From contig CAVZKD010000007.1 of assembly GCA_963775735.1 (NCBI GenBank), positions 1,799,088-1,863,087 on the forward strand: a stretch of DNA of 64,000 bases, given 5' to 3'. The number at the start of each line of letters is the position of its first letter. Positions within the stretch are counted from its first letter, which is position 1. The notes beneath the pieces are model-generated. The model was not told the origin of the DNA and did not search any database. It saw only the letters and a program-made list of their open reading frames with translations. Both the position numbers and the translations under genes were made by a program. Shown here in pieces: positions 1 through 64,000 of the stretch. This DNA is from an uncultured Actinomycetes bacterium (GTDB lineage: Bacteria; Actinomycetota; UBA4738; HRBIN12).

Positions 1-336
1 CGGGTCCCCCGCGTAGGAGACCTCGATCGCGTGCTCACCACTCGAGCCGGCCGGAACCCTGATCTTGGCGAGCCCGAGGAAGTTCGTCGTCGCCGAGCCC
101 ACCTTCACCCCGTCGACCGAGATCGTCAGGGAGGCCTTCGGAAGTGGCCACCACAGGAAGCGGCCCTTCGTCAGGACCAGCACCGTGCCGACGACGTCGT
201 CGCCGGCCTCGACCTCGTGTTCGTGGAGCTTGAACCAGATCTTGGTCGCGGCTTCCGACGTGGCCACGGCCGGCGTCGCGAGGAGCGCGAGCCCGACGGC
301 CACCCCCACCGCCATGCACACGATCTTGCGCGCCAT
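1..336 (-). CDS. Secreted protein, N-terminal fragment (gene continues past window start)
   Basis: Truncated, so absent from the ORF track. Minus-strand ATG at 334-336 is preceded by GAAAGGA. Reads MARKIVCMAVGVAVGLALLATPAVATSEAATKIWFKLHEHEVEAGDDVVGTVLVL...EHAIEVSYAGDP: a signal peptide followed by beta-rich Ig-like sequence. The frame is GC3-rich. Confidence 0.5.
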   Translation of the reverse strand, partial: MARKIVCMAVGVAVGLALLATPAVATSEAATKIWFKLHEHEVEAGDDVVGTVLVLTKGRFLWWPLPKASLTISVDGVKVGSATTNFLGLAKIRVPAGSSGEHAIEVSYAGDP

Positions 337-407
337 CGCGGTGGTCCTTTCACTGACAGACGTTCTCCCCATGTATCGGCATCATGGGGGTCGGAACTTG
401 AGGGGAC

Positions 408-1616
408 CTACGGCTTGGGCGGCCGTTCGAACCGGCCGACGAGCGCGACGATCCCCGCCAGCACCGCCGCGGACAGGCCGATGAACACCGGCCGGAGCAG
501 CCACCAGGCCGCCGTGCTGTCTTGCTCCCGGCCGACCCCCAGCGGCCACAGCGCGAGCAGCACGACGAAGTAGGCGGTCATGTGCCACAGGAACAGCGTC
601 ATGATCACGCTGTTCAACGCGATCGTGATCCTCCAGGGCCGCGCTCGTTGCAGCCACCGTGACAGGGGCGGTCGAAGCAGCATCACGGCGCCGATGGACC
701 AGATGTCGGCGAGGAGGAAGCACACGGTCGGTGGGTAGGCGTTCGAGACGACCTCGACGTCGGTGCCGAGCAGGCTCTTCGGGTAGTGCCCGATCCCCGG
801 GAACCAGTCGAAGCGCGCGTTCCCGAGCGGCTCGAAGAGCCAGGGGTTGGTCATCAGCACCAAGCCGCCGAGCCCCACCGCGACCATCGCCCAGAACGCC
901 CGGCGCGGCAGCCGCTCGAACGTCCCGTCCGCGTAGAAGTGCCCGAGCTGATGTGGCAGCAGGAGCACGAAGACGACGTTCAGGTAGCGGAGCGGGTCCA
1001 CGTCCGCGCCGAACCCGACGACGTCGACGATGATCGTCCCCGCCACCATGGCCGCCGGCACCCGCCAACGGAACCGCCGGTGCAGCCGGATCGTCGCGGG
1101 CGCGAGACAGACCACGACGAGGTAGACGGCGAGGAACCACAGGGGCCCGAACGGCAACGTGGCAGCCGGCGGGTACATCCCGCGGAGCAGCCGAGTGTCC
1201 CCGGGCAGCTCGGGCCCGGTCGGTCCGCCGACGTCGAGCAGGTGGAGCGCGACCTGCACGACGAGCCAGAACCCGAGGAACACGAGCGAGGGCCGCAGGA
1301 GGCGTTCGAGCCGGCTGCGGATGAACGCGGAGGTCGGCTCCCCGCGGCGGCGGAACGCGTCGTAGGTCACGAGGTTGGAGAACCCGCCGACGAAGAAGAA
1401 CACCGGCATGACCTGGAACACCCACGTGGCGAGCCACATCCCCGAGGTCACGCCGACCGCGCTGGTCGTCGAGAAGACGTCTCGCTCGAAGTGGTTGATC
1501 GAGATGAACCAGTGGCCGAAGACCACGGCGACGATCGAGGCCGCCCGCAGGAAGTCGACGTAGCGATCGCGCGTGGCGGGAGTGGCCCGCGCCAGCTCCT
1601 CGAGGCGGTGGCTCAC
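408..1616 (-). CDS. Acyltransferase family 3 integral membrane protein
   Basis: 402-aa ORF with RDRYVDFLRAASIVAVVFGHW near the N-terminus, followed by about 10 hydrophobic helices, as in acyltransferase_3 proteins. Confidence 0.8.
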   Translation of the reverse strand: MSHRLEELARATPATRDRYVDFLRAASIVAVVFGHWFISINHFERDVFSTTSAVGVTSGMWLATWVFQVMPVFFFVGGFSNLVTYDAFRRRGEPTSAFIRSRLERLLRPSLVFLGFWLVVQVALHLLDVGGPTGPELPGDTRLLRGMYPPAATLPFGPLWFLAVYLVVVCLAPATIRLHRRFRWRVPAAMVAGTIIVDVVGFGADVDPLRYLNVVFVLLLPHQLGHFYADGTFERLPRRAFWAMVAVGLGGLVLMTNPWLFEPLGNARFDWFPGIGHYPKSLLGTDVEVVSNAYPPTVCFLLADIWSIGAVMLLRPPLSRWLQRARPWRITIALNSVIMTLFLWHMTAYFVVLLALWPLGVGREQDSTAAWWLLRPVFIGLSAAVLAGIVALVGRFERPPKP

Positions 1617-1656
1617 TGCTCGGCGACGCTACACCCTCTGTCATCATTGGCCCGCC

Positions 1657-2493
1657 ATGGCCGCCACCGATCCGTACCGATCGCCCCTCGCGCCCGACGC
1701 GAACGCGGGGCTCGTCGCCCTGGTGACCGGCGGCGGGACCGGGCTCGGACGCGCGATCGCCCGGGAGTTCGCGCGGACCGGAGCGAGCGTGGCGATCGCC
1801 GGCCGTCGCCCGGAGCCGCTCGAGGAGGCGCGTGCCGAGCTCGAAGCCTCCGGGACGGCGTCGCTGGCGTTCCCGGCGGACGTCCGCGAACCCGAACAGG
1901 TGACGGCGCTGGTCGACGCGGTCCTCGAGCGCTTCGGGCGGATCGACGTGCTCGTGAACAACGCCGGCGGGCAGTTCCTGTCGGCGCCCGAGGACATCAC
2001 GGCCAAGGGCTGGCGGGCGGTGCAGCGCCTGAACGGCGACGCGGTGTGGGACCTCACCCGCACGGTGGCGACGCGTTCGATGATCCCGGACGGTGGCGGG
2101 CTCGTCGTGTTCATCGGGTTCAGTCCGCGTCGGGGGATCCCGTTCGTCGTCCACTCGTCTGCCGCTCGTGCCGCGCTCGAGAACCTCGCGGGCGGGCTCG
2201 CGATCGAGTGGAGCCGATACCGGGTCCGCGCCGTGTGCGTCTCGACGGGCGCGATCGACACCGACGCGTTCCGCGCCTACGGCGACGGGTTCGTGCAGGA
2301 GGCGGAGCGGACGGCGCCGCTCGGTCGGATCGCCACACCCGAGGAGGTCGCGAGCGTGATCGCGTTCCTGTCGACCTCGGGCGGCGCGTACATCACGGGC
2401 ACGACGATCGTGGTCGACGGCGGAGCGGATGCGTGGGGCCTCGGGTTCGCGCCGCCGCAGCCCGCAGCGCCGGCGCCCGAGCCGTCCGCCTAG
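1657..2493 (+). CDS. Short-chain dehydrogenase/reductase, dienoyl-CoA-reductase-like subgroup
   Basis: TGGGTGLGRAIA Rossmann motif, NNAGG, and HSSAARAALENLAGGLAIEW. Start placed at ATG 1657 (MAATDPY) inside ORF 1573..2493. Confidence 0.85.
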   Translation: MAATDPYRSPLAPDANAGLVALVTGGGTGLGRAIAREFARTGASVAIAGRRPEPLEEARAELEASGTASLAFPADVREPEQVTALVDAVLERFGRIDVLVNNAGGQFLSAPEDITAKGWRAVQRLNGDAVWDLTRTVATRSMIPDGGGLVVFIGFSPRRGIPFVVHSSAARAALENLAGGLAIEWSRYRVRAVCVSTGAIDTDAFRAYGDGFVQEAERTAPLGRIATPEEVASVIAFLSTSGGAYITGTTIVVDGGADAWGLGFAPPQPAAPAPEPSA

Positions 2494-3551
2494 TAGACGA
2501 TCACCGAGCGCATCCCCTCGCCCCGCTCGAAGGCCTCGAGCGCGGCGTGGATCTGGTCGAGCGCGATCGTGCGCGAGATCAGGGGTTCCAGCCGCAGCTC
2601 GCCGAACGCGAGCAGGTGCGCGAGGAGCGGGAAGTCGCGAGCCGGGACCACGCTCCCGTACCAGGAGCCGGCGACCGTGAGCTCCTTCGTGGTCGCGCGC
2701 AGCGCGTGAAGGGGCGCTCGAACCTCGGGACGCGCCATGCCAACGAGGACGGTCGTTCCGCCCGGCGCCACCGCCTCCATCGCCTGCTCGATCGTCTCGG
2801 GCCGGCCCAGGCACTCGATCGCGTGATCGAACCCGCCCGGGATCTCGTCGCGGCCCGACAGGACGGTCTCGGTGGCACCGAGCTCCTTCGCGAGCTCGAG
2901 CTTGGCCTCCACCACGTCGACCGCGACGATCGCCGCGGCCCCCGCGATGCGAGCGCCCTGGATCGCGGACTGACCGACGGCGCCGCACCCGAGGACGAGC
3001 ACGGACTCTCCCGGTCGTACCCGGGCGGTGTTCAGCACGGCGCCCACGCCGGTCGCGACCGCGCAGCCGAGGAGCGCGACCTGCTCGAGCGGCAACAGGG
3101 GGTCGACGCGGAAGACGGTGTTGGCCGGGACGACCGAACGCTCGGCGAACGACGAGGGGACGTTGTGGTGGATCGGCGTCGCCCCATGCCGGAAGCGCGT
3201 CGTGCCATCGGCGAGGAAGCCCGCGTCGAAGACGGCTTGTCGTTCGCACACGACCGGCCGGCCGGACGCGCACCGCCGGCACGATCCGCAGTAGGGCAAC
3301 CAGGAGCAGACGACGTGGTCGCCGGTCAACAGGTTCGCGACGCCCTCACCCACGGCCTCGACGACCGCCGAGCCCTCGTGCCCGAGCACGATCGGCATCG
3401 CGTGGGGATGGATGCCGTGCACGGCGTGATGGTCCGAGCGGCACACGCCTGAGGCCGCCATCCGGATCTGCACCTCGCCGGCCTTCGGCGGGTCGAGCTC
3501 GAGGTCCTCGAGCCGCAGGTCGTCGACCTCCCACAGCACCGCGGCGCGCAC
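2490..3551 (-). CDS. Zinc-dependent alcohol dehydrogenase family protein
   Basis: C-terminal 353 aa of ORF 2490..4496. Motifs: GVCRSDHH, GHEGSAVVEAVGEGV, structural zinc CGSCRRC, and GCGAVG NAD site. GTG start at 3551 (VRAAVLWEV). The upstream part of the ORF is an Arg/Gly-rich GC artefact. Confidence 0.85.
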   Translation of the reverse strand: MRAAVLWEVDDLRLEDLELDPPKAGEVQIRMAASGVCRSDHHAVHGIHPHAMPIVLGHEGSAVVEAVGEGVANLLTGDHVVCSWLPYCGSCRRCASGRPVVCERQAVFDAGFLADGTTRFRHGATPIHHNVPSSFAERSVVPANTVFRVDPLLPLEQVALLGCAVATGVGAVLNTARVRPGESVLVLGCGAVGQSAIQGARIAGAAAIVAVDVVEAKLELAKELGATETVLSGRDEIPGGFDHAIECLGRPETIEQAMEAVAPGGTTVLVGMARPEVRAPLHALRATTKELTVAGSWYGSVVPARDFPLLAHLLAFGELRLEPLISRTIALDQIHAALEAFERGEGMRSVIVY

Positions 3552-3599
3552 GCCCGAAGTATGGACCGCCCGGACGGACGCGGCCGCTAGCCTGCTCGG

Positions 3600-4646
3600 G
3601 TGAGCCCACGCTTCGTCCTGCACGTCGACCTGGACGAGTTCATCGCCGCCGTCGAGGTGCTCCGGCGTCCCGAGCTCGAGGGCAAGCCGGTCGTCGTGGG
3701 GGGCGACGGCGACCCGAGCAAACGCGGCGTGGTGTCGACCGCCAACTACGAGGCACGCCGGTTCGGCATCCGCAGCGCGATGCCGCTCCGAACCGCGTTC
3801 AAGCGGAACCCGGAGGCGGTGTTCCTGCCGGTGGACGCCGACGCGTACCTGGCCGCCTCGCGCGAGGTGATGGACACCCTGCGGACGCTCGACGCGGTGG
3901 TCGAGGTCGCGGGGTGGGACGAGGCCTTCCTCGGCGCGGAGACCGACGATCCCGAGGGCCTCGCGCGCGAGATCCAGCGTCGCGTGCGCGAACGCACCCG
4001 CCTGTGGTGCACCGTCGGCATCGGCGACAATCGGCTGCAGGCCAAGCTCGCGACCGGGTTCGGCAAACCCCGCGGCGTGTTCCGGATCGACACCGCCGGC
4101 TGGCCCGAGACGATGTTCGGCCTGGCAGCGTCCGAGCTGTGGGGCGTCGGCGCCAAGACCGCGGCCAAGCTCGCCGAGTTGCGGATCCGAACGATCGGCG
4201 ACCTCGCCACGGCCGACGAGGACGCGCTCGCGGAGCGGTTCGGGCCGAACACTGGGCCGTGGCTCGCGAGCCTCGGGCGCGGCGAAGGTTCGGACGAGGT
4301 CCACGCCGAGGCGTGGGTCGCCAAGGGCCGGGGCCGCGAGCGCACGTTCCAGCAGGACCTGACCGACCAGGACCAGATCCGCCGCGAGGTCGCTCGCCTC
4401 GCGCTCGAGGTCGCTCGCGACCTCGAGCGCGAGGGCCGCGTCGCCGGGCGCATCGTGGTCAAGGTTCGGACCTCGTCGTTCTTCACCTCGACCCACGGCG
4501 TGAAGCTGCCCGAGCCGACCGCCGACGCCGCCGAGATCGACGCGGCCGCCGGGAGCGCGCTCGAGCGCTTCGAGCTCGACCGCCCGGTCCGACTGCTCGG
4601 GGTGCGAGCGGAGATGACCCCACCAGTGGTAGACAACGCGACGTGA
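3600..4646 (+). CDS. dinB: DNA polymerase IV (Y-family translesion polymerase)
   Basis: 348-aa ORF with FVLHVDLDEFIAAVE, KPVVVGG and VVSTANYEARRFGIRSAMP, plus little-finger region. GTG start. Confidence 0.9.
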   Translation: MSPRFVLHVDLDEFIAAVEVLRRPELEGKPVVVGGDGDPSKRGVVSTANYEARRFGIRSAMPLRTAFKRNPEAVFLPVDADAYLAASREVMDTLRTLDAVVEVAGWDEAFLGAETDDPEGLAREIQRRVRERTRLWCTVGIGDNRLQAKLATGFGKPRGVFRIDTAGWPETMFGLAASELWGVGAKTAAKLAELRIRTIGDLATADEDALAERFGPNTGPWLASLGRGEGSDEVHAEAWVAKGRGRERTFQQDLTDQDQIRREVARLALEVARDLEREGRVAGRIVVKVRTSSFFTSTHGVKLPEPTADAAEIDAAAGSALERFELDRPVRLLGVRAEMTPPVVDNAT

Positions 4647-5467
4647 GCCTCCAGTACCACGTGCAGCTGCGCGAGGGTGACGTCGCGCCGTACGTGCTCC
4701 TGCCCGGCGATCCCGGTCGCGTGCCGCTGGTCGCGAGCCTGTGGGACGAGTCGCGCGAGGTGGCGAGCAACCGCGAGTACGTCACGTTCACCGGCACGTA
4801 CAAGGGCGTGCCGATCTCGTGCACCTCGACCGGGATCGGCTGCCCCTCCACGGCCATCGCGATGGAGGAGCTCGCGCGCGTCGGGGCGACGACGTTCGTC
4901 CGGATCGGTACGTGCGGGACGTTCCAGGACCGCGTGGCCAACGGGGACATCGCGATCTTCGACTCGGCGGCGCGGTACGACGGGGCGTCTCGGCTCTACG
5001 CGCCGATCGAGTTCCCGGCGGTCGCGAGCCACGACGTGGTCGGCGCCGCGATCGAGGCCGGCCGGGAGCTCGGGTACACGACGCACGTGGGCACGACGCG
5101 TTCGGCCGACACCTTCTACGCGATGCATCCCCGGCCCGGCTCGAGCTACAACGGCTACTGGCAGTCGAGCTGGCGCGACCACTTCGAGGACCTGAAGCGG
5201 CTCAACATCGTCGCGGCCGAGATGGAGGCGAGCGTGATCTTCGTGCTCGCGCGCGTGTGGGGCCTTCGGGCCGGCGGGGTCGCGGTCGTGCTCGACAACG
5301 TGCTGAAGGTCTCGGGCGAGGAGGGCCGGTTCGATCCCGATGACCAGTTCGAGCACGGTGGCGACGAGATCGAGCGGCTCGCGCGGATGGGCTCGGAGAC
5401 CGTTCGGATCCTCGCCGAACGCGACGCGGCGAGCCGCGCGGCCGGACCCGACACGGCCATCACGTGA
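4643..5467 (+). CDS. Nucleoside phosphorylase (PNP/UDP family 1, uridine-phosphorylase-like), copy 1
   Basis: C-terminal 274 aa of ORF 3914..5467. Motifs: LLPGDPGRV, TSTGIGCPSTAIAMEEL, RIGTCG and AAEMEAS. The GTG start overlaps the dinB stop as GTGA. Confidence 0.8.
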   Translation: MSLQYHVQLREGDVAPYVLLPGDPGRVPLVASLWDESREVASNREYVTFTGTYKGVPISCTSTGIGCPSTAIAMEELARVGATTFVRIGTCGTFQDRVANGDIAIFDSAARYDGASRLYAPIEFPAVASHDVVGAAIEAGRELGYTTHVGTTRSADTFYAMHPRPGSSYNGYWQSSWRDHFEDLKRLNIVAAEMEASVIFVLARVWGLRAGGVAVVLDNVLKVSGEEGRFDPDDQFEHGGDEIERLARMGSETVRILAERDAASRAAGPDTAIT

Positions 5468-6285
5468 GCCTCCAGTACCACGTCCAGCTCTCGCCGGGCG
5501 ACGTGGCCCCCACCGTGCTGCTTCCCGGCGACCCGGGCCGGGTCCCGGTCGTCGCGAGCCTCTGGGACGAGGCCCGCGAGGTCGCCCGCAACCGCGAGTA
5601 CGTCACGTTCACGGGGACGTACCGCGGCGTGCCGATCTCGTGCACCTCGACGGGGATCGGAGCACCCTCGACCGCGATCGCGCTGGAGGAGCTCGCACGC
5701 GTCGGAGCGACGACCTTCCTGCGGATCGGGACGTGCGGAGCCCTCCAACGCGACGCGAGGGTCGGCCACATCGCGATCTTCGACTCGGCGATCCGAGCCG
5801 ACGGCGCCTCGGCCCTGTACGCGCCGCCCGAGTATCCGGCGGTCGCCCATCACGACGTGGTCGACGCGGCGATCGAGGCGGCTCGCCGGCTCGGCACGCC
5901 GTGGCACGTGGGGACGACGTTCTCGACCGACCTGTTCTACGTGCCCGAGCCCGGTTCCGCGTTCGGCGGGTTCGAGCAATCCGCGTGGCGCGAGCGGTAC
6001 GCCGACATCGGCGGGACGGGGGCGCTCGCGGCCGAGATGGAGGCGAGCGTGCTCATGGTCCTGACGAGGATCTGGGGGCTCCGCGGCGGCGCGATCGCGC
6101 TCATCTCCGACGCCGTGGAGGACAAGGACGAGGCCGGCGAGTTCGACCCGCAGGCGACGTTCGACGTCGGGCAGGAGCCGATGCTCCGGCTCGCACGGAT
6201 GGGGTGCGAGACGGCCGTGGTGCTCGACGAGCGCGCGGACGTGCCCGAAGGATCGGAGCGGATCGGGGAGGGCCCGGAGGGTTAG
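5464..6285 (+). CDS. Nucleoside phosphorylase (PNP/UDP family 1), copy 2 (tandem paralog)
   Basis: 273-aa ORF with the same motifs as copy 1. The first 100 aa or so are about 85% identical to copy 1 and the remainder much less so. The start overlaps the copy 1 stop as GTGA. Confidence 0.8.
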   Translation: MSLQYHVQLSPGDVAPTVLLPGDPGRVPVVASLWDEAREVARNREYVTFTGTYRGVPISCTSTGIGAPSTAIALEELARVGATTFLRIGTCGALQRDARVGHIAIFDSAIRADGASALYAPPEYPAVAHHDVVDAAIEAARRLGTPWHVGTTFSTDLFYVPEPGSAFGGFEQSAWRERYADIGGTGALAAEMEASVLMVLTRIWGLRGGAIALISDAVEDKDEAGEFDPQATFDVGQEPMLRLARMGCETAVVLDERADVPEGSERIGEGPEG

Positions 6286-6488
6286 CTGCCGCTGCCGCCG
6301 GCGGGGAACCCGGCCGTCCCCTGGTCGAACAGGCCCGCGACCGACGCGCCGAACACCGTGAGCGCGAACACGGTCACGAGGACGACCAGCGTCAGGATCA
6401 GGCCGTACTCGGAGGCAACGGCTCCCGCCTCCTGGCACGCCCACCCGGACATCCGCCGGAGCGCGGATCGAAGTCTCGAAACGTTCAT
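6282..6488 (-). CDS. flp: Flp family type IVb pilin
   Basis: MNVSRLRSALRRMSGWACQEAGAVASEYGLILTLVVLV. Has the G/xxxxEY prepilin processing motif and a hydrophobic helix. ATG at 6488 has GAAGGA 9 nt upstream. Lies inside ORF 6282..6548. Confidence 0.75.
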   Translation of the reverse strand: MNVSRLRSALRRMSGWACQEAGAVASEYGLILTLVVLVTVFALTVFGASVAGLFDQGTAGFPAGGSGS

Positions 6489-6623
6489 CGCCAGGGTCCT
6501 TCTTCCGGAAACGTCTCCAGCGTAGGGATTCTGGGGGCGGCGAGCCATCCCACGTTCCCCGGTGGCGAACGGACCGCTCGGCCTAGGGAGGACTCGTCGG
6601 ATATCCGGGGGTCGGAAGGGTCG

Positions 6624-6827
6624 TCAGGACCCTGCGCCGGAGGGGAACCCGCCCGTTCCCTGGTCGAACAGCCCCGCGACCGAGGCTCCGAACGCGGTCG
6701 CAGCCAGGATGATCGCCAGCGCGATCAGCAGCAGGAGCAGGCCGTACTCGGTCGCCACCGCCCCCGCTTCTCCACGTGCCCGGCCGGAGATCCGCCGGAG
6801 CGCCGAGCGGAGGGTGGAGGCATGCAT
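6624..6827 (-). CDS. flp: Flp family type IVb pilin (second copy)
   Basis: 67-aa ORF MHASTLRSALRRISGRARGEAGAVATEYGLLLLLIALAIIL, about 70% identical to the neighbouring flp. Confidence 0.8.
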   Translation of the reverse strand: MHASTLRSALRRISGRARGEAGAVATEYGLLLLLIALAIILAATAFGASVAGLFDQGTGGFPSGAGS

Positions 6828-6843
6828 GTCCAGGTCCCGAGCG

Positions 6844-8305
6844 TCAGAAGTTGAGCAGCCTCGTCTGCTGGATCGACTGGACGGCGATCCGCAGGAACGT
6901 GGCCTCGAGGTCGGTGCCGCGCGACTCGCAGAAGTAGAAGTCGTTGTCGGTCTGCTCGGTCAGCGGGTTCGCGACCGTGTCGCACCCCCCGGGCGTGTTG
7001 TCACCGACGACCCCGGCCGGCGGGGGGCTCGCCATGTCGGCCAGGAACCTGGTTGCGAAGTCCCCACCGGAGGGCGGAGGTCCGTACGGGCTGGCCGTGG
7101 TGTCGAACCCGCAGCGCGCGCCGGACGCGCCGTAGGCGATCGTGAAGATCAGCACCCCGTTCGCCTTCGCGTTGGCTGCGCGGGTGATCGCGTACTGGCA
7201 CGGCTGGTTGAACCGCGGTTGGTTCGCCTCGCCGTCGGCGAAGTACACGATGACGTCCGGCACGTCGACCCTCGAGCCGGCGAGCATGTTCGCCGCGGCG
7301 TGCAGCGGGTCGCCGTGGTTCGTGTGGCCAGCGCCGGTCGGCGTCACGTTGTTGACGGAGGTGGCCCGCATCAGGCAGTTCACCGTGCTGACGAGCGTGC
7401 TGCCGCTGTTCAGCGTGCCGTCGGAGTTCTGGTAGTCGTTCGTGATGCTCGACCAGCCTCCAGCGGTCCCCTGCCGCGTTGGGCACGCTCGGGTACGTCT
7501 GGGTCGGCTGCGTGTCGCACAGGTTCACGAACGGGCTCGTCCGGTGGTACGGGAGCGCCACCAGGCCGATCGACACGTCGTCCGGGTCGTAGAACTCGAG
7601 GATCGAGTCCCTCGCGGCGGACGAGTTCGAGATCGCGGCCTTCACGTTGGCGATGTCCGCGTCGCTCATGCTCGTCGATCGGTCGACGACGAGGACGACG
7701 TCGAGCGGCGAGGACGCCTGGCCGCAGAACCCCTTGCACGCCGCCGCGCGGACCGCGCCCGTCGTGCCGGAATCGAACCCGAGGATCGGCGCGAACAGGT
7801 ACTGCACCGTGCTCGACGCCGTGAGCTTGATCGTGTTGCAGAGATCGCCGCCGTACGGGTTGCAGACGTGGTACGCGCGGCCGGCCCGGCTCGTCCACCC
7901 GCCCGACCACGTCCCTGCGGTCACGGGCCCGCAGGCGAAGAGGAGATCGGGGCTGTCGTGGCCCCCGTCGCCGTCCGGGTCCGAGACGACGCAGCCGAAC
8001 TCGATGATCAAGGACGAGCCGGTGGCCGACGGACCGTTCGCCTCGGCGACCTGTCGCGCGGTGGCTTCGGCGGCGCCCCCGGCGGTGGAACCCTGGACGG
8101 GCATGAGCCCCGCGCCCGCGAGCGAGCCGAGGTCCACGGCCGCCTGCAGGATGTGCCGCTCGTGCCGCAGGCGCGCGATGTCGAACATCACCGCCGCGGA
8201 GCCGAGCAGCGCGGTAAGCATGAGCGCGACCACGACGGCCACGACCCCGCGCTCGTCGTTCAGTCGCGCGAGGCCGAGACGTGCCAGCACGCGCGGGCGG
8301 TTCAC
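6844..8305 (-). pseudogene. TadG-like pilus assembly protein with TadE/G N-terminal helix and C-terminal vWA domain; frame broken once at 7468-7471
   Basis: The N-terminal part lies in the ORF 7001..8488 frame from GTG 8305 (VNRPRVLARLGLARLNDERGVVAVVVALMLTALLGSAAVMFDIARL ... VVLVVDRSTSMS MIDAS-like motif). After a C4/G4 run the protein continues in the ORF 6844..7383 frame (..SSITNDYQNSDGTLNSGSTLVSTVNCLMRATS..VIVYFADGEAN..IFTIAYG). Confidence 0.7.
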
Positions 8306-8796
8306 TGGCCCTCGAACCTCGCCTCGGCCCTGGAGGTCATGGACATGTCCGCGCCGAGCCCGACGAATCCCGGGAGCGGCGTGATGTAGTCGTAGCTGTA
8401 GGTCGACGTGATGCGGACGATGTCGCCCGCATCCCAGTCGACGGCCGACCCGCAGCTCGTGAACATCGTGCTGCCGGCCGGCGCGCACTCGATCACGACG
8501 GTCAGGTTGGCCTGATCGAGGAAGCTCGACGCGCCGCGCACGCGGGCCTCGATGTTGGTCTGGTTCGGATCCACGGCCGCGAGCCTCGCGCCCTCGCGGA
8601 CGCCGTTCTGCGTCGAGTCCCAGGCGTGGTAGCCGAAGCCGAACTCGATGATGCCGAGGATCAGCATCAACATCAGCGGCAGGATGAGCGCGAACTCGAC
8701 GGCGACCGCTCCGCGTTCGGAACGCGGATCCGCGGGGCTGATGCCCCGATCGATCGCTCTCTCGAGCGCACGTCGCTGATGTGTTTGCACGGCCAT
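8302..8796 (-). CDS. TadE-like pilus assembly protein
   Basis: 164-aa ORF with ERGAVAVEFALILPLMLMLILGIIEFG, a TadE N-terminal motif. The stop overlaps the tadG-like start as GTGA. Confidence 0.75.
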   Translation of the reverse strand: MAVQTHQRRALERAIDRGISPADPRSERGAVAVEFALILPLMLMLILGIIEFGFGYHAWDSTQNGVREGARLAAVDPNQTNIEARVRGASSFLDQANLTVVIECAPAGSTMFTSCGSAVDWDAGDIVRITSTYSYDYITPLPGFVGLGADMSMTSRAEARFEGQ

Positions 8797-8954
8797 CGCT
8801 CCCGTTCGAAGGCTAGGGAGCGCGTGCCTGGCGGGCCATACCGTGTTTCCCGGAGATGGGGTGGCCCGCTCAGACTAGTGCGAACGGTCGGCACGGCCGC
8901 TGTTCGGATCGGCCCGGCCGTCGTGCGGCTCGCCCGGTACCCTGGGCCGACTCC

Positions 8955-10340
8955 GTGCGACGACCCTCCCTCCGATCCGCGCTCGTCCTGGCGCTGCTGG
9001 CCGCCGCCTGCACGAGCGACCCCGCGGTCGGTCCGGGCACCGCGCCCCCATCCGGTTCCTCGGCCTCCGGTCCGGCGGCCTCCGGTCCGACGGGGGAGAC
9101 GCCACCGGTCGGGCTGCAACCTGCGGCTCGTGAAGACGACCGGCGAAGGCGTTCGGGGAACGGTCCGTCCCCGACGCCTCGCGGAGCCCGCCGAAGCGAT
9201 CCGACGCACGCTCGAGGACCTGTACGAAGACGCGATCGCGGACCCCGGGGTCCGTGCTCGAGCACTTCGCCGCATCGGCCCGAGAGCAGGCGCGCCGGAG
9301 CGTCGACCGTCTGCTCCTCGGACCGATGGAGCCCGAGCGAGCCGTCCTGAAGCTCCGGTTCCTCGCCGACGCCCGGCGACGCGCGGAGGCCGCGTTCGCC
9401 GACGTCCTCGTTCGAAGGCCGAGCCATGCGGCCCGAGGGTCCGGTGCGGATCGTCCAGCGGGGCGACTACGTGCTCCGGCGGTCCCCCGACGGCTGGCGG
9501 ATCATGTCGTTCGAGGTGCACCGGCGCGTCTCCGAGCGGCGGACCGAGGTGGCGTTCGCGCCCGGGCTGCTGCCCGACCGCGATCCCACGTTCGTCCTGG
9601 TGATCGGCTCCGACGCGCGCCCGGGCCAGTCCGTCACCCGGACGCGAGCGGACTCGATCCACATCGTCGGCGTGAACCCACGGCGCAACCGGGCATCGAT
9701 CGTCGGCATCCCCCGGGATGCGTGGGTGACGATCCCGGGGGCCGGGTCCGACAAGATCAACGCCGCGCTCGTCCGGGGCGGTCCCGAGCTCCTCGTGGAC
9801 ACCGTGGAACGCCTGTCGGGGGTGCGGATCGACGCGTACGTGGTCGCCGGGTTCGAGGACTTCATCACCCTCGTCGACGCGGTCGGGGGGATCGACATCC
9901 GGATCCCGTATGCGATCGACGACCGGCTCGCGCATGCCCGGTTCCGGCCGGGGCCCGAGCACCTCGGCGGACGCGAAGCGCTCGCGCTGTCGCGGGCCCG
10001 ACACGACCTACCGAGCGGCGACTTCGGGCGTTCGTTGAACCAGGGAAGAGTGATGGTCGCCGCGCTCGCTACCTTGCGGGATCAGATCGCGCACGACCGA
10101 GCGGCCATGCTTCCGTGGGTGCTCGCCGGCGTCCGACATCTGCGCACGGACCTATCGCCCACCGATGTGTTCGAGCTGGTGCTGGCTGCCTCGGCGTTCG
10201 AACCGCCGCGGGTCACGAACGCGGTCGCGCCCGGTGGGACCGGACGGGTCGGGAACCGGAGCGTGGTCTTCCTGAACGATCGCGCGTCCGCGATGTTCCG
10301 AGATCTTGCGCGTGACGGTGTCGTCGACCGGTCGACGTGA
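8955..10340 (+). pseudogene. LytR-CpsA-Psr (LCP) family protein with lipoprotein signal and extra N-terminal domain; three apparent +1 frame breaks (about 9115, 9252, 9415)
   Basis: GTG 8955 gives VRRPSLRSALVLALLAAAC (lipobox). The GC3-rich coding signal then moves through frames 0 to 1 to 2 and back to 0 (LRLVKTTGEG..EDLYEDAIADPGV / LEHFAASAREQARRSVDRLLLG..RFLADARRRAEAAFADVLV / RPEGPVRIVQRGDYVLRRSPDGWRIMSFEV). The LCP core is intact in ORF 9426..10340 (FVLVIGSDARPG..RADSIHIVGVNP..IPRDAWV..DKINAA). Confidence 0.6.
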
Positions 10341-10381
10341 GCTCGACTCGATCGTCCGGAAGCGGCGGATGGCAGAGCAGA

Positions 10382-11314
10382 TCATCGCGGGACGGGTTCC
10401 ACGGTCGTTCGGTACGAGGGGACCGGAGCCTCGCCGGTGCTCCGGCACGTGAGGACGTGCCGGAGCGTCATGGCGAGCGACACCCCGACCCGATAGCGTC
10501 CGGCGACGGTCCGGAACATCGCCACCACCTCGTCACGCGTCCCGCTCGCGGATCCCAGCTCGACGTCGTCGATGCGATCGAGGCCCAGCTCCGCGCGGAG
10601 CGCATGCTCGGCGGCTTGCACGGCCATCGAGGAACAGGAGCGCCCTCGGTAGCGGTCGAGCGCGATCCGCCCATCGAGGTACGCGCGCGCGACCCGCTCT
10701 GCGTCCGGGGGATCGACGCGTCCGAAGTAACACCCGTGCGGGAACGCGACGACGTTGCCCGCGAACCGGTCCCCGCCGATGTGGCTGCACTCCCAGGTCG
10801 GTTCCGGGAACGCGTCGGTGAGCGATCTGGCGAGCGGGCGGCCCCGCTCAGCGCAACAGGTGTCGTGACGTCCGTGTGTGCACACGAGGAAGAGCGCCGC
10901 CTCGTGCGGCTCCAGGCCCGGCCGCTCCCCCGCGCCGAGTGCCTCGAGATCGATCCCGAGCGCATCCCGGATGTGCCCGAGGCGCGCGCGTTCGATCCAC
11001 GGCGGCTCCGGACCGGATCGGATCGCGAACGCCGTCGTTCCGGAGGACGCATCGGTACCGGCCATCCGCCGGATCAACACGGGTCGGACGTTCGCGACCG
11101 CGCATCGGGCGAGCAGCTCCCGACCGAGGCCCTCCGGCAACCGGGAGTCGACGAACGCGTCGATCCCCCAGGGACCGGGGTGCTCGAGCAGCAGCCACGA
11201 CCGAACCGTCGAGGCCGTGCCGGCCATCGGTTCGGCTCGGGTCGCGCTCGCGGCGGAGCATCGGAACGGATCCGGCGACACGCGGTCAGCGTACGGGGCG
11301 AAGCAGCCCCTCAC
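10382..11314 (-). CDS. Sucrase/ferredoxin-like (thioredoxin-fold [2Fe-2S]-type) family protein
   Basis: 310-aa ORF with EPMAGTASTVRSWLLLEHPGPWG and FLVCTHGRHDTCCAERG, typical of the Suc_Fer-like family. An alternative GTG start at 11281 lies 5 nt after the upstream stop. Confidence 0.7.
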   Translation of the reverse strand: MRGCFAPYADRVSPDPFRCSAASATRAEPMAGTASTVRSWLLLEHPGPWGIDAFVDSRLPEGLGRELLARCAVANVRPVLIRRMAGTDASSGTTAFAIRSGPEPPWIERARLGHIRDALGIDLEALGAGERPGLEPHEAALFLVCTHGRHDTCCAERGRPLARSLTDAFPEPTWECSHIGGDRFAGNVVAFPHGCYFGRVDPPDAERVARAYLDGRIALDRYRGRSCSSMAVQAAEHALRAELGLDRIDDVELGSASGTRDEVVAMFRTVAGRYRVGVSLAMTLRHVLTCRSTGEAPVPSYRTTVEPVPR

Positions 11315-12477
11315 GCACGAGCCTGCGGGCGAGCACGAGGCGGCTCGCCGGATCGCGGATCTCCGGGCTCAGCTCCTCGACGCGGAAGCGTGCGTTCGAC
11401 GCGATCCGATCCATCGCGGACCGGAGCCACAGGGGCATCTCGAGCCGTCGATCCCCGAGCAGCGCGACGAGCACGTCGGCTCGCCGCACGACCTCGCACA
11501 CGGCGCCCGGCCTGCGTTCCAACAGCGTCCGGTCCTCGATCAGGTCGAGCTCCGCCTGGTCGGCGAGGACGCCGCGGAGCAGCGACGCCCGCGTGGAGCC
11601 GAACGCGATCGCTCGCTCCTGGACGAGCTCCTGCGCATCCACGCCTTCGAGCGCGTCGCCGCGGGTCGACAGCCGGGCGGTGAGTTCCGCCGCGAGGCCC
11701 CCGAGCGCTCGGTTCCAGCCGGCCGGCAGGGGGTCGTCCAGGGTCGGATCGCCCGCGGTCCGCCTCCAGGCCGCATCGAGCAGCTCGCGCCACCGGATGA
11801 CGTTCACCCCGACCGTGAGGTGACCCGACAGCGTCGTCTTGCGTCGACGCCGCGTGCGGCGTGCCTTCCGGCATGTAGATCGCGTCGCCCGGAGCGAGCT
11901 CCGCCATGATCGGCCCGCGCTCCGGTTCGCCGGGAGCCGCGTGCACCTCCCACGACTTGCGGCCGAACGCCTGCAGCACGAAGACGTCGTGCGCGTCGGC
12001 ATGGAGGGCGAGACCCTGCGCCCCCGGCGGTGAGATGTACGCGTTGACCTGACACGGATGTCCCAGATCGAGCTCGAGATCGCGGACGAAGCGCGTCACC
12101 GGCTCCCAGTAGCGGTGCAGCCCCTGCAACACGACCGTCGCCCCGTTCCGGAACAGCTCGAAGATCCGCGCGGGATCGGCCATCCCGCTCACCGGCTTCG
12201 ATCCCGTCGTACCCGAGCGCGTATAGGCGGACTCCGGGATCTGCTCACCGGCCCGCACGAGACGGAACGACGGCGTCCGGACCGACGTCGTCGAGAGGAT
12301 CCGGTCCACGTCGTCGAGTGTGAGCAGGTCGATGAACCCGCCGGGGTCGCCGCCGTCGCGTACGAGCGCACGGCGGCCCCACGCGTTCCGAAGGAACGAC
12401 GTCGGATCGCCGGTGCAGCGGACGAGGGCGGAGTCGCGCTCGGCGCCGGCGCGCTCGAGCTCGACGACGGAGGTCAC
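11286..12477 (-). pseudogene. JmjC / cupin-4 family 2-oxoglutarate Fe(II) oxygenase; one frame break near 11832
   Basis: From GTG 12477 in the ORF 11311..12753 frame: HxD in GLALHADAHDVFVLQ, then GDAIYMPEGTPHAAST. After ..STQDD the protein continues in the ORF 11286..12002 frame (LSGHLTVGVNVIRWRELL...), as expected for cupin_4 proteins. Confidence 0.7.
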
Positions 12478-12719
12478 GAGGCCTGGTCGGTCCCGTCCGC
12501 GTCCGTCATGTCGGTCCCGTCGGCATCCTGTGCATCGGTGCCGTCCTGGTCCTTCGTGTCGGTGCTGTCCTGGTCGTCCTTCGTATCGGTGCCGTCCTGG
12601 TCCTGCGCGTCCGTGCCGTCTTGGTCCCCTGGACGCTCGGTCTCCGCCGAGCCGATCCCCGAAGCGACCGTTCGGATGTCCGCATCCGTCAGGCTCTCCG
12701 GCGTCGTCGTCTCGTCCAT
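12474..12719 (-). CDS. Small acidic protein with six DxDGTD octapeptide repeats
   Basis: 81 aa from ATG 12719, which is preceded by GGGAGGAGG. Reads MDETTTPESLTDADIRTVASGIGSAETERPGDQDGTDAQDQDGTDTKDDQDSTDTKDQDGTDAQDADGTDMTDADGTDQAS. The frame is GC3-rich, and the stop overlaps the cupin start as GTGA. Confidence 0.65.
   Translation of the reverse strand: MDETTTPESLTDADIRTVASGIGSAETERPGDQDGTDAQDQDGTDTKDDQDSTDTKDQDGTDAQDADGTDMTDADGTDQAS
12486..12626 (-). repeat. Six imperfect 24-27 nt tandem repeats encoding DxDGTDxx
   Basis: Visible as repeated gtcggtgccgtcctggtc-type units on the plus strand. Confidence 0.8.
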
Positions 12720-12845
12720 GCCCGCCTCCTCCCTCGACCCTGCACGCGACCACGTGCTGTGCACGATCGTATGCCCGTTCGAACGGTTCCCGCTGGGATC
12801 GCCACCCCCCTCACCGGGTTGGGTGACGTCGGTTCGACCAGTGCG

Positions 12846-13376
12846 CTACGAGGGTGCCCCCGGTTCGCCCGACGCTCGAGCCGCCTCGAGCGCCCCCTCG
12901 AGCGACCCCTTCGACACCTTTGAGGTCCTGCTGACCTTCTCCTTTGCCTGATCCATGACGTCGAGCACCGTGGCTTCGGAGTCCGCGTCGGTGATCACCA
13001 CGAGCGAGATCTCGCCCTTCGACAGGAACGACCCGAGCTCCCGGGCCTCATGCTCCGATAACCCACGGGTGAGCAGTGAACCCACTTCACCCACCACCGC
13101 CCCGCCGGCCGCCCCCGCCGCGAGCGCCGCGAGGCCCACCGGGGGGGCCAGGACCGCGAAGAACCCGACCGCGGTCCCGTAGATCGCGCCGAGGGCCGCC
13201 CCGTGGTGCTTGGTCCGTTCGCTGATGTCCACCGTGCCGTCGTCGCGGCGGACGATCACGGCGGCGTCGTGCAGGTCGATGTGCTGGCCGTCTCCGAGCT
13301 CCTTGACCGCCTCCAAGGCGCGATCGGCGGCGGCGATGTCCCCGTACAGCCCCAAGCAGATGACCGTTCCGCTCAT
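12846..13376 (-). CDS. DUF1269-like membrane protein
   Basis: 176-aa ORF. An N-terminal soluble domain is followed by a Gly/Ala-rich hydrophobic core (GAALGAIYGTAVGFFAVLAPPVGLAALAAGAAGGAVVG) and a C-terminal soluble domain. Confidence 0.6.
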   Translation of the reverse strand: MSGTVICLGLYGDIAAADRALEAVKELGDGQHIDLHDAAVIVRRDDGTVDISERTKHHGAALGAIYGTAVGFFAVLAPPVGLAALAAGAAGGAVVGEVGSLLTRGLSEHEARELGSFLSKGEISLVVITDADSEATVLDVMDQAKEKVSRTSKVSKGSLEGALEAARASGEPGAPS

Positions 13377-13478
13377 CGAACCCGCCCTCTCCCTCGGCGA
13401 GCGTTCCTTCTATCACGATGAGCGCCGGGCCGGGCCGGGGCTAGCCTGCCCGGACCCGATCGGGAAAGGGGTTCGGCC

Positions 13479-14343
13479 ATGTCGACTTCTCGGGTCCTCC
13501 GTCGGTTCCTCGCCGCCGCGTGCGGTGTCGGCCTGTTCGCGAGCGGGATGGCCTCCGCCTCGCTCCGCTCGGCGGCGGCCGGTGACGAAGGCGACGACCT
13601 CGCTCCGACGGCGCTGCCGGGCTTCAGCGAGGTCGTCATCCTCAGTCACCGCAACGCGCCGAAGACGACACCGCTGTTCCCCGGCGACCCGCGGTTCCGT
13701 ATCGAGACGGTGTTCACCGTGCACCACGACGGCTTCTTCCTCGAGGTCGTGCACGAGGGCACGCACAGCGGCACCCACTACAGCGCGCCGTGTCACTTCC
13801 GCGCGGGAGCGCGGTGCATGGACGATCTCTCGTCCGCCGACCTCGTGCTGCCGGCGGTCGTGATCGATGTGCGCGAACAGGTCGTCCGCGGATCCCGATC
13901 ACGTCGTGACGGTCGCCGACCTGCGGGCGTGGGAGGACACGTTCGGCCAGATGCCGGAGGGTGCCGCCGTCCTGTTGTGGACCGGGTGCTCGCGGTTCTG
14001 GGCCGACGGGGACACCGACGGCGAGCCGAACTACTACAACTGTGGTTCGGGCATGTCCGGTGTGCACCAGCCGGGTTTCTCGCGGAACGCGGTGCGTTGG
14101 CTGATCGAGACCGATGTGCTCGGCAAGCGCGGCGCGCTCGGTACCGACACGTTCGGGCCCGACCCGTCGTCCGACGCGTCGTTCACACCGTCGTACCTGA
14201 CGCTCGACCGCCATCGCGTGACGATCGAGAACCTCACGGACCTCGGGTCCCTGCCGGCGACCGGGGCGTGGATCGCCCTCGGCAGCCCGAGGAACGCGAA
14301 CGGTTCCGGGGCGCCCGGGACGGTGTTCGGTTTCATCCCGTAG
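13479..14343 (+). pseudogene. Cyclase family protein (kynurenine-formamidase-like), secreted; one frame break near 13887
   Basis: Signal peptide MSTSRVLRRFLAAACGVGLFASG. Contains HEGTHSGTHYSAPCHF (HxGTHxDxPxH-like motif). After ..VIDVREQVV it continues in the ORF 13867..14343 frame (ADPDHVVTVADLRAWE...GALGTDTFGPD). Confidence 0.7.
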
Positions 14344-14371
14344 CTCCGGTCGAGGAAAGGGGTCGAGCACG

Positions 14372-14821
14372 ATGTCGATGGACGACGGTTCCCTGTACCC
14401 GAGCGCGGTGTCGGGCCGGATCGGCTTCTTCGATCGCTTCGCGGGATGGGCGAGCGGGATCGTGAGCCGCGCGCCGTTCTTCGCGTTCTGCCTGCTGCTG
14501 GTCGCCTTCTGGCTCGTCGAGGGGGCCATCCGCGTGGCATCGGACGGACCGTCCGCGTTCCTCGGTGGCAGCTACCAGCTGCAGATCAACACGACCACCA
14601 CGATCATCACGTTCCTGCTCGTGGCGCTCCTGCAGAACAGCCAGACCCGCAGCGACCGGGCGATCCAGCACAAGCTCAACGCGGTCGCCGACGGCCTCGC
14701 GGACCTCATGAGCCACCTGGCCGAGCGCGCGGACGACGAAGACCTGCGACGAGACATCCGGGAGCTCCGCGCGGCGATCGGCCTCGAGCGGCGCGAGACG
14801 ACCAAACACGAGCGTGGCTGA
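14372..14821 (+). CDS. Low-affinity iron permease family protein
   Basis: 149-aa ORF with YQLQINTTTTIITFLLVALLQNSQTRSDRAIQHKLNAV, characteristic of this family. Confidence 0.75.
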   Translation: MSMDDGSLYPSAVSGRIGFFDRFAGWASGIVSRAPFFAFCLLLVAFWLVEGAIRVASDGPSAFLGGSYQLQINTTTTIITFLLVALLQNSQTRSDRAIQHKLNAVADGLADLMSHLAERADDEDLRRDIRELRAAIGLERRETTKHERG

Positions 14822-14838
14822 GCGCGACGCCGGGGCGG

Positions 14839-15063
14839 TCAGCCGCGGCAGGCGCACGCCCCGCCACAGGCGCACCCGCCCGACCGTGGCGAGGGATCGT
14901 ACGAGGCAGCTGCTCCCGTGTTCGCAGCGAACGAGAACCGCCGTCGCACCCGCTCGCTCCGGCACGAGGGGCAGGCGAGCGCGGTGTCGACCGAGGCGGT
15001 CATCGGACGCCGATCCTCGAAGTGGTGCTCGCAGGACAGGCACAGGTACTCGTACGACGCCAT
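14839..15063 (-). CDS. FmdB-family zinc-ribbon protein
   Basis: 74 aa, MASYEYLCLSCEHHFE...ACPSCRSERVRRRFS, with a Cys/Gly-rich tail. Lies inside ORF 14839..15249. Confidence 0.7.
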   Translation of the reverse strand: MASYEYLCLSCEHHFEDRRPMTASVDTALACPSCRSERVRRRFSFAANTGAAASYDPSPRSGGCACGGACACRG

Positions 15064-15230
15064 CGTCCGAAGGATACCGGCGTGCGGCGCAGGCGGCGCG
15101 AAGACGCCCGGCCCCGTGTGGTCGACCGACGCCTGAGATCGGGCGGCCCAGGAAGAACTACACCAAATGACTAGCCCCGTCGTTGCCTCGTTCCCTAGCC
15201 CTTCGAACCGCGCACCCGATATAAGGAGAC

Positions 15231-15596
15231 ATGGCGGCGATCCGGGCACAGTGCTTCGCTTGCGGGGTCGTGGACCTCTCAGCGGAGCAGATCTCCCTGC
15301 ACCTGCACCCGTCCGGAGCGAGAGGTGCGTACCGGTTCACCTGCCCCCACTGCCGCTCGGAGATCGATCGGCCTGCCAACCGGGAGACGGTGGCCCTCCT
15401 GCTCGCCGTCGGCGTCGAGACGGTCCGGGCGCGCGACGAGGCGTCGACCAGCGACCGAACCCTTCCGCCCGAGGACCGGAGCCCGGATCCACATGCCGCG
15501 GTGCTCACGCTCGACGACGTGATCACGTTCCACTTCCTCCTCGAGAACGACGAGCGCGACGGCGCGATCACGGAGATGCTCTCTCCGGAATCGTGA
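15231..15596 (+). CDS. Hypothetical zinc-ribbon protein
   Basis: 121-aa ORF. The ATG is preceded by TAAGGAGAC. Two CxxC pairs are present (CFAC...CPHC). The frame is GC3-rich. Confidence 0.55.
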   Translation: MAAIRAQCFACGVVDLSAEQISLHLHPSGARGAYRFTCPHCRSEIDRPANRETVALLLAVGVETVRARDEASTSDRTLPPEDRSPDPHAAVLTLDDVITFHFLLENDERDGAITEMLSPES

Positions 15597-15615
15597 GCGG
15601 CCGCATCGGCCGCTC
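15595..15615 (+). terminator. Perfect 9-bp stem / 3-nt loop hairpin at the stop codon of the preceding gene
   Basis: GAGCGGCCG-cat-CGGCCGCTC, with no T tract. Confidence 0.35.
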
Positions 15616-15805
15616 GGCCGACTCAGGCAGACGCATCGACGTTCCGATGTTGGAGGGGATGCGTATCAGATCGACCGACGAGATCTCGGGACGTGCCGTC
15701 GCGCTGGCGTGGGTGCTCGCCATCGCGGCGCTGTCCTCGTTGCGCAAGGCCGCGCGAGGCGGGGCCCGACCGCGGACGTCACTTCGGGTCTGACCGAGGC
15801 CCGGA

Positions 15806-16843
15806 TCAGGTCGGGGCCGTCTCGACCGGGTCCAGCGGGTGACGGGTCGGACCGTTGCGGACCGCGCCGTCGCTCTCGTACCGGCTGCCGTGACACGGGC
15901 AGTCCCACGTCTTGGCTCGGTGGTTCCACCCGACGGTGCACCCGAGGTGCTTGCACTTGGGTGAGAGCGTGATGAGCGCCCCGGTCTCGTCGCGGAACGC
16001 CGCCACCTTCGTACCTTCGACCTCGACGATCGCGCCCTCGCCGGGTTCGAGTTCCTCGACCGACCGACCGACGGTGTTGACGATCAGGACGTCGCACGGG
16101 GCGCCGTGCGAGACGGCGTCCGGCACGGCGCCGGCGAAGAACCGCAGCGCTCCGCTCATCCCCTTGTTCCCGACGACGACCAGGTCGTGGCCCTCCGTCG
16201 CGGCGAGTTCCGAGATCGCGCCGCCGGCGTCTCCGCTCAGCAGCCGAACCGGCACCTCCGGGTCGCCGAGGCGCTCGGCGGTGTCGCGGAGGACGATCTC
16301 GCCGACCGGCGCCTCGCCCACGAGCACGAGCGTGATCCCCGCTCCGAGGAGGCGAGCGAACTCCGCCCCGACCCGCACGGCACGGTCGGCCGTCGGCGAG
16401 CCGTCGGTGGCGATCAGGATGCTGCCGTACTCACCGGGCGCGTGGGCGCGATCGGGTTTGGAGGTGCGAACGATCAGCAGGTCGCAGGGCATCCCGTGGG
16501 AGACTCGGTCGGGCACCCCGCCGGTCCGGAGCCTCCGGCGCTCCCCCATCCCGACGTCACCGACGACGATGAGCTCGCCGTCCCGGCGATCCGCGAGCTC
16601 CACGAGCACCGCGGACGGCTCCCCGGCGACGAGCTCGGTCTCAGCGGGCACGCCGCCGGCCTCGGCACGCGCTCGCGCGGTCTCGACGGCATCCGCGGCG
16701 CGCTTCTCGCCATCCGCATCCTCGAAGGCCGACACGAACAGCACCCGACCGCCGGTCGCGCTCGCGAGCTCCACCGCCACGCCCTCGGCGATCGCGGCCG
16801 TCTCGGACCCGTCGGTTCCGACGACGATCGCTCCGTAGGGCAT
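15806..16843 (-). CDS. Tandem universal stress protein domains fused to a C-terminal Rieske [2Fe-2S] domain
   Basis: 345 aa from ATG 16843, which is preceded by GAGGAGGA. Two USP halves (IVVGTDGS...VVGDVGMG...VSHGMPCDLLIV and ILIATDGS...VVGNKGMSG...VSHGAPCDVLIV) are followed by CKHLGC...CPCHGS. Confidence 0.8.
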   Translation of the reverse strand: MPYGAIVVGTDGSETAAIAEGVAVELASATGGRVLFVSAFEDADGEKRAADAVETARARAEAGGVPAETELVAGEPSAVLVELADRRDGELIVVGDVGMGERRRLRTGGVPDRVSHGMPCDLLIVRTSKPDRAHAPGEYGSILIATDGSPTADRAVRVGAEFARLLGAGITLVLVGEAPVGEIVLRDTAERLGDPEVPVRLLSGDAGGAISELAATEGHDLVVVGNKGMSGALRFFAGAVPDAVSHGAPCDVLIVNTVGRSVEELEPGEGAIVEVEGTKVAAFRDETGALITLSPKCKHLGCTVGWNHRAKTWDCPCHGSRYESDGAVRNGPTRHPLDPVETAPT

Positions 16844-16860
16844 CTCATCCTCCTCGGAGA

Positions 16861-17313
16861 TCAGAAGGGCTTCAGGACCATCAGGTACGCGATGAAGGCG
16901 ATCGAGAGCAGACCGACGGCGAGGACCACGATCGGCAGGTTCGACCGCAGCATCACCTCGAGCTGCTCGGGCCCGACCGCGGAACTGCCGGACTCCTCGA
17001 TCGTCATCACCTCCCGGATCTTCTTGTAGTAGGGCACGGGCACCGCGTACATGAAGACCAGGTTCGCGAGGAACACACCGAGCGCCACCCAGATCCATCC
17101 GTTCCCCCACCAGTGGCCGCTGAAGCCCGCCCAGATGCCGCCGACGAGCAGCAGGAGGATCGACACGTAGAGCACGGCGAGCGACGAGCTCGAGACCTGC
17201 AGCATCACCCGGATCCGATCGGGGTTGCGCTCGTGACGCAGTCGGAGCGCCATCGCGGCGGTCACGCCGTGCGTGAACATGAACCCAAGGACGCCCAGGA
17301 TGTGGACGAGCAC
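16861..17313 (-). CDS. DUF2269-like four-helix membrane protein (start uncertain)
   Basis: ORF 16861..17493. The hydrophobic core starts at ALYEWLVLVHILGVLGFMF. GTG 17313 was chosen because the upstream part overlaps the M14 gene and is Arg/Ser-rich. Confidence 0.5.
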   Translation of the reverse strand: MLVHILGVLGFMFTHGVTAAMALRLRHERNPDRIRVMLQVSSSSLAVLYVSILLLLVGGIWAGFSGHWWGNGWIWVALGVFLANLVFMYAVPVPYYKKIREVMTIEESGSSAVGPEQLEVMLRSNLPIVVLAVGLLSIAFIAYLMVLKPF

Positions 17314-17362
17314 CAGCCACTCGTACAGAGCCGAGTCCTCCTCGTGATCCGCGTCGCAAACA

Positions 17363-18169
17363 TTATCGAGTTCGCCGCGCTCGCATCGCCGACGTGACGG
17401 CTTCCGATGCACGAGCTGGGACGGCGAGGCGCAGGACCGCACGCGCGTACCGACGGGCGTCCCGTGGCCGGAGCGCGCCCGGGGGCAGCTCAACCACGAA
17501 CGCCTCGGACCCGTGGAGACGATGCTTCTGCCAGGAGGTCGCCGTCCCGCGGAGCCGGGCGAGGTGCGCCAGGGGTAGACCGACCAGGCGCGCGTATCGG
17601 CGCTCGATCCGAACGTCGCCGGACGCGTCGACGAGCGCGAGCGGCTGGTGGAACCAGATCGTCACGTCGGGTTCGATCCGCCGGATGAGGCGCATCGCGA
17701 TGCGCGTCTCCGGTTCGGACGCCGGGCGGGGGCCCGGGTAGTAGCGACCTCGCGGCGCCGGTCGCCACCGGAACGGGAAGTTCCGGTTCAGGTCGACGCC
17801 TCGCGCGTTCTGTCGTGCGTGGAGCGCACGGCCGTCCGGGTTCAGGTTCGGAACGATCCACAGGTCGATGACCTGCCGCGGCGGACCCATCCGCAACCGC
17901 CTCGCGATCCGGATCCCCGCGCATTCGTCGCCGTGGATACAGCCGACGACGAGGACACGGACCTCGTCCGGGTCGCCGCGATGGTACGCGTCGATCGACC
18001 GCCCCTCGAACGACTCGCCGAGCGTCTGGCGTTCGTCGACGCTCGATCCCGCCCACGCGTGCGTCGTGGCGAGCAGTGCGATCAGCAACGTGAGCGCGGC
18101 TATCCCGACTCGGGGTGAGCCGGGCGCGGTATCCGGTCTACGCGCGTCGGCGGATGTGCGGGCCCGCAC
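17363..18169 (-). CDS. M14 family zinc carboxypeptidase (murein-peptide peptidase-like), secreted
   Basis: 268-aa ORF with signal peptide GIAALTLLIALLATTHAWA. Motifs: GCIHGDECAG (HxxE), NLNPDG and NRNF. Confidence 0.8.
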   Translation of the reverse strand: MRARTSADARRPDTAPGSPRVGIAALTLLIALLATTHAWAGSSVDERQTLGESFEGRSIDAYHRGDPDEVRVLVVGCIHGDECAGIRIARRLRMGPPRQVIDLWIVPNLNPDGRALHARQNARGVDLNRNFPFRWRPAPRGRYYPGPRPASEPETRIAMRLIRRIEPDVTIWFHQPLALVDASGDVRIERRYARLVGLPLAHLARLRGTATSWQKHRLHGSEAFVVELPPGALRPRDARRYARAVLRLAVPARASEAVTSAMRARRTR

Positions 18170-18310
18170 CGGTGCCTACCATCCACTCGCGACCGGGGAC
18201 ACTGGTTCGGGGCTCTCCCCTCGGCTCAAGGCACGGCCCGGCCGGACCGCAAGAGAAGCCGGGTCCGCCCCACCCGTGTCCCCGCGTCGCCCATCCATAC
18301 GGCCGAACGC
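18170..18310 (-). promoter_or_regulatory. Structured 141-nt leader; candidate ydaO-type (c-di-AMP) riboswitch
   Basis: On the minus strand a long-range helix forms: GCGAC-GC-GGGGACAC ... GUGUCCCC-G-GUCGC. It encloses the hairpins CGGACC..GGUCCG and GGGG-AGAG-CCCC. The blocks GCGGGGAC, GGGUG, UUGAGCCG and CCCGAACC occur in the same order as the conserved ydaO blocks as I remember them. The GTG start lies inside GUGCGGGCCCGCAC. Confidence 0.3.
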
Positions 18311-18607
18311 TCAGCCGGTCTTCGCGATGATCCGCTCGATCTCGCCCTGGTCGAACGCCCGAAGGCTCACCGTGCGCACGTTCCCCAAGGAGCCGAGCTC
18401 GAGCGCGAACGCGGTGAACGTCTCGGGATCGGGCGCCTCGATAACCACGACGATGTCGTACTCGCCGAGCGTCCAGTACTGCGCCTTGACGGTCGCGCCG
18501 TACTTCTTCGCCAGCTCGGCGACGGCGTCGGCGCGCTCGGGTGAGTTGCGGAAGTTCTTCACGCCCTGCTCGGTCCAGTTGAGCAGACCCACGAAGGTCG
18601 CGGACAT
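18311..18607 (-). CDS. GYD domain-containing protein
   Basis: 98-aa ORF, MSATFVGLLNWTEQGVKNF...WTLGEYDIVVVIEAPD. Preceded by GAGGAAGGAGGA. Confidence 0.8.
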   Translation of the reverse strand: MSATFVGLLNWTEQGVKNFRNSPERADAVAELAKKYGATVKAQYWTLGEYDIVVVIEAPDPETFTAFALELGSLGNVRTVSLRAFDQGEIERIIAKTG

Positions 18608-18711
18608 CCGTCCTCCTTCCTCGGACTGAGCAGCGCGTGCCCAGACGGTGAGCAGACCCTATGCGTCCCCCATCGGGACGCGCAACGTCGGGGCGCCGGC
18701 GCGAGATCCGT

Positions 18712-19668
18712 CTAGCCGGAGAACCCCGGGCCCAGACGCAGGACCGTCTCGATCTCCGACAACAGCGTCTCGTCGAGTTCGATGTCGCCGGCCGCCGCGT
18801 TGTCGCGGACGTGCGCCGGATCGCGGCTCCCCGCGATGGCGGCGGTCACATCCGGTTGGTGGAACGTCCATGCGAGCGCGAGCTGCGAGAGCGTGCACCC
18901 CAGTCGCTCGGCGATCGGTCGCAGGCCCTCGACCACGTCGAGCGCTGGACGCCGCACCTTCTGAGTGAACAGGGCGTCATACGCCTCTCCCCGGCTCCCG
19001 CGGAAGTCGCCCTTCGCGAACGTCGTATCCATGGTGATCGCCCCGGTGAGCAGTCCGTACGCGAGCGGCCCGTACGCGAGGACCCCGAGACCCTGTTCGC
19101 CGCACCAGCGGATCAGCTCCCGGTCCTCGAGCACGAGCATGGAGAACTCCTGTTGGAGCGAGTCCACGTGGCGGATCGCCAGGCAGCGCTCGATCAGTTC
19201 CTGGTCGAAGTTCGAGACGCCGATCGCGCGCGCGAGCCCCTGCTCGACGAGCAGGCCCATCGCGCCCCAGGTCTCCTCGACCGGGATGCCCGTCTCGTCG
19301 GGCCAATGCAGTTGATAGATGTCGATGTGATCGGTGTCCAGGCGCCCGAGGCTCTTCCTGCAGGCCGCGGCGACCTCCTCGGGGCGGAAGCCGCTCCCTG
19401 CGGGCCGCGGCGCGACCTTCGTCGCGATCCGGATGCGCTCGCGCCTGCCGGCCACGGCCTGCCCCACGAACTCCTCGGAGGTGCCGCGTCCGTAGACCTC
19501 CGCCGTGTCGATCCAGTCGACCCCGGTCTCGAAGACGGCGTCGATGGCCGCGCGGATCTGGTCGTCGGGTGGAGCCTCTCCCCATTCGGAGCCCTTGCCC
19601 GCCTCCCACGCCCCGAACCCCACGGCCGAGAGCTCGGGCCCGTCTCGCCCCAACCGCTGCGTCCTCAT
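18712..19668 (-). CDS. Aldo/keto reductase
   Basis: 318-aa ORF with GFGAWEAG, IDTAEVYG, and IGVSNF motifs. Confidence 0.85.
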   Translation of the reverse strand: MRTQRLGRDGPELSAVGFGAWEAGKGSEWGEAPPDDQIRAAIDAVFETGVDWIDTAEVYGRGTSEEFVGQAVAGRRERIRIATKVAPRPAGSGFRPEEVAAACRKSLGRLDTDHIDIYQLHWPDETGIPVEETWGAMGLLVEQGLARAIGVSNFDQELIERCLAIRHVDSLQQEFSMLVLEDRELIRWCGEQGLGVLAYGPLAYGLLTGAITMDTTFAKGDFRGSRGEAYDALFTQKVRRPALDVVEGLRPIAERLGCTLSQLALAWTFHQPDVTAAIAGSRDPAHVRDNAAAGDIELDETLLSEIETVLRLGPGFSG

Positions 19669-19806
19669 GAACGGACGCTAACAAGGAACGGAGCGGGCGG
19701 TTCGCGATCGATCGGGCGTGAGAAGTTCATCACTATCAGCCATTCGGCCGATAGGAGCGGACGTTCGGCCGATGTCGATGTCCCCCGGACGCCTTACGGT
19801 AACGGC

Positions 19807-19977
19807 ATGGCGGTCTTCCCGGTCAAGCAGGTGATGCAGCGGCGACAGCTCGAGCCGCTCCGGATCTTCTGCTCACGATGCGACCATTCCGAGTTCATCC
19901 ACGGCGACTTCGACGCTCGCCGGTGCCTGTACACCGAGTGCGCCTGTAGCGGGTTCACCCTGATCGCCCTGGACTAG
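19807..19977 (+). CDS. Small Cys-rich hypothetical protein (weak call)
   Basis: 56 aa, MAVFPVKQVMQRRQLEPLRIFCSRCDHSEFIHGDFDARRCLYTECACSGFTLIALD. It is the tail of a long artefactual ORF. No clear SD. Confidence 0.3.
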   Translation: MAVFPVKQVMQRRQLEPLRIFCSRCDHSEFIHGDFDARRCLYTECACSGFTLIALD

Positions 19978-20509
19978 ACGCTCGTCGCATCTCGTACCGA
20001 ACGACGAACCGCTTCCGGTCGCGCTCGATCCGCTCGACCAGGTGCATCCCGACCTTCTCGGCGACCCGGATCGAGGGAACGTTCTCCGAGCTCGCGTACG
20101 CCCGCACGACCTCGGCGCCCAGCGTCACCAAGACGTACGCGACGAGCGCCCCCACCGCCTCGGTCGCATACCCGCGTCCCTGGAACACGGGCGCGATCGT
20201 GTATCCGATCTTGACCACGCCCTCCTCGCCCTCGGCGAGGCTGAGCCCGACGTCCCCGACCAGCCGCCCACCCTCCCGTTCCTCGACCGAGAACTGGACC
20301 CACCCACCGGGCTCGCCCGGCGCCCGGGCGGTCATCGCCTCGATCTGCTCTCCGATCCCCTCCGGATCGAGCCGGTCCCAGCCCTGATACCGGTGCACGT
20401 CCGGGTCGCTCCGGTACGCGGAGATCGACGAGGCGTCCTCGGGCGTCGATCGGCGAAGCCGCAACCGCTCCGTGACGAGCGGCTCGAAGTGGCTGTCGAC
20501 GCGCACCAC
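19955..20509 (-). CDS. GNAT family N-acetyltransferase (RimJ/RimL-like)
   Basis: 184-aa ORF with TERLRLRR.. and IAPVFQGRGYATEA. Confidence 0.8.
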   Translation of the reverse strand: MVRVDSHFEPLVTERLRLRRSTPEDASSISAYRSDPDVHRYQGWDRLDPEGIGEQIEAMTARAPGEPGGWVQFSVEEREGGRLVGDVGLSLAEGEEGVVKIGYTIAPVFQGRGYATEAVGALVAYVLVTLGAEVVRAYASSENVPSIRVAEKVGMHLVERIERDRKRFVVRYEMRRASSPGRSG

Positions 20510-20534
20510 GGCGCCAGGCTACCGGCGCCGTGCC

Positions 20535-22415
20535 TCAGCCGTGCACGACGAACCGGTCGACCGACACGAACGTCCCGTCGGCCGCCGGCCGGCCGGCACC
20601 GAGGACGACGATCCGCACCGTGTGGACGCCGTCGATGAGCCCGCCCACCGGCCGTGTCACTCCGAACGCCGGGTTCGCCGCGTAGTTGTCGACCGTTCGC
20701 ACGAGCACGCCATCGACGTAGATCTCGGCCCGTCCCTGTCGGGGGTCGCGCACCGTGTACCAGTCGACCCCGGTCCCGCGGAACGTGAACGTCACGCTCG
20801 CCCGCGCGAGGTCGCTCGTGGCGAGGCTCCCGCCCGATGCCTGCTGCGCGTCGACGCCGGCCCACGACAGCTCGAGCTCGGGGCCGGCGACCACGCCGCC
20901 CGCCGCCGCGAACGCGTCCACCGCCACCTGGGTGTCCGTCGCGTTCGACGACCCCCTGCCGAGCACGCGGACGGTGATGGTGTGCGGGCCGGGCCCGAGT
21001 CCCGTGAACCGGTGGGCGACGTCGAACCTGAGACGGTTCCCGTACTGGTCGAACGTGCCCCGTCCGACGCCGTCGATCGCGATCGCAGCGCGACCCATCG
21101 CGGGACCGACCGTCGTGTACCAGGTGACCGAGCCGCCGGTGAACGCGAACGTCGCCGTCGCGCTTCTCGAGCGCTCGACCGCGTAGGACCCCCCGCGGGC
21201 ACGAGGGCTCTGCACGGTCCGCCATGCGTAGGAGGTGGCGTCGCTCGTCTCCTCCACGTCGGTCGGAGCGGCGAAGGGCACCACGGTCTCGGGTGCCGCA
21301 TTGCCGCTGCGATCGACGACCGGCACCGGGATGCCGAACGGGTTCACGACCGCCTCGTACCCCTCGCCCGGGACGAGCGGCGCGAGCGGCTGCACGTCGA
21401 CACGGCGGACGTTCCCGGTCGCGCAGTCGACCTCGGCGCCCGGACCCGACCGGCAAGTCGTCGAGGCCTCGACGGCGATCCCGGTCTCGGCCACCCGGAT
21501 CAGGACGTTGCTCGCGTCGATCCGCCGCACGACCTCGTTGAACGACACCGTCATCGGGTCGGACACGCCGGCCGGCAGCGTCAGGTTCGCGACCGGCGCG
21601 GTGACGTCGGGGCTCGGGATCGTGACGGGACCGAAGTCGTCGCTCTCGTACCAATCGAGGTCGACACGTCCCTCGATCCCCGGCACCGAGCCTTGGCTCG
21701 TGAACTGCCAGAACGTCCAGCCGTGCCCCGCCCAGTCGTCCGCCGGGAGCCGCGGCTCTTCGACGCCCCAATGCGCGACCCAGAGCACCGTGTAGCCGGC
21801 CTCGGCGACCGCCGTCGTGTCACCCGTCCGCGTCGCCCACCCGCTCGGGCTCGTGTAGATCATCGGTCGCACGCCGAGGCGTTCGGTGACCCGCCCGAGC
21901 CAGGTCAGGATCCACTTGGTCACCCCGGCATGCGAGAGCCCCCCGGTGCGCTCGATGTCCAGGACCGGGATCAGGTTGCCGGGGGTCAGCTGCGCCGTGG
22001 TGACGAAATGGTCGGCCTCGCGCACCGCGTCGTTCGCCGAATCGTCGGGTCTGGCAAAGTGGTAGGCGCCGAACACGAGCCCGGCGGCCTGCGCGTTGAA
22101 CTTGTTGATCGCGTACAGCGGGTCGACGAAGCTCCGTCCTTCGGTCGCCTTCGCGAACACGAAGCGATGCCCGGCGGCCGCGACGTCCGGCCAGTCGATC
22201 GTGTCCTGGTGATGCGAGACGTCGATCCCGGGCACGGCCCCTGGAGGCTGTCCCAACGCGGCCGAGAAGGCCGGGGCCCGGGCGTGACCGGCGATCGCCG
22301 CGGCACCGGCGGTGATCCCCTCGGCGACCGGAGCGGAGATCGAGGCCGACAGCACGACGGCGGCGAGCAGCGTGGAGAGCGCCATCACCCAGTTCGAACG
22401 CCTGAACGCGGTCAC
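20535..22415 (-). CDS. Secreted GH25 muramidase with large C-terminal beta-rich (carbohydrate-binding-like) repeats
   Basis: 626-aa ORF with a signal peptide. GIDVSHHQDTIDWPDVAAAGHRFVFAKATEG and FGAYHFARP are GH25 signatures. The C-terminal half shows two similar segments of about 110 aa. Confidence 0.8.
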   Translation of the reverse strand: MTAFRRSNWVMALSTLLAAVVLSASISAPVAEGITAGAAAIAGHARAPAFSAALGQPPGAVPGIDVSHHQDTIDWPDVAAAGHRFVFAKATEGRSFVDPLYAINKFNAQAAGLVFGAYHFARPDDSANDAVREADHFVTTAQLTPGNLIPVLDIERTGGLSHAGVTKWILTWLGRVTERLGVRPMIYTSPSGWATRTGDTTAVAEAGYTVLWVAHWGVEEPRLPADDWAGHGWTFWQFTSQGSVPGIEGRVDLDWYESDDFGPVTIPSPDVTAPVANLTLPAGVSDPMTVSFNEVVRRIDASNVLIRVAETGIAVEASTTCRSGPGAEVDCATGNVRRVDVQPLAPLVPGEGYEAVVNPFGIPVPVVDRSGNAAPETVVPFAAPTDVEETSDATSYAWRTVQSPRARGGSYAVERSRSATATFAFTGGSVTWYTTVGPAMGRAAIAIDGVGRGTFDQYGNRLRFDVAHRFTGLGPGPHTITVRVLGRGSSNATDTQVAVDAFAAAGGVVAGPELELSWAGVDAQQASGGSLATSDLARASVTFTFRGTGVDWYTVRDPRQGRAEIYVDGVLVRTVDNYAANPAFGVTRPVGGLIDGVHTVRIVVLGAGRPAADGTFVSVDRFVVHG

Positions 22416-22482
22416 GGTTCCGTCCGTCGTCCTCCCTAGCTCGCGGGCAGTACGGCTCGCCGTGGGCGGGCGGCGATCCAGC

Positions 22483-23367
22483 TCAGCCCCCCCGGAGCAC
22501 CGATCGGGTCAGGCACGTCGGCCCGCCCTCGCCCTTGTGCGAGATCTCGGAACCGTCGTAGACGTGCACCTCCACCCCGACGCGCTCCATGCGTCGCCTG
22601 GTCTCCGGGTTGCCCTCGACCGCGACGGCCACGCGCGGGGCGAGCGCGAGGACGTTGGGGCCCATGCCCGCGAACTCCTGGTCCGGCACCGGCACGATCT
22701 CGATGCCGCGCTCGGCGAGCAGCTCCATGAGGCGGACCGGCAGGAGCGGGACGAACGCGACGACGAGATCGCGGTCGAGCGGCGAGAGCAGCGACATGAG
22801 ATGCAGACAGGTCGAGGGTCCGTCTCGATGCGGGAGGTCGAAGGCGAGCACGTCGACGGCGGGCATCGCGGCGCGGAGCGCCGCGATGCCCGCCTCGTTC
22901 GTTCGATAGCTGCGCCCGACGAGCAGCGTCTGCTCGTCGAGCCACATCGTGTCGCCGCCCTCGGCCGTGGCAGGCTCCCGCATCTCGGAGGCGACCGGTA
23001 CACCGAGCGTCCGCATCTCGGCGGCGATCGCCGCGGGCTCGACGCGGCGCCCCGGCTTCCCCGGGCGGAGCACGATCGCCCCGGCATCCGACATGATCGC
23101 CGGGTCGCACGTGTAGAGGGCGTCTGGGTCGCCCGGCAGGAGCTCCTGCGCGCACAAGACCTCGGCGCCGGCGGCCTGGAGGATCTCGCGCAGCCGCTCG
23201 TGCTGGCGCGCCGCGATCACGACGTCCGGCTCGCCGAGCCAGCCGAACTCGCGCCACCGGGAGAGGTCGGTTCGCTCGGGCGTACGGACGAGGACCCGAC
23301 GCAGCGGCTCGACCAGGGTCTGCCCGCCGTAGGCCTGCGAGGCGGTGGCGGAGCCGGTGGGAGGCAC
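22483..23367 (-). CDS. Amidinotransferase-fold enzyme (dimethylarginine dimethylaminohydrolase / arginine deiminase-like)
   Basis: C-terminal 294 aa of ORF 22483..23673 from GTG 23367. Ends with the GGPTCLTRSVL catalytic-Cys motif typical of this superfamily. Confidence 0.7.
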   Translation of the reverse strand: MPPTGSATASQAYGGQTLVEPLRRVLVRTPERTDLSRWREFGWLGEPDVVIAARQHERLREILQAAGAEVLCAQELLPGDPDALYTCDPAIMSDAGAIVLRPGKPGRRVEPAAIAAEMRTLGVPVASEMREPATAEGGDTMWLDEQTLLVGRSYRTNEAGIAALRAAMPAVDVLAFDLPHRDGPSTCLHLMSLLSPLDRDLVVAFVPLLPVRLMELLAERGIEIVPVPDQEFAGMGPNVLALAPRVAVAVEGNPETRRRMERVGVEVHVYDGSEISHKGEGGPTCLTRSVLRGG

Positions 23368-23385
23368 CCGGGTAGGGTAGTTGCC

Positions 23386-23850
23386 GTGGCGAAGCTCGCG
23401 CCCGGAGATCCGGCACCCGCGTTCTCCCTGCTGGACCAGCACGGGAACACCGTTCGGCTCGGGGACTTCGACGGCCGGGTCCTCGTCTACTTCTACCCCG
23501 AGGCCGATACGCCGGGTTGCACCCGGCAGTCGTGTTCCCTGCGGGACCACCGACAGGATCTCGCCGGCATCGGGCTGGACGTGGTCGGGATCTCGCCCGA
23601 CCTTCCCGACAAGCAGCTCGCGTTCGATCGGAAGTACGAGCTCGGGTTCCCGTTGCTGTCCGACCCCGACCATTCCGTCGCCGATGCCTACGGCGCCTGG
23701 GGCGAGAAGACCAGGGAGGGCGGCGAGACCTCTGTCGGCCTCATCCGATCATCGTTCCTCGTCGGGCCCGACGGCCGGATCGAGCAGGCCTGGTCACCGG
23801 TCACGCCGGAGGACACGGTACCGAGGGCCCTCGCCGCGGTCGGCGCCTAA
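23386..23850 (+). CDS. bcp: Peroxiredoxin, Bcp type
   Basis: 154 aa from GTG 23386 with VLVYFYPEADTPGCTRQSC. Divergent from the previous gene with only 18 bp between starts. Confidence 0.85.
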   Translation: MAKLAPGDPAPAFSLLDQHGNTVRLGDFDGRVLVYFYPEADTPGCTRQSCSLRDHRQDLAGIGLDVVGISPDLPDKQLAFDRKYELGFPLLSDPDHSVADAYGAWGEKTREGGETSVGLIRSSFLVGPDGRIEQAWSPVTPEDTVPRALAAVGA

Positions 23851-24191
23851 ACGCTCTGCGCGTCCTTGAGCGAGTCCTGCGAGGAGACGAAGACGATCAA
23901 GTCGTCGTCGACGAGCCCCGTCCGCTCCAACGACCTCGTGGCTTCGCGATCGGGCAGGTACAGCACGACCATCCGCTGTCCTCGCCCGTTCATCTGCTCC
24001 GCGACGCTCTTGATCGCACCGCACCCCTCGTCGGTGACCTCCTCGACCTCACGCAGGTCGACGGTGGCATCGAGATGGGCGGGGTCGGCAAGCCGGGTTC
24101 GCAGCCGATCCTCGTCCTCCTCGGTGAGCCGACCCCACGCGATGACGTAGGGACGCGTGTCGGGGCGCCCGATCCGCTGGATGACCGCCAT
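23847..24191 (-). CDS. STAS-like (anti-sigma-antagonist-fold) small protein, tentative
   Basis: 114 aa from ATG 24191 (AAGGA 9 nt upstream). Reads MAVIQRIGRPDTRPYVIAWGRLTEEDEDRL...VDLREVEEVTDEGCGAI...ATRSLERTGLVD. Confidence 0.45.
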   Translation of the reverse strand: MAVIQRIGRPDTRPYVIAWGRLTEEDEDRLRTRLADPAHLDATVDLREVEEVTDEGCGAIKSVAEQMNGRGQRMVVLYLPDREATRSLERTGLVDDDLIVFVSSQDSLKDAQSV

Positions 24192-24332
24192 CGCCCGCAT
24201 CCTTGCACGCCCGGGCCCGGGGCGCAGTCGGGAGGTCGGGGGAACGGCAGGACGGGAGCATCCGAAGCCGAAGGTGCGAGGAGCGGGCGGCCACGAGGGA
24301 TGGGGCGATGCCGCACGACGCGTAGCCACGCA

Positions 24333-24518
24333 TCAGCGACGACGTGGCACCGCGGCGGGTCGCTCCTCGCGGACGTGCTTCCGACGTTGGGAGCGGATCA
24401 CCTGGATGAGCTCGCAGTGGTCGCAGAGTCCCGTGCCGACGTTGGTCGTGAGCCCGCCGCACCGAGCGCACCCGTACGAGAGCGTTTTCACCGGTTCGAT
24501 CGCGGGTCGCCGATGCAC
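24333..24518 (-). CDS. Small zinc-ribbon protein, hypothetical
   Basis: 61-aa ORF with CARC...CDHC and a basic tail. GC3-rich. Confidence 0.4.
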   Translation of the reverse strand: MHRRPAIEPVKTLSYGCARCGGLTTNVGTGLCDHCELIQVIRSQRRKHVREERPAAVPRRR

Positions 24519-24594
24519 TCACCCATACTCCCCACACCGTAGGGCGACCAGCCGATGGCGGGAATAGGTCGGAAGTCGGTTCCTATCCCTGTCG

Positions 24595-25290
24595 ATGACG
24601 ACCCGCATGGTTCCGGCGTTCCTCCCGAGTACGTCGGGGTTCCGGTTCGCGAACGCGTTCCCGAACGTCCCGGTCCGCCGGATCGGGATCCCGGGCGTGA
24701 TCAGCGTTCCCATCGGCGACGCGTCGAACGGGCTGTGCGGGGGCATGGCCTTCGCGGCCCGCGACTACTTCGAAGCGGGCCGGTCCCCACCCGAGGTCGA
24801 GGAGCCGCCGGGCGAAGGCGAACTGTTCGACTACCTGGTCGACCGCTTGTTCGACAGCTTCGACCTGCCGGTCGGGCCCGTTCGCTACCTGGAGCTCATG
24901 CACCCGTTGCTCCCCGACGGCGAGACCTTCTGGAGCCGGCTCGGGATCGGACCGCACGGGCGCGCGCATCGCATGCTGAAGCAGGAGTGGCCGAAGGTAC
25001 GCGAGGACATCCACGCGGGGCACCCCTCGGCCCTCGGCCTCATCCGCGTGAGATCGACCGACCCGTTCGAACTCAAGCGGAACCACCAGGTCCTCGCCTA
25101 CGGGTACGACCTCCTGGGAACCCACCTGACGCTGCGCCTGTACGACCCGAACCACCCGCGTTCGGACGACGTCACGCTCTCGCTCAGCCTCGCCGACCCC
25201 TCGGAGCCCACGACCATCATCACATCTCCCGCCGGGCCGGCGGTCTTCGCGTTCTTCCGCGTGCCCTACGGATCGGCGACACCGCCGTAG
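24595..25290 (+). CDS. Cytosolic papain-fold cysteine peptidase-like protein (C39-like layout)
   Basis: 231-aa ORF. ASNGLCGGMAFAARDYF (Cys), NHQVLAYGYD (His) and RLYDPNHP (Asp) occur in C39-like order. No signal peptide and no TM helix. Confidence 0.5.
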   Translation: MTTRMVPAFLPSTSGFRFANAFPNVPVRRIGIPGVISVPIGDASNGLCGGMAFAARDYFEAGRSPPEVEEPPGEGELFDYLVDRLFDSFDLPVGPVRYLELMHPLLPDGETFWSRLGIGPHGRAHRMLKQEWPKVREDIHAGHPSALGLIRVRSTDPFELKRNHQVLAYGYDLLGTHLTLRLYDPNHPRSDDVTLSLSLADPSEPTTIITSPAGPAVFAFFRVPYGSATPP

Positions 25291-25390
25291 CCCGAACGGG
25301 CGTCTCACCGCGTAGCCCGAACGCCCCTCCCGTCGCCGGACGCGGCGGTGCATCCTTCGAGTCCGGCAACGGCGATGTCCATCGAGAGGG

Positions 25391-26023
25391 GTGGCCGTGG
25401 CATCGACGCCGACACGCAGGGCGAGGGATCCCGCGCCGACGTTCGTGTGGGACGACCAGATCGAGCATCTCTACGAGTCGTGGCATCGGCGCGTCGCCGC
25501 TGCCGAGCACGGACATCGACTGATGGCGGACCGACTGCGGCGACGACATCTGCTGATCGGGATCCCGGTCGTCGTGCTCACGACGCTCGTCGGCACGAGC
25601 GCCTTCGCCTCGATGCAGAACTCTCGGTCCGACTCGATCACGACCTCCGGGGTGGACTCGAACACGATCCTGCTCATCGTCGGCTTGATCAGCGTGCTCG
25701 CCGCCGTCCTGTCGAGCCTCCAGACCTTCCTGCGCTACGCGACGCGGGGCGAGGGACATCGCATCGCGGCGCTGCGCTACGAATCGCTCCGCCGCGAGAT
25801 GGCCAAGACGCTGGCGATCCCGCGCGAGGTCCGAGGTGCTCCCGATCGCGACCTGGACGACGCCCGCCAGAAGATGGACCGGTACGCGAAGGAGTCGCCG
25901 GCGATCGGCGAGCGACAGTGGGGCAAGCTCACGTCGAAGTTCCACCTGTCGACGGTTCCGCCGGATCCCGGATGGCACGGCGAACGGGTGGTCATCCCGG
26001 AGGAGGTCGCCGATCGACGCTGA
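25391..26023 (+). CDS. SLATT-like two-transmembrane protein
   Basis: 210-aa ORF. A long N-terminal helix (YESWHRRVAAAEHGHRLMADRLRRRH) is followed by TM1 LLIGIPVVVLTTLVGTSAFA, TM2 ILLIVGLISVLAAVLSSL, and then RYATRGEGHRIAALRYESLRREM. This layout matches SLATT effectors. Confidence 0.55.
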   Translation: MAVASTPTRRARDPAPTFVWDDQIEHLYESWHRRVAAAEHGHRLMADRLRRRHLLIGIPVVVLTTLVGTSAFASMQNSRSDSITTSGVDSNTILLIVGLISVLAAVLSSLQTFLRYATRGEGHRIAALRYESLRREMAKTLAIPREVRGAPDRDLDDARQKMDRYAKESPAIGERQWGKLTSKFHLSTVPPDPGWHGERVVIPEEVADRR

Positions 26024-27161
26024 CCTCGTCCTCGAGGGCGGCGGCGTCAAGGGCATCGGGCTCGCCGGCGCGTACACGACGTTGCACGAAGCCGGGTACA
26101 CCTTCCACCGGATCGCCGGGACCTCGGCCGGTGCGATCGTGGGCGCGCTCATCGCCGCCGGCATGTCCCCGGACGAACTGCAACGCGAGATGCGCGAGAT
26201 CGACTACGGCCGCTTCGAGGACAAGGGGTTCCTCGACCACCTGACGCTCGTCGGCAAGGGATTGTCGTTGCTGTTCGAGAAGGGGATCTACGAGGGCAGG
26301 TACCTGCGGACGTGGCTCGACGAGCGGCTCGCGTCGCTCGGCGTCCGGACCTTCGGCGACCTCCGGCTCGAGGACCCGGGCGGGTCGCTCCCGGTCGAAC
26401 GGGCGTACCGACTCGTCGTGATGACATCGGACGTGACGAGGGCGCGACTGATCCGGCTCCCCTGGGACTACCCGCAGTACGGTCTCGACCCCGACGAGCA
26501 GCTCGTCGCCGACGCCGTCCGGACATCGATGTCGATCCCCTTCTTCTACGAGCCGGTCCGGTTCACCGGCCGCGATGCCGAGGGCAAGCAGGCCGTCTCG
26601 TTCATGGTGGACGGCGGGATGCTGTCGAACTTCCCCGTCGATGTCTTCGACCGCACGGACGGCAAAGCGCCGCGGTGGCCGACCTTCGGGATCAAGCTGT
26701 CGGCGCGACCCGATGCGGCGCAGCGCCAGAAGTACGAGGTGCACGGGACGTTCAGCCTGGCCCGGGCCATGGTCGGGACGATGACGAGCTTCCACGACCA
26801 GATCCACATCGACGAGCCCTCGACGCTCGCCCGGACGATGTTCGTCGACACGATGGGCGTCCGGGCCACCGACTTCGAGATCGACGAGGGGATGCAGGAC
26901 ATGCTGTTCAGCAGCGGCAGGCGGGCGGCGACCGAGTTCCTGCGTGGATGGGACTTCGATCGGTACCTCGCCGAGTTCCGCAGCGACGCGGTCGTCGACC
27001 TCCGGGAGCCTGTGGGGGTCGCGAGCGGCTCGCCCGCTGAGGGGGACACCGGCGTGGCGTCGGGCCCGGGGGCTTGGGACCTGGAGGACTTCGACCTGGA
27101 CGCCTACGAGGCGCCGCCGCCGGAGCTCGAGGACGAAGAGCCCGCCGAGGCGAAGGGTTAG
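26013..27161 (+). CDS. Patatin-like phospholipase (5' end unresolved; possibly fused to the SLATT-like ORF)
   Basis: GGGVKG oxyanion motif, GTSAG nucleophile elbow and VDGGMLSNFP catalytic Asp, with an acidic tail. No in-frame ATG, GTG or TTG occurs between 25836 and the conserved N-terminus IDADLVLEGGG. The SLATT frame is the GC3-rich one up to 26021 and sits one base behind the patatin frame. Confidence 0.8.
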   Translation: MDADLVLEGGGVKGIGLAGAYTTLHEAGYTFHRIAGTSAGAIVGALIAAGMSPDELQREMREIDYGRFEDKGFLDHLTLVGKGLSLLFEKGIYEGRYLRTWLDERLASLGVRTFGDLRLEDPGGSLPVERAYRLVVMTSDVTRARLIRLPWDYPQYGLDPDEQLVADAVRTSMSIPFFYEPVRFTGRDAEGKQAVSFMVDGGMLSNFPVDVFDRTDGKAPRWPTFGIKLSARPDAAQRQKYEVHGTFSLARAMVGTMTSFHDQIHIDEPSTLARTMFVDTMGVRATDFEIDEGMQDMLFSSGRRAATEFLRGWDFDRYLAEFRSDAVVDLREPVGVASGSPAEGDTGVASGPGAWDLEDFDLDAYEAPPPELEDEEPAEAKG

Positions 27162-27163
27162 CG

Positions 27164-27910
27164 GTGTCGCCTCCGCTCCGCGATTACCCGTCGCCCCCAG
27201 GCGTCTCCCGGACCGCCGCGAGTGCGCGCGGGTGGGGCACCGGGTGGCCGCAGTGTCAGCAGGACCGGCTCGTCACGGTCACGCGCGAGGACGGCCTCCG
27301 GCTGCCGACGAATCAAGGCATCGCGCAGTTGGTCACGCTGCTGATCGACGAGACGGAGCGTCGCGGGTACGACGTCAAGGTGGGCCAGACGTGGGGCTTC
27401 GCGTGCCGGGCGATCCGAGGGACGGAGACGGCCTCGAACCACTCATGGGGCCTGGCGGTGGACATCAACGCGCCGACGAACCCATACCGGACCGAGTTCG
27501 TCTGCGACATGCCGCCGTGGATGCCGACGCTCTGGTGGGAGTACGGGTTCTTCTGGGGTGGCTGGTACCAGAGCATCAAGGACCCGATGCACTACGAGTT
27601 CCTCGGCACCCGCGACGACGCCCGCACCCACACGACGAGAGCCAAGCGCGAGCTCGGCCTGGGCGAACCCGTGCCGTATCCCTTCTACGGAGAGATCTCG
27701 AAGCGGGTGCGTTCGGCCCAGGAGCGGCTACTCGAGCTCGGCTTCGATCCCGGCCGATCGACGGCGACTTCGGTCCGCTGACGCGCGGTGCGGTGAAGGC
27801 GTTCGAGGAGTCCGAGCCGAGGCTCCAGAGCCAGGCCGACGGCTACTTCGGCCCGCTCACGTGGCGGCTCCTGTTCAAGGTCCGAGCAGCGCATCCCTCC
27901 GAGCCCGTAG
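27164..27910 (+). pseudogene. M15 family peptidoglycan peptidase with C-terminal PG_binding_1 domain; frame breaks near 27754 and before 27908, 3' end uncertain
   Basis: GTG 27164 lies 3 nt after the patatin stop. SNHSWGLAVDIN and DPMHYEF are zinc-ligand motifs. After ..ELGFDPG (ggccg where ggcccg is expected) the PG-binding repeat continues in another frame (PIDGDFGPLTRGAVKAFE..DGYFGPLTWRLL). No signal peptide. Confidence 0.65.
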
Positions 27911-27936
27911 CTCCATCCGCGTACCATCCAGACCGC

Positions 27937-28617
27937 ATGCCGAAGGGTCCGTCGAAGGTCGCGGTCTACCTCGAGGTCGGCACGAAGCGGATCTTCGCGG
28001 GCGCGGTCGACTGGCCCGGGTGGGCGCGGAGCGGGCGCGACGAGGCATCCGCGCTCGAGTCGCTGCTCGCATACGCCCCGCGCTACGCGCGGGTGGTCGG
28101 GCGTTCCCGGGTCGGTTTCGGAGCGCCGGCGACCGTCTCGGGCATGCGCGTCGTCGAACGGCTGGAAGGCACCACGACGACCGACTTCGGAGCCCCGGAC
28201 GTGCCGACGTCCACGGACGCAGAGCCGATCGACGCCGCCGAGCTCGAGCGCCTCGAGAAGATCCTCCGGGCGTGCTGGCGTGCGCTCGACAGAGCGGTGG
28301 AGGCGGCCGAGGGCCGTGAGCTCCGGAAGGGGCCGCGGGGCGGAGGCCGAAGCCTCGACAAGATCGTGGAGCACGTGATCGGCGCCGAAGGCGACGGGTA
28401 CCTGCGGAGCATCGGATGGAAGGTCCCGAAGGGTCCGGAGGACGAACGGATCGCTCGGGAACGCGCGACGGTGCTCGAGGCGCTCACCGCGGTGGCGCGA
28501 GACGGCGTGCCTCCCGCTCCCCGCGGCGGCAAACGCTGGGCGCCCCGCTACTTCGTGCGCCGCTCCGCGTGGCATGTGCTCGACCACACGTGGGAGATCG
28601 AGGACCGCCTCGAGTGA
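27937..28617 (+). CDS. DinB-fold family protein
   Basis: 226 aa from ATG 27937 inside ORF 26944..28617. Contains RSLDKIVEHVIGAE and SAWHVLDHTWEIEDR, His-rich four-helix-bundle motifs. Confidence 0.6.
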   Translation: MPKGPSKVAVYLEVGTKRIFAGAVDWPGWARSGRDEASALESLLAYAPRYARVVGRSRVGFGAPATVSGMRVVERLEGTTTTDFGAPDVPTSTDAEPIDAAELERLEKILRACWRALDRAVEAAEGRELRKGPRGGGRSLDKIVEHVIGAEGDGYLRSIGWKVPKGPEDERIARERATVLEALTAVARDGVPPAPRGGKRWAPRYFVRRSAWHVLDHTWEIEDRLE

Positions 28618-28624
28618 TCGGCCG

Positions 28625-30122
28625 TCACTCGACGCGGAAGTCGCCGCTCGCGAGCGCCACGTAGCTGTCGTCTCGAAGCAGGTAGACGGTGTAGGCGCCC
28701 GGCTCCAGCGGCCAGGCGCCGGGGGCATCGGCGTCGAAGACCGCGGACCCCTCCACGGTGCCGTCCGTTCGGACCCACGTCAGGTACGAGGCTCGGTTCG
28801 GATCGGCGTCGCGCCGGTAGATGCCGACCCAATCCCAGCGGTTGCCCGGCGTGAGGCGCCACGCGACCTCGATCGGGCTCGCCGACCCCGTAGGAGGGTC
28901 GAACCGTCCCGATCTCCGGCTCGCCGCCGGCCGCCTGCACCCAGAACGGCGCACGGGCGAGTTCCGCACCCGATTCGGAGCGCAGGACGACCTCGTAGGC
29001 ACCCGGCCGCAGGGTCGCCGTTGGGACGGTCACCTCGTCCTCGCGGGCGAGGTACTCGACCGTCGCGTCCGCCGCGTCCGCCCCAGCCGGGACGACGGCG
29101 ATCGCGACCGCATCCGGAGTCGCGTGGTAACGCACGACCAGTTCCTCGCCCACCGTGACCAGCCGCTGGTCGACGGACACGATCGTCGGCGCCGGCGCGG
29201 GTTCCACCTCGAACGTCGAGACCGTCGCGCGATGGTCGGTCGGCCACGGGGTCACGGCGATGTCGACGCCCTCGCCTCCTTCCTCGCCGACGAGCTCGCT
29301 GTCGATCGTCTCTGCCGGGCCGCCCGCGTACACGAAGTCGATCCGGTCGGCCGCCGCGCCTGCCTGATACGGGTTGTAGCCCTGGATGAACGGCCGGTCC
29401 GCCGGCCAGGTCAGACCCGGGTCGGCGACGGGATCGGGGTTCGCCTCGCGATACGAGTCGGCGAGGCCCGCCTGCTCCACCGCCACGCTCGCGGGCCACG
29501 CGAGCGGGAACCGGACGTGGTCGCGGATCCCCACGGCGGCGTCGGTCCAGTCCAGGTGCGACGGGGCGTTGAAGTCCCCGATCAGGAACACGGGCACGCC
29601 GTCCGCCGCCAGCCCCTCGACCACCGCGAGCGTCGGAGCGAGCGCCGCGACCCGTTTGCGCTCCTCGACATCGAGGACCTCCTCGGCGCTCGCGCCGTCG
29701 CGGATCTTGAACGGACCGTAGGCGACCGAGGGCAGATGGACGTTCGCGACGGCCACGACGGAGCCGGGTGCGACCTCCACGTAGACGAAGGGCTGATCGC
29801 CGGGCGGCGTCAGGAGCGGGAATCGCGACATCACCTGCGACCGGTTGTCGAAGTACCACCCGACCGATCCGGCGATCGCCGGCATGTTCCCGTAGCCCTC
29901 CTCGATCGCGACGATGTCGGCGCCGCTCGCCTCGACGACCTTCGGGATCGAGTCGAAATCGACCCCGGTCCCGCCGTACTCGACGTTGAACTCCATCACC
30001 CGGAGCGTGAGCGGTTCGACGCCGGGAGCAGCGCTCGGGGTCGGGCCGGCCGGCTCGGGACCCGACGTGCACGCGGCGACGAGGAGGATCGGCGCGACGA
30101 ACAGCAGCACCCGACGGGCCAT
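28625..30122 (-). pseudogene. Endonuclease/exonuclease/phosphatase (EEP) family lipoprotein with C-terminal beta domains; one frame break near 28876
   Basis: ATG 30122 gives MARRVLLFVAPILLVAAC (lipobox), then LRVMEFNVEYG, VANVHL, IGDFNAPSH and PTDHRATV. After ..SYGVGEP it continues in the ORF 28625..29002 frame (IEVAWRLTPGNRWDWVGIY...). Confidence 0.7.
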
Positions 30123-30281
30123 CGCGTTCGATGCTACGCGTGGAAGGCCGACAGCCGCTCGGCCCCGTCGTCGACCTCGCCGCGGACCGCGCGCGGGAGG
30201 CGCTCGAACGGTTCGACGCGCAACGCGACCTCGGTCGAGGCGCTCGCGGACACGGTGGGTAAGGTGAAACGAGGCGATCTG

Positions 30282-30414
30282 ATGGATCACGGCCACGACG
30301 GGCACCAGACATGGAGGCACGCCTCGCACGGCGAGATGTCGCACGGCGAGATGTCGCACGGCGAGATGTCGCACGGCGAGATGGGCGCATGGCCGACATG
30401 GGCACACGAGTGGC
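30282..30414 (+). other. His/Met-rich N-terminal extension of the ATPase, one base out of frame with the ATG at 30415
   Basis: ATG 30282 (GAGG 8 nt upstream) gives MDHGHDGHQTWRHASHGEMSHGEMSHGEMSHGEM... After about 30385 the frame of the ATPase itself reads ..HGRHGHTSGMGHGHS. This fits one metal-binding N-terminus split by an indel. Confidence 0.55.
30324..30383 (+). repeat. Perfect 15-bp x4 tandem repeat encoding (SHGEM)4
   Basis: tcgcacggcgagatg repeated four times. Confidence 0.9.
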
Positions 30415-32436
30415 ATGGGCCACGGCCACAGCGTCGCGATGTTCCGCGATCGCTTCTGGCTGAGCGTGCTCCTCACGATCCCGATCCTGATCTGGTCCGA
30501 GATGATCCAGGAGTGGCTCGGGTACACGGCGCCCGAGTTCCCGCTCTCCGATCGGATCCCGGCCATCCTCGGCACCGTCGTGTTCGTCTACGGAGGGTTG
30601 CCCTTCCTCCAGGGCGGCTGGGCGGAGCTGCGTGGCCGGCAACCCGGGATGATGCTCCTGATCTCGCTGGCGATCGTGGTCGCCTTCGTCTCCAGCATCG
30701 CGTCCGAGCTCGACGCCCTCGATCTCGAGTTCTGGTGGGAACTGGCCCTGCTCATCGACGTGATGCTGCTGGGGCATTGGCAGGAGATGCAGGCGCTCGG
30801 GCGCGCGTCCGGCGCGCTCGAGGCCCTCGCCGCGCTCCTTCCCGACGAGGCCGAGGTGCTCCACGACGGGCACGCGCAGGCCGTCGCGCTCGCCGAGGTC
30901 CGGCCGGGTGACCTGGTGCTGGTCCGCCCCGGTGGGCGCGTACCCGCCGACGGACTGATCGAAGAGGGATCGGCGGAGTTCGACGAGTCGATGATCACCG
31001 GCGAGTCGAGCCTCGTCCGTCACGACGCCGGCGACCGCGTGGTCGCGGGAACGATCACCACCGACACCTCGGTACGGGTACGGGTGCAGGCGGTCGGCGA
31101 GGACACGGCGCTCGCGGGGATCCGCCGGCTCGTGCAGGCGGCGCAGTCCTCGCGTTCCAAGGCGCAGGCGCTGGCCGACCGCGCCGCGGCGATCCTGTTC
31201 TACGTCGCGGTGGGAGCCGGCATCCTCACCTTCGCGGTGTGGAGCCTCATCGGGGAGACCGGTGAGGCGGTCGAGCGGACCGTGACGGTGCTCGTCATCT
31301 CGTGCCCCCACGCGCTCGGTTTGGCGATCCCCCTCGTGATCGCGATCTCGACGGACATCGCGGCCCGCGCCGGGATCCTGGTGAAGGACCGGCTGGCCCT
31401 CGAGCGCATGCGGTCCGTGGATGCCGTCCTGTTCGACAAGACCGGCACGCTCACCGAGGGCCGGCCGGCCGTGCGCGAGATCGCAGGGGCGGGCATCACT
31501 CAGGAGGACGTTCTGCGGCTCGCGGCGGCGGTCGAGGCCGACAGCGAACACCCGCTGGCGCGCGCGATCCTCGCGGCGGCCGCGGACACGTACCGTCCGC
31601 TGCCCGCAGCGACGAGCTTCCGCGCGATGCCGGGCCGCGGGGTCGAGGCGGACGTGGACGGTTCGACGGTCTCGGTCGGTGGCCCCACGCTGTTGCGGGA
31701 ACGGGGGCTCGACGAGGCGACCGAGCTCGCGGAAGACGTCTCGAGGTGGCGCGCGCGAGGTGCGACGGTCCTGTTCGTGATCCGCGACGGCCGCGTCGTC
31801 GGGGCGATCGCGCTCGAGGACGCGGTCCGGCCGGAGTCCGCGGAGGCCGTTCGCGCGCTCAAGGCCGAGGGGATCGTCGTCGCGATGATCACGGGCGACG
31901 CGCGGCAGGTGGCGGAGGCGGTCGCCGCCGAGCTGGGCGTCGACGAGGTCATGGCAGAGGTCCTCCCCGAGGACAAGGCGGACGCCGTCGCGGATCTCCA
32001 CCGTCGCGGCTTCCGGGTCGCGATGGTCGGCGACGGCGTGAACGACGCCCCCGCGCTGGCGAGCGCGGACGTCGGGATCGCCATCGGCGCCGGAACCGAC
32101 GTCGCGATCGAATCGGCGGGTGTCGTCCTCGCGAGCGACGACCCGCGCGGTGTGCTGTCGGTGCGACGGCTCTCCGGTGCGAGCTACCGGAAGATGCGTC
32201 AGAACCTCGTGTGGGCGGTCGGATACAACGTCGTCGCGATCCCCCTCGCCGCCGGGGTGCTGGCGCCGGTCGGCTTCGTGCTTGCGCCCGCCGTGGGAGC
32301 GTTGGCCATGAGCGTGTCGACGATCGTGGTGGCGGTGAACGCGATGCTGCTCCGCGGCCTCGACCTGCGACCCTCGGCGACCTCCGCGGCACCCGCATCC
32401 GAACCGGCGACGGCTGCGTCCGTGGGATCCCGCTAG
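30415..32436 (+). CDS. Heavy-metal P1B-type ATPase, CopB-like (CPH motif)
   Basis: 673-aa ORF with ISCPHALGLAIP (CPH), DKTGTLT, MITGD and VGDGVNDAPAL. Confidence 0.9.
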   Translation: MGHGHSVAMFRDRFWLSVLLTIPILIWSEMIQEWLGYTAPEFPLSDRIPAILGTVVFVYGGLPFLQGGWAELRGRQPGMMLLISLAIVVAFVSSIASELDALDLEFWWELALLIDVMLLGHWQEMQALGRASGALEALAALLPDEAEVLHDGHAQAVALAEVRPGDLVLVRPGGRVPADGLIEEGSAEFDESMITGESSLVRHDAGDRVVAGTITTDTSVRVRVQAVGEDTALAGIRRLVQAAQSSRSKAQALADRAAAILFYVAVGAGILTFAVWSLIGETGEAVERTVTVLVISCPHALGLAIPLVIAISTDIAARAGILVKDRLALERMRSVDAVLFDKTGTLTEGRPAVREIAGAGITQEDVLRLAAAVEADSEHPLARAILAAAADTYRPLPAATSFRAMPGRGVEADVDGSTVSVGGPTLLRERGLDEATELAEDVSRWRARGATVLFVIRDGRVVGAIALEDAVRPESAEAVRALKAEGIVVAMITGDARQVAEAVAAELGVDEVMAEVLPEDKADAVADLHRRGFRVAMVGDGVNDAPALASADVGIAIGAGTDVAIESAGVVLASDDPRGVLSVRRLSGASYRKMRQNLVWAVGYNVVAIPLAAGVLAPVGFVLAPAVGALAMSVSTIVVAVNAMLLRGLDLRPSATSAAPASEPATAASVGSR

Positions 32437-32461
32437 CCGGCGCCCTTCACTCCCCTATCGT

Positions 32462-33790
32462 GTGCCCGTGGCGGCTCGCACGGAGACCATCAACGTCGCC
32501 GGGCGCGAGGTGAAGGTCTCGAACCCGGACAAGGTCTTCTTCCCGAAGGCCGGCCACACGAAGCTCGACCTCGTCCGGTACTACCTCGCGGTGGCCGACG
32601 GAGCGCTCCGCGGTGTCTCCGGCCGGCCGATGGCGCTGAAACGGTTCGTGAACGGCGCCGAGGGCGAGTTCTTCTTCCAGAAGCGCGCGCCGACTTCCCG
32701 CCCAGACTGGATCGAGACCGTCGAGCTGCGGTTCCCCTCGGGCCGGACGGCGCACGAGATCGTGATCTCGGACGAGGCACAGCTCATCTGGATCGCGAAC
32801 CTCGGCTGCATCGACCTGAACCCCCACCCGGTGCGTGCCGACGACCTGGACCATCCCGATGAGCTGCGCGTCGACCTGGACCCGGTGCCCGGCATCGAGT
32901 GGCCGCAGATCCGAGATGTGGCGATCGTGACGAGGGACGTCCTGACGGACCTGGGCCTGATGGGGTGGCCGAAGACGTCCGGCTCACGCGGCATCCACGT
33001 CTACGTGCGGATCGAGCGGCGGTGGACCTTCCCGGAGGTTCGACGCGCCGCGCTCGCGGTCGCGCGCGAGGTCGAGCGACGGGCGCCCGATCTGGCGACG
33101 AGCCGCTGGTGGAAGGAGGAACGGCACGGCGTGTTCCTCGACTACAACCAGAACGCGAAGGACCGCACGGTAGCCTCCGCGTATTCGGTCCGGCCGACCC
33201 CAGACGCCCGGGTCTCGACCCCGCTGTCATGGGACGAGGTTGCCGACGCCGACGCGTCGGCGTTCACGCTCGCGACCGTGCCGACGCGCTTCGCGTCGAT
33301 CGGCGACCCGTGGGAGGGGATCGACGAGGGGGCCGGATCGCTCGAGCGGCTGCTCGAGCTCTCGGCCGAACACGAGGCCGCGGGCTTCGGCGACGCGCCG
33401 TGGCCGCCGCAGTACGCGAAGGCAGCGGGCGAGCCGCCGCGTGTGCAGCCCTCGAAGCGGAGGATGTCGGGCCCGACCGAGCCGGAGGGCGTCGTCCCGC
33501 CGCCGGCTCCCGGGAAGAAGGTCGGCCCCACCGGACGCCGCCGGACGAATGCTCCGCTGATCGAGATCGCGCGCGCGGCGACCGAGGCCGAGGCGAAGAC
33601 GGGGCTGGAGCGTTGGCGGTCGCGTCACCCGGGCGTGTCTCCGTACCTGGAGCCCTCCGACGTGATGATCGACGCGATGCGTGGCCGCTTCACGACCTGG
33701 ACACGGATCCGCGTCAACCTCCGGCATGTCCCGGAGGACGAGCGCCCGCCCCAGGAGGCGCTCGAGGTCGACTACGACCCGTGGGAGTGA
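32462..33790 (+). CDS. Stand-alone LigD-type NHEJ polymerase/primase domain protein with C-terminal extension of about 140 aa
   Basis: 442-aa ORF with VKVSNPDKVFFP, GCIDLNPHP, LRVDLDP, KTSGSRGIHVYV and FLDYNQN. Confidence 0.85.
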   Translation: MPVAARTETINVAGREVKVSNPDKVFFPKAGHTKLDLVRYYLAVADGALRGVSGRPMALKRFVNGAEGEFFFQKRAPTSRPDWIETVELRFPSGRTAHEIVISDEAQLIWIANLGCIDLNPHPVRADDLDHPDELRVDLDPVPGIEWPQIRDVAIVTRDVLTDLGLMGWPKTSGSRGIHVYVRIERRWTFPEVRRAALAVAREVERRAPDLATSRWWKEERHGVFLDYNQNAKDRTVASAYSVRPTPDARVSTPLSWDEVADADASAFTLATVPTRFASIGDPWEGIDEGAGSLERLLELSAEHEAAGFGDAPWPPQYAKAAGEPPRVQPSKRRMSGPTEPEGVVPPPAPGKKVGPTGRRRTNAPLIEIARAATEAEAKTGLERWRSRHPGVSPYLEPSDVMIDAMRGRFTTWTRIRVNLRHVPEDERPPQEALEVDYDPWE

Positions 33791-33829
33791 GGACGGCAGC
33801 CAGCCGCCCAGAACCGTTCCTTTGCAGGA

Positions 33830-33859
33830 TTGACGGGGGCATCACAAGGTGCCTAGTGT
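33830..33859 (+). promoter_or_regulatory. Candidate sigma-A-type promoter for the protease gene
   Basis: TTGACG, 18 nt, TAGTGT, in a 260-bp AT-richer intergenic region. Confidence 0.25.
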
Positions 33860-33972
33860 CCAACTGATGCGAGGGAGTCATCGGCCCGTGCTCTTCCACG
33901 CCGGCCGAACCATCGGTTCGCGGTTCCATCCCATCACATCCCACATGCACCGCCGATAGACCCGTGGGTTGA

Positions 33973-34040
33973 CTCTCGACCGGCGAACCCGGCGAGAGGA
34001 GATGAGCTCTCGACCGGCGAACCCGGCGAGAGGGAGAGGG
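33973..34040 (+). repeat. 34-bp tandem duplication giving two identical hairpins in the protease leader
   Basis: CTCTCGACCGGCGAACCCGGCGAGAGG occurs at 33973-33999 and at 34007-34033. Each copy can fold as CUCUCG-A-CCGG / CCGG-CGAGAG. The second copy runs into the GGGAGAGGGG SD. Confidence 0.7.
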
Positions 34041-34049
34041 GGGATCAGG

Positions 34050-37000
34050 ATGGGTCGGCTGACGCGTGTTCGCGTCGCGGTCGTGCTCTCCGCCTTGTTC
34101 GTCGTCGCGCAGCCATTGACGGCGGCTACCGGGGCGCCAGGTGGCGACGCCGCGGCGCCGGGGGCGTCCGCGCGGGAGCGGAACGCAACCGCCCGGCTGA
34201 GCGAACGATCGGTCGATGCCCTCCGACGGACCGCCGACGGCGCCGTCTTCGTCTCGGTGCGCAAGAGCACCGGGGTGGCGGGGTTCGTCCGCGTCGCGCC
34301 GGGCGGGGACCTGCTGCCGGCGAACGATGCTCGCGCGCCGGGCTCGAAGGCACGCGGCTTCTTCGCGCGGTTCGGCGAGGCCTTCGGGGTCCGCGACGCG
34401 TCACAGCTGCGGCTGGTCTCCCGTTCGACCGACTCGTACGGGGCCACGCACCTGACGTACGAACAGGTGTACCGCGGGCTGCCGGTCTTCGCCGGTGTCC
34501 TGAAGGCGCACCTCGATGCCCGGAATCAGCTGACGGCCGTCAACGGCGTCTTCGTCCCCGACATCGCGCTGGGAACGACCGCCGGCCTGACCCGCGCGCA
34601 GGCGATCTCGCGCGCGATCGCCGAGGTCGCGGCCGATCCCCCGCTCGACCAGAACGGCAGGGCGGCTCGGATGTCGGCCGGCGATCTCTCCGCGGCCTCC
34701 GCCAGGCTGCTCGTCTACCGCACCGGCCTGGTGCGGAACGTCGCGGGTGCGAACCAGCTCGCGTACGAGGTGGTCGTCACGAACGGCTCCAGCGTCCGCG
34801 AGTTCGTCTTCGTGCACGCGCACCGGGGCAAGATCCTGAACCGCTACTCGGGCGTACACGATGACCTGCATCGCGTGCTCTACGAGATCTCGGCGGCGAC
34901 GCCCCCGATCTGGGAAGAGGGCCAGGACACCTCCGGCCTGAACGCCGATCAGTTCAACATCGTCACGGCGAGCGGCCACTCCTACTTCCACTTCTTCAAC
35001 GCCTTCGGCCGTGACTCGTACGACGGCGCGGGCGCCTTCATGCGCTCCGTGAACAACGACCCGACGATCGCGTGTCCGAACGCCAACTGGAACGGCGCGA
35101 CGACGAACTACTGCAACGGCGTCACGGCCGACGACGTCGTCGCGCACGAGTGGGGGCACGCCTACACCGAGTTCACCCACAACCTGATCTACCAATGGCA
35201 GTCGGGCGCCCTGAACGAGTCCTACTCGGACATCTGGGGCGAGGTCGTCGACATGATCAACGGCTACGGGACGGACGCCCCGGGCGGGACGAGCCTCGAC
35301 GGACCTCGCGACGAGGGCGGATGCACCACGCACTCGCTGCTCCGGGCATTCGTCCTCATCAACAGCCCGGCGAGCATCGCCGGCTTCTGCAACGCGGGGG
35401 CCGCCCAGTTCGGGCCCGCCCTCACCGAGAGTGGCGTCACGGGCAACGTGGTGTTGGCCGACGACGGGGTCGCACCGGCGAGCGACGGGTGTGGACCGTT
35501 CGTGAACGCAGCGGCCGTCGCCGGCAACATCGCGCTCGTCGACCGCGGGACGTGCGGATTCACCGTGAAGGTCGCCAACGCGCAGGCCGCGGGGGCGACC
35601 GGCGTGCTCGTCGCGGACAACGTCTGGGGTCCGCCGGATCCCGCTCGGCGGGGTCGACCCGACGATCACGATCCCGTCCGTGCGGATCACGCTGCAGAGC
35701 GGCAACCAGATCAAGGCCGCGCTCGGCACGGAGGCCGTCAACGTCACGATGCGGCTCGGCCTGCCGGCGTCCATCGCGCAGGACAACGTCCGGTGGCTGG
35801 TCGGTGAGGACGCGACGGCGTTCGGAGCGCCCGGTTCCGGACAGCACGCGATCCGAGACATGTGGAACCCGAGGTGCGTGAACGATCCAGGCCGGGTGAC
35901 CGACGGCGAGTACTTCTGCTCGACGCTCGACGGCGGTGGCGTGCACACGAACTCGGGGGTTCCGAACCACGGGTTCGCGTTGCTCGTGGACGGCGGCATC
36001 TACAACGGACACGGGGTCAGCTCGATCGGCTTCGTGAAGGCTGCGCACCTGTACTACCGGGCGCAGTCCGTCTACCAGACGCCGTCGACGAACTTCAACG
36101 ACCACGCCGACGCGCTCCAGGCGTCGTGCGCGGACCTGATCGGGGTCGGGCTCGAGGGCCTCAGCACGACGGACGTGCCGGCCGGTCCGTCCGGTGAGTC
36201 GATCACCGCGGCGGACTGCGCCCAGGTCGACGAGATGATCGCGGCCGTCGAGCTGCGCGTCGATCCGTCCGAGCAGTGCAACTTCCAGCCGATCCTGCAG
36301 CCGGGCGCGCCCGGCCTGTGCTCCGACACGCCGAACGAGCCGAAGGACGTCTACACGGAGGACTTCGAGGACGGGCTCGACGGCTGGACGCCCACGAACC
36401 AAGGGGTGTTCGCCGGCTGGCCGGGGACCGACTGGGTCCAGGCCACGACCCTGCCGGGAGGCCGTCCCGGGGCCGCCGCCTTCGGCGAGAACCTCCAGGA
36501 GGGCAACTGCGACGGCGGAGCCGGCGACGTGTCCGGGCACATGATGCTGACGAGCGGCCACGATCCTCATCCCGGACATCGCGGAGACGACGCCGCGCCT
36601 CGCGTTCGACCACTACGTGGCCACGGAGGCGGGCTGGGACGGCGGCAACCTGAAGATCAGCATCAACGGCGGCTCGTTCTTCGTCCCGCCCGATGCCGCC
36701 TACACGTTCAACAGCTACAACGTCCCGACCCTCAACACCGCCGCGCAGGGCAACACGAACCCGTTGGCGGGACAGGACGGGTGGTCGGGCACCGACGGCG
36801 GGAGCCTCGGCGGGAGCTGGGGGCAGTCCCAGCTCGACCTCGCGGCGCTCGGCGTCACCGGCGGGGACACGATCCGGTTGCAGTTCGACTTCGGGATGGA
36901 CGGGTGCACCGGGATCGACGGCTGGTACGTCGACGACGTGCGCGTGTTCCTGTGTGTCCTGAACGCGGCGCCCGAGGTCACGGTCGTGCCCGGCGGCACC

Positions 37001-37534
37001 TGCAACTCGAACACCAGCGCCACGATCAACCTGAACGTCACCGACGACCAGATCGACACGCTCTCGCTGACCGCGACCTCATCGAACACCGGTCTCGTTC
37101 CGAACAGCGGTCTCGTCCTCGGCGGGAGTGGATCCGATCGAACGTTGACGATCACGACGAGCGGAGGAACCGGCAGGGCGGAGATCACCGTCACCGCGAC
37201 CGACGCGACCGGCGCGAGCGCATCGGTCAAGATCAACGTCTTCGCCGGGGGGAGCGGGGCCGACACGATCACCGGGACGTCGGGGCCGGATGTGCTCCTC
37301 GGGGCGAACGGCGCCGACCGGCTCAACGGCATCGGCGGCGTCGACCTGCTCTGCGGAGGCAACGGGAACGACCAGATCCGCGGCGGCCCCGGCGACGACA
37401 CGCTGTCGGGCGGGAACGGCGACGACACCCTGACCGGCGGCCCCGGAGCCGACGCGTTCATCGGCGGCAACGGGAACGACACCGCGACCGACTTCAACGC
37501 GGGAGAGGGGGACACGAGCACCGAGATCCCGTGA
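34050..37534 (+). pseudogene. Secreted M4 (thermolysin-like) metalloprotease with inserted PA domain, lectin-like domain and C-terminal RTX-type Ca-binding repeats; frame breaks near 35635 and 36557
   Basis: Signal peptide MGRLTRVRVAVVLSALFVVAQPLTAA. VVAHEWGHAYTE and GALNESYSD are present. PA domain IALVDRGTCGFTVKVANAQAAGATGVLVADN. Continues in ORF 35680..37650 (..PLGGVDPTITIPSVRITLQSG..GGVHTNSGVPNH) and ORF 36617..37534 (GGxGxD repeats). Confidence 0.8.
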
Positions 37535-37556
37535 CCCGAGATCGGTCATCGAACGA

Positions 37557-37588
37557 CGAGAGGCGCCGGCGCGAGTCGGCGCCTCTCG
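37557..37588 (+). terminator. 12-bp perfect stem hairpin after the protease gene
   Basis: CGAGAGGCGCCG-gcgcgagt-CGGCGCCTCTCG, followed by TTC. Confidence 0.5.
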
Positions 37589-37646
37589 TTCACCGGATTC
37601 GGACGGAGGCGGAGCGGCTCCGCAGGGGGAGGACTAGGCTCGGGAC

Positions 37647-38054
37647 GTGAGCGAAGCCCCGCAGCGGAGCCTCATCCTGATCCTGGCGCGCAGCTTCGCC
37701 TCGCGGCTGGCGACCGCGGTGTTCCTCGTCGACGCCGACGGCAGCGTGATCTACTTCAACGAGGCGGCGGAACGGCTGCTCGGTCAGCGGTTCATCGAGG
37801 GCCACGGCATGACGGCGGTCGAGTACACGAAGCTGTTCGAACCCTCCGACCCGCAGGGCAACCGCATCCCCGTGCTCGAGACGCCCCTCGGGCTCGCGTT
37901 CTCGAAGCTCGAGCCCGCCCACGCCGAGCTCACGCTGCGCGGCGCCGACGGCGTCGTCCGCCCGATCGAGGCGACGGCGTTCCCCCTCCTCGCCCACGCG
38001 GGCGAGGCCGTCGGTGCGATCGCGATCTTCTGGGAGCGCGCGGAGGCGGGGTAG
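37647..38054 (+). CDS. PAS domain protein
   Basis: 135-aa ORF with AVFLVDADGSVIYFNEAAERLLG and RPIEATAFPL. Confidence 0.7.
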   Translation: MSEAPQRSLILILARSFASRLATAVFLVDADGSVIYFNEAAERLLGQRFIEGHGMTAVEYTKLFEPSDPQGNRIPVLETPLGLAFSKLEPAHAELTLRGADGVVRPIEATAFPLLAHAGEAVGAIAIFWERAEAG

Positions 38055-38902
38055 TGCGCATCCGCGTCTGGGGATGTCGGGGCTCGATCGCCGCGCCGGG
38101 GGCGGACACGGCTCGCTACGGCGGGAACACCTCGTGCGTCGAGGTGCGCCTGGACGACGGGTCGCTCCTGATCCTCGACGCCGGCACGGGTGCGAGGGCG
38201 CTCGGCCTGGAGCTCGTCGAGGACCTCCCGCCCCGGATCGACCTGCTCCTGACCCACCTGCACGTCGACCACGTCGAGGGGCTCGGCGCGTTCGAACCGA
38301 TCTGGCGCGCCGAGACGGAGCTCCACATCTGGGGACCGGCATCGCCCGTCGCGACGCTCGACGACCGTCTGGCCAAGTACTTCTCCCCGCCGCTGTTCCC
38401 GCTCACGCTGGCCGAGGTCCCGGCGCGCTGCGAGTTCCACGACGCGCCGACGGGTTCGTGGCGGATCGGCTCCGCGACGATCTCCTCGCGTCAGATCCTC
38501 CATCCGGGCTCGACCGTCGGCTACCGGATCGAGGCCGACGGCGCGGCGCTCGCGTACCTGACCGACCACGAGCCCGGTCTGGGGACCGACCTCGGTGCGA
38601 TGCCGACGGAGTGGATCTCCGGGTACGCGATCGCCTCCCGGGCAGACGTCCTCCTGCACGACTGTCAGTACACGGACGAGGAGTACGAGACGCGGTTCGG
38701 CTTCGGCCACTCCAGCGTCTCGCACCTGGCGACCTTCGCGGAACGAGCCGAGGTCGACCGCCTGCTCACGTTCCACCACGACCCGATGCACACGGACCCC
38801 GAGCTCGAGTCGATCCGCGACGACGTGCTCGAACGATGGGGCGTGGAGCCCGAGCGCCTGGGGATCGCGACCGAAGGAGGGCTGACCGAGGTCTCCGGCT
38901 GA
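38054..38902 (+). CDS. MBL-fold metallo-hydrolase
   Basis: 282-aa ORF with RVWGCRGSIAAPG..YGGNTSCVEV..LILDAGTG..LLLTHLHVDHVEGL. The start overlaps the PAS stop (TAGTG). Confidence 0.8.
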   Translation: MRIRVWGCRGSIAAPGADTARYGGNTSCVEVRLDDGSLLILDAGTGARALGLELVEDLPPRIDLLLTHLHVDHVEGLGAFEPIWRAETELHIWGPASPVATLDDRLAKYFSPPLFPLTLAEVPARCEFHDAPTGSWRIGSATISSRQILHPGSTVGYRIEADGAALAYLTDHEPGLGTDLGAMPTEWISGYAIASRADVLLHDCQYTDEEYETRFGFGHSSVSHLATFAERAEVDRLLTFHHDPMHTDPELESIRDDVLERWGVEPERLGIATEGGLTEVSG

Positions 38903-38911
38903 GCCCGCCGG

Positions 38912-39442
38912 TTACCAGTACCTGGCCGTGGCCATCGCGAACACCGAGATCGCGAGCAACCCCAGGTCCACGCGTCCGATCAGCCGCATGCGTCCCTGGA
39001 TCGCGTGCATCCGAGCTCCTTGTTCCGGGGTCGGTGGCCCGCCCGACGCCTGGATCTCCGTGCCGACCGCGGTGAGCTTCTTGAGGTTCGGCGGGATGCC
39101 GATCACCCCCGCGAGGAACGCGGCGGTCGCCGCGACGCCGCCGATCGTGAGCCAGAGCCCGTAGCTGCTCCCGACCCAGTCGCCGAGGCTCCCGAAGTCC
39201 TGCCAGCCGTTGAACCAGAGCACCCAGCCGCCGATGACGGCCACCGCCGCGACCACCGTGATGATCTCCGGGACCTTCCGGCGGCCCACGACCTCCTCCA
39301 TGAACGGCCCCGCGGCAGGCCCGAGTGAGGCCGCGGCCGGCTCGATGAACACGGTGAACAGGAAGGCGGATCCCGCCCACGCCACCCCGAACATGATGTG
39401 GATGACGCGGAACACGAGCTCGAACGCCTCGGCTGCAAGCAT
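38912..39442 (-). CDS. Hypothetical four-helix membrane protein
   Basis: 176-aa GC3-rich ORF with four hydrophobic segments. Confidence 0.6.
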   Translation of the reverse strand: MLAAEAFELVFRVIHIMFGVAWAGSAFLFTVFIEPAAASLGPAAGPFMEEVVGRRKVPEIITVVAAVAVIGGWVLWFNGWQDFGSLGDWVGSSYGLWLTIGGVAATAAFLAGVIGIPPNLKKLTAVGTEIQASGGPPTPEQGARMHAIQGRMRLIGRVDLGLLAISVFAMATARYW

Positions 39443-39516
39443 CTCCCTCCCCCTTCGAACCGACCTGGGCCGTGTGAGCGACCGGCGGCAATCGTAGTCG
39501 GCGTAGTCTTCGGACC

Positions 39517-40413
39517 GTGGCGCACCGGATCCTGCTCGACGTCTCGAGCCTCATGTACCGGGCGTTCTTCGCGTGGGGTCAGGAGCTCCGGTCGCCGGGC
39601 GGACGACCGGTGGGCGCCGTGCATGGGTACCTGGACATGCTCGTGCGCCTGATCGTCTCGCGCCGGCCCGACGAGGTCGTGCACGCCTACGATCACGAGT
39701 GGCGCCCGGTCGCCCGCACCGACCTGTACGAGGGCTACAAGGCGAACCGGCAACCCGACCCGCCGGACCTGCCCGACCAGTTCCCGATGCTCCGGCAGGT
39801 GCTCGATCTCGCCGGGATGCAGCAGGCCATGACCCAGGGATGGGAGGCCGAGGATGCGATCGGCGGGCTCTGCGCGATCGCGGATCCGAAGGACCGCATC
39901 GAGATCGTGAGCGGCGACCGGGACCTGATCCAGCTCGTACACGATCCGGCGGTCAAGTTCCTATTCACCGTCCGGGGCGTCTCGGACCTGCTCGAGCTCG
40001 ACGAGGCCGGCGTCCTGGACAAGTACGGGATCCCCGCGGCTCGCTATTCGGAGTTCGCGATCCTGCGGGGCGACGCGAGCGACGGCCTGCCGGGCGTCCG
40101 CGGGGTCGGCGAGAAGACGGCGAGGGCGCTCGTGCAGACCTACGCCTCGCTCGAGGAGATGCTCGACGACGCGCGATCGGACGAACCGAAGCCCGGGCCG
40201 ATGAAGGGCAAACCCGCACTGCGTGCACGCCTCCGCGATGCGGCCGACTACATCGCGACCATGCAGCAGATCGTTCCCGTGAACGCGACCGCCCCGCTCG
40301 ACCGGTGGCACGGCGAGCGGGACGACGCGGCGCTCGGCGAGCTCGCCGAGGAGCTCGGCCTGCGGGGCCCGGTCAAACGGCTGCTCGCCGCGCTCGATTC
40401 GACCGGCGCGTAA
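39517..40413 (+). CDS. 5'-3' exonuclease (FEN / Pol I N-terminal domain family)
   Basis: 298-aa ORF with ILLDVSSLMYRAFF, YKANR, SGDRDLIQL and GDASDGLPGVRGVGEKTA. Confidence 0.85.
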   Translation: MAHRILLDVSSLMYRAFFAWGQELRSPGGRPVGAVHGYLDMLVRLIVSRRPDEVVHAYDHEWRPVARTDLYEGYKANRQPDPPDLPDQFPMLRQVLDLAGMQQAMTQGWEAEDAIGGLCAIADPKDRIEIVSGDRDLIQLVHDPAVKFLFTVRGVSDLLELDEAGVLDKYGIPAARYSEFAILRGDASDGLPGVRGVGEKTARALVQTYASLEEMLDDARSDEPKPGPMKGKPALRARLRDAADYIATMQQIVPVNATAPLDRWHGERDDAALGELAEELGLRGPVKRLLAALDSTGA

Positions 40414-40557
40414 CACCCTTCACATACCGATCCATCCGTAGCGGCCGTGCCCTAACGCGCCGATCGTAGGGAGATCGGGCGAAGACTCTTGGCGGTTCCG
40501 GCGCAATGGTTTCGGGGAATAGTGTCGTCAGGAAGGTCGAGGGGACGGGAGGGGGCC

Positions 40558-41004
40558 ATGCACAAGCTTCGAGTCGTGGTCGCGTTCGCGATGCTCTGGA
40601 TGCTGGCCGTCGCGGTCCAGCCGATCCCGGTTGGGGCACAGCCGGTCTGCACTCGGACCGGCAACGACAACGCCAACAGCCTGCCGAGCACCAGCGGGCC
40701 GGATGTCCTGTGCGGGCGGGGCGGGAACGATCGCCTCGCCGGCCGAGCCGGTGGCGACACGTTGCTCGGTGAGGGGGGTCACGACCTGCTGATCGGCGGC
40801 TCCGGTGGCGACACGCTGCGAGGCGGTGGAGGCGGGGACACGCTCCTCGGTGGACCCGGGGAGGACCAGCTGGTCGCCGGCGTCGGATCCGATCTGATCG
40901 ATGCGATCGGCGGGGATGCCGACACCGTGCGTGCCGGCGGCGGCATGGACGTCTGCTACGTCGACCCGAACGACACGGTTCGCGGTTGCGAGGTCGAGGT
41001 CTAG
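40558..41004 (+). CDS. Small secreted protein with RTX-like GGxGxD repeats
   Basis: 148 aa from ATG 40558. A signal peptide is followed by GRGGNDRLAGRAGGDTLLGEGGHDLLIGGSGGDTLRGGGGGDTLLGGPGED. Confidence 0.65.
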   Translation: MHKLRVVVAFAMLWMLAVAVQPIPVGAQPVCTRTGNDNANSLPSTSGPDVLCGRGGNDRLAGRAGGDTLLGEGGHDLLIGGSGGDTLRGGGGGDTLLGGPGEDQLVAGVGSDLIDAIGGDADTVRAGGGMDVCYVDPNDTVRGCEVEV

Positions 41005-41045
41005 TCGGTTCGTCCCGAGCGAGCGCCCGCCCATAGACTCCGGGC

Positions 41046-41936
41046 GTGACCCGGCCGGTCCGCGTCGGCGTGCAGCTCCCCGAGGTCGAGCGCGACGTGC
41101 GCTGGCCCGAGATCGTGTCGATGGCGCGCGCGGCCGAGGAGGTCGGCTTCGACTCGTCTGGACCGGCGACCACCTGCTCTATCGCGGGGACGGCCGTGCC
41201 GGAACGCGGGCCATGGGACGCGTGGACCGAGCTCGCGGCTCTCGCGGCCGCGACCGAGCGCGTGCGCCTCGGACCGCTCGTCGCGTGCGCCGCGTTCCAC
41301 CCGCCGGGCATCCTCGCGCGGATGGCCGCGTCGATCGACGAGATCAGCGGCGGGCGGTTCGTCCTGGGGATCGGCGCGGGGTGGAACGAGACCGAGTTCC
41401 GCGCGTTCGGCATCCCGTTCGACCAACGCGTCGCCAGATTCGAGGAGGCGTTCGAGATCGTCCGAGGCCTGCTGGCCGGCGAGCGCGTCACCGTGCACGG
41501 CCGGTTCCACCGAATGGAGGACGCGGTGCTGCTCCCCCAGCCGGCTCGCCGGACACCGCTCATGGTCGGCTCGACCGGCGAGCGCGTCCTCCGCGCCACG
41601 CTCCCTCACGTCGACGCGTGGAACACGTGGTACACCGCGTTCGGGAACCGTCCGGAGCGCTTCGCCGAGTTGAACGCGCGGATCACGGCGCTCGTCGAAG
41701 ATGTCGGCCGCAGGCCCGAGGAGGTCGAGCGGAGCGCGTGCGCGCTCGTCGTACTCGACCCCGACGCCGGCGAGCGGGAGGTCCGTGATGGAGTCGTTCC
41801 ACTTGAAGGCTCCTCCGAGCGGATCGCCGATGGGATCCGCGCGCTCTCCGAGGCGGGCGCCGACGAGGTGATCCTCGTGCTGAGTCCGATCACCGAGCGA
41901 TCGATCCGCGATCTCGCCGAAGCCATCGAGCGATAG
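41046..41936 (+). CDS. LLM-class (luciferase-like) F420/flavin-dependent oxidoreductase
   Basis: 296-aa ORF with AEEVGFDS, LGIGAGWNETEF. Residues from about 41157 to 41205 read correctly only in another frame (VWTGDHLLYRGDG). This implies two compensating indels that leave the ORF open. Confidence 0.8.
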   Translation: MTRPVRVGVQLPEVERDVRWPEIVSMARAAEEVGFDSSGPATTCSIAGTAVPERGPWDAWTELAALAAATERVRLGPLVACAAFHPPGILARMAASIDEISGGRFVLGIGAGWNETEFRAFGIPFDQRVARFEEAFEIVRGLLAGERVTVHGRFHRMEDAVLLPQPARRTPLMVGSTGERVLRATLPHVDAWNTWYTAFGNRPERFAELNARITALVEDVGRRPEEVERSACALVVLDPDAGEREVRDGVVPLEGSSERIADGIRALSEAGADEVILVLSPITERSIRDLAEAIER

Positions 41937-42748
41937 TCCCGGCTGACGTACGTTTCCTGCGCACTCGGGTTGCGCGCTCGCCCAACAGCGGGTTCATCCG
42001 CCGGAGGTTTGTCGTTCAGCCAGCGCCTCCGCCGCGGCTAGGTGCACGCCAGCAGCGGCGATAGTGGCCGAGCTGCCTCGAAGTGTGGCGAAGAGGAGTG
42101 GTTCCGGTCTCGACCACGACCTGCGGCTTCGCGGAGCCGATCGTCACCGGAGCCGCCAGCTCCCTCACGAACTGGCCGTTTTGTCGCGACGTGCTCTTAA
42201 CTCGCCTCCGATGCAAGCGACTCGGAGTGTCAGCCACCCGACACGCCCGATGTCGGCACCGTGACAGCAGCCCGATCCATTCGAGACCACCCTTGTGTCG
42301 TTGTCTGTCGTCGATAGGAACGGAAGCTGGTGTGACCAGATGCCTGAAGAGTCCTCTAGACAGAGCCGATCGCAGGCTTCGATGAGAGACGTCTCATCAT
42401 TCGCGTTCGGTGCTGCCGCATACCACATTCACGCAACTCGGCAACGAGGCGTCCATTCCGTCAAGCAAAGGCTCCGCGTATGAAAGCTACGTTCGTTTGA
42501 CGTATCGCTCCAGCGGCAGCAGTGGTCGTATTCGCAGGTTGGATCTCGGAACGTTCGTCTGCATGCAGTTCGACGAGGGAGGGGTCGGGATGAGTCGGAG
42601 TCGCGCGCGCAGATCAGTTGGAGCTAGGCCGTCCGTTTCACGAACCGGCAGGTGGGCTGCTGTTCCGTGGGCGATCGTGCGTTCCATGCTCGCACTCGGT
42701 GTCATCGGGGCCACACTACTCTTGGGATTGCCTCCAGCCTACGCGGCG

Positions 42749-43573
42749 CCGCCGATCGCCCAGGACGACGAGCTCACCGTGGTCGAAGACACGGCTCACA
42801 GTATCTTCGTCCTCTTCAACGACTCGGACGCCGACTTCGATCCTCTAACTGTCACTGGCAACACCGACCCGGCGCACGGCACGGCGACCTGCGACGAGTT
42901 CGGTGATTGCACCTACACACCCGACACCGGCTACCTCGGTCCGGATAGCTTCGATTACACGGTGAGCGATGGCACCGAGACGGACATTGGCACCGTAGCT
43001 GTGACCGTCGTTGCGAACTCGCCGCCGGTCGCGGTCGACGACGAGCTCACCGTGGTCGAGGAACGGAATGGCGCCGTCTTCGTCCTCAGCAACGATGATG
43101 ATCCTGATCTCTCGCTCGGCGACGAATTGTCAGTGACCGCCAACACCGACCCGGCGCACGGCACGGCGACCTGCGACGAGTTCGGTGATTGCACCTACAC
43201 ACCCGACACCGGCTACCTCGGTCCGGATAGCTTCGACTACACGGTGAGCGATGGCACCGAGACGGACACGGGCACCGTCGCTGTGACCGTCGTTGCGAAC
43301 TCGCCGCCCGTCGCGGTCGACGACGAGCTCACCGTGGCCGAGGACACATTTGGTGTTGTCTTCGTCCTCGACAACGACTCAGACCCGAACTTCGATCCCC
43401 TGACAGTCACAGGCAACACCGACCCGGCGCACGGCACGGTGACCTGCGAAGAGTTCGGTGATTGCACCTACACCCCCGACACCGGCTACGTCGGCCCGGA
43501 CAGCTTCGATTACACGGTGAGCGATGGCACCGAGACGGACACGGGCACCGTCGCTGTGACCGTCCTGGTGAAC
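42749..43573 (+). repeat. Adhesin repeat family A: three tandem units of 270-282 bp
   Basis: The unit ..DDELTVVED..NTDPAHGTATCDEFGDCTYTPDTGYLGPDSFDYTVSDGTETD.GTVAVTVVANS is repeated. The DNA is nearly identical over stretches of about 150 bp. Confidence 0.85.
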
Positions 43574-44617
43574 CTCCCCGAGACCGTCACCAACGACGAC
43601 GCGGGTGCTGCCGCCATCGCAGCCGCCATCACGACCGATCCCTCGACCATCACGGGGGCGGGTTTCGACGCCGTCCCGACGTCCGGGACGCCGAATGCCG
43701 TGGTGCCCGGTGTCCTCGGGGGCTTCCCAACGGACGGTTCGAGTTTCGGGCTCCTCACGAGCGGCGACGCGAACCTGGCCGACGATCCCAACGACTCCGG
43801 CAGCTCGGGGCAGGACATCGGCGGCGCCAGCGTCCGTGGGAACACCGACTTCGATGTCACGATCCTCGCCATCGATCTGAACGTCCCGTCCACGGCGAAC
43901 TGCCTCACGATCGACTTCCAGTTCCTCTCCGAGGAGTATCCGGAGTTCGTTGGGACCTCAGTTCAACGACGCCTTCATCGCTGAGCTCGATACCTCGGAC
44001 TGGGCGACCGCGGGGAGCACGATCACGGCTCCCCACAACTTCGCGTTCGATCAGAATGGCGATGTCGTCAGCATCAACTCGAGCGGTGTCGCGGCGATGA
44101 CAGCTGGCGAGGCGGCCGGCACGACCTACGACGGGGCGACGCCACGCTTGTCGGCATCGGCCCAGGTGTCGACGGGCACGCACACCCTCTATCTCTCGAT
44201 CTTCGACCAGGGTGACCACATCCTCGACTCGGCGGTGTTCCTGGACAACCTCGTCCTTGGGTTCGTTCCCGGACCCCGACACGCAGTGCGCACCGGGAGC
44301 GGTCCTGCGGAACTTCGAACTGACGCTCTCGCCGGAGACGGCCACGAACCCGGTCGGCAGCGAGCACACCGTCACCGCGACGCTCACCGAGACCGTGAGC
44401 GGAGCCCCGGTCCCGGACGCGGAGATCTCGTTCACGGTGGAAGGCGCGAACGCGACGATCGGCTCGGCAACCACGAACCAGAACGGCGAGGCCACCTTCA
44501 CGTACCTGGGCAGCACGGCGGGGGAGGACTCGATCACCGCGTGCTACGACGCGGATACGAGCGGAACATGCGACACGGGTGATGCGATCGCCGTCGCGAC
44601 GAAGACGTGGCAGGGTG

Positions 44618-45449
44618 CCGGTCAACCCGATGCACGTCGACGACGCCCTGACGACCCAGGAGGACACGCCCGGGACCGTGAGCGTCCTCGGGAACGACAC
44701 GGACCCGGACGGCGACACCCTCACGGTCGACCGGGAACAGCCAGGGGGCCAACGGGTCCGTCACATGCACGGCGGGCGGCGCCTGCACCTACACGCCGAA
44801 CGCGAACTTCAACGGGACGGATTCCTTCACCTACACGATCTCCGACGGCAACGGAGGGACCGACACCGCGATCGTGAACGTGACGGTGACGCCCGTGAAC
44901 GATCAGCCGAACGCCGTCGACGACGCCCTGACGACCCAGGAGGACACGCCCGGGACCGTGAGCGTCCTCGGGAACGACACGGACCCGGACGGCGACACCC
45001 TCACGGTGACCGGGAACAGCCAGGGGGCCAACGGGTCCGTCACATGCACGGCGGGCGGCGCCTGCACCTACACGCCGAACGCGAACTTCAACGGGACGGA
45101 TTCCTTCACCTACACGATCTCCGACGGCGACGGAGGGACCGACACCGCGATCGTGAACGTGACGGTGACGCCCGTGAACGATCAGCCGAACGCCGTCGAC
45201 GACGCCCTGACGACCCAGGAGGACGCGCCCGGGACCGTGAGCGTCCTCGGGAACGACACGGACCCGGACGGCGACACCCTCACGGTGACCGGGAACAGCC
45301 AGGGGGCGAACGGGTCCGTCACATGCACGGCGGGCGGCGCCTGCACCTACACGCCGAACGCGAACTTCAACGGGACGGACTCCTTCACCTACATGATCTC
45401 CGACGGCAACACGGGGGGACCGACACCGCGATCGTGAACGTGACGGTCG
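44618..45449 (+). repeat. Adhesin repeat family B: three tandem units of 279 bp, copies 2 and 3 differ at only a handful of positions
   Basis: The unit is TPVNDQPNAVDDALTTQEDTPGTVSVLGNDTDPDGDTLTVTGNSQGANGSVTCTAGGACTYTPNANFNGTDSFTYTISDG.GGTDTAIVNVTV. Confidence 0.9.
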
Positions 45450-45918
45450 ACCCGGTGGCGGACCAGGAGATCTGCGACGACGGGATCGACAACGACGGCG
45501 ATGGCCTGATCGACGGCGAGGACCCGGACTGCGCCGACTCGATCCAGGTCGGGGTCGACGTGATCCCGGGTCCGCAGAAGAAGGTGAAGCTTTCCGTCGC
45601 GATCGTGCCGGTCGCGATCATCACGACCAGCACCTTCGACGCCACCCAGGTCGACCCCTTGAGCGTGTGCTTCGGCGACGCCGAGGAGCCGTCCCAACGG
45701 GACTGCACGCCGAGGGGGAACCGCGGTCAGGCCTTGGACGTGGACCGGGACGGGGATCTCGACTTCGTCCTGCGGTACGAGATCGCGCAGACCGGCATCG
45801 ACATGGGCGACACGCAGGCGTGCCTGACCGGGAACCTGACCGGCGGCCAGGCGATCGAGGGGTGCGGAACGATCGTCGTCGTCCCGTAGCTCGTCCGCGG
45901 GTGAGAGCATGAGCTTCC

Positions 45919-47331
45919 GTGAGGAAGCTCATGCTCTTCGCCGTCTCGTGCGCGCTGCTGCTGGCCGCCTGCTCGACATCGTCCGCCGCCCCTGAGCCGG
46001 AGCCGCCGGCACCCACGACGTCCGTCGAACCCTCGGTCGCCGCGCCGGTCGGTGTGGTCGAGGCGAACTCGGGACCGGTCGAGGAGGTCACGGTCGACGG
46101 CGTCATCGATCATCTCGAGGCGCTCCAGGACATCGCCGACGAGCACGACGGCACGAGGGTCTCGGGCTCGCCCGGATACGACGCCTCGGTCCGCTACGTC
46201 GCCGACGTCCTTCGGGAAACGGGGTACGAGGTCGGGTTGGTCTCCACCGAGGTGCCCGTGTTCGAGCTCGAGGGACCGACGGTGTTCGAGCGGACCTCGC
46301 CCGACCCACGTCGATGGGTCGACGGCGTCGACTTCCGGTCGATGCTCTTCTCGCCGAGCGGCGACGTCCGCGGTCGCGTCTCCTTCGCCGGGACCGGCTG
46401 CGCCGCATCGGACTTCGCAGGCTTCCCGGCCGGTGACGTCGCGCTCGTCGTTCCGGGCGACTGTTTCCGCCGCGATCAGGTGCGCCTGGCGCAGGGCGCC
46501 GAGGCGACCGCGTTGATCGGCGTCGGGCGCACCGGGACCGGGTCCCCGCTGCGTCCGACCCTCGTGTACCCCGAGGGCATCGCGATCCCGGCGATCTCGG
46601 TGACCTCGGACCTCGGCGCCCAGATCGAGGAGGGCTCGCTCGTCCACATCCGCGTCCGCGCCTCGACGCACTACGAGGACGTCGAGAGCGTGATCGCCGA
46701 TCTGCCCGGCGGACGCGGCGACGTGGTGATGCTCGGCGGCCACCTGGATTCGGCGATGGACGGGCCGGGCCTGAACGACAACGGGTCGGGTACCGCGCTC
46801 CTGCTGGAGACGGCCCGGTGGCTCGCCGGCGCCGAGCCCGAGGCCGCGGTCCGCTTCGCGTTCTGGGCCGGCGAGGAGGAGGGGCTGTGGGGTTCGTGGG
46901 ACTACGCGCACCGCCTGCCCTCGGAGGACCGGGATGCGATCGAGGTCTACATCAACATGGACATGATCGCCTCACCGAACTTCGTCACGTTCGTCTACGA
47001 GGCGGACGACGATCCCGTGAGCCGGCTCGTCGAGGATCTGTTCGTCGAGTCGCTCGAGGACGCGGGGCTCGAGAGCGAGCTCCTGAACCTGCACGGTTCA
47101 TCCGATCATGCGGCGTTCGCGGACGTGGGCGTCCCGACCGGCGGCCTGTACTCGGGCTCGCAGGAGATCAAGACGGACGAGCAGGCCGAGCGCTTCGGCG
47201 GGACCCCGGACGATCCGCTCGACGCGTGCTACCACCAGCCCTGCGACACGCTGGAGAACCTGAGTCGCAGCGCGATCCGGATCCACGCGGCCGCGTTCGT
47301 CGAGGTCGTGACCGCGCTGCTGCTCACGTAG
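45919..47331 (+). CDS. M28 family aminopeptidase lipoprotein with PA domain
   Basis: 470-aa ORF with lipobox LLLAAC. Motifs: MLGGHLDS, LNDNGSGTA, WAGEEEGLWGS and HGSSDHAAF. Confidence 0.85.
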   Translation: MRKLMLFAVSCALLLAACSTSSAAPEPEPPAPTTSVEPSVAAPVGVVEANSGPVEEVTVDGVIDHLEALQDIADEHDGTRVSGSPGYDASVRYVADVLRETGYEVGLVSTEVPVFELEGPTVFERTSPDPRRWVDGVDFRSMLFSPSGDVRGRVSFAGTGCAASDFAGFPAGDVALVVPGDCFRRDQVRLAQGAEATALIGVGRTGTGSPLRPTLVYPEGIAIPAISVTSDLGAQIEEGSLVHIRVRASTHYEDVESVIADLPGGRGDVVMLGGHLDSAMDGPGLNDNGSGTALLLETARWLAGAEPEAAVRFAFWAGEEEGLWGSWDYAHRLPSEDRDAIEVYINMDMIASPNFVTFVYEADDDPVSRLVEDLFVESLEDAGLESELLNLHGSSDHAAFADVGVPTGGLYSGSQEIKTDEQAERFGGTPDDPLDACYHQPCDTLENLSRSAIRIHAAAFVEVVTALLLT

Positions 47332-50300
47332 CACGGGCGGTCGCGAGCAGGGCATCGGCCTCGGGCAGGTACCACCTCGCGTCGCACTCGACGAGCAGTT
47401 CGTACGCGCGTTCGAACGACGGCCGAGCGTCCTCGCGCACGAGCGGTTGAGCGCGACCGAGATCGAGGAGCGTCCGAGCGACCTCGACCTTCTTGCCGAG
47501 GGCCTCGAACCGTCCTGCCGCGTCGCGGAGCCCCGACACGGACTCGGTCGGATCCGGGTCGGCCAGACCGCGCATCGCGCTCGCGTACGCGACCGTCGCG
47601 GGTGAGACCTCGCCGGCGAACTCCATCCGAGTGGCCCGTGCCTCCTCGAGGCGCCCGGCTCGAACGAGCGCCCGTGACAGCTCGTACGACGCCTCGGCCG
47701 ACGTCGTATCCGTATGCGTCCGCCCGACCTCCCGGGCGCGTTCGAACCGGGCGATCGCCAGGTCGTCGCGTCCGCGGGCCGCATCGATCTGGCCCCCGAT
47801 GAGCTGGACCAGCGTCTCGCTCTGCGGCTCCCGGTTGTCCAGGAGGATGCCGTCGGCGCGGTCGAACAACGCCTGAGCCTCGGCCAGGTCCCCGCGCAGC
47901 AGCCGGATCCTCGCGAGGACGACCGTCCGCTGGCCGGTCAACGGTTCGTCTCGGACCGTCGTGGCGAGATCGAGCGCCTCCCGCTGGATCGCCTCCGCCT
48001 CGGCCAGGCGCCCCATCTCGAACAGGGCATCACCGAGCGTCCCGAGCAGCCATCCGAGGTTCTGTCGGGCGCCGGCTCGCCGAGCCACCTCGATCCCCTC
48101 GCGGACCACCTCCTCCGCCCGAGCGTAGTCCGACGTGTACTCCGAGAGACTGGCCGGGATGTTGTTGTACATCCTGGCGACGAGCTGGAACTCCCCCAGC
48201 TCCTTGGCGAGCCGGAAGCTCTCGAGGAGCATCCCCATGCCCTCGGCGAGCCGCCCGCGGTTCAGCAGGTCGAGCGCCAGGGTGTGCATCGCCTGCGCGT
48301 GGAGCGTCCGCTCGCCGAGGCGTTCGGCGACCGCCAGGCTCCGCCGCAGGAGCGGCTCGGCCTCGTCCAGGTTCCCGCGGCGCCAGTAGAACCAGCCGAG
48401 CGTATGCAGGGCGTCGGCGAGCTCTCGGTTGTCGCCGAGCGCCTCCAGCCGCCCGATCCCGCGCTTCGAGTGGAGCTCGACCTCCTCGTCCCTGCCGGCC
48501 GGGAACAGGGCCCAGCTCATCCGCGATTCCGCCCAGCCCGCACCCGCCTCGTCCCCGATCGCCTCGAACAGATCGAGCGCCTGCCGGCTCGCGGCCTCGA
48601 GCTCGACGATCGGCGCCGTCCCCCAGCTCGCGAGCACGTGCGCCCGCGCCACTTCGGCCTGCTCCCGCGTTGGAACGCCCGCCGGCTCGGCCAATCGGAG
48701 CGCCTCGCGGTACCAGTGGATCGCCGCGGACTGCTGCCACAACGTCGCCGCGCGGTCGCCCGCGGCCCGAGCCCATCGGTAGCCGTCGGACTCGAGATCG
48801 GCGCGAGGCATGCTCGGGTCGCCGAGCTCGTCGACGTACCGCAGCGCCTCGACGAGGTGGGTGGCCAGGAGCTCGGCGATCTCGGCGGCCCGATCGCCTG
48901 CGCGCTCGGCGGCCCAGCGCGCCACACCGGCGTGCTTCTCGGCGCGGAGCGACTTCGGCAGCGAGTCGTACGCCCCGTCACGGATCAGGTTGTGGCGGAA
49001 CGCGAACTCGTCCTCCCCCGAGAAGCTGGACGGCTCCTGCGGGACGACGAGCTCCTTCATGCGGAGCCGGCCCAACGCGTCGCGCACCTCCGCCGGGTCG
49101 TGACCCGAGAGCCGCGATACCGCCTGGGTCCAGAACACCCTCCCGATCACGGCCGCGTCCTGCAGGACCGCCTTCTCCTGTGGTGGGAGGCCGTCGAGCC
49201 GCGCGGCGATGAGTCCCTGGATCGATCGCGGCAGCTCGATCTCTTCGACGCGTTTGGCCACCTCCCACCCCGAGGCCTCCGTTGCGCGCAGGACCCCGTC
49301 CTCGATCAGGGCGCGGACGATCTCCTCCGTGTACAGCGGGTTCCCCTCGCTCCGCTCGACGATGAGCCGGCGGACGCCTTCGGTGATCGCACCGGGCAAC
49401 AGGTCCTCGATCATCGCGACCGCCTCGTCGTCGGTGAGCGGATCGAGGTAGATCGAGGCCGCATTGCGCTTGCCCCCGCCCCACATCGGTCGAACGTCGA
49501 ACAGCTCGGGTCGCGCCATCGTGAGCAGGAGGATCGGACCCTGGGCCCAGTCCGCCACGTGGTCGATGAAGTCGATCAATCCGTCGTCGGCCCAATGGAT
49601 GTCCTCGAGCACCAGGACGAGCGGATACCGCGCGGCCATCCGCTCGAGGAACCGTCGCCACGCCTCGAAGAGCTCCTCCCTGGCGAAGGGGCGGGACGTG
49701 TCACCGGCGACGAGCGCGCGGACCTGCGGCGCCACATCGTCGTCGCCGAACAGCTCCGTGACCGCGCGGTCGGCCTTGGCCGCAGCGACCTCCGCCGGGT
49801 CGTCCTCGAGGATCTCGCACTGCGCCTTGAACGCGTCGGCGAGCGCCGAATACGAGATGTTGCCGTACGCGAGACACCGCCCCGTGCGCCAGTAGACGAA
49901 GTCGGGACGGCCCTCGACGTGGTCCAGCAGCTCGTGGGTGAGGCGGGACTTGCCGACGCCGGCCGGTCCAACGATCGTGACGAGCGCGGGCCGCCCCTCG
50001 GACTCGACGCGGTGAAGGGTCTGCTTCAAAACAGCCAACTCCTCGTCACGCCCGATCAGCCGTGCCTCCAGACCCAAGGAGGCCCGCTCGCCGCGGCGAC
50101 GCGCCCTGACCCGCAGGGCGTCCCAGGCGGGCACCGACTCGGCCTTCCCTTTCAGCTCGAGCGGCCGGAGCTCGCGATAGTCGATCACCTCCTTCGTCGC
50201 GGCGTACACCGCCGGACCCACGACGACGTGACCGGGCTCCGCGGCGGTCTGCAGACGCGCCGCGGTGTTCACCGCGTCGCCGGTGAGCATCCGGTCGCGC

Positions 50301-50758
50301 GGTCCGCTCGCTCGCTCGAGGTCGACGAGCACCTCGCCCGCCTCGACCCCGATCCGCATGGCGAGCTGCGGCCGTCCCTCGGCCGCGAAACCTCGGTTCA
50401 GCTCGGAGAGCACGGCCTGCATCTCCAGGCCGGTTCGGACGGCTCGCTCGGGATCGTCCTCATGCGCCTTCGGGACGCCGAACACCGCCAGCACCGCGTC
50501 GCCCATGAACTTCTCCAGCAGACCTTCGTACCGCTCGACCGCCTCGGCCAGGCGATCGAACGCCCGCCCGACGACGGACTGCACCACCTCGGGGTCCTCG
50601 TGCTCGGCCAGCGTGGTCGAGCCCACGAGGTCGGCGAACAGCGCGGTCGCGAACTTCCGCTCCTTCCGACGCGCCTCAGCGGCCGCGAGGGGCGTTCCGC
50701 AGTTCAGACAGAACCGCGCGGGGTCCGGGTTCTCGGTCGTGCAGGCGGGACAACGCAT
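47324..50758 (-). CDS. Zn-ribbon / class III adenylate-guanylate cyclase / STAND AAA ATPase / TPR multidomain protein
   Basis: 1144 aa from ATG 50758 inside ORF 47324..51037. Reads MRCPACTTENPDPARFCLNCG; FADLVGST..FMGDAVLAVFG..TGDAVNTAARL; Walker A GPAGVGKS. The C-terminal half is a long TPR-like helical array. Confidence 0.85.
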   Translation of the reverse strand: MRCPACTTENPDPARFCLNCGTPLAAAEARRKERKFATALFADLVGSTTLAEHEDPEVVQSVVGRAFDRLAEAVERYEGLLEKFMGDAVLAVFGVPKAHEDDPERAVRTGLEMQAVLSELNRGFAAEGRPQLAMRIGVEAGEVLVDLERASGPRDRMLTGDAVNTAARLQTAAEPGHVVVGPAVYAATKEVIDYRELRPLELKGKAESVPAWDALRVRARRRGERASLGLEARLIGRDEELAVLKQTLHRVESEGRPALVTIVGPAGVGKSRLTHELLDHVEGRPDFVYWRTGRCLAYGNISYSALADAFKAQCEILEDDPAEVAAAKADRAVTELFGDDDVAPQVRALVAGDTSRPFAREELFEAWRRFLERMAARYPLVLVLEDIHWADDGLIDFIDHVADWAQGPILLLTMARPELFDVRPMWGGGKRNAASIYLDPLTDDEAVAMIEDLLPGAITEGVRRLIVERSEGNPLYTEEIVRALIEDGVLRATEASGWEVAKRVEEIELPRSIQGLIAARLDGLPPQEKAVLQDAAVIGRVFWTQAVSRLSGHDPAEVRDALGRLRMKELVVPQEPSSFSGEDEFAFRHNLIRDGAYDSLPKSLRAEKHAGVARWAAERAGDRAAEIAELLATHLVEALRYVDELGDPSMPRADLESDGYRWARAAGDRAATLWQQSAAIHWYREALRLAEPAGVPTREQAEVARAHVLASWGTAPIVELEAASRQALDLFEAIGDEAGAGWAESRMSWALFPAGRDEEVELHSKRGIGRLEALGDNRELADALHTLGWFYWRRGNLDEAEPLLRRSLAVAERLGERTLHAQAMHTLALDLLNRGRLAEGMGMLLESFRLAKELGEFQLVARMYNNIPASLSEYTSDYARAEEVVREGIEVARRAGARQNLGWLLGTLGDALFEMGRLAEAEAIQREALDLATTVRDEPLTGQRTVVLARIRLLRGDLAEAQALFDRADGILLDNREPQSETLVQLIGGQIDAARGRDDLAIARFERAREVGRTHTDTTSAEASYELSRALVRAGRLEEARATRMEFAGEVSPATVAYASAMRGLADPDPTESVSGLRDAAGRFEALGKKVEVARTLLDLGRAQPLVREDARPSFERAYELLVECDARWYLPEADALLATARAT

Positions 50759-50786
50759 GGCTCGGTACAGGGTAGGGCGTGCGAGG

Positions 50787-51515
50787 ATGCCCGGCGTGAC
50801 GACTCCGGGTCCGCTCGCGCTCGTCGGCGGCGCCGAGCTCATGCCCGGGAACGAGCCGGTCGACGAGTTGTTGGTGCGGGCCGCCGAGGGTGGGCCGGCG
50901 TTCGTGCTCGCGACCGCTGCGGCCCGGCAGGGCGCACCCAAGGCGGTGGCCAACGCCGTCCGTTGGTTCGCCGGGCTCGGGCTCAGCGTCGAGGAGCTGC
51001 CCGCGACGAAACGCTCACACGCGACGTCGGCGAGCAACGCGGCACGAGCGCGTGACGGCAGGTTCTTCTACCTCGTCGGGGGGGACCCGGGACTCGTCCC
51101 GAAGACGCTCGCGGGGACACCGCTGTGGGACGCGGTCGTCGATGCGTGGCGCGGCGGCGCGGCGCTCGCGGGATCGTCCGCCGGCGCGATGGCGCTCGGC
51201 GAGTGGACGCTCGTGCGCGAGCGCATGCCGGGCGACGATCGGCGGCGCTACCTGCCGGCGCTCGGCCTCTTCCCGAGGGTCGCCGTCCTCCCCCACTTCG
51301 AGACCTTCGGGCATCGATGGGTGGAGAGCGCCCTGGCGGCCGCGCCGAAGGGCGACGTCATCCTGCTCGGGGTCGACGAGCGGACGGGGGCCGTGTGGCG
51401 GGACGGTTCGTGGCAGGCGCTCGGCGCGGCCGGGGTGACGGTGATCGCGGGTGGCGAGGCGCGGCGATTCCAGACGGGCGCGACGATCAAGGGCCTTCCG
51501 CAGCCTGCCGCGTAG
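50787..51515 (+). CDS. Peptidase S51 / cyanophycinase-like type 1 glutamine amidotransferase-fold protein
   Basis: 242 aa from ATG 50787 with LALVGGAEL, YLVGGDP and AGSSAGAMALGE. Lies 28 bp from the divergent cyclase start. Confidence 0.65.
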   Translation: MPGVTTPGPLALVGGAELMPGNEPVDELLVRAAEGGPAFVLATAAARQGAPKAVANAVRWFAGLGLSVEELPATKRSHATSASNAARARDGRFFYLVGGDPGLVPKTLAGTPLWDAVVDAWRGGAALAGSSAGAMALGEWTLVRERMPGDDRRRYLPALGLFPRVAVLPHFETFGHRWVESALAAAPKGDVILLGVDERTGAVWRDGSWQALGAAGVTVIAGGEARRFQTGATIKGLPQPAA

Positions 51516-51519
51516 GGCC

Positions 51520-51756
51520 CTACTGGGACGTGTGCTTCACGATGCAGGTCAGGGTCCGCGTCAGACCCGGGATCTGCTGGATGTCGCTCAACATCGCCCC
51601 GAGGGCGTCCATGTCTGCGACCTCCGCGCGCGCGATCAGGTCGTACGGGCCGGTCACGGACTGTACGAGGCGGACGCCGCCCACCGAGCCGATCTCGTTC
51701 GTGACCTTCGATGCCGAGCCGGCATCGGTCTGGACCAGGATGTAGGCCCGCAGCAT
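51520..51756 (-). CDS. Stand-alone Lrp/AsnC ligand-binding (RAM) domain protein
   Basis: 78 aa, MLRAYILVQTDAGSASKVTNEIGSVGGVRLVQSVTGPYDLIARAEV. Preceded by GAGGAGAAAGAG. Confidence 0.7.
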   Translation of the reverse strand: MLRAYILVQTDAGSASKVTNEIGSVGGVRLVQSVTGPYDLIARAEVADMDALGAMLSDIQQIPGLTRTLTCIVKHTSQ

Positions 51757-51829
51757 CTCTTTCTCCTCTCGGCGCGTTGCCCATGGTGACGGCGGATGCC
51801 GGCCGATGCAACCCCATCGGGCCGCCCGG

Positions 51830-52813
51830 CTACCGCGGGAGGACCACCGGCGTCGAAGGCGCGCCCGACCGCGCCGCTTCGAGCGCCTCGTTCGCATCCT
51901 CGAGGGCGAACGCAGTGACGTCGGTCCGCAGCGGGATCTCCGCCGCGAGCGCCAGGAGCTCCGTGCCGTCGCGGCGCGTGAGGTTGGCGACCGATCGCAC
52001 GACGCGTTCGCGCCACAACAGCTCGTACGGGAACGAGGGGATGTCCGACATGTGGATCTCGGCGCATACGACGGTTCCGCCGGGCGCAACCGCCCGCAGC
52101 GCGAGCGGGACGAGCTCGCCCACCGCGGCGAACAGGATGGCGGCGTCGAGCGGCTCGGGCGGGAGGTCGGTGGAGCTCCCGGCCCACGCGCACCCGCGAT
52201 CGAGGGCCCGCCGCTGCGCCTCCCGATCGCCCGGGCGGGTGAACGCGAACACCCGTCGCCCCTCGTTGAGCGCGACCTGCGCCACCAGCCTGGCGGCGTT
52301 GCCGAACCCGTAGAGGCCGAGGCGCGCGGCGTCGCCGGTGAACCGGAGCGCTCGGAAGCCGATCAGGCCCGCGCACAGCAGCGGGGCGGTGCCGGCGGGA
52401 TCCGCACCGCTCGGCAGCGGCAGGCAGAACCGGGCGTCGGCCACGATCCGCTCCGCGTACCCGCCGTCGAGGTCGTAGCCCGTGAACCGGGCCTCGGCGC
52501 ACAGGTTCTCGCGGCCGCTCGAGCAGTAGACGCACCGCCCGCACGTCCACCCGAGCCACGGGATGCCGACCGTCGCACCGGGTTCGAGCCCCGACGTGTC
52601 GCCGCCCACCCGTACGATCGAGCCGACGACCTGGTGGCCCGGCACGAGCGGAAGCTTCGGCCGGTCGAGCTCGCCGTCCAGGATGTGCAGGTCCGTCCTG
52701 CAGACGGCGCACGCGAGGACGTCGACCAGCACCTCTCCCGGGCCGGGTTCCGGGTCGGGGAGCTCACGCAGTTCGAGCGCGCGCCCCGGCGCTTCGAGCA
52801 CCATCGCTCGCAC
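51830..52813 (-). CDS. Zinc-binding alcohol dehydrogenase family protein
   Basis: 327-aa ORF with [15 protein letters not shown], structural zinc CGRCVYC and GFGNAA. Confidence 0.85.
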
Positions 52814-52822
52814 GTGCCGACG

Positions 52823-53629
52823 TTACGCCGTGGCGATGCGCTCGACGACCGCTCGCTGCTCCGCATCGAACCACGGCGGCTCGCCCGCCTCCGCGTTCGA
52901 CACCGCGTGGTCCTCGCGCGAGGTGGCGGGGATCGTCACGTGGACGCGCGGGTCCGAGAGCGTCCACTTCAGCAGCGCCTGCGTCCAGGTCCGCACGCCG
53001 AGGGCTCGCAGCACGCCCTCGTCGGTCGGTGTCCGCCGGAGGAGCCCGCCCTCGGCGAACGGACGCATCGCGATCACGCCGATCCCCAGCTCCTCGGCGA
53101 GCGGCAGCACGACCTGCTCGCAGCGCCGCTCCAGTGGGTTGTACGGGACCTGGATCGACGCGATGCGCCCCGTCCGCATCACGGTCACGAGCTCCTCGAA
53201 CGCGTCCTGTCGATAGTGCGTCGCCCCGAGGAGCCCGATCCGGCCGGCGTCCCGCTCCCGCTCGAGCCAGTCCAGGTGCTCGCGCCACGCCAGCAGGTTG
53301 TGCACCTGCTCGATCTCGACGCGCCCGTCGAAGAACGACCGCTGCGCGTCGAGCTGCGCGCGCCCCTCCTCGACGGACCGCGACCAGATCTTCGTGGCCA
53401 CGACGACCTGGTCACGCGCGCCGGCGTCGGCGATCGCCCTGCCCAGCGCACCTTCCGCACGCCCGTACATCGGCGAGGTGTCGGCGAGTCGCGTTCCCGT
53501 CGCGAGCGCCCGACCTAGGACCGAGCGAACGAGGTCCTCGCGGCGCGGCGGCACGTCGAACACGTTCCAGGTGCCGAGTCCGATCACCGGCACACGCAGG
53601 CCGGTCGCGCCGAACGCCCGGAGCTCCAC
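52823..53629 (-). CDS. Aldo/keto reductase
   Basis: 268 aa from GTG 53629 inside ORF 52823..54634, with [15 protein letters not shown] and GATHY. Confidence 0.8.
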
Positions 53630-53643
53630 CCGCCCGCGGGCGC

Positions 53644-54525
53644 CTAGTCCTCGGTCGAACCGTCGTGCTCGCGGAGGAAGCGCTCGAGCTCCTCGGCGAG
53701 GTCCTCGCCGGTCGCAGCGGACAGGTGCTCCTCGTCCTGGAGGTCCTCGAAGCCCATGTGCTCCGCCGCCTCCTCGAGCCGCTTCACGTACACGGCGAGG
53801 TTGCCGTCCTCCTCGATCGCGTCGGTCACCTCGCGCTCGAACACCCGCGCGGCGAGCTCCATCTCGCCGGTGTCGACCTCGAGCCCGGTGAGGTCCCGGA
53901 TCGCCTCGAGGAGCGCGAGGGCGACCTTCGGGTTGCGCGACTGCGGCAGGTAGTGCGGAGCCGCCGCCCACAGCGACAGTGCCGGCACGCCGGCCTGCGC
54001 GGCCGCCGAGTTCAGCACGCCGACGATGCCGGTGGGTCCCTCGTAGCGGGCGGGCACGACGCCGGGCTTGGTCAGGCAGGCCGGGTCCTCGCTCGCGGCG
54101 TTCACCGGCGCCGGGCGCGTATGCGGAACGTCGGCGAGGAAGGATCCGAGCGTCACGACGAGCCCGACGTCCATGTCGGCGCATACCTGCAGGATCGCCT
54201 GCGTGTAGGTCCGCCAGTGCACGTTCGGCTCGACACCGAGGAAGACGATCACGTCGCGGTCGTTGATGCGGGCCGACGAGAACCGGTTCGCCGGCCATTC
54301 CACCCGTCGCGTGGTGCTCGACTCGAGCCGCACGGTCGGCCGGTTCACCTGGAAGTCGTAGAACTCCTCCGGGTCGATCTCGGCGAAGCGCCGGGCGCCC
54401 CATTGCGTCCGCAGCGCCCGGGCGGCCGTGGTCGCCGCTTCGCCCCCGTCGTTCCATCCGGTGAAGGCGCAGATCATCGCGGGACGCGTCAGCTCGGGTC
54501 GGGACCGGTAGGCGACGTGACTCAC
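53644..54525 (-). CDS. PAC2 (proteasome assembly chaperone 2-like) family protein
   Basis: 293 aa from GTG 54525 inside ORF 53644..56076, with [25 protein letters not shown] and GPTGIVGVL, plus an acidic tail. Confidence 0.8.
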
Positions 54526-54604
54526 CGCCACAGTCTGGTACCCGAACGGCGCCGGTGTCACCCCGGCCGACGAGGGCTTGCCCGGAGCGCCCACAGAGGG
54601 CACG

Positions 54605-56398
54605 ATGCACCACTCGCCGAGGAGAGGGGACCACCGATCATCGCCCGCACCGGCCTCCGCCGCTGGCTCCGCCGCATCGGCCTCGTGCCGCTCATCCTGC
54701 TCGTGGTGCCGCTCGCGCCGGCCGCGCTCGCGGAGACGGCCACGACGGAGATCTCGGTCTCGGCCCCGATCCTCGACCTCGGCGAGGGGGTCACGGTGTC
54801 GGGGACGGTGACGGAAGGACCCGGTTGCACGGCGCAGCGCGAGGTCATGCTCCAGTGGAGGGCCGCCGACGCGCCCGGGTTCACGACGGTCGCGACGGGG
54901 ACGACCGGCGGGGACGGAGCCTTCAGCTTCGAGCGGTCGCAGCCCAACACGGGCCGATATCGGGCGAGGCTCGCCGAGCAGGGCGACTGTCCCGCCTCGA
55001 CCTCCGACGAAGCCCTCGTGCGCGTCCGTGCGCAGGTCGTCGCCGAGATCACAGGCTCCACCGAGGCGGGCGCGTGTCCCGTCCTGTCGGCGTCGGTCCG
55101 TCCGGAGCGGCCCGGTCAGCAGGTCGAACTCCAGCGCCGGATCGACGGTGCCTGGAGCCTGATCGACCGCGTCACGCTCGACGACGCCTCGGACGCCCGG
55201 GCCCAGGCCTGCCTCACGTTCGACGACCTCGGGCCGGTGCGCCTGCGCGTCCGGTGGGTGGCGCAGGACACGCTGAACGAGACGAGCTCGTCGCCGGTGG
55301 TCGCCTTCCGGGTGACGAAGGCCGCGTGGATGCGGGCGATCGACAACGCGATCGGTTCGCGAAGCGTCTCCGTCGCGGTCGGCGAGGACGACCGGTTCCT
55401 CTACCGCCGGGCGGACGAGGCGCCGCGGACCCCGGCCTCGAACGAGAAGCTCCTGCTCTCGATGGTCCTGCTCGACGTCCTCGGTCCGTCGTACCGGATC
55501 CGGACGAGCGCCGCGGCGACGAAGGTGAGCGAGGACGGCGTCGTGAACGACCTGTGGATCCTCGGGCGAGGCGATCCCCGCATGAACGGACGCGCGCTCG
55601 CGGAGCTGGCGCGGCAGGTCGTGGACGCGGGCATCACGCGGGTGCGCGGCCGGGTGCTCGGCAGCACCGGGTACTTCCGGCACGATTGGGACGCCGTCGG
55701 CTGGGACGACGACGCCCGCGACTACGTCAACCTTCCGACCGCCCTGTCGTTCGAGGGCAACGATGCCTCCGCCCCGGAGCGCCGGGCGGCGGAGGTCCTG
55801 CACGGCCAAGCTCCGGCGGCTCGGGGTCGTGGTGCGCGGCGCACCGGGCGCGGGTTCGCCGCCGAACGGGCTCGAGGCCGTCGCGTCCGTCGGGTCGGAC
55901 CCGCTCCAGCAGCTGCTGACGAAGATGCTCCGGCCGTCGGACAACTTCATCGCCGAGACCCTGGGGAAGCGGCTCGGCGTCGAGACCCGCGGGCCGCCCG
56001 GCACGATCGCGAAGGGGGCGGCGGCGATCCAGGCGTGGACCGACGATCGGAACGCCGGGTTCACGCTGCACGACAACTCCGGTCTGTCCTATGCGAACCG
56101 CGTGACGGCGGAGGGGATCGTGCGGGCGCTGTGGGCGGCCGAGGACGAGCCCTGGGGTCCCGACCTTCGGCGGGCGCTGCCCACCGGCGGGCAGGGAACG
56201 CTGCGGCACCGGATGCGGAACGTCCAGTTCCGGGCGAAGACGGGAACGCTCACCGACGTGTCCGCCCTCTCGGGATGGGTGTTCCCCGACGACGCCCGGA
56301 CCTGGGTGGAGTTCTCGATCCTGTGTCGCGGGATGTCGAAGTCGGTGGCCTCCGACATCGAGGATCGGATCGTTCGGATCCTCGAGCGCGAGCTCTAG
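54605..56398 (+). pseudogene. dacB: D-alanyl-D-alanine carboxypeptidase/endopeptidase (PBP4 / S13 family) with N-terminal Ig-like domain; frame breaks near 54635 (start region, uncertain) and 55802
   Basis: Signal peptide [18 protein letters not shown]. Motifs: SxxK in [11 protein letters not shown] in RPSDNFIAE, and KTG in RAKTGTL. The second half is in ORF 55763..56398. Confidence 0.7.
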
Positions 56399-57138
56399 GG
56401 CTGCTCGTCGAGACCCAGCCCGGCCGCGCGCTCGATCTCCTTCGCGGCCTCGAGCACCGCCGGGACGTAGCGGCGGGCCGTGATCCTGCCCATCCGGGAG
56501 GCCGGCCCGGAGACCGACACGACGGCGACGAGGAGGTCGTACGGTCCGATGACCGGCGCGCTCACCGACCCGACGCCCGGCTGTCGCTCACCCGCGCTCG
56601 ACGCCCAACCGCGTGCCCGCGCGAGCTCCACCTCGTGCGCGAACCGCTCGGGGTCGTCCGCCTTGCGGATCAGCCGCTCGGGCCTGGTGGAGTGCGCGAG
56701 GAACAGCTTCGCGGCCGACCCCGCGGTGAGCGGGAGCGATGCCCCGAGCGGAACGATCGTCCGCAGCTCGTTCGGGGACTCCACCGCGTCGATGCAGACG
56801 CGGACGTCCCCCGAACGCACGAACAGCTGTGCGCTCTCACCCGTGACCCGGACGAGCCGCTCGAGGACCGGGTGCGCCAGATCGCGCAGCGGAAGCTCGC
56901 GCATCGCTTCCGACGCGAGCCGCAGGAGCCGCGGACCGAGGCGGTAGCCGAGACCCCCGTACCGCGCGAGGAAGCCGTGATCCTCGAGGGCCTTGATCAG
57001 GCGATGGGCGGTCGAGCGGCTGAGGCCCGTCCGCCGGACGATGGCGGTGAATCGATCGGCCCCCTCCTCCACGGCCTCGAGGACGCTGACGGCGCGATCG
57101 AGCACGGCGACGTCGGACGTCCGTTCGAGCATCGTCAC
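56395..57138 (-). CDS. IclR family transcriptional regulator (divergent from leuCD)
   Basis: 247-aa ORF. Winged [26 protein letters not shown] plus an IclR effector domain. Confidence 0.85.
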
Positions 57139-57174
57139 CTCCCTGCGTGCGGACCAAGTGGGCGCGTGCAGACT

Positions 57175-57213
57175 GTTCCATCATACGGAACTCAGTGCCG
57201 ACATGCGGAACTC
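57175..57213. promoter_or_regulatory. Candidate IclR operator(s) in the iclR-leuC intergenic region
   Basis: Inverted repeat GTTCC-atcatac-GGAAC (57175-57191) overlaps the first of two CGGAACTC direct repeats that start 20 bp apart (57186 and 57206). Confidence 0.3.
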
Positions 57214-57255
57214 GGGGTCGACAGCGCGACCCCCCTCCTGCACACTGGGACGACG

Positions 57256-58624
57256 ATGCGCACGCTCGCCGAGAAGGTCTGGGACCGGCACGTCGTCCAC
57301 GCCGGCGAAGGCGAGCCCGACCTGCTCTACGTCGACCTCCACCTCGTGCACGAGGTCACGAGCCCGCAGGCGTTCGACGGCCTCCGGATGGCGGGGCGTC
57401 ACGTTCGCCGACCGGACCTGACCGTGGCGACGATGGACCACAACGTCCCCACCGCCCCCGGCCCCGAGGACCCGGTGAGCGAGCGGCAGATGGAGGCGCT
57501 CGCACGCAACTGCGCCGAGTTCGGCATCCGGCTGTTCCCGACCGGCCACATCGGCCAGGGCATCGTGCACGTGATCGGGCCGCAGATGGGGCTCACGCAG
57601 CCGGGGCTGGTGATCGTGTGCGGCGACTCCCACACGAGCACGCACGGCGCGTTCGGCGCGCTCGCGATCGGCATCGGGACGAGCGAGGTCGAACACGTCC
57701 TCGCCACCCAGACGCTCCCGCAACGGCGCCCCGGCACCATGGCCATCACCGTCGATGGGGAGCTCTCGGCCGGCGTCGGCGCCCAAGGACGTGATCCTCG
57801 GCATCATCGCCACGATCGGGACCGGCGGGGGCATCGGCCGCGTCATCGAGTACCGGGGAAGCGTGATCCGCTCGCTCTCGATGGAGGGGCGGATGACCGT
57901 CTGCAACATGTCGATCGAGGCCGGCGCCCGAGCGGGCATGGTCGCCCCCGACGACACGACGTTCGCCTACCTCGAGGGACGGCCGCACGCTCCGAAGGGT
58001 TCGGCGTGGGAGGAAGCCGTCGAGGACTGGCGGTCGCTCCCCACCGATGAGGGAGCGACGTTCGAGCGCGAGGTGCGGATCGATGCGGACACGCTCCGGC
58101 CGCACGTCTCGTGGGGGACGAACCCGGCGCAGACGGTCACGATCGACGACGTGGTCCCCGAGCCGGCCGACGAGACGGCCGAGCGCGCGCTCGCCTACAT
58201 GGCGCTCTCGCCCGGGACGCCGATCCGCGAGATCCGCCCCGACACCGTGTTCATCGGCTCGTGCACGAACGCCCGCATCGAGGACCTGCGGGAGGCGGCC
58301 GCGGTCCTGGACGGACGGAACGTGCGGCCAGGGATGCGCGCGATGGTGGTGCCGGGCTCGATGCTCGTGAAGCAGCAGGCCGAGCGGGAGGGGCTCGACG
58401 TGGTGTTCGAGCGCGCGGGGTTCGAGTGGCGGGATGCCGGCTGTTCGATGTGCCTGGCGATGAATCCCGACAAGCTGGCGGCCGGAGAGCGGTGCGCATC
58501 GACTTCCAACCGCAACTTCGAGGGCCGGCAGGGAACCGGTGGCCGAACCCATCTCGTCTCTCCTGCCGTCGCGGCCGCGACCGCGGTCGCGGGGCACTTC
58601 GCGACCCCGCAGGACCTGAACTGA
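57256..58624 (+). pseudogene. leuC: 3-isopropylmalate dehydratase large subunit; one frame break near 57784
   Basis: [14 protein letters not shown]...[24 protein letters not shown]...ELSAGVGA, then [16 protein letters not shown]...[19 protein letters not shown] in ORF 57755..58624. The break is an extra C in gcgccc-aag. Confidence 0.9.
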
Positions 58625-59214
58625 TGCAGCCCTTCACGACGCACACGGGCCGAGCGCTCCCGCTCGATCGAGCCGACGTCGACACCGACCAGATCGTCGC
58701 CGGCGAGCGCCCTCAGGCGGATCGAGCGCACCGGGTTCGGACCCTTCCTGTTCGCCGACTGGCGGAAGGATCCCTCGTTCGTCATGAACGACCCCAGGTT
58801 CGAGGGGGCGACGATCCTGCTCGCGGGCCCCAACTTCGGGTGCGGCTCGAGCCGCGAACACGCCGTCTGGGCGCTCGAGGAGGCGGGATTCGCAACCGTG
58901 ATCGCCCCATCGCTTCGCCGATATCTTCCGGAACAACTGCACCAAGGTCGGGCTGCTGGCGGTGGAACTGCCCGCGGAGTCCGTTCGAGCGTTGATGGAC
59001 GCGGTCCTCGACGATCCGGTCACCGAGATCGTCGTGGACCTCGACTTCGCTGCGGGTGAGCGCCCCCGCCGTGGACGAGCGGTTCGAGATGGACCCGTAC
59101 ACGCGGTGGCGGCTCCTGGAGGGACTGGACGACATCGCCCTGACGCTCGCCCACGAAGCCGCGATCGATGCGTTCGAGGGCTCGCGCCCGGCCCGGCTCC
59201 CCTCGCTCTCGTAG
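58624..59214 (+). pseudogene. leuD: 3-isopropylmalate dehydratase small subunit; three +1 frame breaks (about 58711, 58913, 59067)
   Basis: [25 protein letters not shown] / [43 protein letters not shown] / [19 protein letters not shown].. / [26 protein letters not shown]. The start overlaps the leuC stop (TGATG). The breaks sit in C runs. Confidence 0.85.
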
Positions 59215-59300
59215 CCCGGAACGGAAGGAAGCCGTTCCCGCAGGTCAGAGGCCGTGCCATTCAAGCTCCCCTCGGGTCGCACCCGATACCAGGAGCAGAC

Positions 59301-62300
59301 ATGAAACGCCGGGTATGGCTCCTCTACCTCTGCGTCGGCGTGGCCGCGCTGGTCGCGTTCCTGTTCACGCAGCGGACGCGGCAGGAGTGGATCTTCATCC
59401 TCATCTCGCTGTCGTCGCCGGTCGCGATCGTCGTCGCGATCCGCATGTGGAAGCCCGTGGTGCCGGCACCGTGGATCCTGTTCGCCGTCGCGCAGTCGCT
59501 GTTCCTCGTCGGCGACCTCATCACGTACAACTACAGCTTCATCTTCGGGTCCGAGCTCCCCTATCCCTCGATCGGCGACGTCGCGAACCTGCTCGTCTAC
59601 CCGTGCCTGATCGGCGGCCTGCTCATGCTGTACCGCCGGCGCAACCCCGGTGGCCGGGACCGCGACAGCGTGATCGACTCGATGATCGTCGCGATCGGTG
59701 TCGGGACGATGCAGTGGGTGTTCCTGATGTCGCCGGTGGCACACGACTCCGTCTCCACCCTGCTGCAGAAGCTCGTCGGCATGGCCTACCCGTTCATGGA
59801 CCTGGTCCTGTTCATGATCGTGCTCCGCCTCGCGATGGGGGGCGGTCGCAAGGCACCGGCGTTGCACCTGATGTTGTCGGCGGCGGGAGCGCTGTTCCTC
59901 GCCGACACGCTGTACACGTACATCTCCGTCCAGGGTCTCGTGTACAACCAGACCGGCTACCTCGAGGCCGGATGGGGCCTGTTCTACCTCCTGTGGGGTG
60001 CGGCGGCCCTGCACCCATCGATGCGCATGCTCTCGGACAAGGCGCCCGAAGGGGAGCGCCGCCTGTCACGGGTGCGCCTGTTGCTGCTGGCCAGCGCGAC
60101 GCTCATGGCGCCGGCGGTGATGTTCATCCAGTACCAACGGAACTTCACGGTCGACATGCCGATCCTGATCAGCGCGTCGGTCGCGCTGTTCATCCTCGTC
60201 GTGATCCGGATGGCGGACCTCGTGACGCGGGAGGAGCTCTCGGCCGTCCGCGAGAAGGCACTGCGCACCGTCGGTGCCACGCTCGTCACGGCGACGAGCC
60301 GCGAGAGCATCTACAGCGCGACCCTGGAGGCGGCGCGCGCGCTCCTGGGCGACGAGGCCGGGATCCGGCTGCTCGTCGCGACCGAGGATCGCAACCCGAA
60401 CCGGTTCCTGGTCGTCGCGTCGGCGGGCGGGATCCGCAACGTGGAGGGCAGCACGATCTCGCTGTCGGTGCTCCCGCAGTGGAAGCGCGACCGGCTCCAG
60501 TCGCACCACTCGTACGAGGTGCCGATCGCCGAGTCCGAGCTCGCCGCGCTGCTCGGGATGCCGCAGACCGCGGCCTTCGTGCTCACCTCTCCCTTGTTCA
60601 TGAAGGAGGAGCTCGAGGGGCTGCTCATGGTCGCCGGGCCGGCCGGCGTCCCGCGGGAGATCCGCGACTCACTCGAGTCGCTGACGTCGCAGGTCGCACT
60701 CGCGCTCGACAGCGCGCTGACGACCGAGGTCCTCCTGCGACGTCAGAGCGAGGCCCGGTTCTCCTCGCTCGTGCAGAACTCCTCCGACGTGGTCATGGTC
60801 GTCGACGCGGACTCGACGATCCGGTACATGAGCCCGTCCGTGGACCGGGTCCTCGGCCACGAGTCGTTCGAGCTGGAGGGCACGAAGCTCACCGTGCTGA
60901 TCCACCCCGAGGACCGGGCCAGCGTGCTCCAGTTCCTCGCCACCGGGGCGCGCGACGGCGACCCCCACCCGGGGCTCACCGAGTTCCGCATGCGCCACCG
61001 GGACGAGTTCTGGCTCCACGTCGAGTCCGTGCGCACGAACCTGCTCCACGACGAGAACGTGAAGGGCATCGTCCTGAACACCCGCGACGTCTCCGAGCGC
61101 AAGGCGTTCGAGGAGCAGCTCGCGCACCAGGCCTTCCACGACGCCGTCACCGGCCTGGCGAACCGGGCGCTGTTCAAGGACCGCGTGGAGCACGCGGTCG
61201 CCCGCCAGGCGCGGGAGGGGCGTCCCGTGTCGGTCATGTTCATGGACCTGGACGACTTCAAGACGATCAACGACTCGCTCGGCCACGCGGCCGGCGATCA
61301 CCTCCTCGCCGAGGTCGGCGACCGGCTCCGGGGCTCGCTGCGCGCGGCGGACACGGCCGCGCGGCTCGGCGGTGACGAGTTCGCGATCCTGCTCGAGGAG
61401 GGAGCGGGTGCGCTCGGGGCGGCCGAGGTGGCCACGCGGATCCTCGCGTCCCTCGAGGGCCCGTTCCACCTCGAGGGCAAGGAGGTGTTCGTGCGCGCCT
61501 CGATCGGGATCGCCAGCGCCGACTCCGCGACGAGCGCGATCGGCCCGGACGAGGCCGAGGAGCTCCTGCGCAACGCGGACGTCGCGATGTACATGGCGAA
61601 GGAGGCCGGCAAGGGCCGGTACCAGCTGTTCGAGCCGGCGATGCACGACACGGCGCTGCGGCGGCTGGAGCTGAAGGCGGACCTCCAGCGCGCCGTCGAC
61701 AGCCACGAGTTCGTCCTGCACTACCAGCCCGTGATCGAGCTGGAGACCGGTCGCATCGAGGGGTTCGAGGCCCTCGTCCGCTGGATGCACCCCTCCCGGG
61801 GGGTCGTCCCGCCCCTGGACTTCATCCCGCTCGCCGAGGAGACGGGCCTCATCGTCCCGATCGGCCACGCGGTCCTCGCGGAGGCGTGCACGCAGGCACG
61901 CCGGCTGCAGGAGCGGTACCCCTCGATCCCGCCGCTGCACATGTCGGTGAACCTGTCGGCTCGACAGCTGCAGCGCCACGAGCTCGTCGGCGAGATCGCG
62001 GACGTCCTGACGGACACGGGCCTCGACCCGGGGAGCCTGGTCCTCGAGATCACCGAGTCGGTGATGATGCAGGACATGGACCTGTCGATCCAGCGGCTCT
62101 CGAAGCTGAAGGGGCTCGGCGTGAAGCTCGCGGTCGACGACTTCGGGACCGGCTACTCGAGCCTGAACTACCTCCGCCGGTTCCCCGTCGACATCCTCAA
62201 GGTGGACAAGTCCTTCGTCGACAGCGTGAACGAGGGTGGCGAGGTCTCGGCGCTCACCGCCGCCATCATCGAGCTCGCCGGGATCCTGCGGCTCCGGCCC

Positions 62301-62480
62301 GTCGCGGAGGGCATCGAGCGGGCGGACCAGCTCGAGAAGCTGCGCGCGCTGAAGTGCGACCTCGGCCAGGGGTACTACTTCGCCCGGCCGCTGCCGCTCG
62401 AGGGGATCGACGACCTGCTGTCGGTCCGCCAGACGCTCGCCCATCGCGAGCGCCAGCTCTCGGTCGGACCGCCGGCCTAG
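59301..62480 (+). CDS. Membrane sensor PAS-GGDEF-EAL protein (c-di-GMP turnover)
   Basis: 1059 aa from ATG 59301 (AGGAG upstream). About 10 TM helices are followed by a GAF-like region, PAS, RLGGDEF and EAL (EALVRW..DDFGTGYSS). Confidence 0.9.
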   Translation: MKRRVWLLYLCVGVAALVAFLFTQRTRQEWIFILISLSSPVAIVVAIRMWKPVVPAPWILFAVAQSLFLVGDLITYNYSFIFGSELPYPSIGDVANLLVYPCLIGGLLMLYRRRNPGGRDRDSVIDSMIVAIGVGTMQWVFLMSPVAHDSVSTLLQKLVGMAYPFMDLVLFMIVLRLAMGGGRKAPALHLMLSAAGALFLADTLYTYISVQGLVYNQTGYLEAGWGLFYLLWGAAALHPSMRMLSDKAPEGERRLSRVRLLLLASATLMAPAVMFIQYQRNFTVDMPILISASVALFILVVIRMADLVTREELSAVREKALRTVGATLVTATSRESIYSATLEAARALLGDEAGIRLLVATEDRNPNRFLVVASAGGIRNVEGSTISLSVLPQWKRDRLQSHHSYEVPIAESELAALLGMPQTAAFVLTSPLFMKEELEGLLMVAGPAGVPREIRDSLESLTSQVALALDSALTTEVLLRRQSEARFSSLVQNSSDVVMVVDADSTIRYMSPSVDRVLGHESFELEGTKLTVLIHPEDRASVLQFLATGARDGDPHPGLTEFRMRHRDEFWLHVESVRTNLLHDENVKGIVLNTRDVSERKAFEEQLAHQAFHDAVTGLANRALFKDRVEHAVARQAREGRPVSVMFMDLDDFKTINDSLGHAAGDHLLAEVGDRLRGSLRAADTAARLGGDEFAILLEEGAGALGAAEVATRILASLEGPFHLEGKEVFVRASIGIASADSATSAIGPDEAEELLRNADVAMYMAKEAGKGRYQLFEPAMHDTALRRLELKADLQRAVDSHEFVLHYQPVIELETGRIEGFEALVRWMHPSRGVVPPLDFIPLAEETGLIVPIGHAVLAEACTQARRLQERYPSIPPLHMSVNLSARQLQRHELVGEIADVLTDTGLDPGSLVLEITESVMMQDMDLSIQRLSKLKGLGVKLAVDDFGTGYSSLNYLRRFPVDILKVDKSFVDSVNEGGEVSALTAAIIELAGILRLRPVAEGIERADQLEKLRALKCDLGQGYYFARPLPLEGIDDLLSVRQTLAHRERQLSVGPPA

Positions 62481-62995
62481 CCGGCCGACAGGTCGGCGCG
62501 GTACCGGACGGTCGGGCGCATCTCGCAGTCGACGCGTTCGCTGGTGACCGTCCCGTCGAGCGACCAGCCCGCGGCCTCGTAGAAGCGCCGGGCCAGGTCG
62601 TTGGTCTCGAGCACCCAGAGCGTCGCGGCCTGGAACCCGCGATCGCGCAGGTCGGCGAACGCGTGCTCGAACAGCCGTCGCCCCACACCGGTCCCCACGC
62701 GGTCGGGGTCGAGGTAGATCGCGTACACCTCGGCGGTCGTGGGCTCGGCGTCGGCATCCTCGCTCGGGCCGGTCACGGCGAAGCCGGCCAGGACGCCGGT
62801 GTCGTCGACCACCCAGGTCCGCCACTCGGCGCGAGGCTCCTCGAGGCTGCGCCGATGCTGCTCCAGCCGGTCGTCGACGGTGAGGCCGTCGAGGAAGTCA
62901 TCCGTGAGCTGCCCTCGGTACGTGTGCTGCCAGGACGCGACGTGCACCTCGGCGATCGCTCGGGCGTCCTTCGGCACGGCCTCGCGGATCCGCAC
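62477..62995 (-). CDS. GNAT family N-acetyltransferase
   Basis: 172 aa from GTG 62995, with YLDPDRVGTGVGRRLFE and ARRFYEAAGW. Confidence 0.8.
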   Translation of the reverse strand: MRIREAVPKDARAIAEVHVASWQHTYRGQLTDDFLDGLTVDDRLEQHRRSLEEPRAEWRTWVVDDTGVLAGFAVTGPSEDADAEPTTAEVYAIYLDPDRVGTGVGRRLFEHAFADLRDRGFQAATLWVLETNDLARRFYEAAGWSLDGTVTSERVDCEMRPTVRYRADLSAG

Positions 62996-63032
62996 CGCGA
63001 CAGCCTCCCACACGGGGTGGCAGAGTGGGACC

Positions 63033-63687
63033 GTGGTCGCGACCGAACGCCAGAAGATGCTGAGCGGCGAGCTGTACCGCGCGGACGACCCGGAGCTCGT
63101 CGCGGCTCGGCAGCGATGCCGGGGCCTCCTGCGCCACATCGATGCCGAGGTCGACGACGAGAACCGGGCCGCGATGTTCCGAGAGCTCCTCGGGTCCATC
63201 GGGCCGTCGAGCTTCATCCAGCCGCCGTTCCGATGCGACTACGGCTCCTACATCCGGATCGGTGAAGCGGGTCTTCGTGAACTTCGACTGCACGATCCTG
63301 GACTGCGGATACGTCACGATCGGCGACGGCGTCCAGATCGCGACGGGCGTGCAGCTCCTGGCCGCCGATCATCCGCGCGAGCCCGAACTTCGGGCCGCGG
63401 GGATGGAGCTCGGGCGCCCCGTGGCGATCGAGGAGAACGCCTGGCTCGGCGCCGGCGTCATCGTCTGTCCCGGCGTGACGATCGGGCGCGACTCGATCGT
63501 GGGAGCCGGAAGCGTCGTCATCCGGGACGTCCCGGCCGGCGTCGTGGCGGCCGGCAACCCGTGCCGCATCGTCCGAAGCTCGCCTGAGGCCGGGACGTCG
63601 GCCCGGTCTACGTCTCGTCGGCCTCGCGCGGGTGGAGCAGACCGAACAGGTAGCCGTCGACGAGCGCCTCCCACGAGGCCTCGATGA
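63033..63687 (+). pseudogene. Maltose/galactoside O-acetyltransferase (left-handed beta-helix); frame break near 63268, 3' end ambiguous (63587 or 63687)
   Basis: VVATERQKMLSGELYRADDPEL...FRCDYGSYIRIGE, then VFVNFDCTILDCGYVTIGDGVQIATGVQLLAADHP..AWLGAGVIVCPGVTIG..AAGNPCRIV in ORF 63142..63687. Confidence 0.7.
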
Positions 63688-64000
63688 TGTTCTCGGAGAC
63701 GCCGACGGTGGTCCACTCCCGCTGGCCGTTCGACGTGTCGATCAGGACGCGGACGACGGCGCCGGTCCCGGTGGTCTCGTCGAGCACCCGCACCCGGAAG
63801 TCCTCGAGCGCGATGTGTTCGAGCTCGGGGTAGTCGTTCACGAGCGCCTTGCGCAGGGCGTTGTCCAGCGCCCCGACGGGGCCCTGCCCCTCGGCGCTCT
63901 CGATGTGGCGTGTCCCCTTCGTCACGACCTTCACCGTCGCCTCCGCGAGCGGTGGCTCGTCGTCGCCCACGCGCTCCTCGACGTGCACGCGGTAGCTGTC
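63608..64000 (-). CDS. Citramalate / 2-isopropylmalate synthase family protein, C-terminal regulatory (LeuA-dimer) domain; gene continues past window end
   Basis: ..GPVGALDNALRKALVNDYPELEHIALEDFRVRVLD..VRVLIDTSNG..WTTVGVSENIIEASWEALVDGY. The ORF is open to the window edge. Confidence 0.7.
   Translation of the reverse strand, partial: DSYRVHVEERVGDDEPPLAEATVKVVTKGTRHIESAEGQGPVGALDNALRKALVNDYPELEHIALEDFRVRVLDETTGTGAVVRVLIDTSNGQREWTTVGVSENIIEASWEALVDGYLFGLLHPREADET

Follow-up and report, generated by a model that had tools for sequence, protein, structure and literature searches.

Which protein does a JmjC-type oxygenase modify when its gene lies directly behind that of a small, acidic repeat peptide? 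The question is raised by a locus of an uncultured Actinomycetes bacterium (assembly GCA_963775735.1, contig CAVZKD010000007.1), analysed here as part of a 64,000-nucleotide stretch of DNA that is called the window and to which all coordinates refer. We know bacterial ROX/cupin-4 enzymes only as hydroxylases of ribosomal proteins. The answer that we favour, with somewhat more confidence than doubt, is that the locus represents a conserved three-gene module of Actinomycetota, in which a dedicated pair of a peptide and a ROX-type JmjC hydroxylase is joined by a thioredoxin-like [2Fe-2S] protein.

Organization of the module

The three genes lie on the minus strand. The first (12474..12719) encodes the small acidic repeat protein of 81 aa, and a strong Shine-Dalgarno sequence, GGGAGGAGG, is read directly at 12725..12733, 5 nt 5' of its ATG. 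Its stop codon TGA (12476-12474) overlaps the GTG start of the oxygenase gene as GTGA (12477-12474). The oxygenase gene consists of a 5' part (11838..12477, residues 1-213), assigned by its Pfam PF08007 match and by alignment with NO66, an extra base at 11837 (A on the minus strand), and a 3' part that is translated in another frame (11286..11836) and ends with the TGA at 11288-11286. The third gene (10382..11281), assigned by Pfam PF06999, encodes a Suc_Fer-like protein of 299 aa; its likeliest start is the GTG at 11281, where relatives start, 4 nt past the oxygenase TGA. By their layout the three genes form one transcription unit and are coupled in translation. The original prediction had described three minus-strand genes with an 81-aa ORF, its Shine-Dalgarno sequence and six repeats, the GTGA overlap, a cupin-4/JmjC oxygenase with LHADAH and GTPHAA, and a Suc_Fer-like gene with a start that overlaps or abuts the oxygenase stop, and the sequence and the Pfam matches bear out each of these points. 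It overlooked the 1-nt frameshift at 11837.

A consensus scan of 10200-13500 found neither a promoter nor a terminator, and such a scan is uninformative at this GC content. At the junction of peptide and oxygenase genes, the RNAalifold consensus within the genus is weak (-9.9) and gives no convincing helix. An exact look-up of the three proteins in a collection of 15 billion proteins returned none of them.

The small acidic repeat peptide

In translation the peptide is MDETTTPESLTDADIRTVASGIGSAETERPG followed by DQDGTDAQ, DQDGTDTKD, DQDSTDTK, DQDGTDAQ, DADGTDMT and DADGTDQAS, and its net charge is about -22. The six tandem octapeptide repeats, D-x-D-(G/S)-T-D-x-x, span 12477..12626, where Tandem Repeats Finder reports a DNA period of 24 nt with 5.8 copies (score 117). 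A sequence of this kind could be a chance ORF within a DNA repeat. That reading is ruled out by third-position GC, by dN/dS, and by conservation across actinobacterial classes that is seen in protein and not in DNA. GC at the three codon positions of the peptide frame (0.67/0.50/0.87) resembles that of the neighbouring genes (0.72/0.52/0.89), and the other two frames across the ORF are unlike those genes; dN/dS is 0.2 for the peptide when it is compared with its closest relative and, within the genus, 0.35 for the leader. The strong Shine-Dalgarno sequence is further evidence of coding. As far as sequence can establish it, the peptide is a real coding gene under selection. It is single-copy in the genome, and a search there for a second copy of peptide or oxygenase found none.

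A logo over 80 unique peptides gives the family an N-terminal consensus, L-x-D-[ED]-[DE]-[IM]-x-T, with L in 75, D in 79, I/M in 78 and T in 76 of the 80; here the motif reads LTDADIRT (12669..12692). Behind it follow Asp repeats that vary in type and in number, from 3 to more than 12. Across the family, Asp makes up 30% of residues, the spacing from one Asp to the next is 2-3 in 86% of cases, and DD is depleted 5-fold, i.e. the Asp residues are isolated. The residue after Asp is G, A, S or T in 83%; the commonest is G (31%, a 2-fold enrichment), and at least two DG occur in 70 of the 80 peptides, with DG absent from 3. Among the repeat types DxDGTD, DGVDSTD and DGGA, Asp is the sole functional side chain common to all. 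A constant leader with a varying core is a substrate-like pattern. We infer that the N-terminal motif is a candidate recognition ('leader') element and the repeat tail a candidate core, the region predicted to be modified. The peptide, strongly acidic and predicted to be intrinsically disordered, is thus a candidate precursor or substrate.

The peptide has no match in Pfam or NCBIfam at E<0.01, and neither a signal peptide nor a double-glycine motif is found in it. The DxDG spacing had been compared with Ca-binding Asp loops of the thrombospondin type 3 or Excalibur type. This comparison is not supported: no profile of these families or of the EF-hand matches, and the DGGA and DTADTA repeats of the family lack the DxDxDG...D/E motif. 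Only 21 relatives of the peptide were found among 5.8 billion proteins, all named 'hypothetical' and without a Pfam domain. Gene callers seldom predict these peptides.

The oxygenase

The oxygenase matches Pfam JmjC_2 (PF08007) with E-values of 4e-15 to 4e-18 and contains LHADAH and GTPHAA. Its iron ligands are H159 (12003-12001), D161 (11997-11995) and H208 (11856-11854), and its 2OG-binding lysine is K174 (11958-11956); all four align with HYD...H and K of NO66 and are invariant in 51 homologues. The 3' part comprises the end of the JmjC barrel (SGHLTVG), a helical domain, and a C-terminal winged-helix or RRE-like domain. Pfam has no match for this C-terminal half, and an NCBIfam scan has none for any part of the module.

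The structure of an intact orthologue as modelled by AF2 (pLDDT 92.6) matches NO66 in Foldseek with an E-value of 8e-25 and a TM of 0.64-0.66, and aligns over its full length (430-450 columns) with NO66, MINA53, YcfD and tROX. The model therefore has the three-domain ROX architecture of JmjC barrel, helical dimerisation domain and C-terminal winged helix. With ROX enzymes of known substrate the enzyme shares only 18-23% identity, and phmmer E-values range from 1e-14 (NO66) to 6e-7 (YcfD), whereas members of the family match one another at 1e-100 or lower. By these two measures, orthology to YcfD, NO66 or MINA53, the enzymes of known substrate, is not indicated. The enzyme family is mildly acidic (median pI 5.8), which leaves no global charge complementarity with a peptide of net charge -22.

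The extra base in the oxygenase gene

The extra base at 11837, in CAAG[A]CGACG, breaks the frame, so that the oxygenase reads as two ORFs (12477..~11838 and ~11836..11286). The position was aligned with 6 relatives; the base is absent from the closest relative (95% DNA identity) and from 18 others, and in these 19 relatives the oxygenase is intact (377-396 aa). Neither allele was matched when metagenome contigs were scanned for the exact pattern around 11837.

The insertion is probably an error of long-read assembly, which on the sequence comparison appears likelier than a true pseudogene. In the comparison with the 95%-identical relative, this indel is one of some 40 isolated 1-nt indels over about 50 kb, spaced roughly 1.3 kb apart. 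They break conserved ORFs in both assemblies, and a cyclase gene 2 kb away is split in the same way. Moreover, the rest of the oxygenase gene is undamaged, as are the genes on either side of it. The alternative, that the module was recently pseudogenised in this genome and the oxygenase is inactive, gains some weight from the position of the insertion outside any homopolymer (CAAG[A]CG), from the intact gene in all 19 relatives, and from the accessory, often lost nature of the module. We consider it unlikely, though by no means negligible. If the frameshift were real, the module would be dead in this organism.

The presumed iron-sulfur protein

The third protein matches Suc_Fer-like PF06999 with an E-value of 8e-22 and 78.6 bits, against a cut-off of 34.9, and contains CTHGRHDTCC. 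Its AF2 model (pLDDT 96.3) finds Aquifex Fd4 and Azotobacter FeSI in Foldseek, with 1m2d, 1f37 and 5abr at a TM(target) of 0.65-0.71. On this model the protein has a central thioredoxin-like [2Fe-2S] ferredoxin domain and is presumed to be an iron-sulfur protein. For the extra domains at its N- and C-termini, Foldseek gives no structural match.

The closest known proteins are Apd1 and Aim32, with which it shares a PF06999 score above threshold, the thioredoxin-like ferredoxin fold and a CX8C motif, here C134 (10882-10880) and C143 (10855-10853). In Apd1/Aim32 the cluster ligand motif is CX8C...HX3H, with bis-His coordination (PMC8482512). The module proteins depart from it, since their second His is replaced by an invariant Asp (HxGGD), here in an HX3D formed by H167 (10783-10781) and D171 (10771-10769). 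Among the readable module proteins HxGGDR is found in about 80 and HIGGE in 1, and D171 is at least 90% conserved. Three further invariant Cys (C8, C142 and C279) and the unmatched end domains also set them apart.

Linkage and distribution

Each of the 100 loci examined, which span Actinomycetes, Acidimicrobiia, Nitriliruptorales and Rubrobacter, has a homologous small ORF immediately upstream of the oxygenase gene, and the GTGA overlap is kept in 17 of 17 loci of the same genus. Since peptide and hydroxylase are paired in every locus, the enzyme probably modifies its own peptide. The original prediction had proposed such a dedicated pair in place of a ribosomal-protein hydroxylase, and had suggested that small D-rich ORFs be sought beside oxygenases of this kind. 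The idea of a pair is supported and stands up to the refuting conditions named with it: across several actinobacterial classes the small ORF precedes the oxygenase throughout, and identity to ROX enzymes with a known substrate is low.

The Suc_Fer-like gene follows downstream in 92 of the 100 loci, and in 5 of the 8 exceptions the contig ends. It is missing from 3 of about 95 evaluable loci, and thus the Fe-S protein is not strictly obligatory. When all ORFs within 3 kb flanks of 80 loci were clustered, no other recurrent neighbour family emerged, the next best being present in 10 of 80; in these flanks no leader protease, exporter, transporter or regulator is kept with the module. The neighbourhood differs even within the genus, with DUF1269 here and XdhC/YHS-type genes elsewhere. 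In the window, a gene for a low-affinity iron permease is found at a distance of 1.7 kb. The module has a patchy distribution (58 of 301 species) that is variable inside one family, and roughly one fifth of Actinomycetota species carry it.

Proposed mechanism and alternative readings

In their protein substrates, ROX enzymes hydroxylate side chains at C-3. Beta-hydroxylation of Asp in the repeats is plausible, given that no other functional side chain is common to the repeat types and that SmaO provides a published precedent for Fe/2OG hydroxylation of Asp in D-G motifs (PMC12186529), and the best reading of the predicted product is a peptide with multiply beta-hydroxylated Asp. The oxygenase would dock on the N-terminal motif of the peptide, probably via its C-terminal winged-helix (RRE-like) domain, and would then hydroxylate the repeat region at many sites. 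The likeliest target would be C-beta of Asp beside small residues (D-G, D-A, D-S, D-T), which would yield a poly-(beta-hydroxy-Asp) polyanion. As for the Fe-S protein, earlier proposed as a redox partner, it could keep the oxygenase iron reduced or oxidise the hydroxylated peptide further in a second step; for 2OG oxygenases an electron donor is formally dispensable. As neither a protease nor an exporter is kept with the module, the product is probably a full-length modified small protein inside the cell, where it might work as a metal (Fe/Ca) ligand. In its boldest form, the proposal is of an undescribed, widespread class of polyanions, with the winged helix as RRE, processive beta-hydroxylation of 10-30 Asp, a Cys2-His-Asp [2Fe-2S] protein as reductant or second-step oxidase, and a role as intracellular Fe/Ca ligand. 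We offer this fuller version tentatively and would sooner expect it to fail in some part than to hold as a whole.

The peptide could also be a partner that is not modified. It might inhibit the enzyme or mimic its substrate, serve as a chaperone, or be a cofactor that buffers Fe(II) or Ca(II); the true substrate would then have to be sought elsewhere, perhaps in a ribosomal protein as with YcfD, NO66 and MINA53. In favour of this, the ROX architecture is complete, all characterised ROX enzymes target ribosomal proteins, polyanionic disordered proteins often serve as mimics or metal buffers, and enzyme and peptide show no global charge complementarity. A patchy, accessory spread, however, fits a core modification of the ribosome poorly, the enzyme is no more than 18-23% identical to ROX enzymes whose substrate is known, and a constant leader with varying repeats of isolated Asp beside small residues has the look of a processive substrate. 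We regard an unmodified partner as fairly improbable. If the peptide is the substrate, the modified residue could still sit in the N-terminal motif rather than in the repeats, such that one residue within L-x-D-E-D-I-x-T acts as an O2/2OG-dependent switch and the Asp tail is an unmodified polyanion that binds metal or mineral. No other part of the peptide comes near the motif in conservation (D 79/80, T 76/80), and FIH and ROX enzymes usually hit one defined residue; yet the conserved segment of a RiPP is normally the docking site and not the modified site. The repeats, moreover, vary in number while their chemistry is constrained, which suggests an enzyme-related constraint on the tail. Modification of a single motif residue is therefore given a small likelihood, slightly below that of an unmodified partner.

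A classical secreted RiPP, for example a beta-hydroxy-Asp metallophore cut from its leader and exported, is the least probable of the alternatives, and we hold it to be very unlikely. The architecture is leader/core-like, beta-hydroxy-Asp is a known Fe(III) ligand of siderophores, and the iron permease gene is near. In the 80 loci, on the other hand, no protease, transporter or regulator is conserved, the peptide has neither of the two export signals sought, and the surroundings change within the genus. All 100 loci do have what is expected of a RiPP in one respect, namely a precursor gene beside a modifying enzyme, with a constant leader and a varying core; the lack of a kept leader protease or transporter places the module outside the usual definition of a RiPP cluster.

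If multiple hydroxylation of the peptide is correct, it would define a new family of modified small proteins with a likely link to metal handling, the first non-ribosomal, operon-defined substrate for ROX enzymes, and a winged-helix domain of a JmjC enzyme that serves as a leader-recognition element. It would also give a new partner role to Apd1-like thioredoxin-fold Fe-S proteins, to which no function is known to have been assigned even in yeast. Because every genome examined has the candidate substrate and the enzyme in one operon, the question of the ROX substrate becomes directly testable.

Comparison with known systems

With the ROX enzymes NO66/RIOX1, MINA53/RIOX2, E. coli YcfD/RoxA and Rhodothermus marinus tROX, the module enzyme shares PF08007, the HxD...H triad, the 2OG lysine and the three domains. 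It differs in its low identity and patchy occurrence, in its own acidic peptide upstream and usually an Fe-S protein downstream, and in its likely substrate, which from sequence would be a co-encoded peptide without a His or Arg target instead of a ribosomal protein. The original prediction knew of no described system of this kind. This holds for the cassette itself: no published description of a JmjC/cupin-4 enzyme with a Suc_Fer-like protein and an Asp-rich peptide was found in the literature, and the passages searched in Iyer et al. 2010 (PMC2938197), where bacterial MINA/NO66-like proteins are listed, mention no such neighbourhood. It does not hold for the principle, as Fe/2OG hydroxylases that act on co-encoded peptides are known. 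With the JmjC and Fe/2OG RiPP hydroxylases BipG, CzlI and SmaO as precedents, the module may be seen as a variant on a known theme.

BipG is a JmjC-type RiPP ornithine hydroxylase of biphenomycin (PMC12707348), CzlI is a JmjC-type RiPP Phe hydroxylase of curacozole (PMC11575548), and for PF08007 proteins both RRE-like folds and RiPP-like surroundings are described (PMC12710340). As in the module, BipG and CzlI combine a JmjC Fe/2OG enzyme and a ribosomal peptide encoded in one actinobacterial cluster. They are, however, accessory enzymes in large clusters with class-defining enzymes, proteases and transporters, whereas the oxygenase is the sole recognisable modifying enzyme in the module. CzlI is YxbC-like, in contrast to the three-domain ROX-like enzyme described here, and the cores of both are short and non-repetitive where the module peptide is a polyanionic repeat.

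In a graspetide cluster, two enzymes in turn convert Asp to beta-hydroxy-Asp and on to aminomalonate (PMC12186529): the Fe/2OG enzyme SmaO carries out the beta-hydroxylation at Asp within DG motifs, and a second metalloenzyme, SmaX, acts on the product. The target Asp of SmaO needs a following Gly (DGDG); most module peptides are rich in D-G, but 3 of the 80 have none. SmaO is not described as a JmjC/ROX enzyme, and it is the description in that paper which sets it apart from the module enzyme (PMC12186529). In addition, SmaX is an HD-domain enzyme, unlike the thioredoxin-like ferredoxin here, and the SmaO precursor, of which only two Asp are modified, carries a GG leader and undergoes PCAT-mediated export.

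A more distant parallel is provided by 2OG enzymes that act on repeated protein modules. AspH (on cbEGF domains) and FIH (on ankyrin repeats) carry out 2OG-dependent C-beta hydroxylation of Asp/Asn, and some of the sites are Ca-binding. These enzymes belong to other clades, with FIH reaching a Foldseek E-value of only about 1e-7, their substrates are folded domains and not a disordered repeat, and the pairs are not operon-encoded; the likeness lies in 2OG hydroxylation at C-beta within repeated units.

The small acidic repeat peptide

The first gene of the module (12719..12474, minus strand) encodes an acidic protein of 81 residues, which reads MDETTTPESLTDADIRTVASGIGSAETERPG and continues with six DxD(G/S)TDxx octapeptides. 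The sequence GGGAGGAGG (12733..12725, minus strand) lies 5 nt ahead of the ATG, and its stop codon (TGA) shares bases with the GTG that opens the oxygenase gene (GTGA, 12477-12474). At the DNA level, the repeats have a 24-nt period and 5.8 copies (Tandem Repeats Finder). A chance ORF inside a DNA repeat is excluded. The GC content by codon position of the small ORF (0.67/0.50/0.87) matches both downstream genes (0.72/0.52/0.89 and 0.72/0.58/0.85), whereas its remaining two frames are unlike them. The dN/dS of the peptide is 0.2 against the closest relative (G014, same genus), and that of its N-terminal leader is 0.35 within the genus. The repeat DNA is unrelated between lineages; therefore, it is the protein that is the conserved level. 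A collection of 5.8 billion proteins holds only 21 relatives of the peptide, all named 'hypothetical protein' and none with a Pfam domain. Translations and Pfam matches show that the original prediction placed the three minus-strand genes correctly.

The leader motif is recognisable in 83 of the 99 extracted peptides. Over 80 unique sequences it reads L-x-D-[E/D]-[D/E]-[I/M]-x-T, with L in 75, D in 79, I or M in 78 and T in 76. A linker of 10-20 residues follows and then the repeat region, the unit of which varies by lineage: DxDGTD in the window, DGVD(S/T)TD(S/T) in Acidimicrobiia, DGGA in Geodermatophilus and Cryptosporangium, and DSSDSDD or DTADTA elsewhere. No functional side chain other than Asp is shared by every repeat type; DGGA repeats hold only D, G and A. 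In the 80 peptides the core is 30% Asp (median 19 Asp, range 9-32), successive Asp are spaced by 2 or 3 in 86% of cases, and adjacent DD is depleted five-fold. The residue after Asp is G, A, S or T in 83% of cases, with G enriched two-fold, and 70 of these peptides have at least two DG. Judged from sequence, isolated Asp with small flanking residues would be the pattern expected from an enzyme threading each site into a deep active site.

Distribution and linkage of the module

The module is real and widespread. The oxygenase was detected in 22 of 41 close relatives, in 58 of 301 sampled Actinomycetota species (E<=1e-30), and in at least 595 species records by a pattern scan of GTDB genomes; in the 301-species sample its presence is patchy even inside the window organism's own family. 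The 100 loci fetched come from uncultured soil Actinomycetota, Acidimicrobiia, Nitriliruptorales, Nocardioides, Halosaccharopolyspora, Streptomyces, Geodermatophilus, Cryptosporangium, Nakamurella, Rubrobacter, and some MAGs labelled Acidobacteriota. A small Asp-rich ORF ending at or just before the oxygenase start, a check set beforehand, is present in 100/100 loci. The Suc_Fer-like gene follows the oxygenase in 92/100; of the eight loci without it, five stop at a contig end. Loci L064, L065 (Streptomyces sp. NPDC059443) and L083 carry peptide and oxygenase with no Suc_Fer-like gene within 3 kb despite enough flank; the upstream ORF of L065 has far less Asp (17% of its final 70 residues) and includes His and Tyr. 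Three related MAGs (L087, L088, L092) carry the Suc_Fer-like gene in convergent rather than co-directional orientation, still downstream of the oxygenase but on the other strand.

When every ORF of at least 100 aa from 80 loci, 3-kb flanks included, was clustered, no further gene family recurred around the module; the next most frequent neighbour is a methyltransferase-like ORF in 10 of these loci. In the window, the module is preceded by a gene for a DUF1269 protein and followed by a convergent gene for an LCP-family protein; other genus members have XdhC/YHS-type genes upstream instead of DUF1269. Since no other family recurs and the neighbours differ, the module consists of three genes, and no protease, transporter or regulator is conserved with them. 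About 1.7-2.5 kb upstream of the module, the window has a gene of the low-affinity iron permease family (PF04120, 14372-14821, plus strand), which is not a conserved module neighbour, and an FmdB-type zinc-ribbon gene (PF09723, 14839-15075, minus strand).

The oxygenase

The second gene encodes a JmjC_2/cupin-4 oxygenase (PF08007, by Pfam and translation; minus strand), the N-terminal 213 residues of which are read from 12477..11839 and the remainder, in another frame, from ~11836 to the stop at 11286. The nearest solved structures by sequence are the ribosomal oxygenases (ROX) NO66 (E 1e-14), MINA53 (8e-12) and YcfD (6e-7), together with YxbC and Rhodothermus tROX. The HYD...H and the GRK lysine of NO66 are matched by H159/D161/H208 and K174 (HMMER alignment), none of which varies among 51 homologues. 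L021, an intact orthologue with 68% identity, was modelled with AlphaFold2 (pLDDT 92.6, pTM 0.88); the model aligns with NO66 (E 8e-25, TM 0.64-0.66) and also with MINA53, YcfD and tROX, over 430-450 columns at 18-23% identity. By structural alignment, the oxygenase thus has the full JmjC, helical and C-terminal winged-helix architecture; the C-terminal domain is predicted to be several beta-strands followed by three helices. The oxygenase has ROX architecture, yet is the orthologue of no enzyme with a known substrate; its low identity to ribosomal-protein hydroxylases leaves the original prediction standing on that point.

The Suc_Fer-like protein

For the third gene (PF06999, minus strand) the most likely start is the GTG at 11281, as in relatives, 4 nt after the oxygenase stop. 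In the model of its protein (pLDDT 96.3) a central domain of ~100 residues has a structural match in the Aquifex and Azotobacter ferredoxins of the thioredoxin-like [2Fe-2S] type (TM to target 0.65-0.71); no structural match was found for the N- and C-terminal flanking domains. The characterised PF06999 members, Apd1/Aim32, bind their cluster via CX8C...HX3H (PMC8482512). The module protein keeps CX8C (C134...C143), but in place of HX3H essentially all module proteins have H-x-G-G-D. C8, C142 and C279 are additionally invariant. These residues suggest a Cys2-His-Asp (or Cys-rich) cluster site.

Proposed mechanism and precedents

ROX enzymes hydroxylate C-3 of side chains, and in siderophores beta-hydroxy-Asp binds Fe(III) strongly. 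On the best-supported model of the module chemistry, the oxygenase would dock on the leader, which its C-terminal domain may read, and would hydroxylate Asp C-beta at many repeat sites; the Fe-S protein would either reduce the oxygenase iron or catalyse a second step. By analogy with siderophores, metal handling would be a reasonable role of the modified peptide. It is unlikely that the peptide instead partners the enzyme without being its substrate (as a mimic, inhibitor or metal buffer) while the enzyme acts on a ribosomal protein, the kind of substrate that the ROX architecture brings to mind; the Asp spacing is of the kind a threaded substrate would have. Less likely still is a single modification within the conserved leader motif, although that motif is the best conserved part across repeat types. 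A classical secreted RiPP is disfavoured, as the 80 loci have no conserved protease or exporter in their 3-kb flanks. Since no cleavage or export function is conserved, many-site hydroxylation would probably yield a full-length modified protein that acts inside the cell.

There are precedents: Asp in DGDG is beta-hydroxylated by SmaO, an Fe/2OG enzyme that requires the following Gly, and a second metalloenzyme then turns the product into aminomalonate (PMC12186529); the Streptomyces JmjC enzymes BipG (PMC12707348) and CzlI (PMC11575548) hydroxylate co-encoded precursor peptides. The original prediction of a dedicated peptide/enzyme pair with Asp hydroxylation is supported in part, the linkage of peptide and oxygenase being constant. 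Its remark that no such described system is known stands for the cassette, which full-text literature searches did not find, and falls for Fe/2OG/JmjC hydroxylases on co-encoded ribosomal peptides, which are established. Bacterial MINA/NO66-like proteins appear in a 2010 survey of JmjC neighbourhoods in bacteria, the passages of which on the search terms mention no such neighbourhood. As far as could be found, the module is undescribed. New here are a ROX-architecture enzyme as sole modifying enzyme, a predicted polyanionic multi-repeat substrate, and a predicted Cys/His/Asp thioredoxin-like Fe-S partner.

A frameshift in the window copy

The oxygenase gene was placed correctly in the original prediction, which missed that its frame is broken by one extra base at 11837, CAAG[A]CGACG (alignment with six relatives). 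All 19 oxygenase genes fetched from relatives are intact (377-396 codons). Over ~50 kb compared with the syntenic G014 region (G014:C15, window 1-56575; ~95% DNA identity) there are ~40 isolated single-base indels, which shorten long ORFs at 15 sites in G014 and 6 in the window. A second frameshift lies within 2 kb of that in the oxygenase: a 1-nt insertion at 13884 relative to G014 splits a PF04199 putative cyclase gene (13479-14343, plus strand) into two ORFs covering profile positions 3-64 and 68-142. With 9 contigs, one of them 2.77 Mb long, the window MAG is a long-read assembly; both it and G014 look like error-prone long-read MAG assemblies. Given the indels, the ORFs broken on both sides, the split cyclase and the long-read origin, the frameshift is probably an assembly error rather than the mark of a pseudogene; that the module is dead, in the window genome only, is rather doubtful. 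A metagenome pattern scan found neither allele around 11837.

The DUF1269 membrane protein gene adjoining the module upstream (12846-13376, minus strand) is affected by single-nucleotide indels at 13149 and 13440 in comparison with G014; the ORF that spans it there measures 972 nt, against 561 nt in the window. A ~4-kb insertion in the window (41.9-46.0 kb) is missing from the aligned G014 region. A TadE-like pilus assembly protein gene (PF07811) lies at 8302-8796 (minus strand). Sequence at 4.6-6.8 kb is internally duplicated and also aligns with the G014 region at 72-78% identity; it may represent paralogous tad/pilus genes in tandem.

Follow-up and report, generated by a model that had tools for sequence, protein, structure and literature searches.

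We analyzed a window of 64,000 nt (the whole stretch of DNA under study) from an uncultured Actinomycetes bacterium and compared one of its gene clusters, which is conserved in uncultured soil actinobacteria, with about 100 related loci. The cluster consists of five co-directional open reading frames (Table 1). A preliminary description, made from the letters of the window, had already listed these frames and their motifs, and all of them were recovered.

Table 1. Features of the cluster, numbered from the first letter of the window.
Feature	Position	Strand	Remarks
p1	24595..25290	+	231 aa, cytosolic, unnamed family
SLATT_4 protein	25391..26023	+	210 aa, two TM helices
AGGAGG Shine-Dalgarno-like site	26001..26006	+	within SLATT 3′ end, 6 nt 5′ of patatin initiation position
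Patatin-like phospholipase	26013..27161	+	382 aa; starts ATC 26013-26015
Acidic C-terminal tail of patatin	27075..27158	+	WDLEDFDLDAYEAPPPELEDEEPAEAKG, conserved ~30-aa motif
Predicted leaderless LAS/M15_4 zinc peptidoglycan peptidase with C-terminal PG_binding_1	27164..27910	+	HSWGLAVD, DPMHYEF; Pfam
DinB_2-fold protein	27937..28617	+	226 aa; DinB_2 24.9 bits vs threshold 24.8

Judging by its model matches, the second gene encodes a bona fide SLATT_4 protein, in agreement with the layout noted earlier. It matched the NCBIfam SLATT_4 model with 101 bits (E = 5.4e-29; cutoff 55), and hydropathy analysis placed two TM segments at residues 54-72 and 92-110, followed by RYATRGEGHRIAALRYESL. The Pfam SLATT_4 model remained below threshold for the window protein (18.1 bits vs 27) and matched 17 of 35 orthologues. 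Matches were also obtained to the PADLOC 2TM effector model (5e-14) and to a PHROG of unknown function (3e-29). No relative was detected in IMG/VR or, by tblastn, in 50,697 phage genomes. SLATT proteins are predicted membrane effectors (PMC7159879), and one has been used experimentally as the membrane effector of DRT10 (DRT10 preprints).

The first gene, p1, had been taken for a papain-fold peptidase. All three underlying motifs (NGLCGGM, NHQVLAYGYD, and YDPNHP) are found in its reading frame, and the putative peptidase-like active site, Cys48/His164/Asp184(Asn186), lies in their G-L-C-G-G-M, N-H-Q-V, and Y-D-P-N portions. No Pfam, NCBIfam, PHROG, or PADLOC model matched the protein, whose family comprises 2,542 representatives at 50% clustering. 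Whereas the Cys/His/Asp set held up, being retained in 29-31 of 31 diverse members, the papain-like fold is weakly supported and not statistically established: a confident AF2 model (pLDDT 90.4, pTM 0.88) placed Cys48 at a helix N-terminus and His164 at a strand start, and Foldseek searches with it returned nothing at E ≤ 1e-3, with a best value of 0.024 and many cathepsins of the papain family at E 0.1-1. Elsewhere the p1 domain is found in architectures of the conflict type (Trypsin-nSTAND1-p1-WD40, KAP NTPase-p1, and fusions with lectins or aegerolysin); the fusion partners of its relatives comprise lectins (ricin-type, B-type, and fucose), aegerolysin, FG-GAP, and CARDB. Orthologues at 63-70% identity are mostly solo (~18 of the 23 loci that extend 2 kb or more to each side), and IMG/VR contained no relatives. 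We regard p1 as a cytosolic, peptidase-like enzyme of a new family with putative Cys/His/Asp catalysis.

The third gene is a patatin by its Pfam match (E = 2.9e-36) and its GGGVKG oxyanion loop, GTSAG serine, and DGG aspartate (VDGG in the window). It also matched a PADLOC effector family (3.6e-12); sequence matches to PlpD, VipD, and ExoU were confined to the N-terminal region, and an RssA-type match was very weak. As reported before, its frame contains no ATG, GTG, or TTG from 25836 to the conserved N-terminus. An ATC occupies 26013, 11 nt of the coding sequence overlapping the SLATT stop at 26021-26023 (ATCGACGCTGA). The preliminary description had suggested that an inserted base might split a single SLATT-patatin polypeptide of about 590 aa. 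Such a polypeptide, whether obscured by a sequencing error or made by programmed +1 frameshifting at CGC-UGA, would account for the +1 offset of the patatin frame and for a lineage devoid of a canonical patatin start; moreover, the in-frame UGA after a rare CGA codon and the upstream SD-like sequence loosely recall prfB. We nevertheless regard the fusion as refuted and give it hardly any credence. Orthologues are separate genes, usually with the same 11-nt overlap (GTG/ATGGACGCTGA) and with their own starts behind a purine-rich, SD-like run whose spacing is the same in all 35 distinct junctions. At these junctions the patatin starts with ATG (18), GTG (9), ATC (7), or an ATG two codons upstream (1), so that in 27 of the 35 an ATG or a GTG takes the exact place of the ATC. 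The best 120 of 337 SLATT homologues are all stand-alone proteins of 185-253 aa with the same end point, and in some lineages (L021) an intergenic spacer parts the two genes. A sequencing error was rejected because the ATC is lineage-wide, the ATCGACGCTGA junction being identical in seven distinct junction sequences that include k-mer-named and JGI, i.e., non-nanopore, assemblies. Unlike the +1 frameshift sites known to us, the junction has an SD spacing of 11 nt to CGC and no slippery codon.

Purifying selection on the locus is moderate overall (dN/dS 0.14-0.43), and patatins of the ATC lineages, at 0.14-0.30, are comparable to canonical-start clades. Since purifying selection still acts on the ATC-start patatin, low-level translation is most likely, either from AUC or by termination-reinitiation. 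Because its coding sequence overlaps the SLATT stop, the two genes are probably translationally coupled, and the weak start together with the tight overlap suggests a brake on the production of a dangerous protein.

The predicted M15 peptidase starts with a GTG at 27164, 2 nt past the patatin TAG (27159-27161) rather than 3 nt as previously stated. Both of its proposed domains were confirmed: Peptidase_M15_4 matched the fourth gene (E = 6e-11) and PG_binding_1 matched another frame of the window, the gene being disrupted there by two single-base indels, a deletion near 27753 and an insertion near 27890. Both indels are private to the window (vs L010, L001, and L002), and after repair the protein has 248 aa, matching its relatives, with the stop unchanged at 27908-27910. 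The protein resembles phage endolysins, and its family suggests that it may hydrolyze the cell wall: it matched PHROG endolysin families (5.9e-17) and, weakly, the L-Ala-D-Glu peptidase Ply500 (2VO9) in the PDB. On one IMG/VR phage contig, a relative with 45% identity occupies the endolysin position, downstream of tail-like genes; in the phage genomes searched, the only matches were 27-30% identical and lay inside Rhizobium phage tape-measure proteins.

Between about one-third and one-half of loci carry M15, which by this distribution is accessory rather than core; given that about half of loci lack it, the core cannot depend on wall hydrolysis. It always travels with the acidic motif, which lies directly upstream of it either as the C-terminus of the patatin (window, L010, L001/2, L006, L008, and L018) or as a separate frame of roughly 30-60 aa (L003, L011, L015, L016, L055, and L056), an alternation that ties the patatin to the M15 sub-module. 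As the earlier account had it, the enzymes lack signal peptides: a 19-residue hydropathy scan detected no N-terminal hydrophobic segment in p1, patatin, M15-PG, or DinB, and did detect one in the neighboring GH25, used as a control. Yet peptidoglycan lies outside the membrane.

The fifth gene is just at the DinB_2 threshold, which bears out the proposed fold. Its membership in the cassette was not borne out, as it adjoins or is fused to Bcp in other lineages: its orthologue lies directly 5′ of Bcp in ten loci (L003/13/14/16/44/59/60/63/67/69), L003 encodes a 386-aa DinB-Bcp fusion, and in the window the Bcp peroxiredoxin sits 2 kb upstream. Outside the clade of the window, no DinB gene followed M15. 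Gene order thus suggests that DinB is a neighbor outside the module that probably partners with Bcp.

Instead of the five-gene unit first proposed, gene content across the loci defines a conserved core of three separate genes, p1, SLATT, and patatin. The patatin lies immediately 3′ of SLATT in 16 of 18 assessable species-representative loci whose SLATT orthologue is at least 55% identical. While the five-gene order is not conserved as a unit, the core recurs in three orders: p1-SLATT-patatin, SLATT-patatin-p1, and one in which a divergent SLATT, on the opposite strand, precedes a patatin (43-47% identical) and p1. Retention of linkage through rearrangement argues for function, and recurrence in dozens of independent loci places the clustering far beyond chance. 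One genome carries SLATT-patatin with p1 some 45 kb away. In L020, L030, and L039, distant SLATT_4 paralogues (35-45% identity) have M15_4 and patatin genes beside them, neighborhoods that represent independent re-association of the three families.

The p1-SLATT-patatin-M15 segment forms part of an extended syntenic block that reaches from a secreted GH25 muramidase, itself a conserved neighbor, to LigD; its housekeeping flanks comprise GH25, DDAH, Bcp, a P-type ATPase, and LigD. It is conserved from 96% down to ~60% SLATT identity under purifying selection, its GC content is not deviant, and it is inherited vertically. In line with the preliminary description, no cyclase, integrase, or phage structural gene occurs within ~8 kb in Pfam-annotated syntenic relatives; nor did the locus show tRNA genes, a linked sensor or NTPase, or any prophage or defence-island context. 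Whereas typical defence islands are patchy and mobile, this locus is syntenic and vertically inherited between housekeeping flanks.

These features bear on several alternatives. A decayed prophage lysis cassette of the holin/LysB/LysA type would fit the endolysin and PHROG matches of M15-PG and SLATT and the single phage contig with an M15 past tail-like genes. This idea, which the preliminary description had itself raised, is already largely refuted and now exceedingly improbable, given that SLATT and p1 had no phage relatives in the collections searched, that M15 matched the phage genomes only within tape-measure proteins, and that the locus shows no integrase, tRNA, or structural genes, long conservation, ordinary GC content, and housekeeping flanks. 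In a release system resembling type 10 secretion, SLATT could be a non-lytic holin and M15 could remodel the wall locally, releasing the leaderless patatin and p1 onto competitors or prey, much as chitinases are released through ChiW/ChiX in Serratia. The closest structure of the endopeptidase of that system is Ply500 (PMC4259817, PMC5778951). The weak 2VO9 match and missing signal peptide of M15 here, the p1 fusions typical of extracellularly acting toxins, the nearby muramidase, and a stable chromosomal position better suited to a physiological or antagonistic function than to a defence island all favor such release. We consider it unlikely, because about half of SLATT-patatin loci lack M15, no spanin, regulator, or immunity gene for a lipase toxin was seen, and SLATT has no relationship to known holins; moreover, known type 10 secretion systems derive from phage lysis cassettes, whereas SLATT and p1 were without phage relatives in the collections searched.

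Non-lethal membrane housekeeping, in which SLATT would anchor or regulate the patatin (and p1) for lipid remodeling or repair within an envelope-maintenance neighborhood shared with the nearby cell-wall genes, agrees with vertical inheritance, selection, flanks, the lack of a sensor or immunity gene, and the housekeeping roles that patatins also have, of which the RssA-type match is a faint reminder. It is nonetheless distinctly unlikely in view of the effector-family matches of SLATT and patatin, the STAND/KAP and lectin-toxin architectures of p1, the apparently throttled patatin start, and an endolysin-like, leaderless M15 tied to the patatin through the acidic motif. That the genes are mere neighbors, co-inherited as part of the GH25-to-LigD block in one lineage, would suit the frequently solitary p1. 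We judge this very improbable, as the linkage outlasts three gene orders and differing flanks, SLATT and patatin overlap in most loci, the acidic motif switches between fused and free forms, and distant paralogues re-associate elsewhere.

We tentatively favor the view that the cassette, inherited vertically in uncultured soil Actinomycetota, is an operon for envelope demolition that has no sensor of its own and serves programmed lysis or conflict. The domesticated self-lysis or conflict module suggested earlier is still the best reading, at the level of interpretation. SLATT-patatin linkage, the three orders that keep p1 adjacent, the re-association of distant paralogues, the alternating acidic motif, the effector families, the leaderless enzymes, the endolysin-like M15, and the conflict architectures of p1 argue for envelope demolition; vertical inheritance with housekeeping flanks, the lack of a linked sensor, the mostly solo p1, the genome with p1 far from SLATT-patatin, the frequent absence of M15, and the weakly supported papain-like fold count against it. 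SLATT proteins, moreover, are not known to serve as holins. Going by the known activities of these families, a cue would trigger pore formation by SLATT, permeabilizing the cytoplasmic membrane, and the patatin would hydrolyze membrane phospholipids. M15, where present, would reach the wall via the lesion, following a holin-endolysin-lipase logic; with the ~30-aa acidic motif it forms an accessory pair added downstream. As for p1, it may serve as a peptidase for activation or processing, or else act as a third effector. The end result would be death or lysis of the cell, and the cassette would most probably serve programmed cell death during conflict, either abortive-infection-like or kin-protective.

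The window has a GC content of about 70% throughout, and five plus-strand ORFs lie between 24595 and 28617. The preliminary description of these ORFs, as a cluster encoding a Cys/His/Asp peptidase-like protein (here p1), a SLATT protein, a patatin, an M15 zinc peptidase with a PG_binding_1 repeat and a DinB-fold protein, was right in nearly every detail by ORF, profile and hydropathy checks. The second gene passed the curated NCBIfam SLATT_4 model NF033632, confirming its assignment (101 bits against a cutoff of 55; E = 5.4e-29); it scored 18.1 bits against Pfam SLATT_4 PF18186, below the threshold of 27, yet 17 of 35 orthologs match PF18186. Its only hydropathy peaks, at residues 54-72 and 92-110, correspond to two TM helices. 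The third gene is the patatin it had been taken for: it scored 125.9 bits against Pfam Patatin (threshold 27.7; E = 2.9e-36), and its translation carries the three catalytic motifs GGGVKG (oxyanion loop), GTSAG (serine) and VDGG (aspartate). The M15 zinc motifs HSWGLAVD and DPMHYEF are likewise present in the fourth gene, which matched Peptidase_M15_4 PF13539 with 43.2 bits (threshold 25; E = 6e-11). In keeping with the earlier statement that the peptidase, lipase and murein hydrolase have no signal peptide, hydropathy analysis detected no N-terminal hydrophobic segment in p1, patatin, M15-PG or DinB, while the neighboring GH25 muramidase, serving as positive control, has one.

Coordinates of cassette genes and other features in the window and in related loci fetched for comparison (L numbers)
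Feature	Sequence	Position	Strand	Remark
Bcp	window	23389-23850		
p1	window	24595-25290	+	231 aa
SLATT	window	25391-26023	+	210 aa
Patatin	window	26013-27161	+	382 aa
M15/PG	window	27164-27910	+	M15_4 + PG_binding_1
DinB	window	27937-28617	+	
Segment aligned with nearest relative	window	17386-33993		
Decamer CCGATCGACG	window	26010-26019		flagged for re-polishing
Decamer CCGATCGACG	window	27754-27763		flagged for re-polishing
1-nt deletion in M15/PG	window	~27753		
1-nt insertion in M15/PG	window	~27890		
Acidic motif	window	27075-27158		last ~28 residues of patatin
Acidic motif	L003	9630-9776		
Acidic motif	L055	9462-9599		
Acidic motif	L056	~4880-5040		
DinB + Bcp	L003	5334-6494		called as one 386-aa protein
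p1 with internal deletion	L006/L007	7408-7890		~70 residues missing
Frameshifted patatin	L006/L007	8629-9688		shift near residue 272
Joint p1 + SLATT frame	L010	7071-8633		520 aa
Second SLATT_4-paralog cassette	L030	4844-10197		also L031, L034, L040, L041, L052, L028
GH25 gene followed by SLATT ortholog	L026	5897-8435		
PemK-type toxin gene	L008	3425-4008		
PemK-type toxin gene	L137	6366-6683		
Repeat protein	window	42410-45900		lowest GC of window (62-68%)

The preliminary description had also proposed a single SLATT-patatin polypeptide of about 590 aa, hidden by a sequencing error at the junction. Two lines of evidence refute this fusion: the uniform length of SLATT homologs (the best 120 of 337 at E<=1e-3 are all 185-253 aa) and the maintenance of an unusual patatin start codon. 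Among 35 distinct SLATT-patatin junctions, the codon aligned to 26013-26015 is ATG in 18, GTG in nine and ATC in seven; L124 stands apart, with a patatin ATG two codons upstream of the aligned position. In the window-type arrangement, the start codon is where the overlap with the SLATT stop begins (xTGGACGCTGA, 11 nt), and all 35 junctions have a purine-rich SD-like stretch 5-7 nt before the patatin start. ATC is carried by the window, L010, L001/2, L006/7, L008/9/121, L018 and L055. Because k-mer-named (k141) and JGI assemblies are among them, the ATC is a genuine allele rather than a nanopore indel. L001/2 and L055 have an in-frame stop 7-21 codons before the ATC, and ATG, GTG and TTG are absent before the GGGVKG loop. 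L008 and L018 have no canonical start upstream of the ATC and a GTG four codons downstream, at the Val of DLVLEGGG; this codon is GTC in the window, L010, L001/2, L006/7 and L055, so that the alternative GTG start is also absent there. Patatin dN/dS is indistinguishable between ATC lineages (0.14-0.30) and lineages with canonical starts (0.18-0.43), indicating that the gene is maintained in the former and, we infer, translated from AUC. Homolog lengths, start census, non-nanopore assemblies and dN/dS together rule out both a fusion and a sequencing error as the reason for the absent start. AUC is an initiator in genetic code table 11, albeit a very weak one, with roughly 0.1-1% of AUG activity in E. 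coli; patatin translation may be aided by ribosomes that reinitiate after terminating SLATT 8 nt further on. Judged by the slippery codon and SD spacing of prfB-type sites, +1 frameshifting at the junction is unlikely because the slippery codon is absent and the SD spacing is wrong.

For p1, searches of Pfam (E<=1), NCBIfam, PHROGs, PADLOC and PDB sequence profiles returned no match. Its AF2 model (pLDDT 90.4, pTM 0.88) puts Cys48 at the head of helix 48-60 and His164 at that of strand 164-174, with Asp184/Asn186 following strand 177-183, and the modeled Cys/His/Asp(Asn) arrangement follows papain-clan order. Foldseek detected no match at E<=1e-3 in PDB or the viral BFVD; its top match was a T6SS effector domain (9jdd, E=0.024), followed mostly by cathepsins and papain homologs (E 0.1-1, TM 0.2-0.28), and one p1 relative is named 'Peptidase C39-like domain-containing protein' in UniRef. 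p1 may plausibly belong to the papain clan. By exhaustive profile search the family comprises 2,542 clusters at 50% identity. Many members are multidomain proteins that also contain B-lectin, ricin-B lectin, fucose lectin, FG-GAP, CARDB, aegerolysin, DUF346, DUF3892 or KAP NTPase domains, and one p1 domain sits within a 2,675-aa Trypsin_2-nSTAND1-p1-WD40 protein. Across 31 diverse members, hardly any variation is seen in the motifs G-x-C-G-G-M, N-H-Q-V and Y-D-P-N, with the Cys retained in 29, the His in 30, the Asp in 30 and the Asn in all 31; the only two Cys-less copies are the STAND-fused and the KAP-fused one. Residue order, motif conservation and domain fusions make it very probable that p1 is catalytically active as a thiol enzyme and belongs to a family associated with conflict or toxins.

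A tblastn survey of all fetched loci, queried with the five proteins of the window, revealed which genes belong together. The patatin lies immediately 3' of SLATT in 16 of the 18 assessable SLATT ortholog loci (>=55% identity), and p1 occurs with them in three orders: immediately 5' of SLATT, as in the window; immediately 3' of the patatin (L019, L021-L025, L057, L066, L111 and L133); or behind a patatin of only 43-47% identity, where the SLATT, also divergent, is encoded on the other strand (L089, L095 and L130). That the linkage of p1, SLATT and patatin is kept through rearrangement and amid different flanks is the main argument that the three would work together. It is not obligate: one genome has SLATT-patatin only, with p1 about 45 kb away, and p1 orthologs of 63-70% identity are mostly solo. 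M15/PG is confined to a subset of loci (six GTDB loci, L055-57 and L121). The cassette consists of a three-gene core plus an optional add-on made up of an acidic peptide and M15.

Some loci depart from this pattern. In L006/L007, two NCBI assemblies of one relative, p1 has its internal deletion and the patatin its frameshift while M15-PG and DinB stay intact, which may mean that the core is decaying in this lineage. In L010, the 96%-identical relative, one extra nucleotide five codons ahead of the p1 stop, private to that locus, joins p1 and SLATT in a single frame; like the M15 indels of the window, it probably stems from faulty assembly. SLATT_4 paralogs (35-45% identity) occur in a second cassette, which comprises a divergently transcribed gene of about 265 aa with a weak eCIS_core (DUF4157) match, SLATT, a 174-192-aa protein without assignment and an MBL-fold protein of about 370 aa. 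In L034, the neighbors of this second cassette are a fragment resembling a patatin (DGG motif, by eye) and a protein of 529 aa that has no Pfam match and whose LVLDCCSSG looks caspase-like by eye. M15_4 and patatin genes lie near a SLATT_4 paralog in L030, L020 and L039, and in L026 a GH25 muramidase gene directly precedes a SLATT ortholog, with a DEAD-box-like gene next and patatin and p1 absent. These neighborhoods indicate that SLATT_4, patatins and wall hydrolases have been brought together more than once.

The M15/PG gene of the window is frameshifted, which places the PG_binding_1 fragment in another frame than M15_4 and lowers its score to 20.5 bits, against a threshold of 23. Both 1-nt indels are private to the window when compared with L010, L001 and L002; with both repaired, the gene encodes a 248-aa M15 + PG_binding_1 protein ending at 27908-27910, which is collinear with intact 248-aa orthologs carrying PF01471 and thus bears out the PG_binding_1 assignment. 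The repaired protein differs from that of L010 by one residue across the PG-binding segment, and M15/PG is the only broken gene among about 17 shared with L010. The frameshift is either a lesion of very recent date or an artifact of assembly; since the gene shows no decay, the artifact is favored. The decamer CCGATCGACG, which holds a CGATCG palindrome, occurs both here and at the SLATT-patatin junction. The window contains six copies versus 2.65 expected, and 4 of 100 shuffles reach six; the shared decamer is probably a coincidence of Pro-Ile-Asp codons and would be relevant if methylation-linked basecalling bias were suspected.

The tail of the window patatin, WDLEDFDLDAYEAPPPELEDEEPAEAKG, is a conserved acidic motif with the consensus P-W-D-L-E-x-F-D-P-D-x-Y/H-x-E-P-P-x-x-L-E-x-E-E-P. 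In L003, L011, L015, L016, L055 and L056, the motif is a separate small ORF of roughly 30-60 aa, mostly unannotated. It lies directly 5' of the leaderless M15 gene in every case, even in L056, where M15 is 3 kb off the core, and is absent from M15-less loci, whose patatins are 338-340 aa long. This constant pairing defines the acidic peptide and M15 as a sub-module, which the fusion to patatin ties to the lipase in the window's clade. As a guess, the motif might act as an inhibitor or chaperone of the M15 peptidase, or as a tether.

The fifth gene barely passes as a DinB_2 protein (24.9 bits; threshold 24.8), and its proposed membership in the cassette did not hold. A DinB ortholog lies directly 5' of Bcp in ten loci (L003, L013, L014, L016, L044, L059, L060, L063, L067 and L069), and this linkage to Bcp in other lineages rules DinB out as a cassette member; within the clade of the window, its place is now 3' of M15. 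The association suggests that DinB_2 and the Bcp/AhpC-type peroxiredoxin may form a thiol-dependent redox pair.

A species-representative scan (one genome per GTDB species) identified 43 SLATT loci, nearly all in uncultured soil Actinomycetota MAGs. The nearest SLATT relative (96% aa identity) belongs to MFD05454.bin.2.263, whose contig is 94.7% identical to the window at the nucleotide level over the aligned segment. L001, L002, L006-L008 and L010 share the block GH25 - DDAH - Bcp - p1 - SLATT - patatin - M15/PG, with a STAS-like 113-aa gene between Bcp and p1 in all of them except L008; 3' of M15/PG follow DinB, Exo_endo_phos, P-type ATPase and LigD genes to a varying extent. GH25 and Bcp are still found upstream where SLATT identity is only about 60-65%. 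The shared block and the retention of GH25 and Bcp in distant lineages demonstrate vertical inheritance of the cassette locus in a setting of housekeeping genes. L008 and L137, whose neighborhoods are otherwise unrelated, each carry a PemK-type toxin gene a few kb 5' of the cassette. Elsewhere in the window, a long repeat protein that contains units of cadherin/VCBS type (...VNDxPxAVDDxLTTxEDT...) is spread across four or more overlapping frames, reflecting either indel-ridden repeats or a truly broken adhesin gene. A promoter/terminator scan of the cassette yielded no promoter and one terminator-like site, as chance predicts, and is uninformative.

The preliminary description had pointed out a holin/LysB/LysA logic in the cassette and had named flanking prophage remnants as evidence that would undo its reading. 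Such remnants were looked for at the locus and in phage collections and were not found. Within about 8 kb, the annotated relatives examined carry no integrase, cyclase or phage structural gene, and tRNA and Rfam scans of the window gave no match. SLATT had no tblastn match in 50,697 phage genomes, and an IMG/VR scan with the SLATT and p1 profiles found no relative of either; SLATT does match a PHROG of unknown function (3e-29). A prophage origin of the cassette as a whole is therefore not supported by the phage collections and neighborhoods searched. M15-PG matched PHROG endolysin families (5.9e-17), weakly the Ply500 L-Ala-D-Glu peptidase 2VO9 in PDB, and, in one IMG/VR phage contig, a protein 45% identical to it between tail-like and replication genes. 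These matches mark M15-PG as endolysin-like, plausibly of phage ancestry; its matches in phage genomes (27-30%) lie inside Rhizobium phage tape-measure proteins. The component logic noted earlier stands, in that a small TM protein, a leaderless PG hydrolase bearing a wall-binding module and a lipid esterase recall mycobacteriophage holin, LysA and LysB, but the phage context does not: the cassette is chromosomal and vertically inherited, it does not sit in a prophage beside structural or packaging genes, M15 is an optional accessory, and to our knowledge SLATT falls outside recognized holin families. The patatin fold also differs from the cutinase-like fold of LysB.

SLATT and patatin are among the commonest executioner domains of bacterial immunity and are normally regarded as the outputs of a nucleotide-signaling sensor; association with a nucleotide-generating or -sensing partner is part of the original definition of SLATT. 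No such partner (SMODS, SLOG, TIR or RT) was found within about 8 kb in the Pfam-annotated loci L001-L004, L006-L009, L055, L137 and L138. PADLOC profiles picked up the two effectors, SLATT as 2TM effector (5e-14) and patatin as phospholipase effector (3.6e-12), but recognized no system. The resemblance to CBASS lies in CapV patatin and 2TM/SLATT-type effectors, the same two superfamilies, both of which attack the membrane. However, CD-NTase, SAVED or other nucleotide-sensor domains and Cap2/Cap3 are absent within about 8 kb, judged from syntenic relatives, and the patatin scored 28.5 bits against the NCBIfam CBASS_lipase model (cutoff 200), so that neither an adjacent cyclase nor a CapV equivalog is present; moreover, the two effectors co-occur here instead of being alternatives, and a peptidase-like third gene is linked to them. 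As in bacterial gasdermin-protease pairs and other protease-activated pore systems, a cytosolic cysteine-peptidase-like gene is linked to a predicted membrane-permeabilizing protein, and by analogy p1 could possibly activate SLATT by proteolysis. Unlike those systems, the cassette lacks a gasdermin fold and a caspase or CHAT domain, and SLATT shows neither an evident cleavage site nor an inhibitory extension. SLATT is a predicted pore-forming effector (PMC7159879) and the terminal membrane effector of anti-phage DRT10 (DRT10 preprints). The PADLOC RT-associated SLATT profile matched weakly (E=0.0066), but RT and ncRNA are absent here, and both the SLATT_4 subfamily and its partners differ. We found no description of the SLATT-patatin-peptidase triad in the literature searched for SLATT together with patatin or phospholipase. 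The parts themselves are of known kinds; the combination, the sensor absence, the AUC start and the acidic-peptide/M15 pair are new.

For this sensor-free cassette with separate but overlapping SLATT and patatin genes, we tentatively favor, at slightly below even confidence, an envelope-demolition or programmed-death module. Judging from what is known of the families, SLATT would permeabilize the membrane, the patatin would degrade phospholipids, and p1 would activate the other components or be a further effector. The leaderless M15 would reach the wall only upon membrane breach, in line with the holin-endolysin logic. A fuller version of this proposal appears doubtful: a three-effector immune or programmed-death system of soil Actinomycetota in which p1 would gate a SLATT_4 pore and the patatin without a nucleotide signal, the lipase would be throttled by a conserved AUC start read only via SLATT coupling, and the acidic peptide would tether or restrain a domesticated endolysin.

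The main rival is release resembling type 10 secretion. In T10SS (ChiWXYZ of Serratia, TcdE/TcdL and the Yersinia entomophaga lysis cassette), a membrane protein lets a leaderless LAS-family endopeptidase reach the wall, releasing leaderless proteins, as ChiW/ChiX do for chitinases (PMC4259817, PMC5778951, PMC10847048). These too are bacterial non-prophage cassettes, and the lectin-fused p1 relatives and the stable locus would suit such an exit route. In the window, one gene cluster encodes both a 2TM protein and a leaderless M15, but SLATT is not a recognized holin and many orthologous loci lack M15. By contrast, the membrane protein belongs to another family, the host is a monoderm-like Actinomycetota, and M15 is frequently absent so that the core exists without an endopeptidase; we consider this explanation unlikely. 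A non-lethal role in lipid remodeling would fit the housekeeping context, but the effector-type families and the throttled start codon speak against it; we rate it slightly below the release model.

Neither the p1 family nor the acidic mini-ORF nor the true operon structure is captured by current annotation, and gene callers shorten the patatin (326 aa in L001, 281 aa in L055), which thereby loses its catalytic GGGxKG loop. Because seven distinct junction sequences keep the patatin under purifying selection without ATG, GTG or TTG, the locus provides a natural setting in which AUC initiation or termination-reinitiation could be tested cleanly in high-GC bacteria. SLATT and patatin are here linked to each other and to a very large uncharacterized peptidase-like family, sensor-free, in soil bacteria that are abundant and uncultured and in which the chromosomal locus is stable. 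Should the module prove functional, such effectors would here be under a different kind of control, via proteolysis and/or translation.
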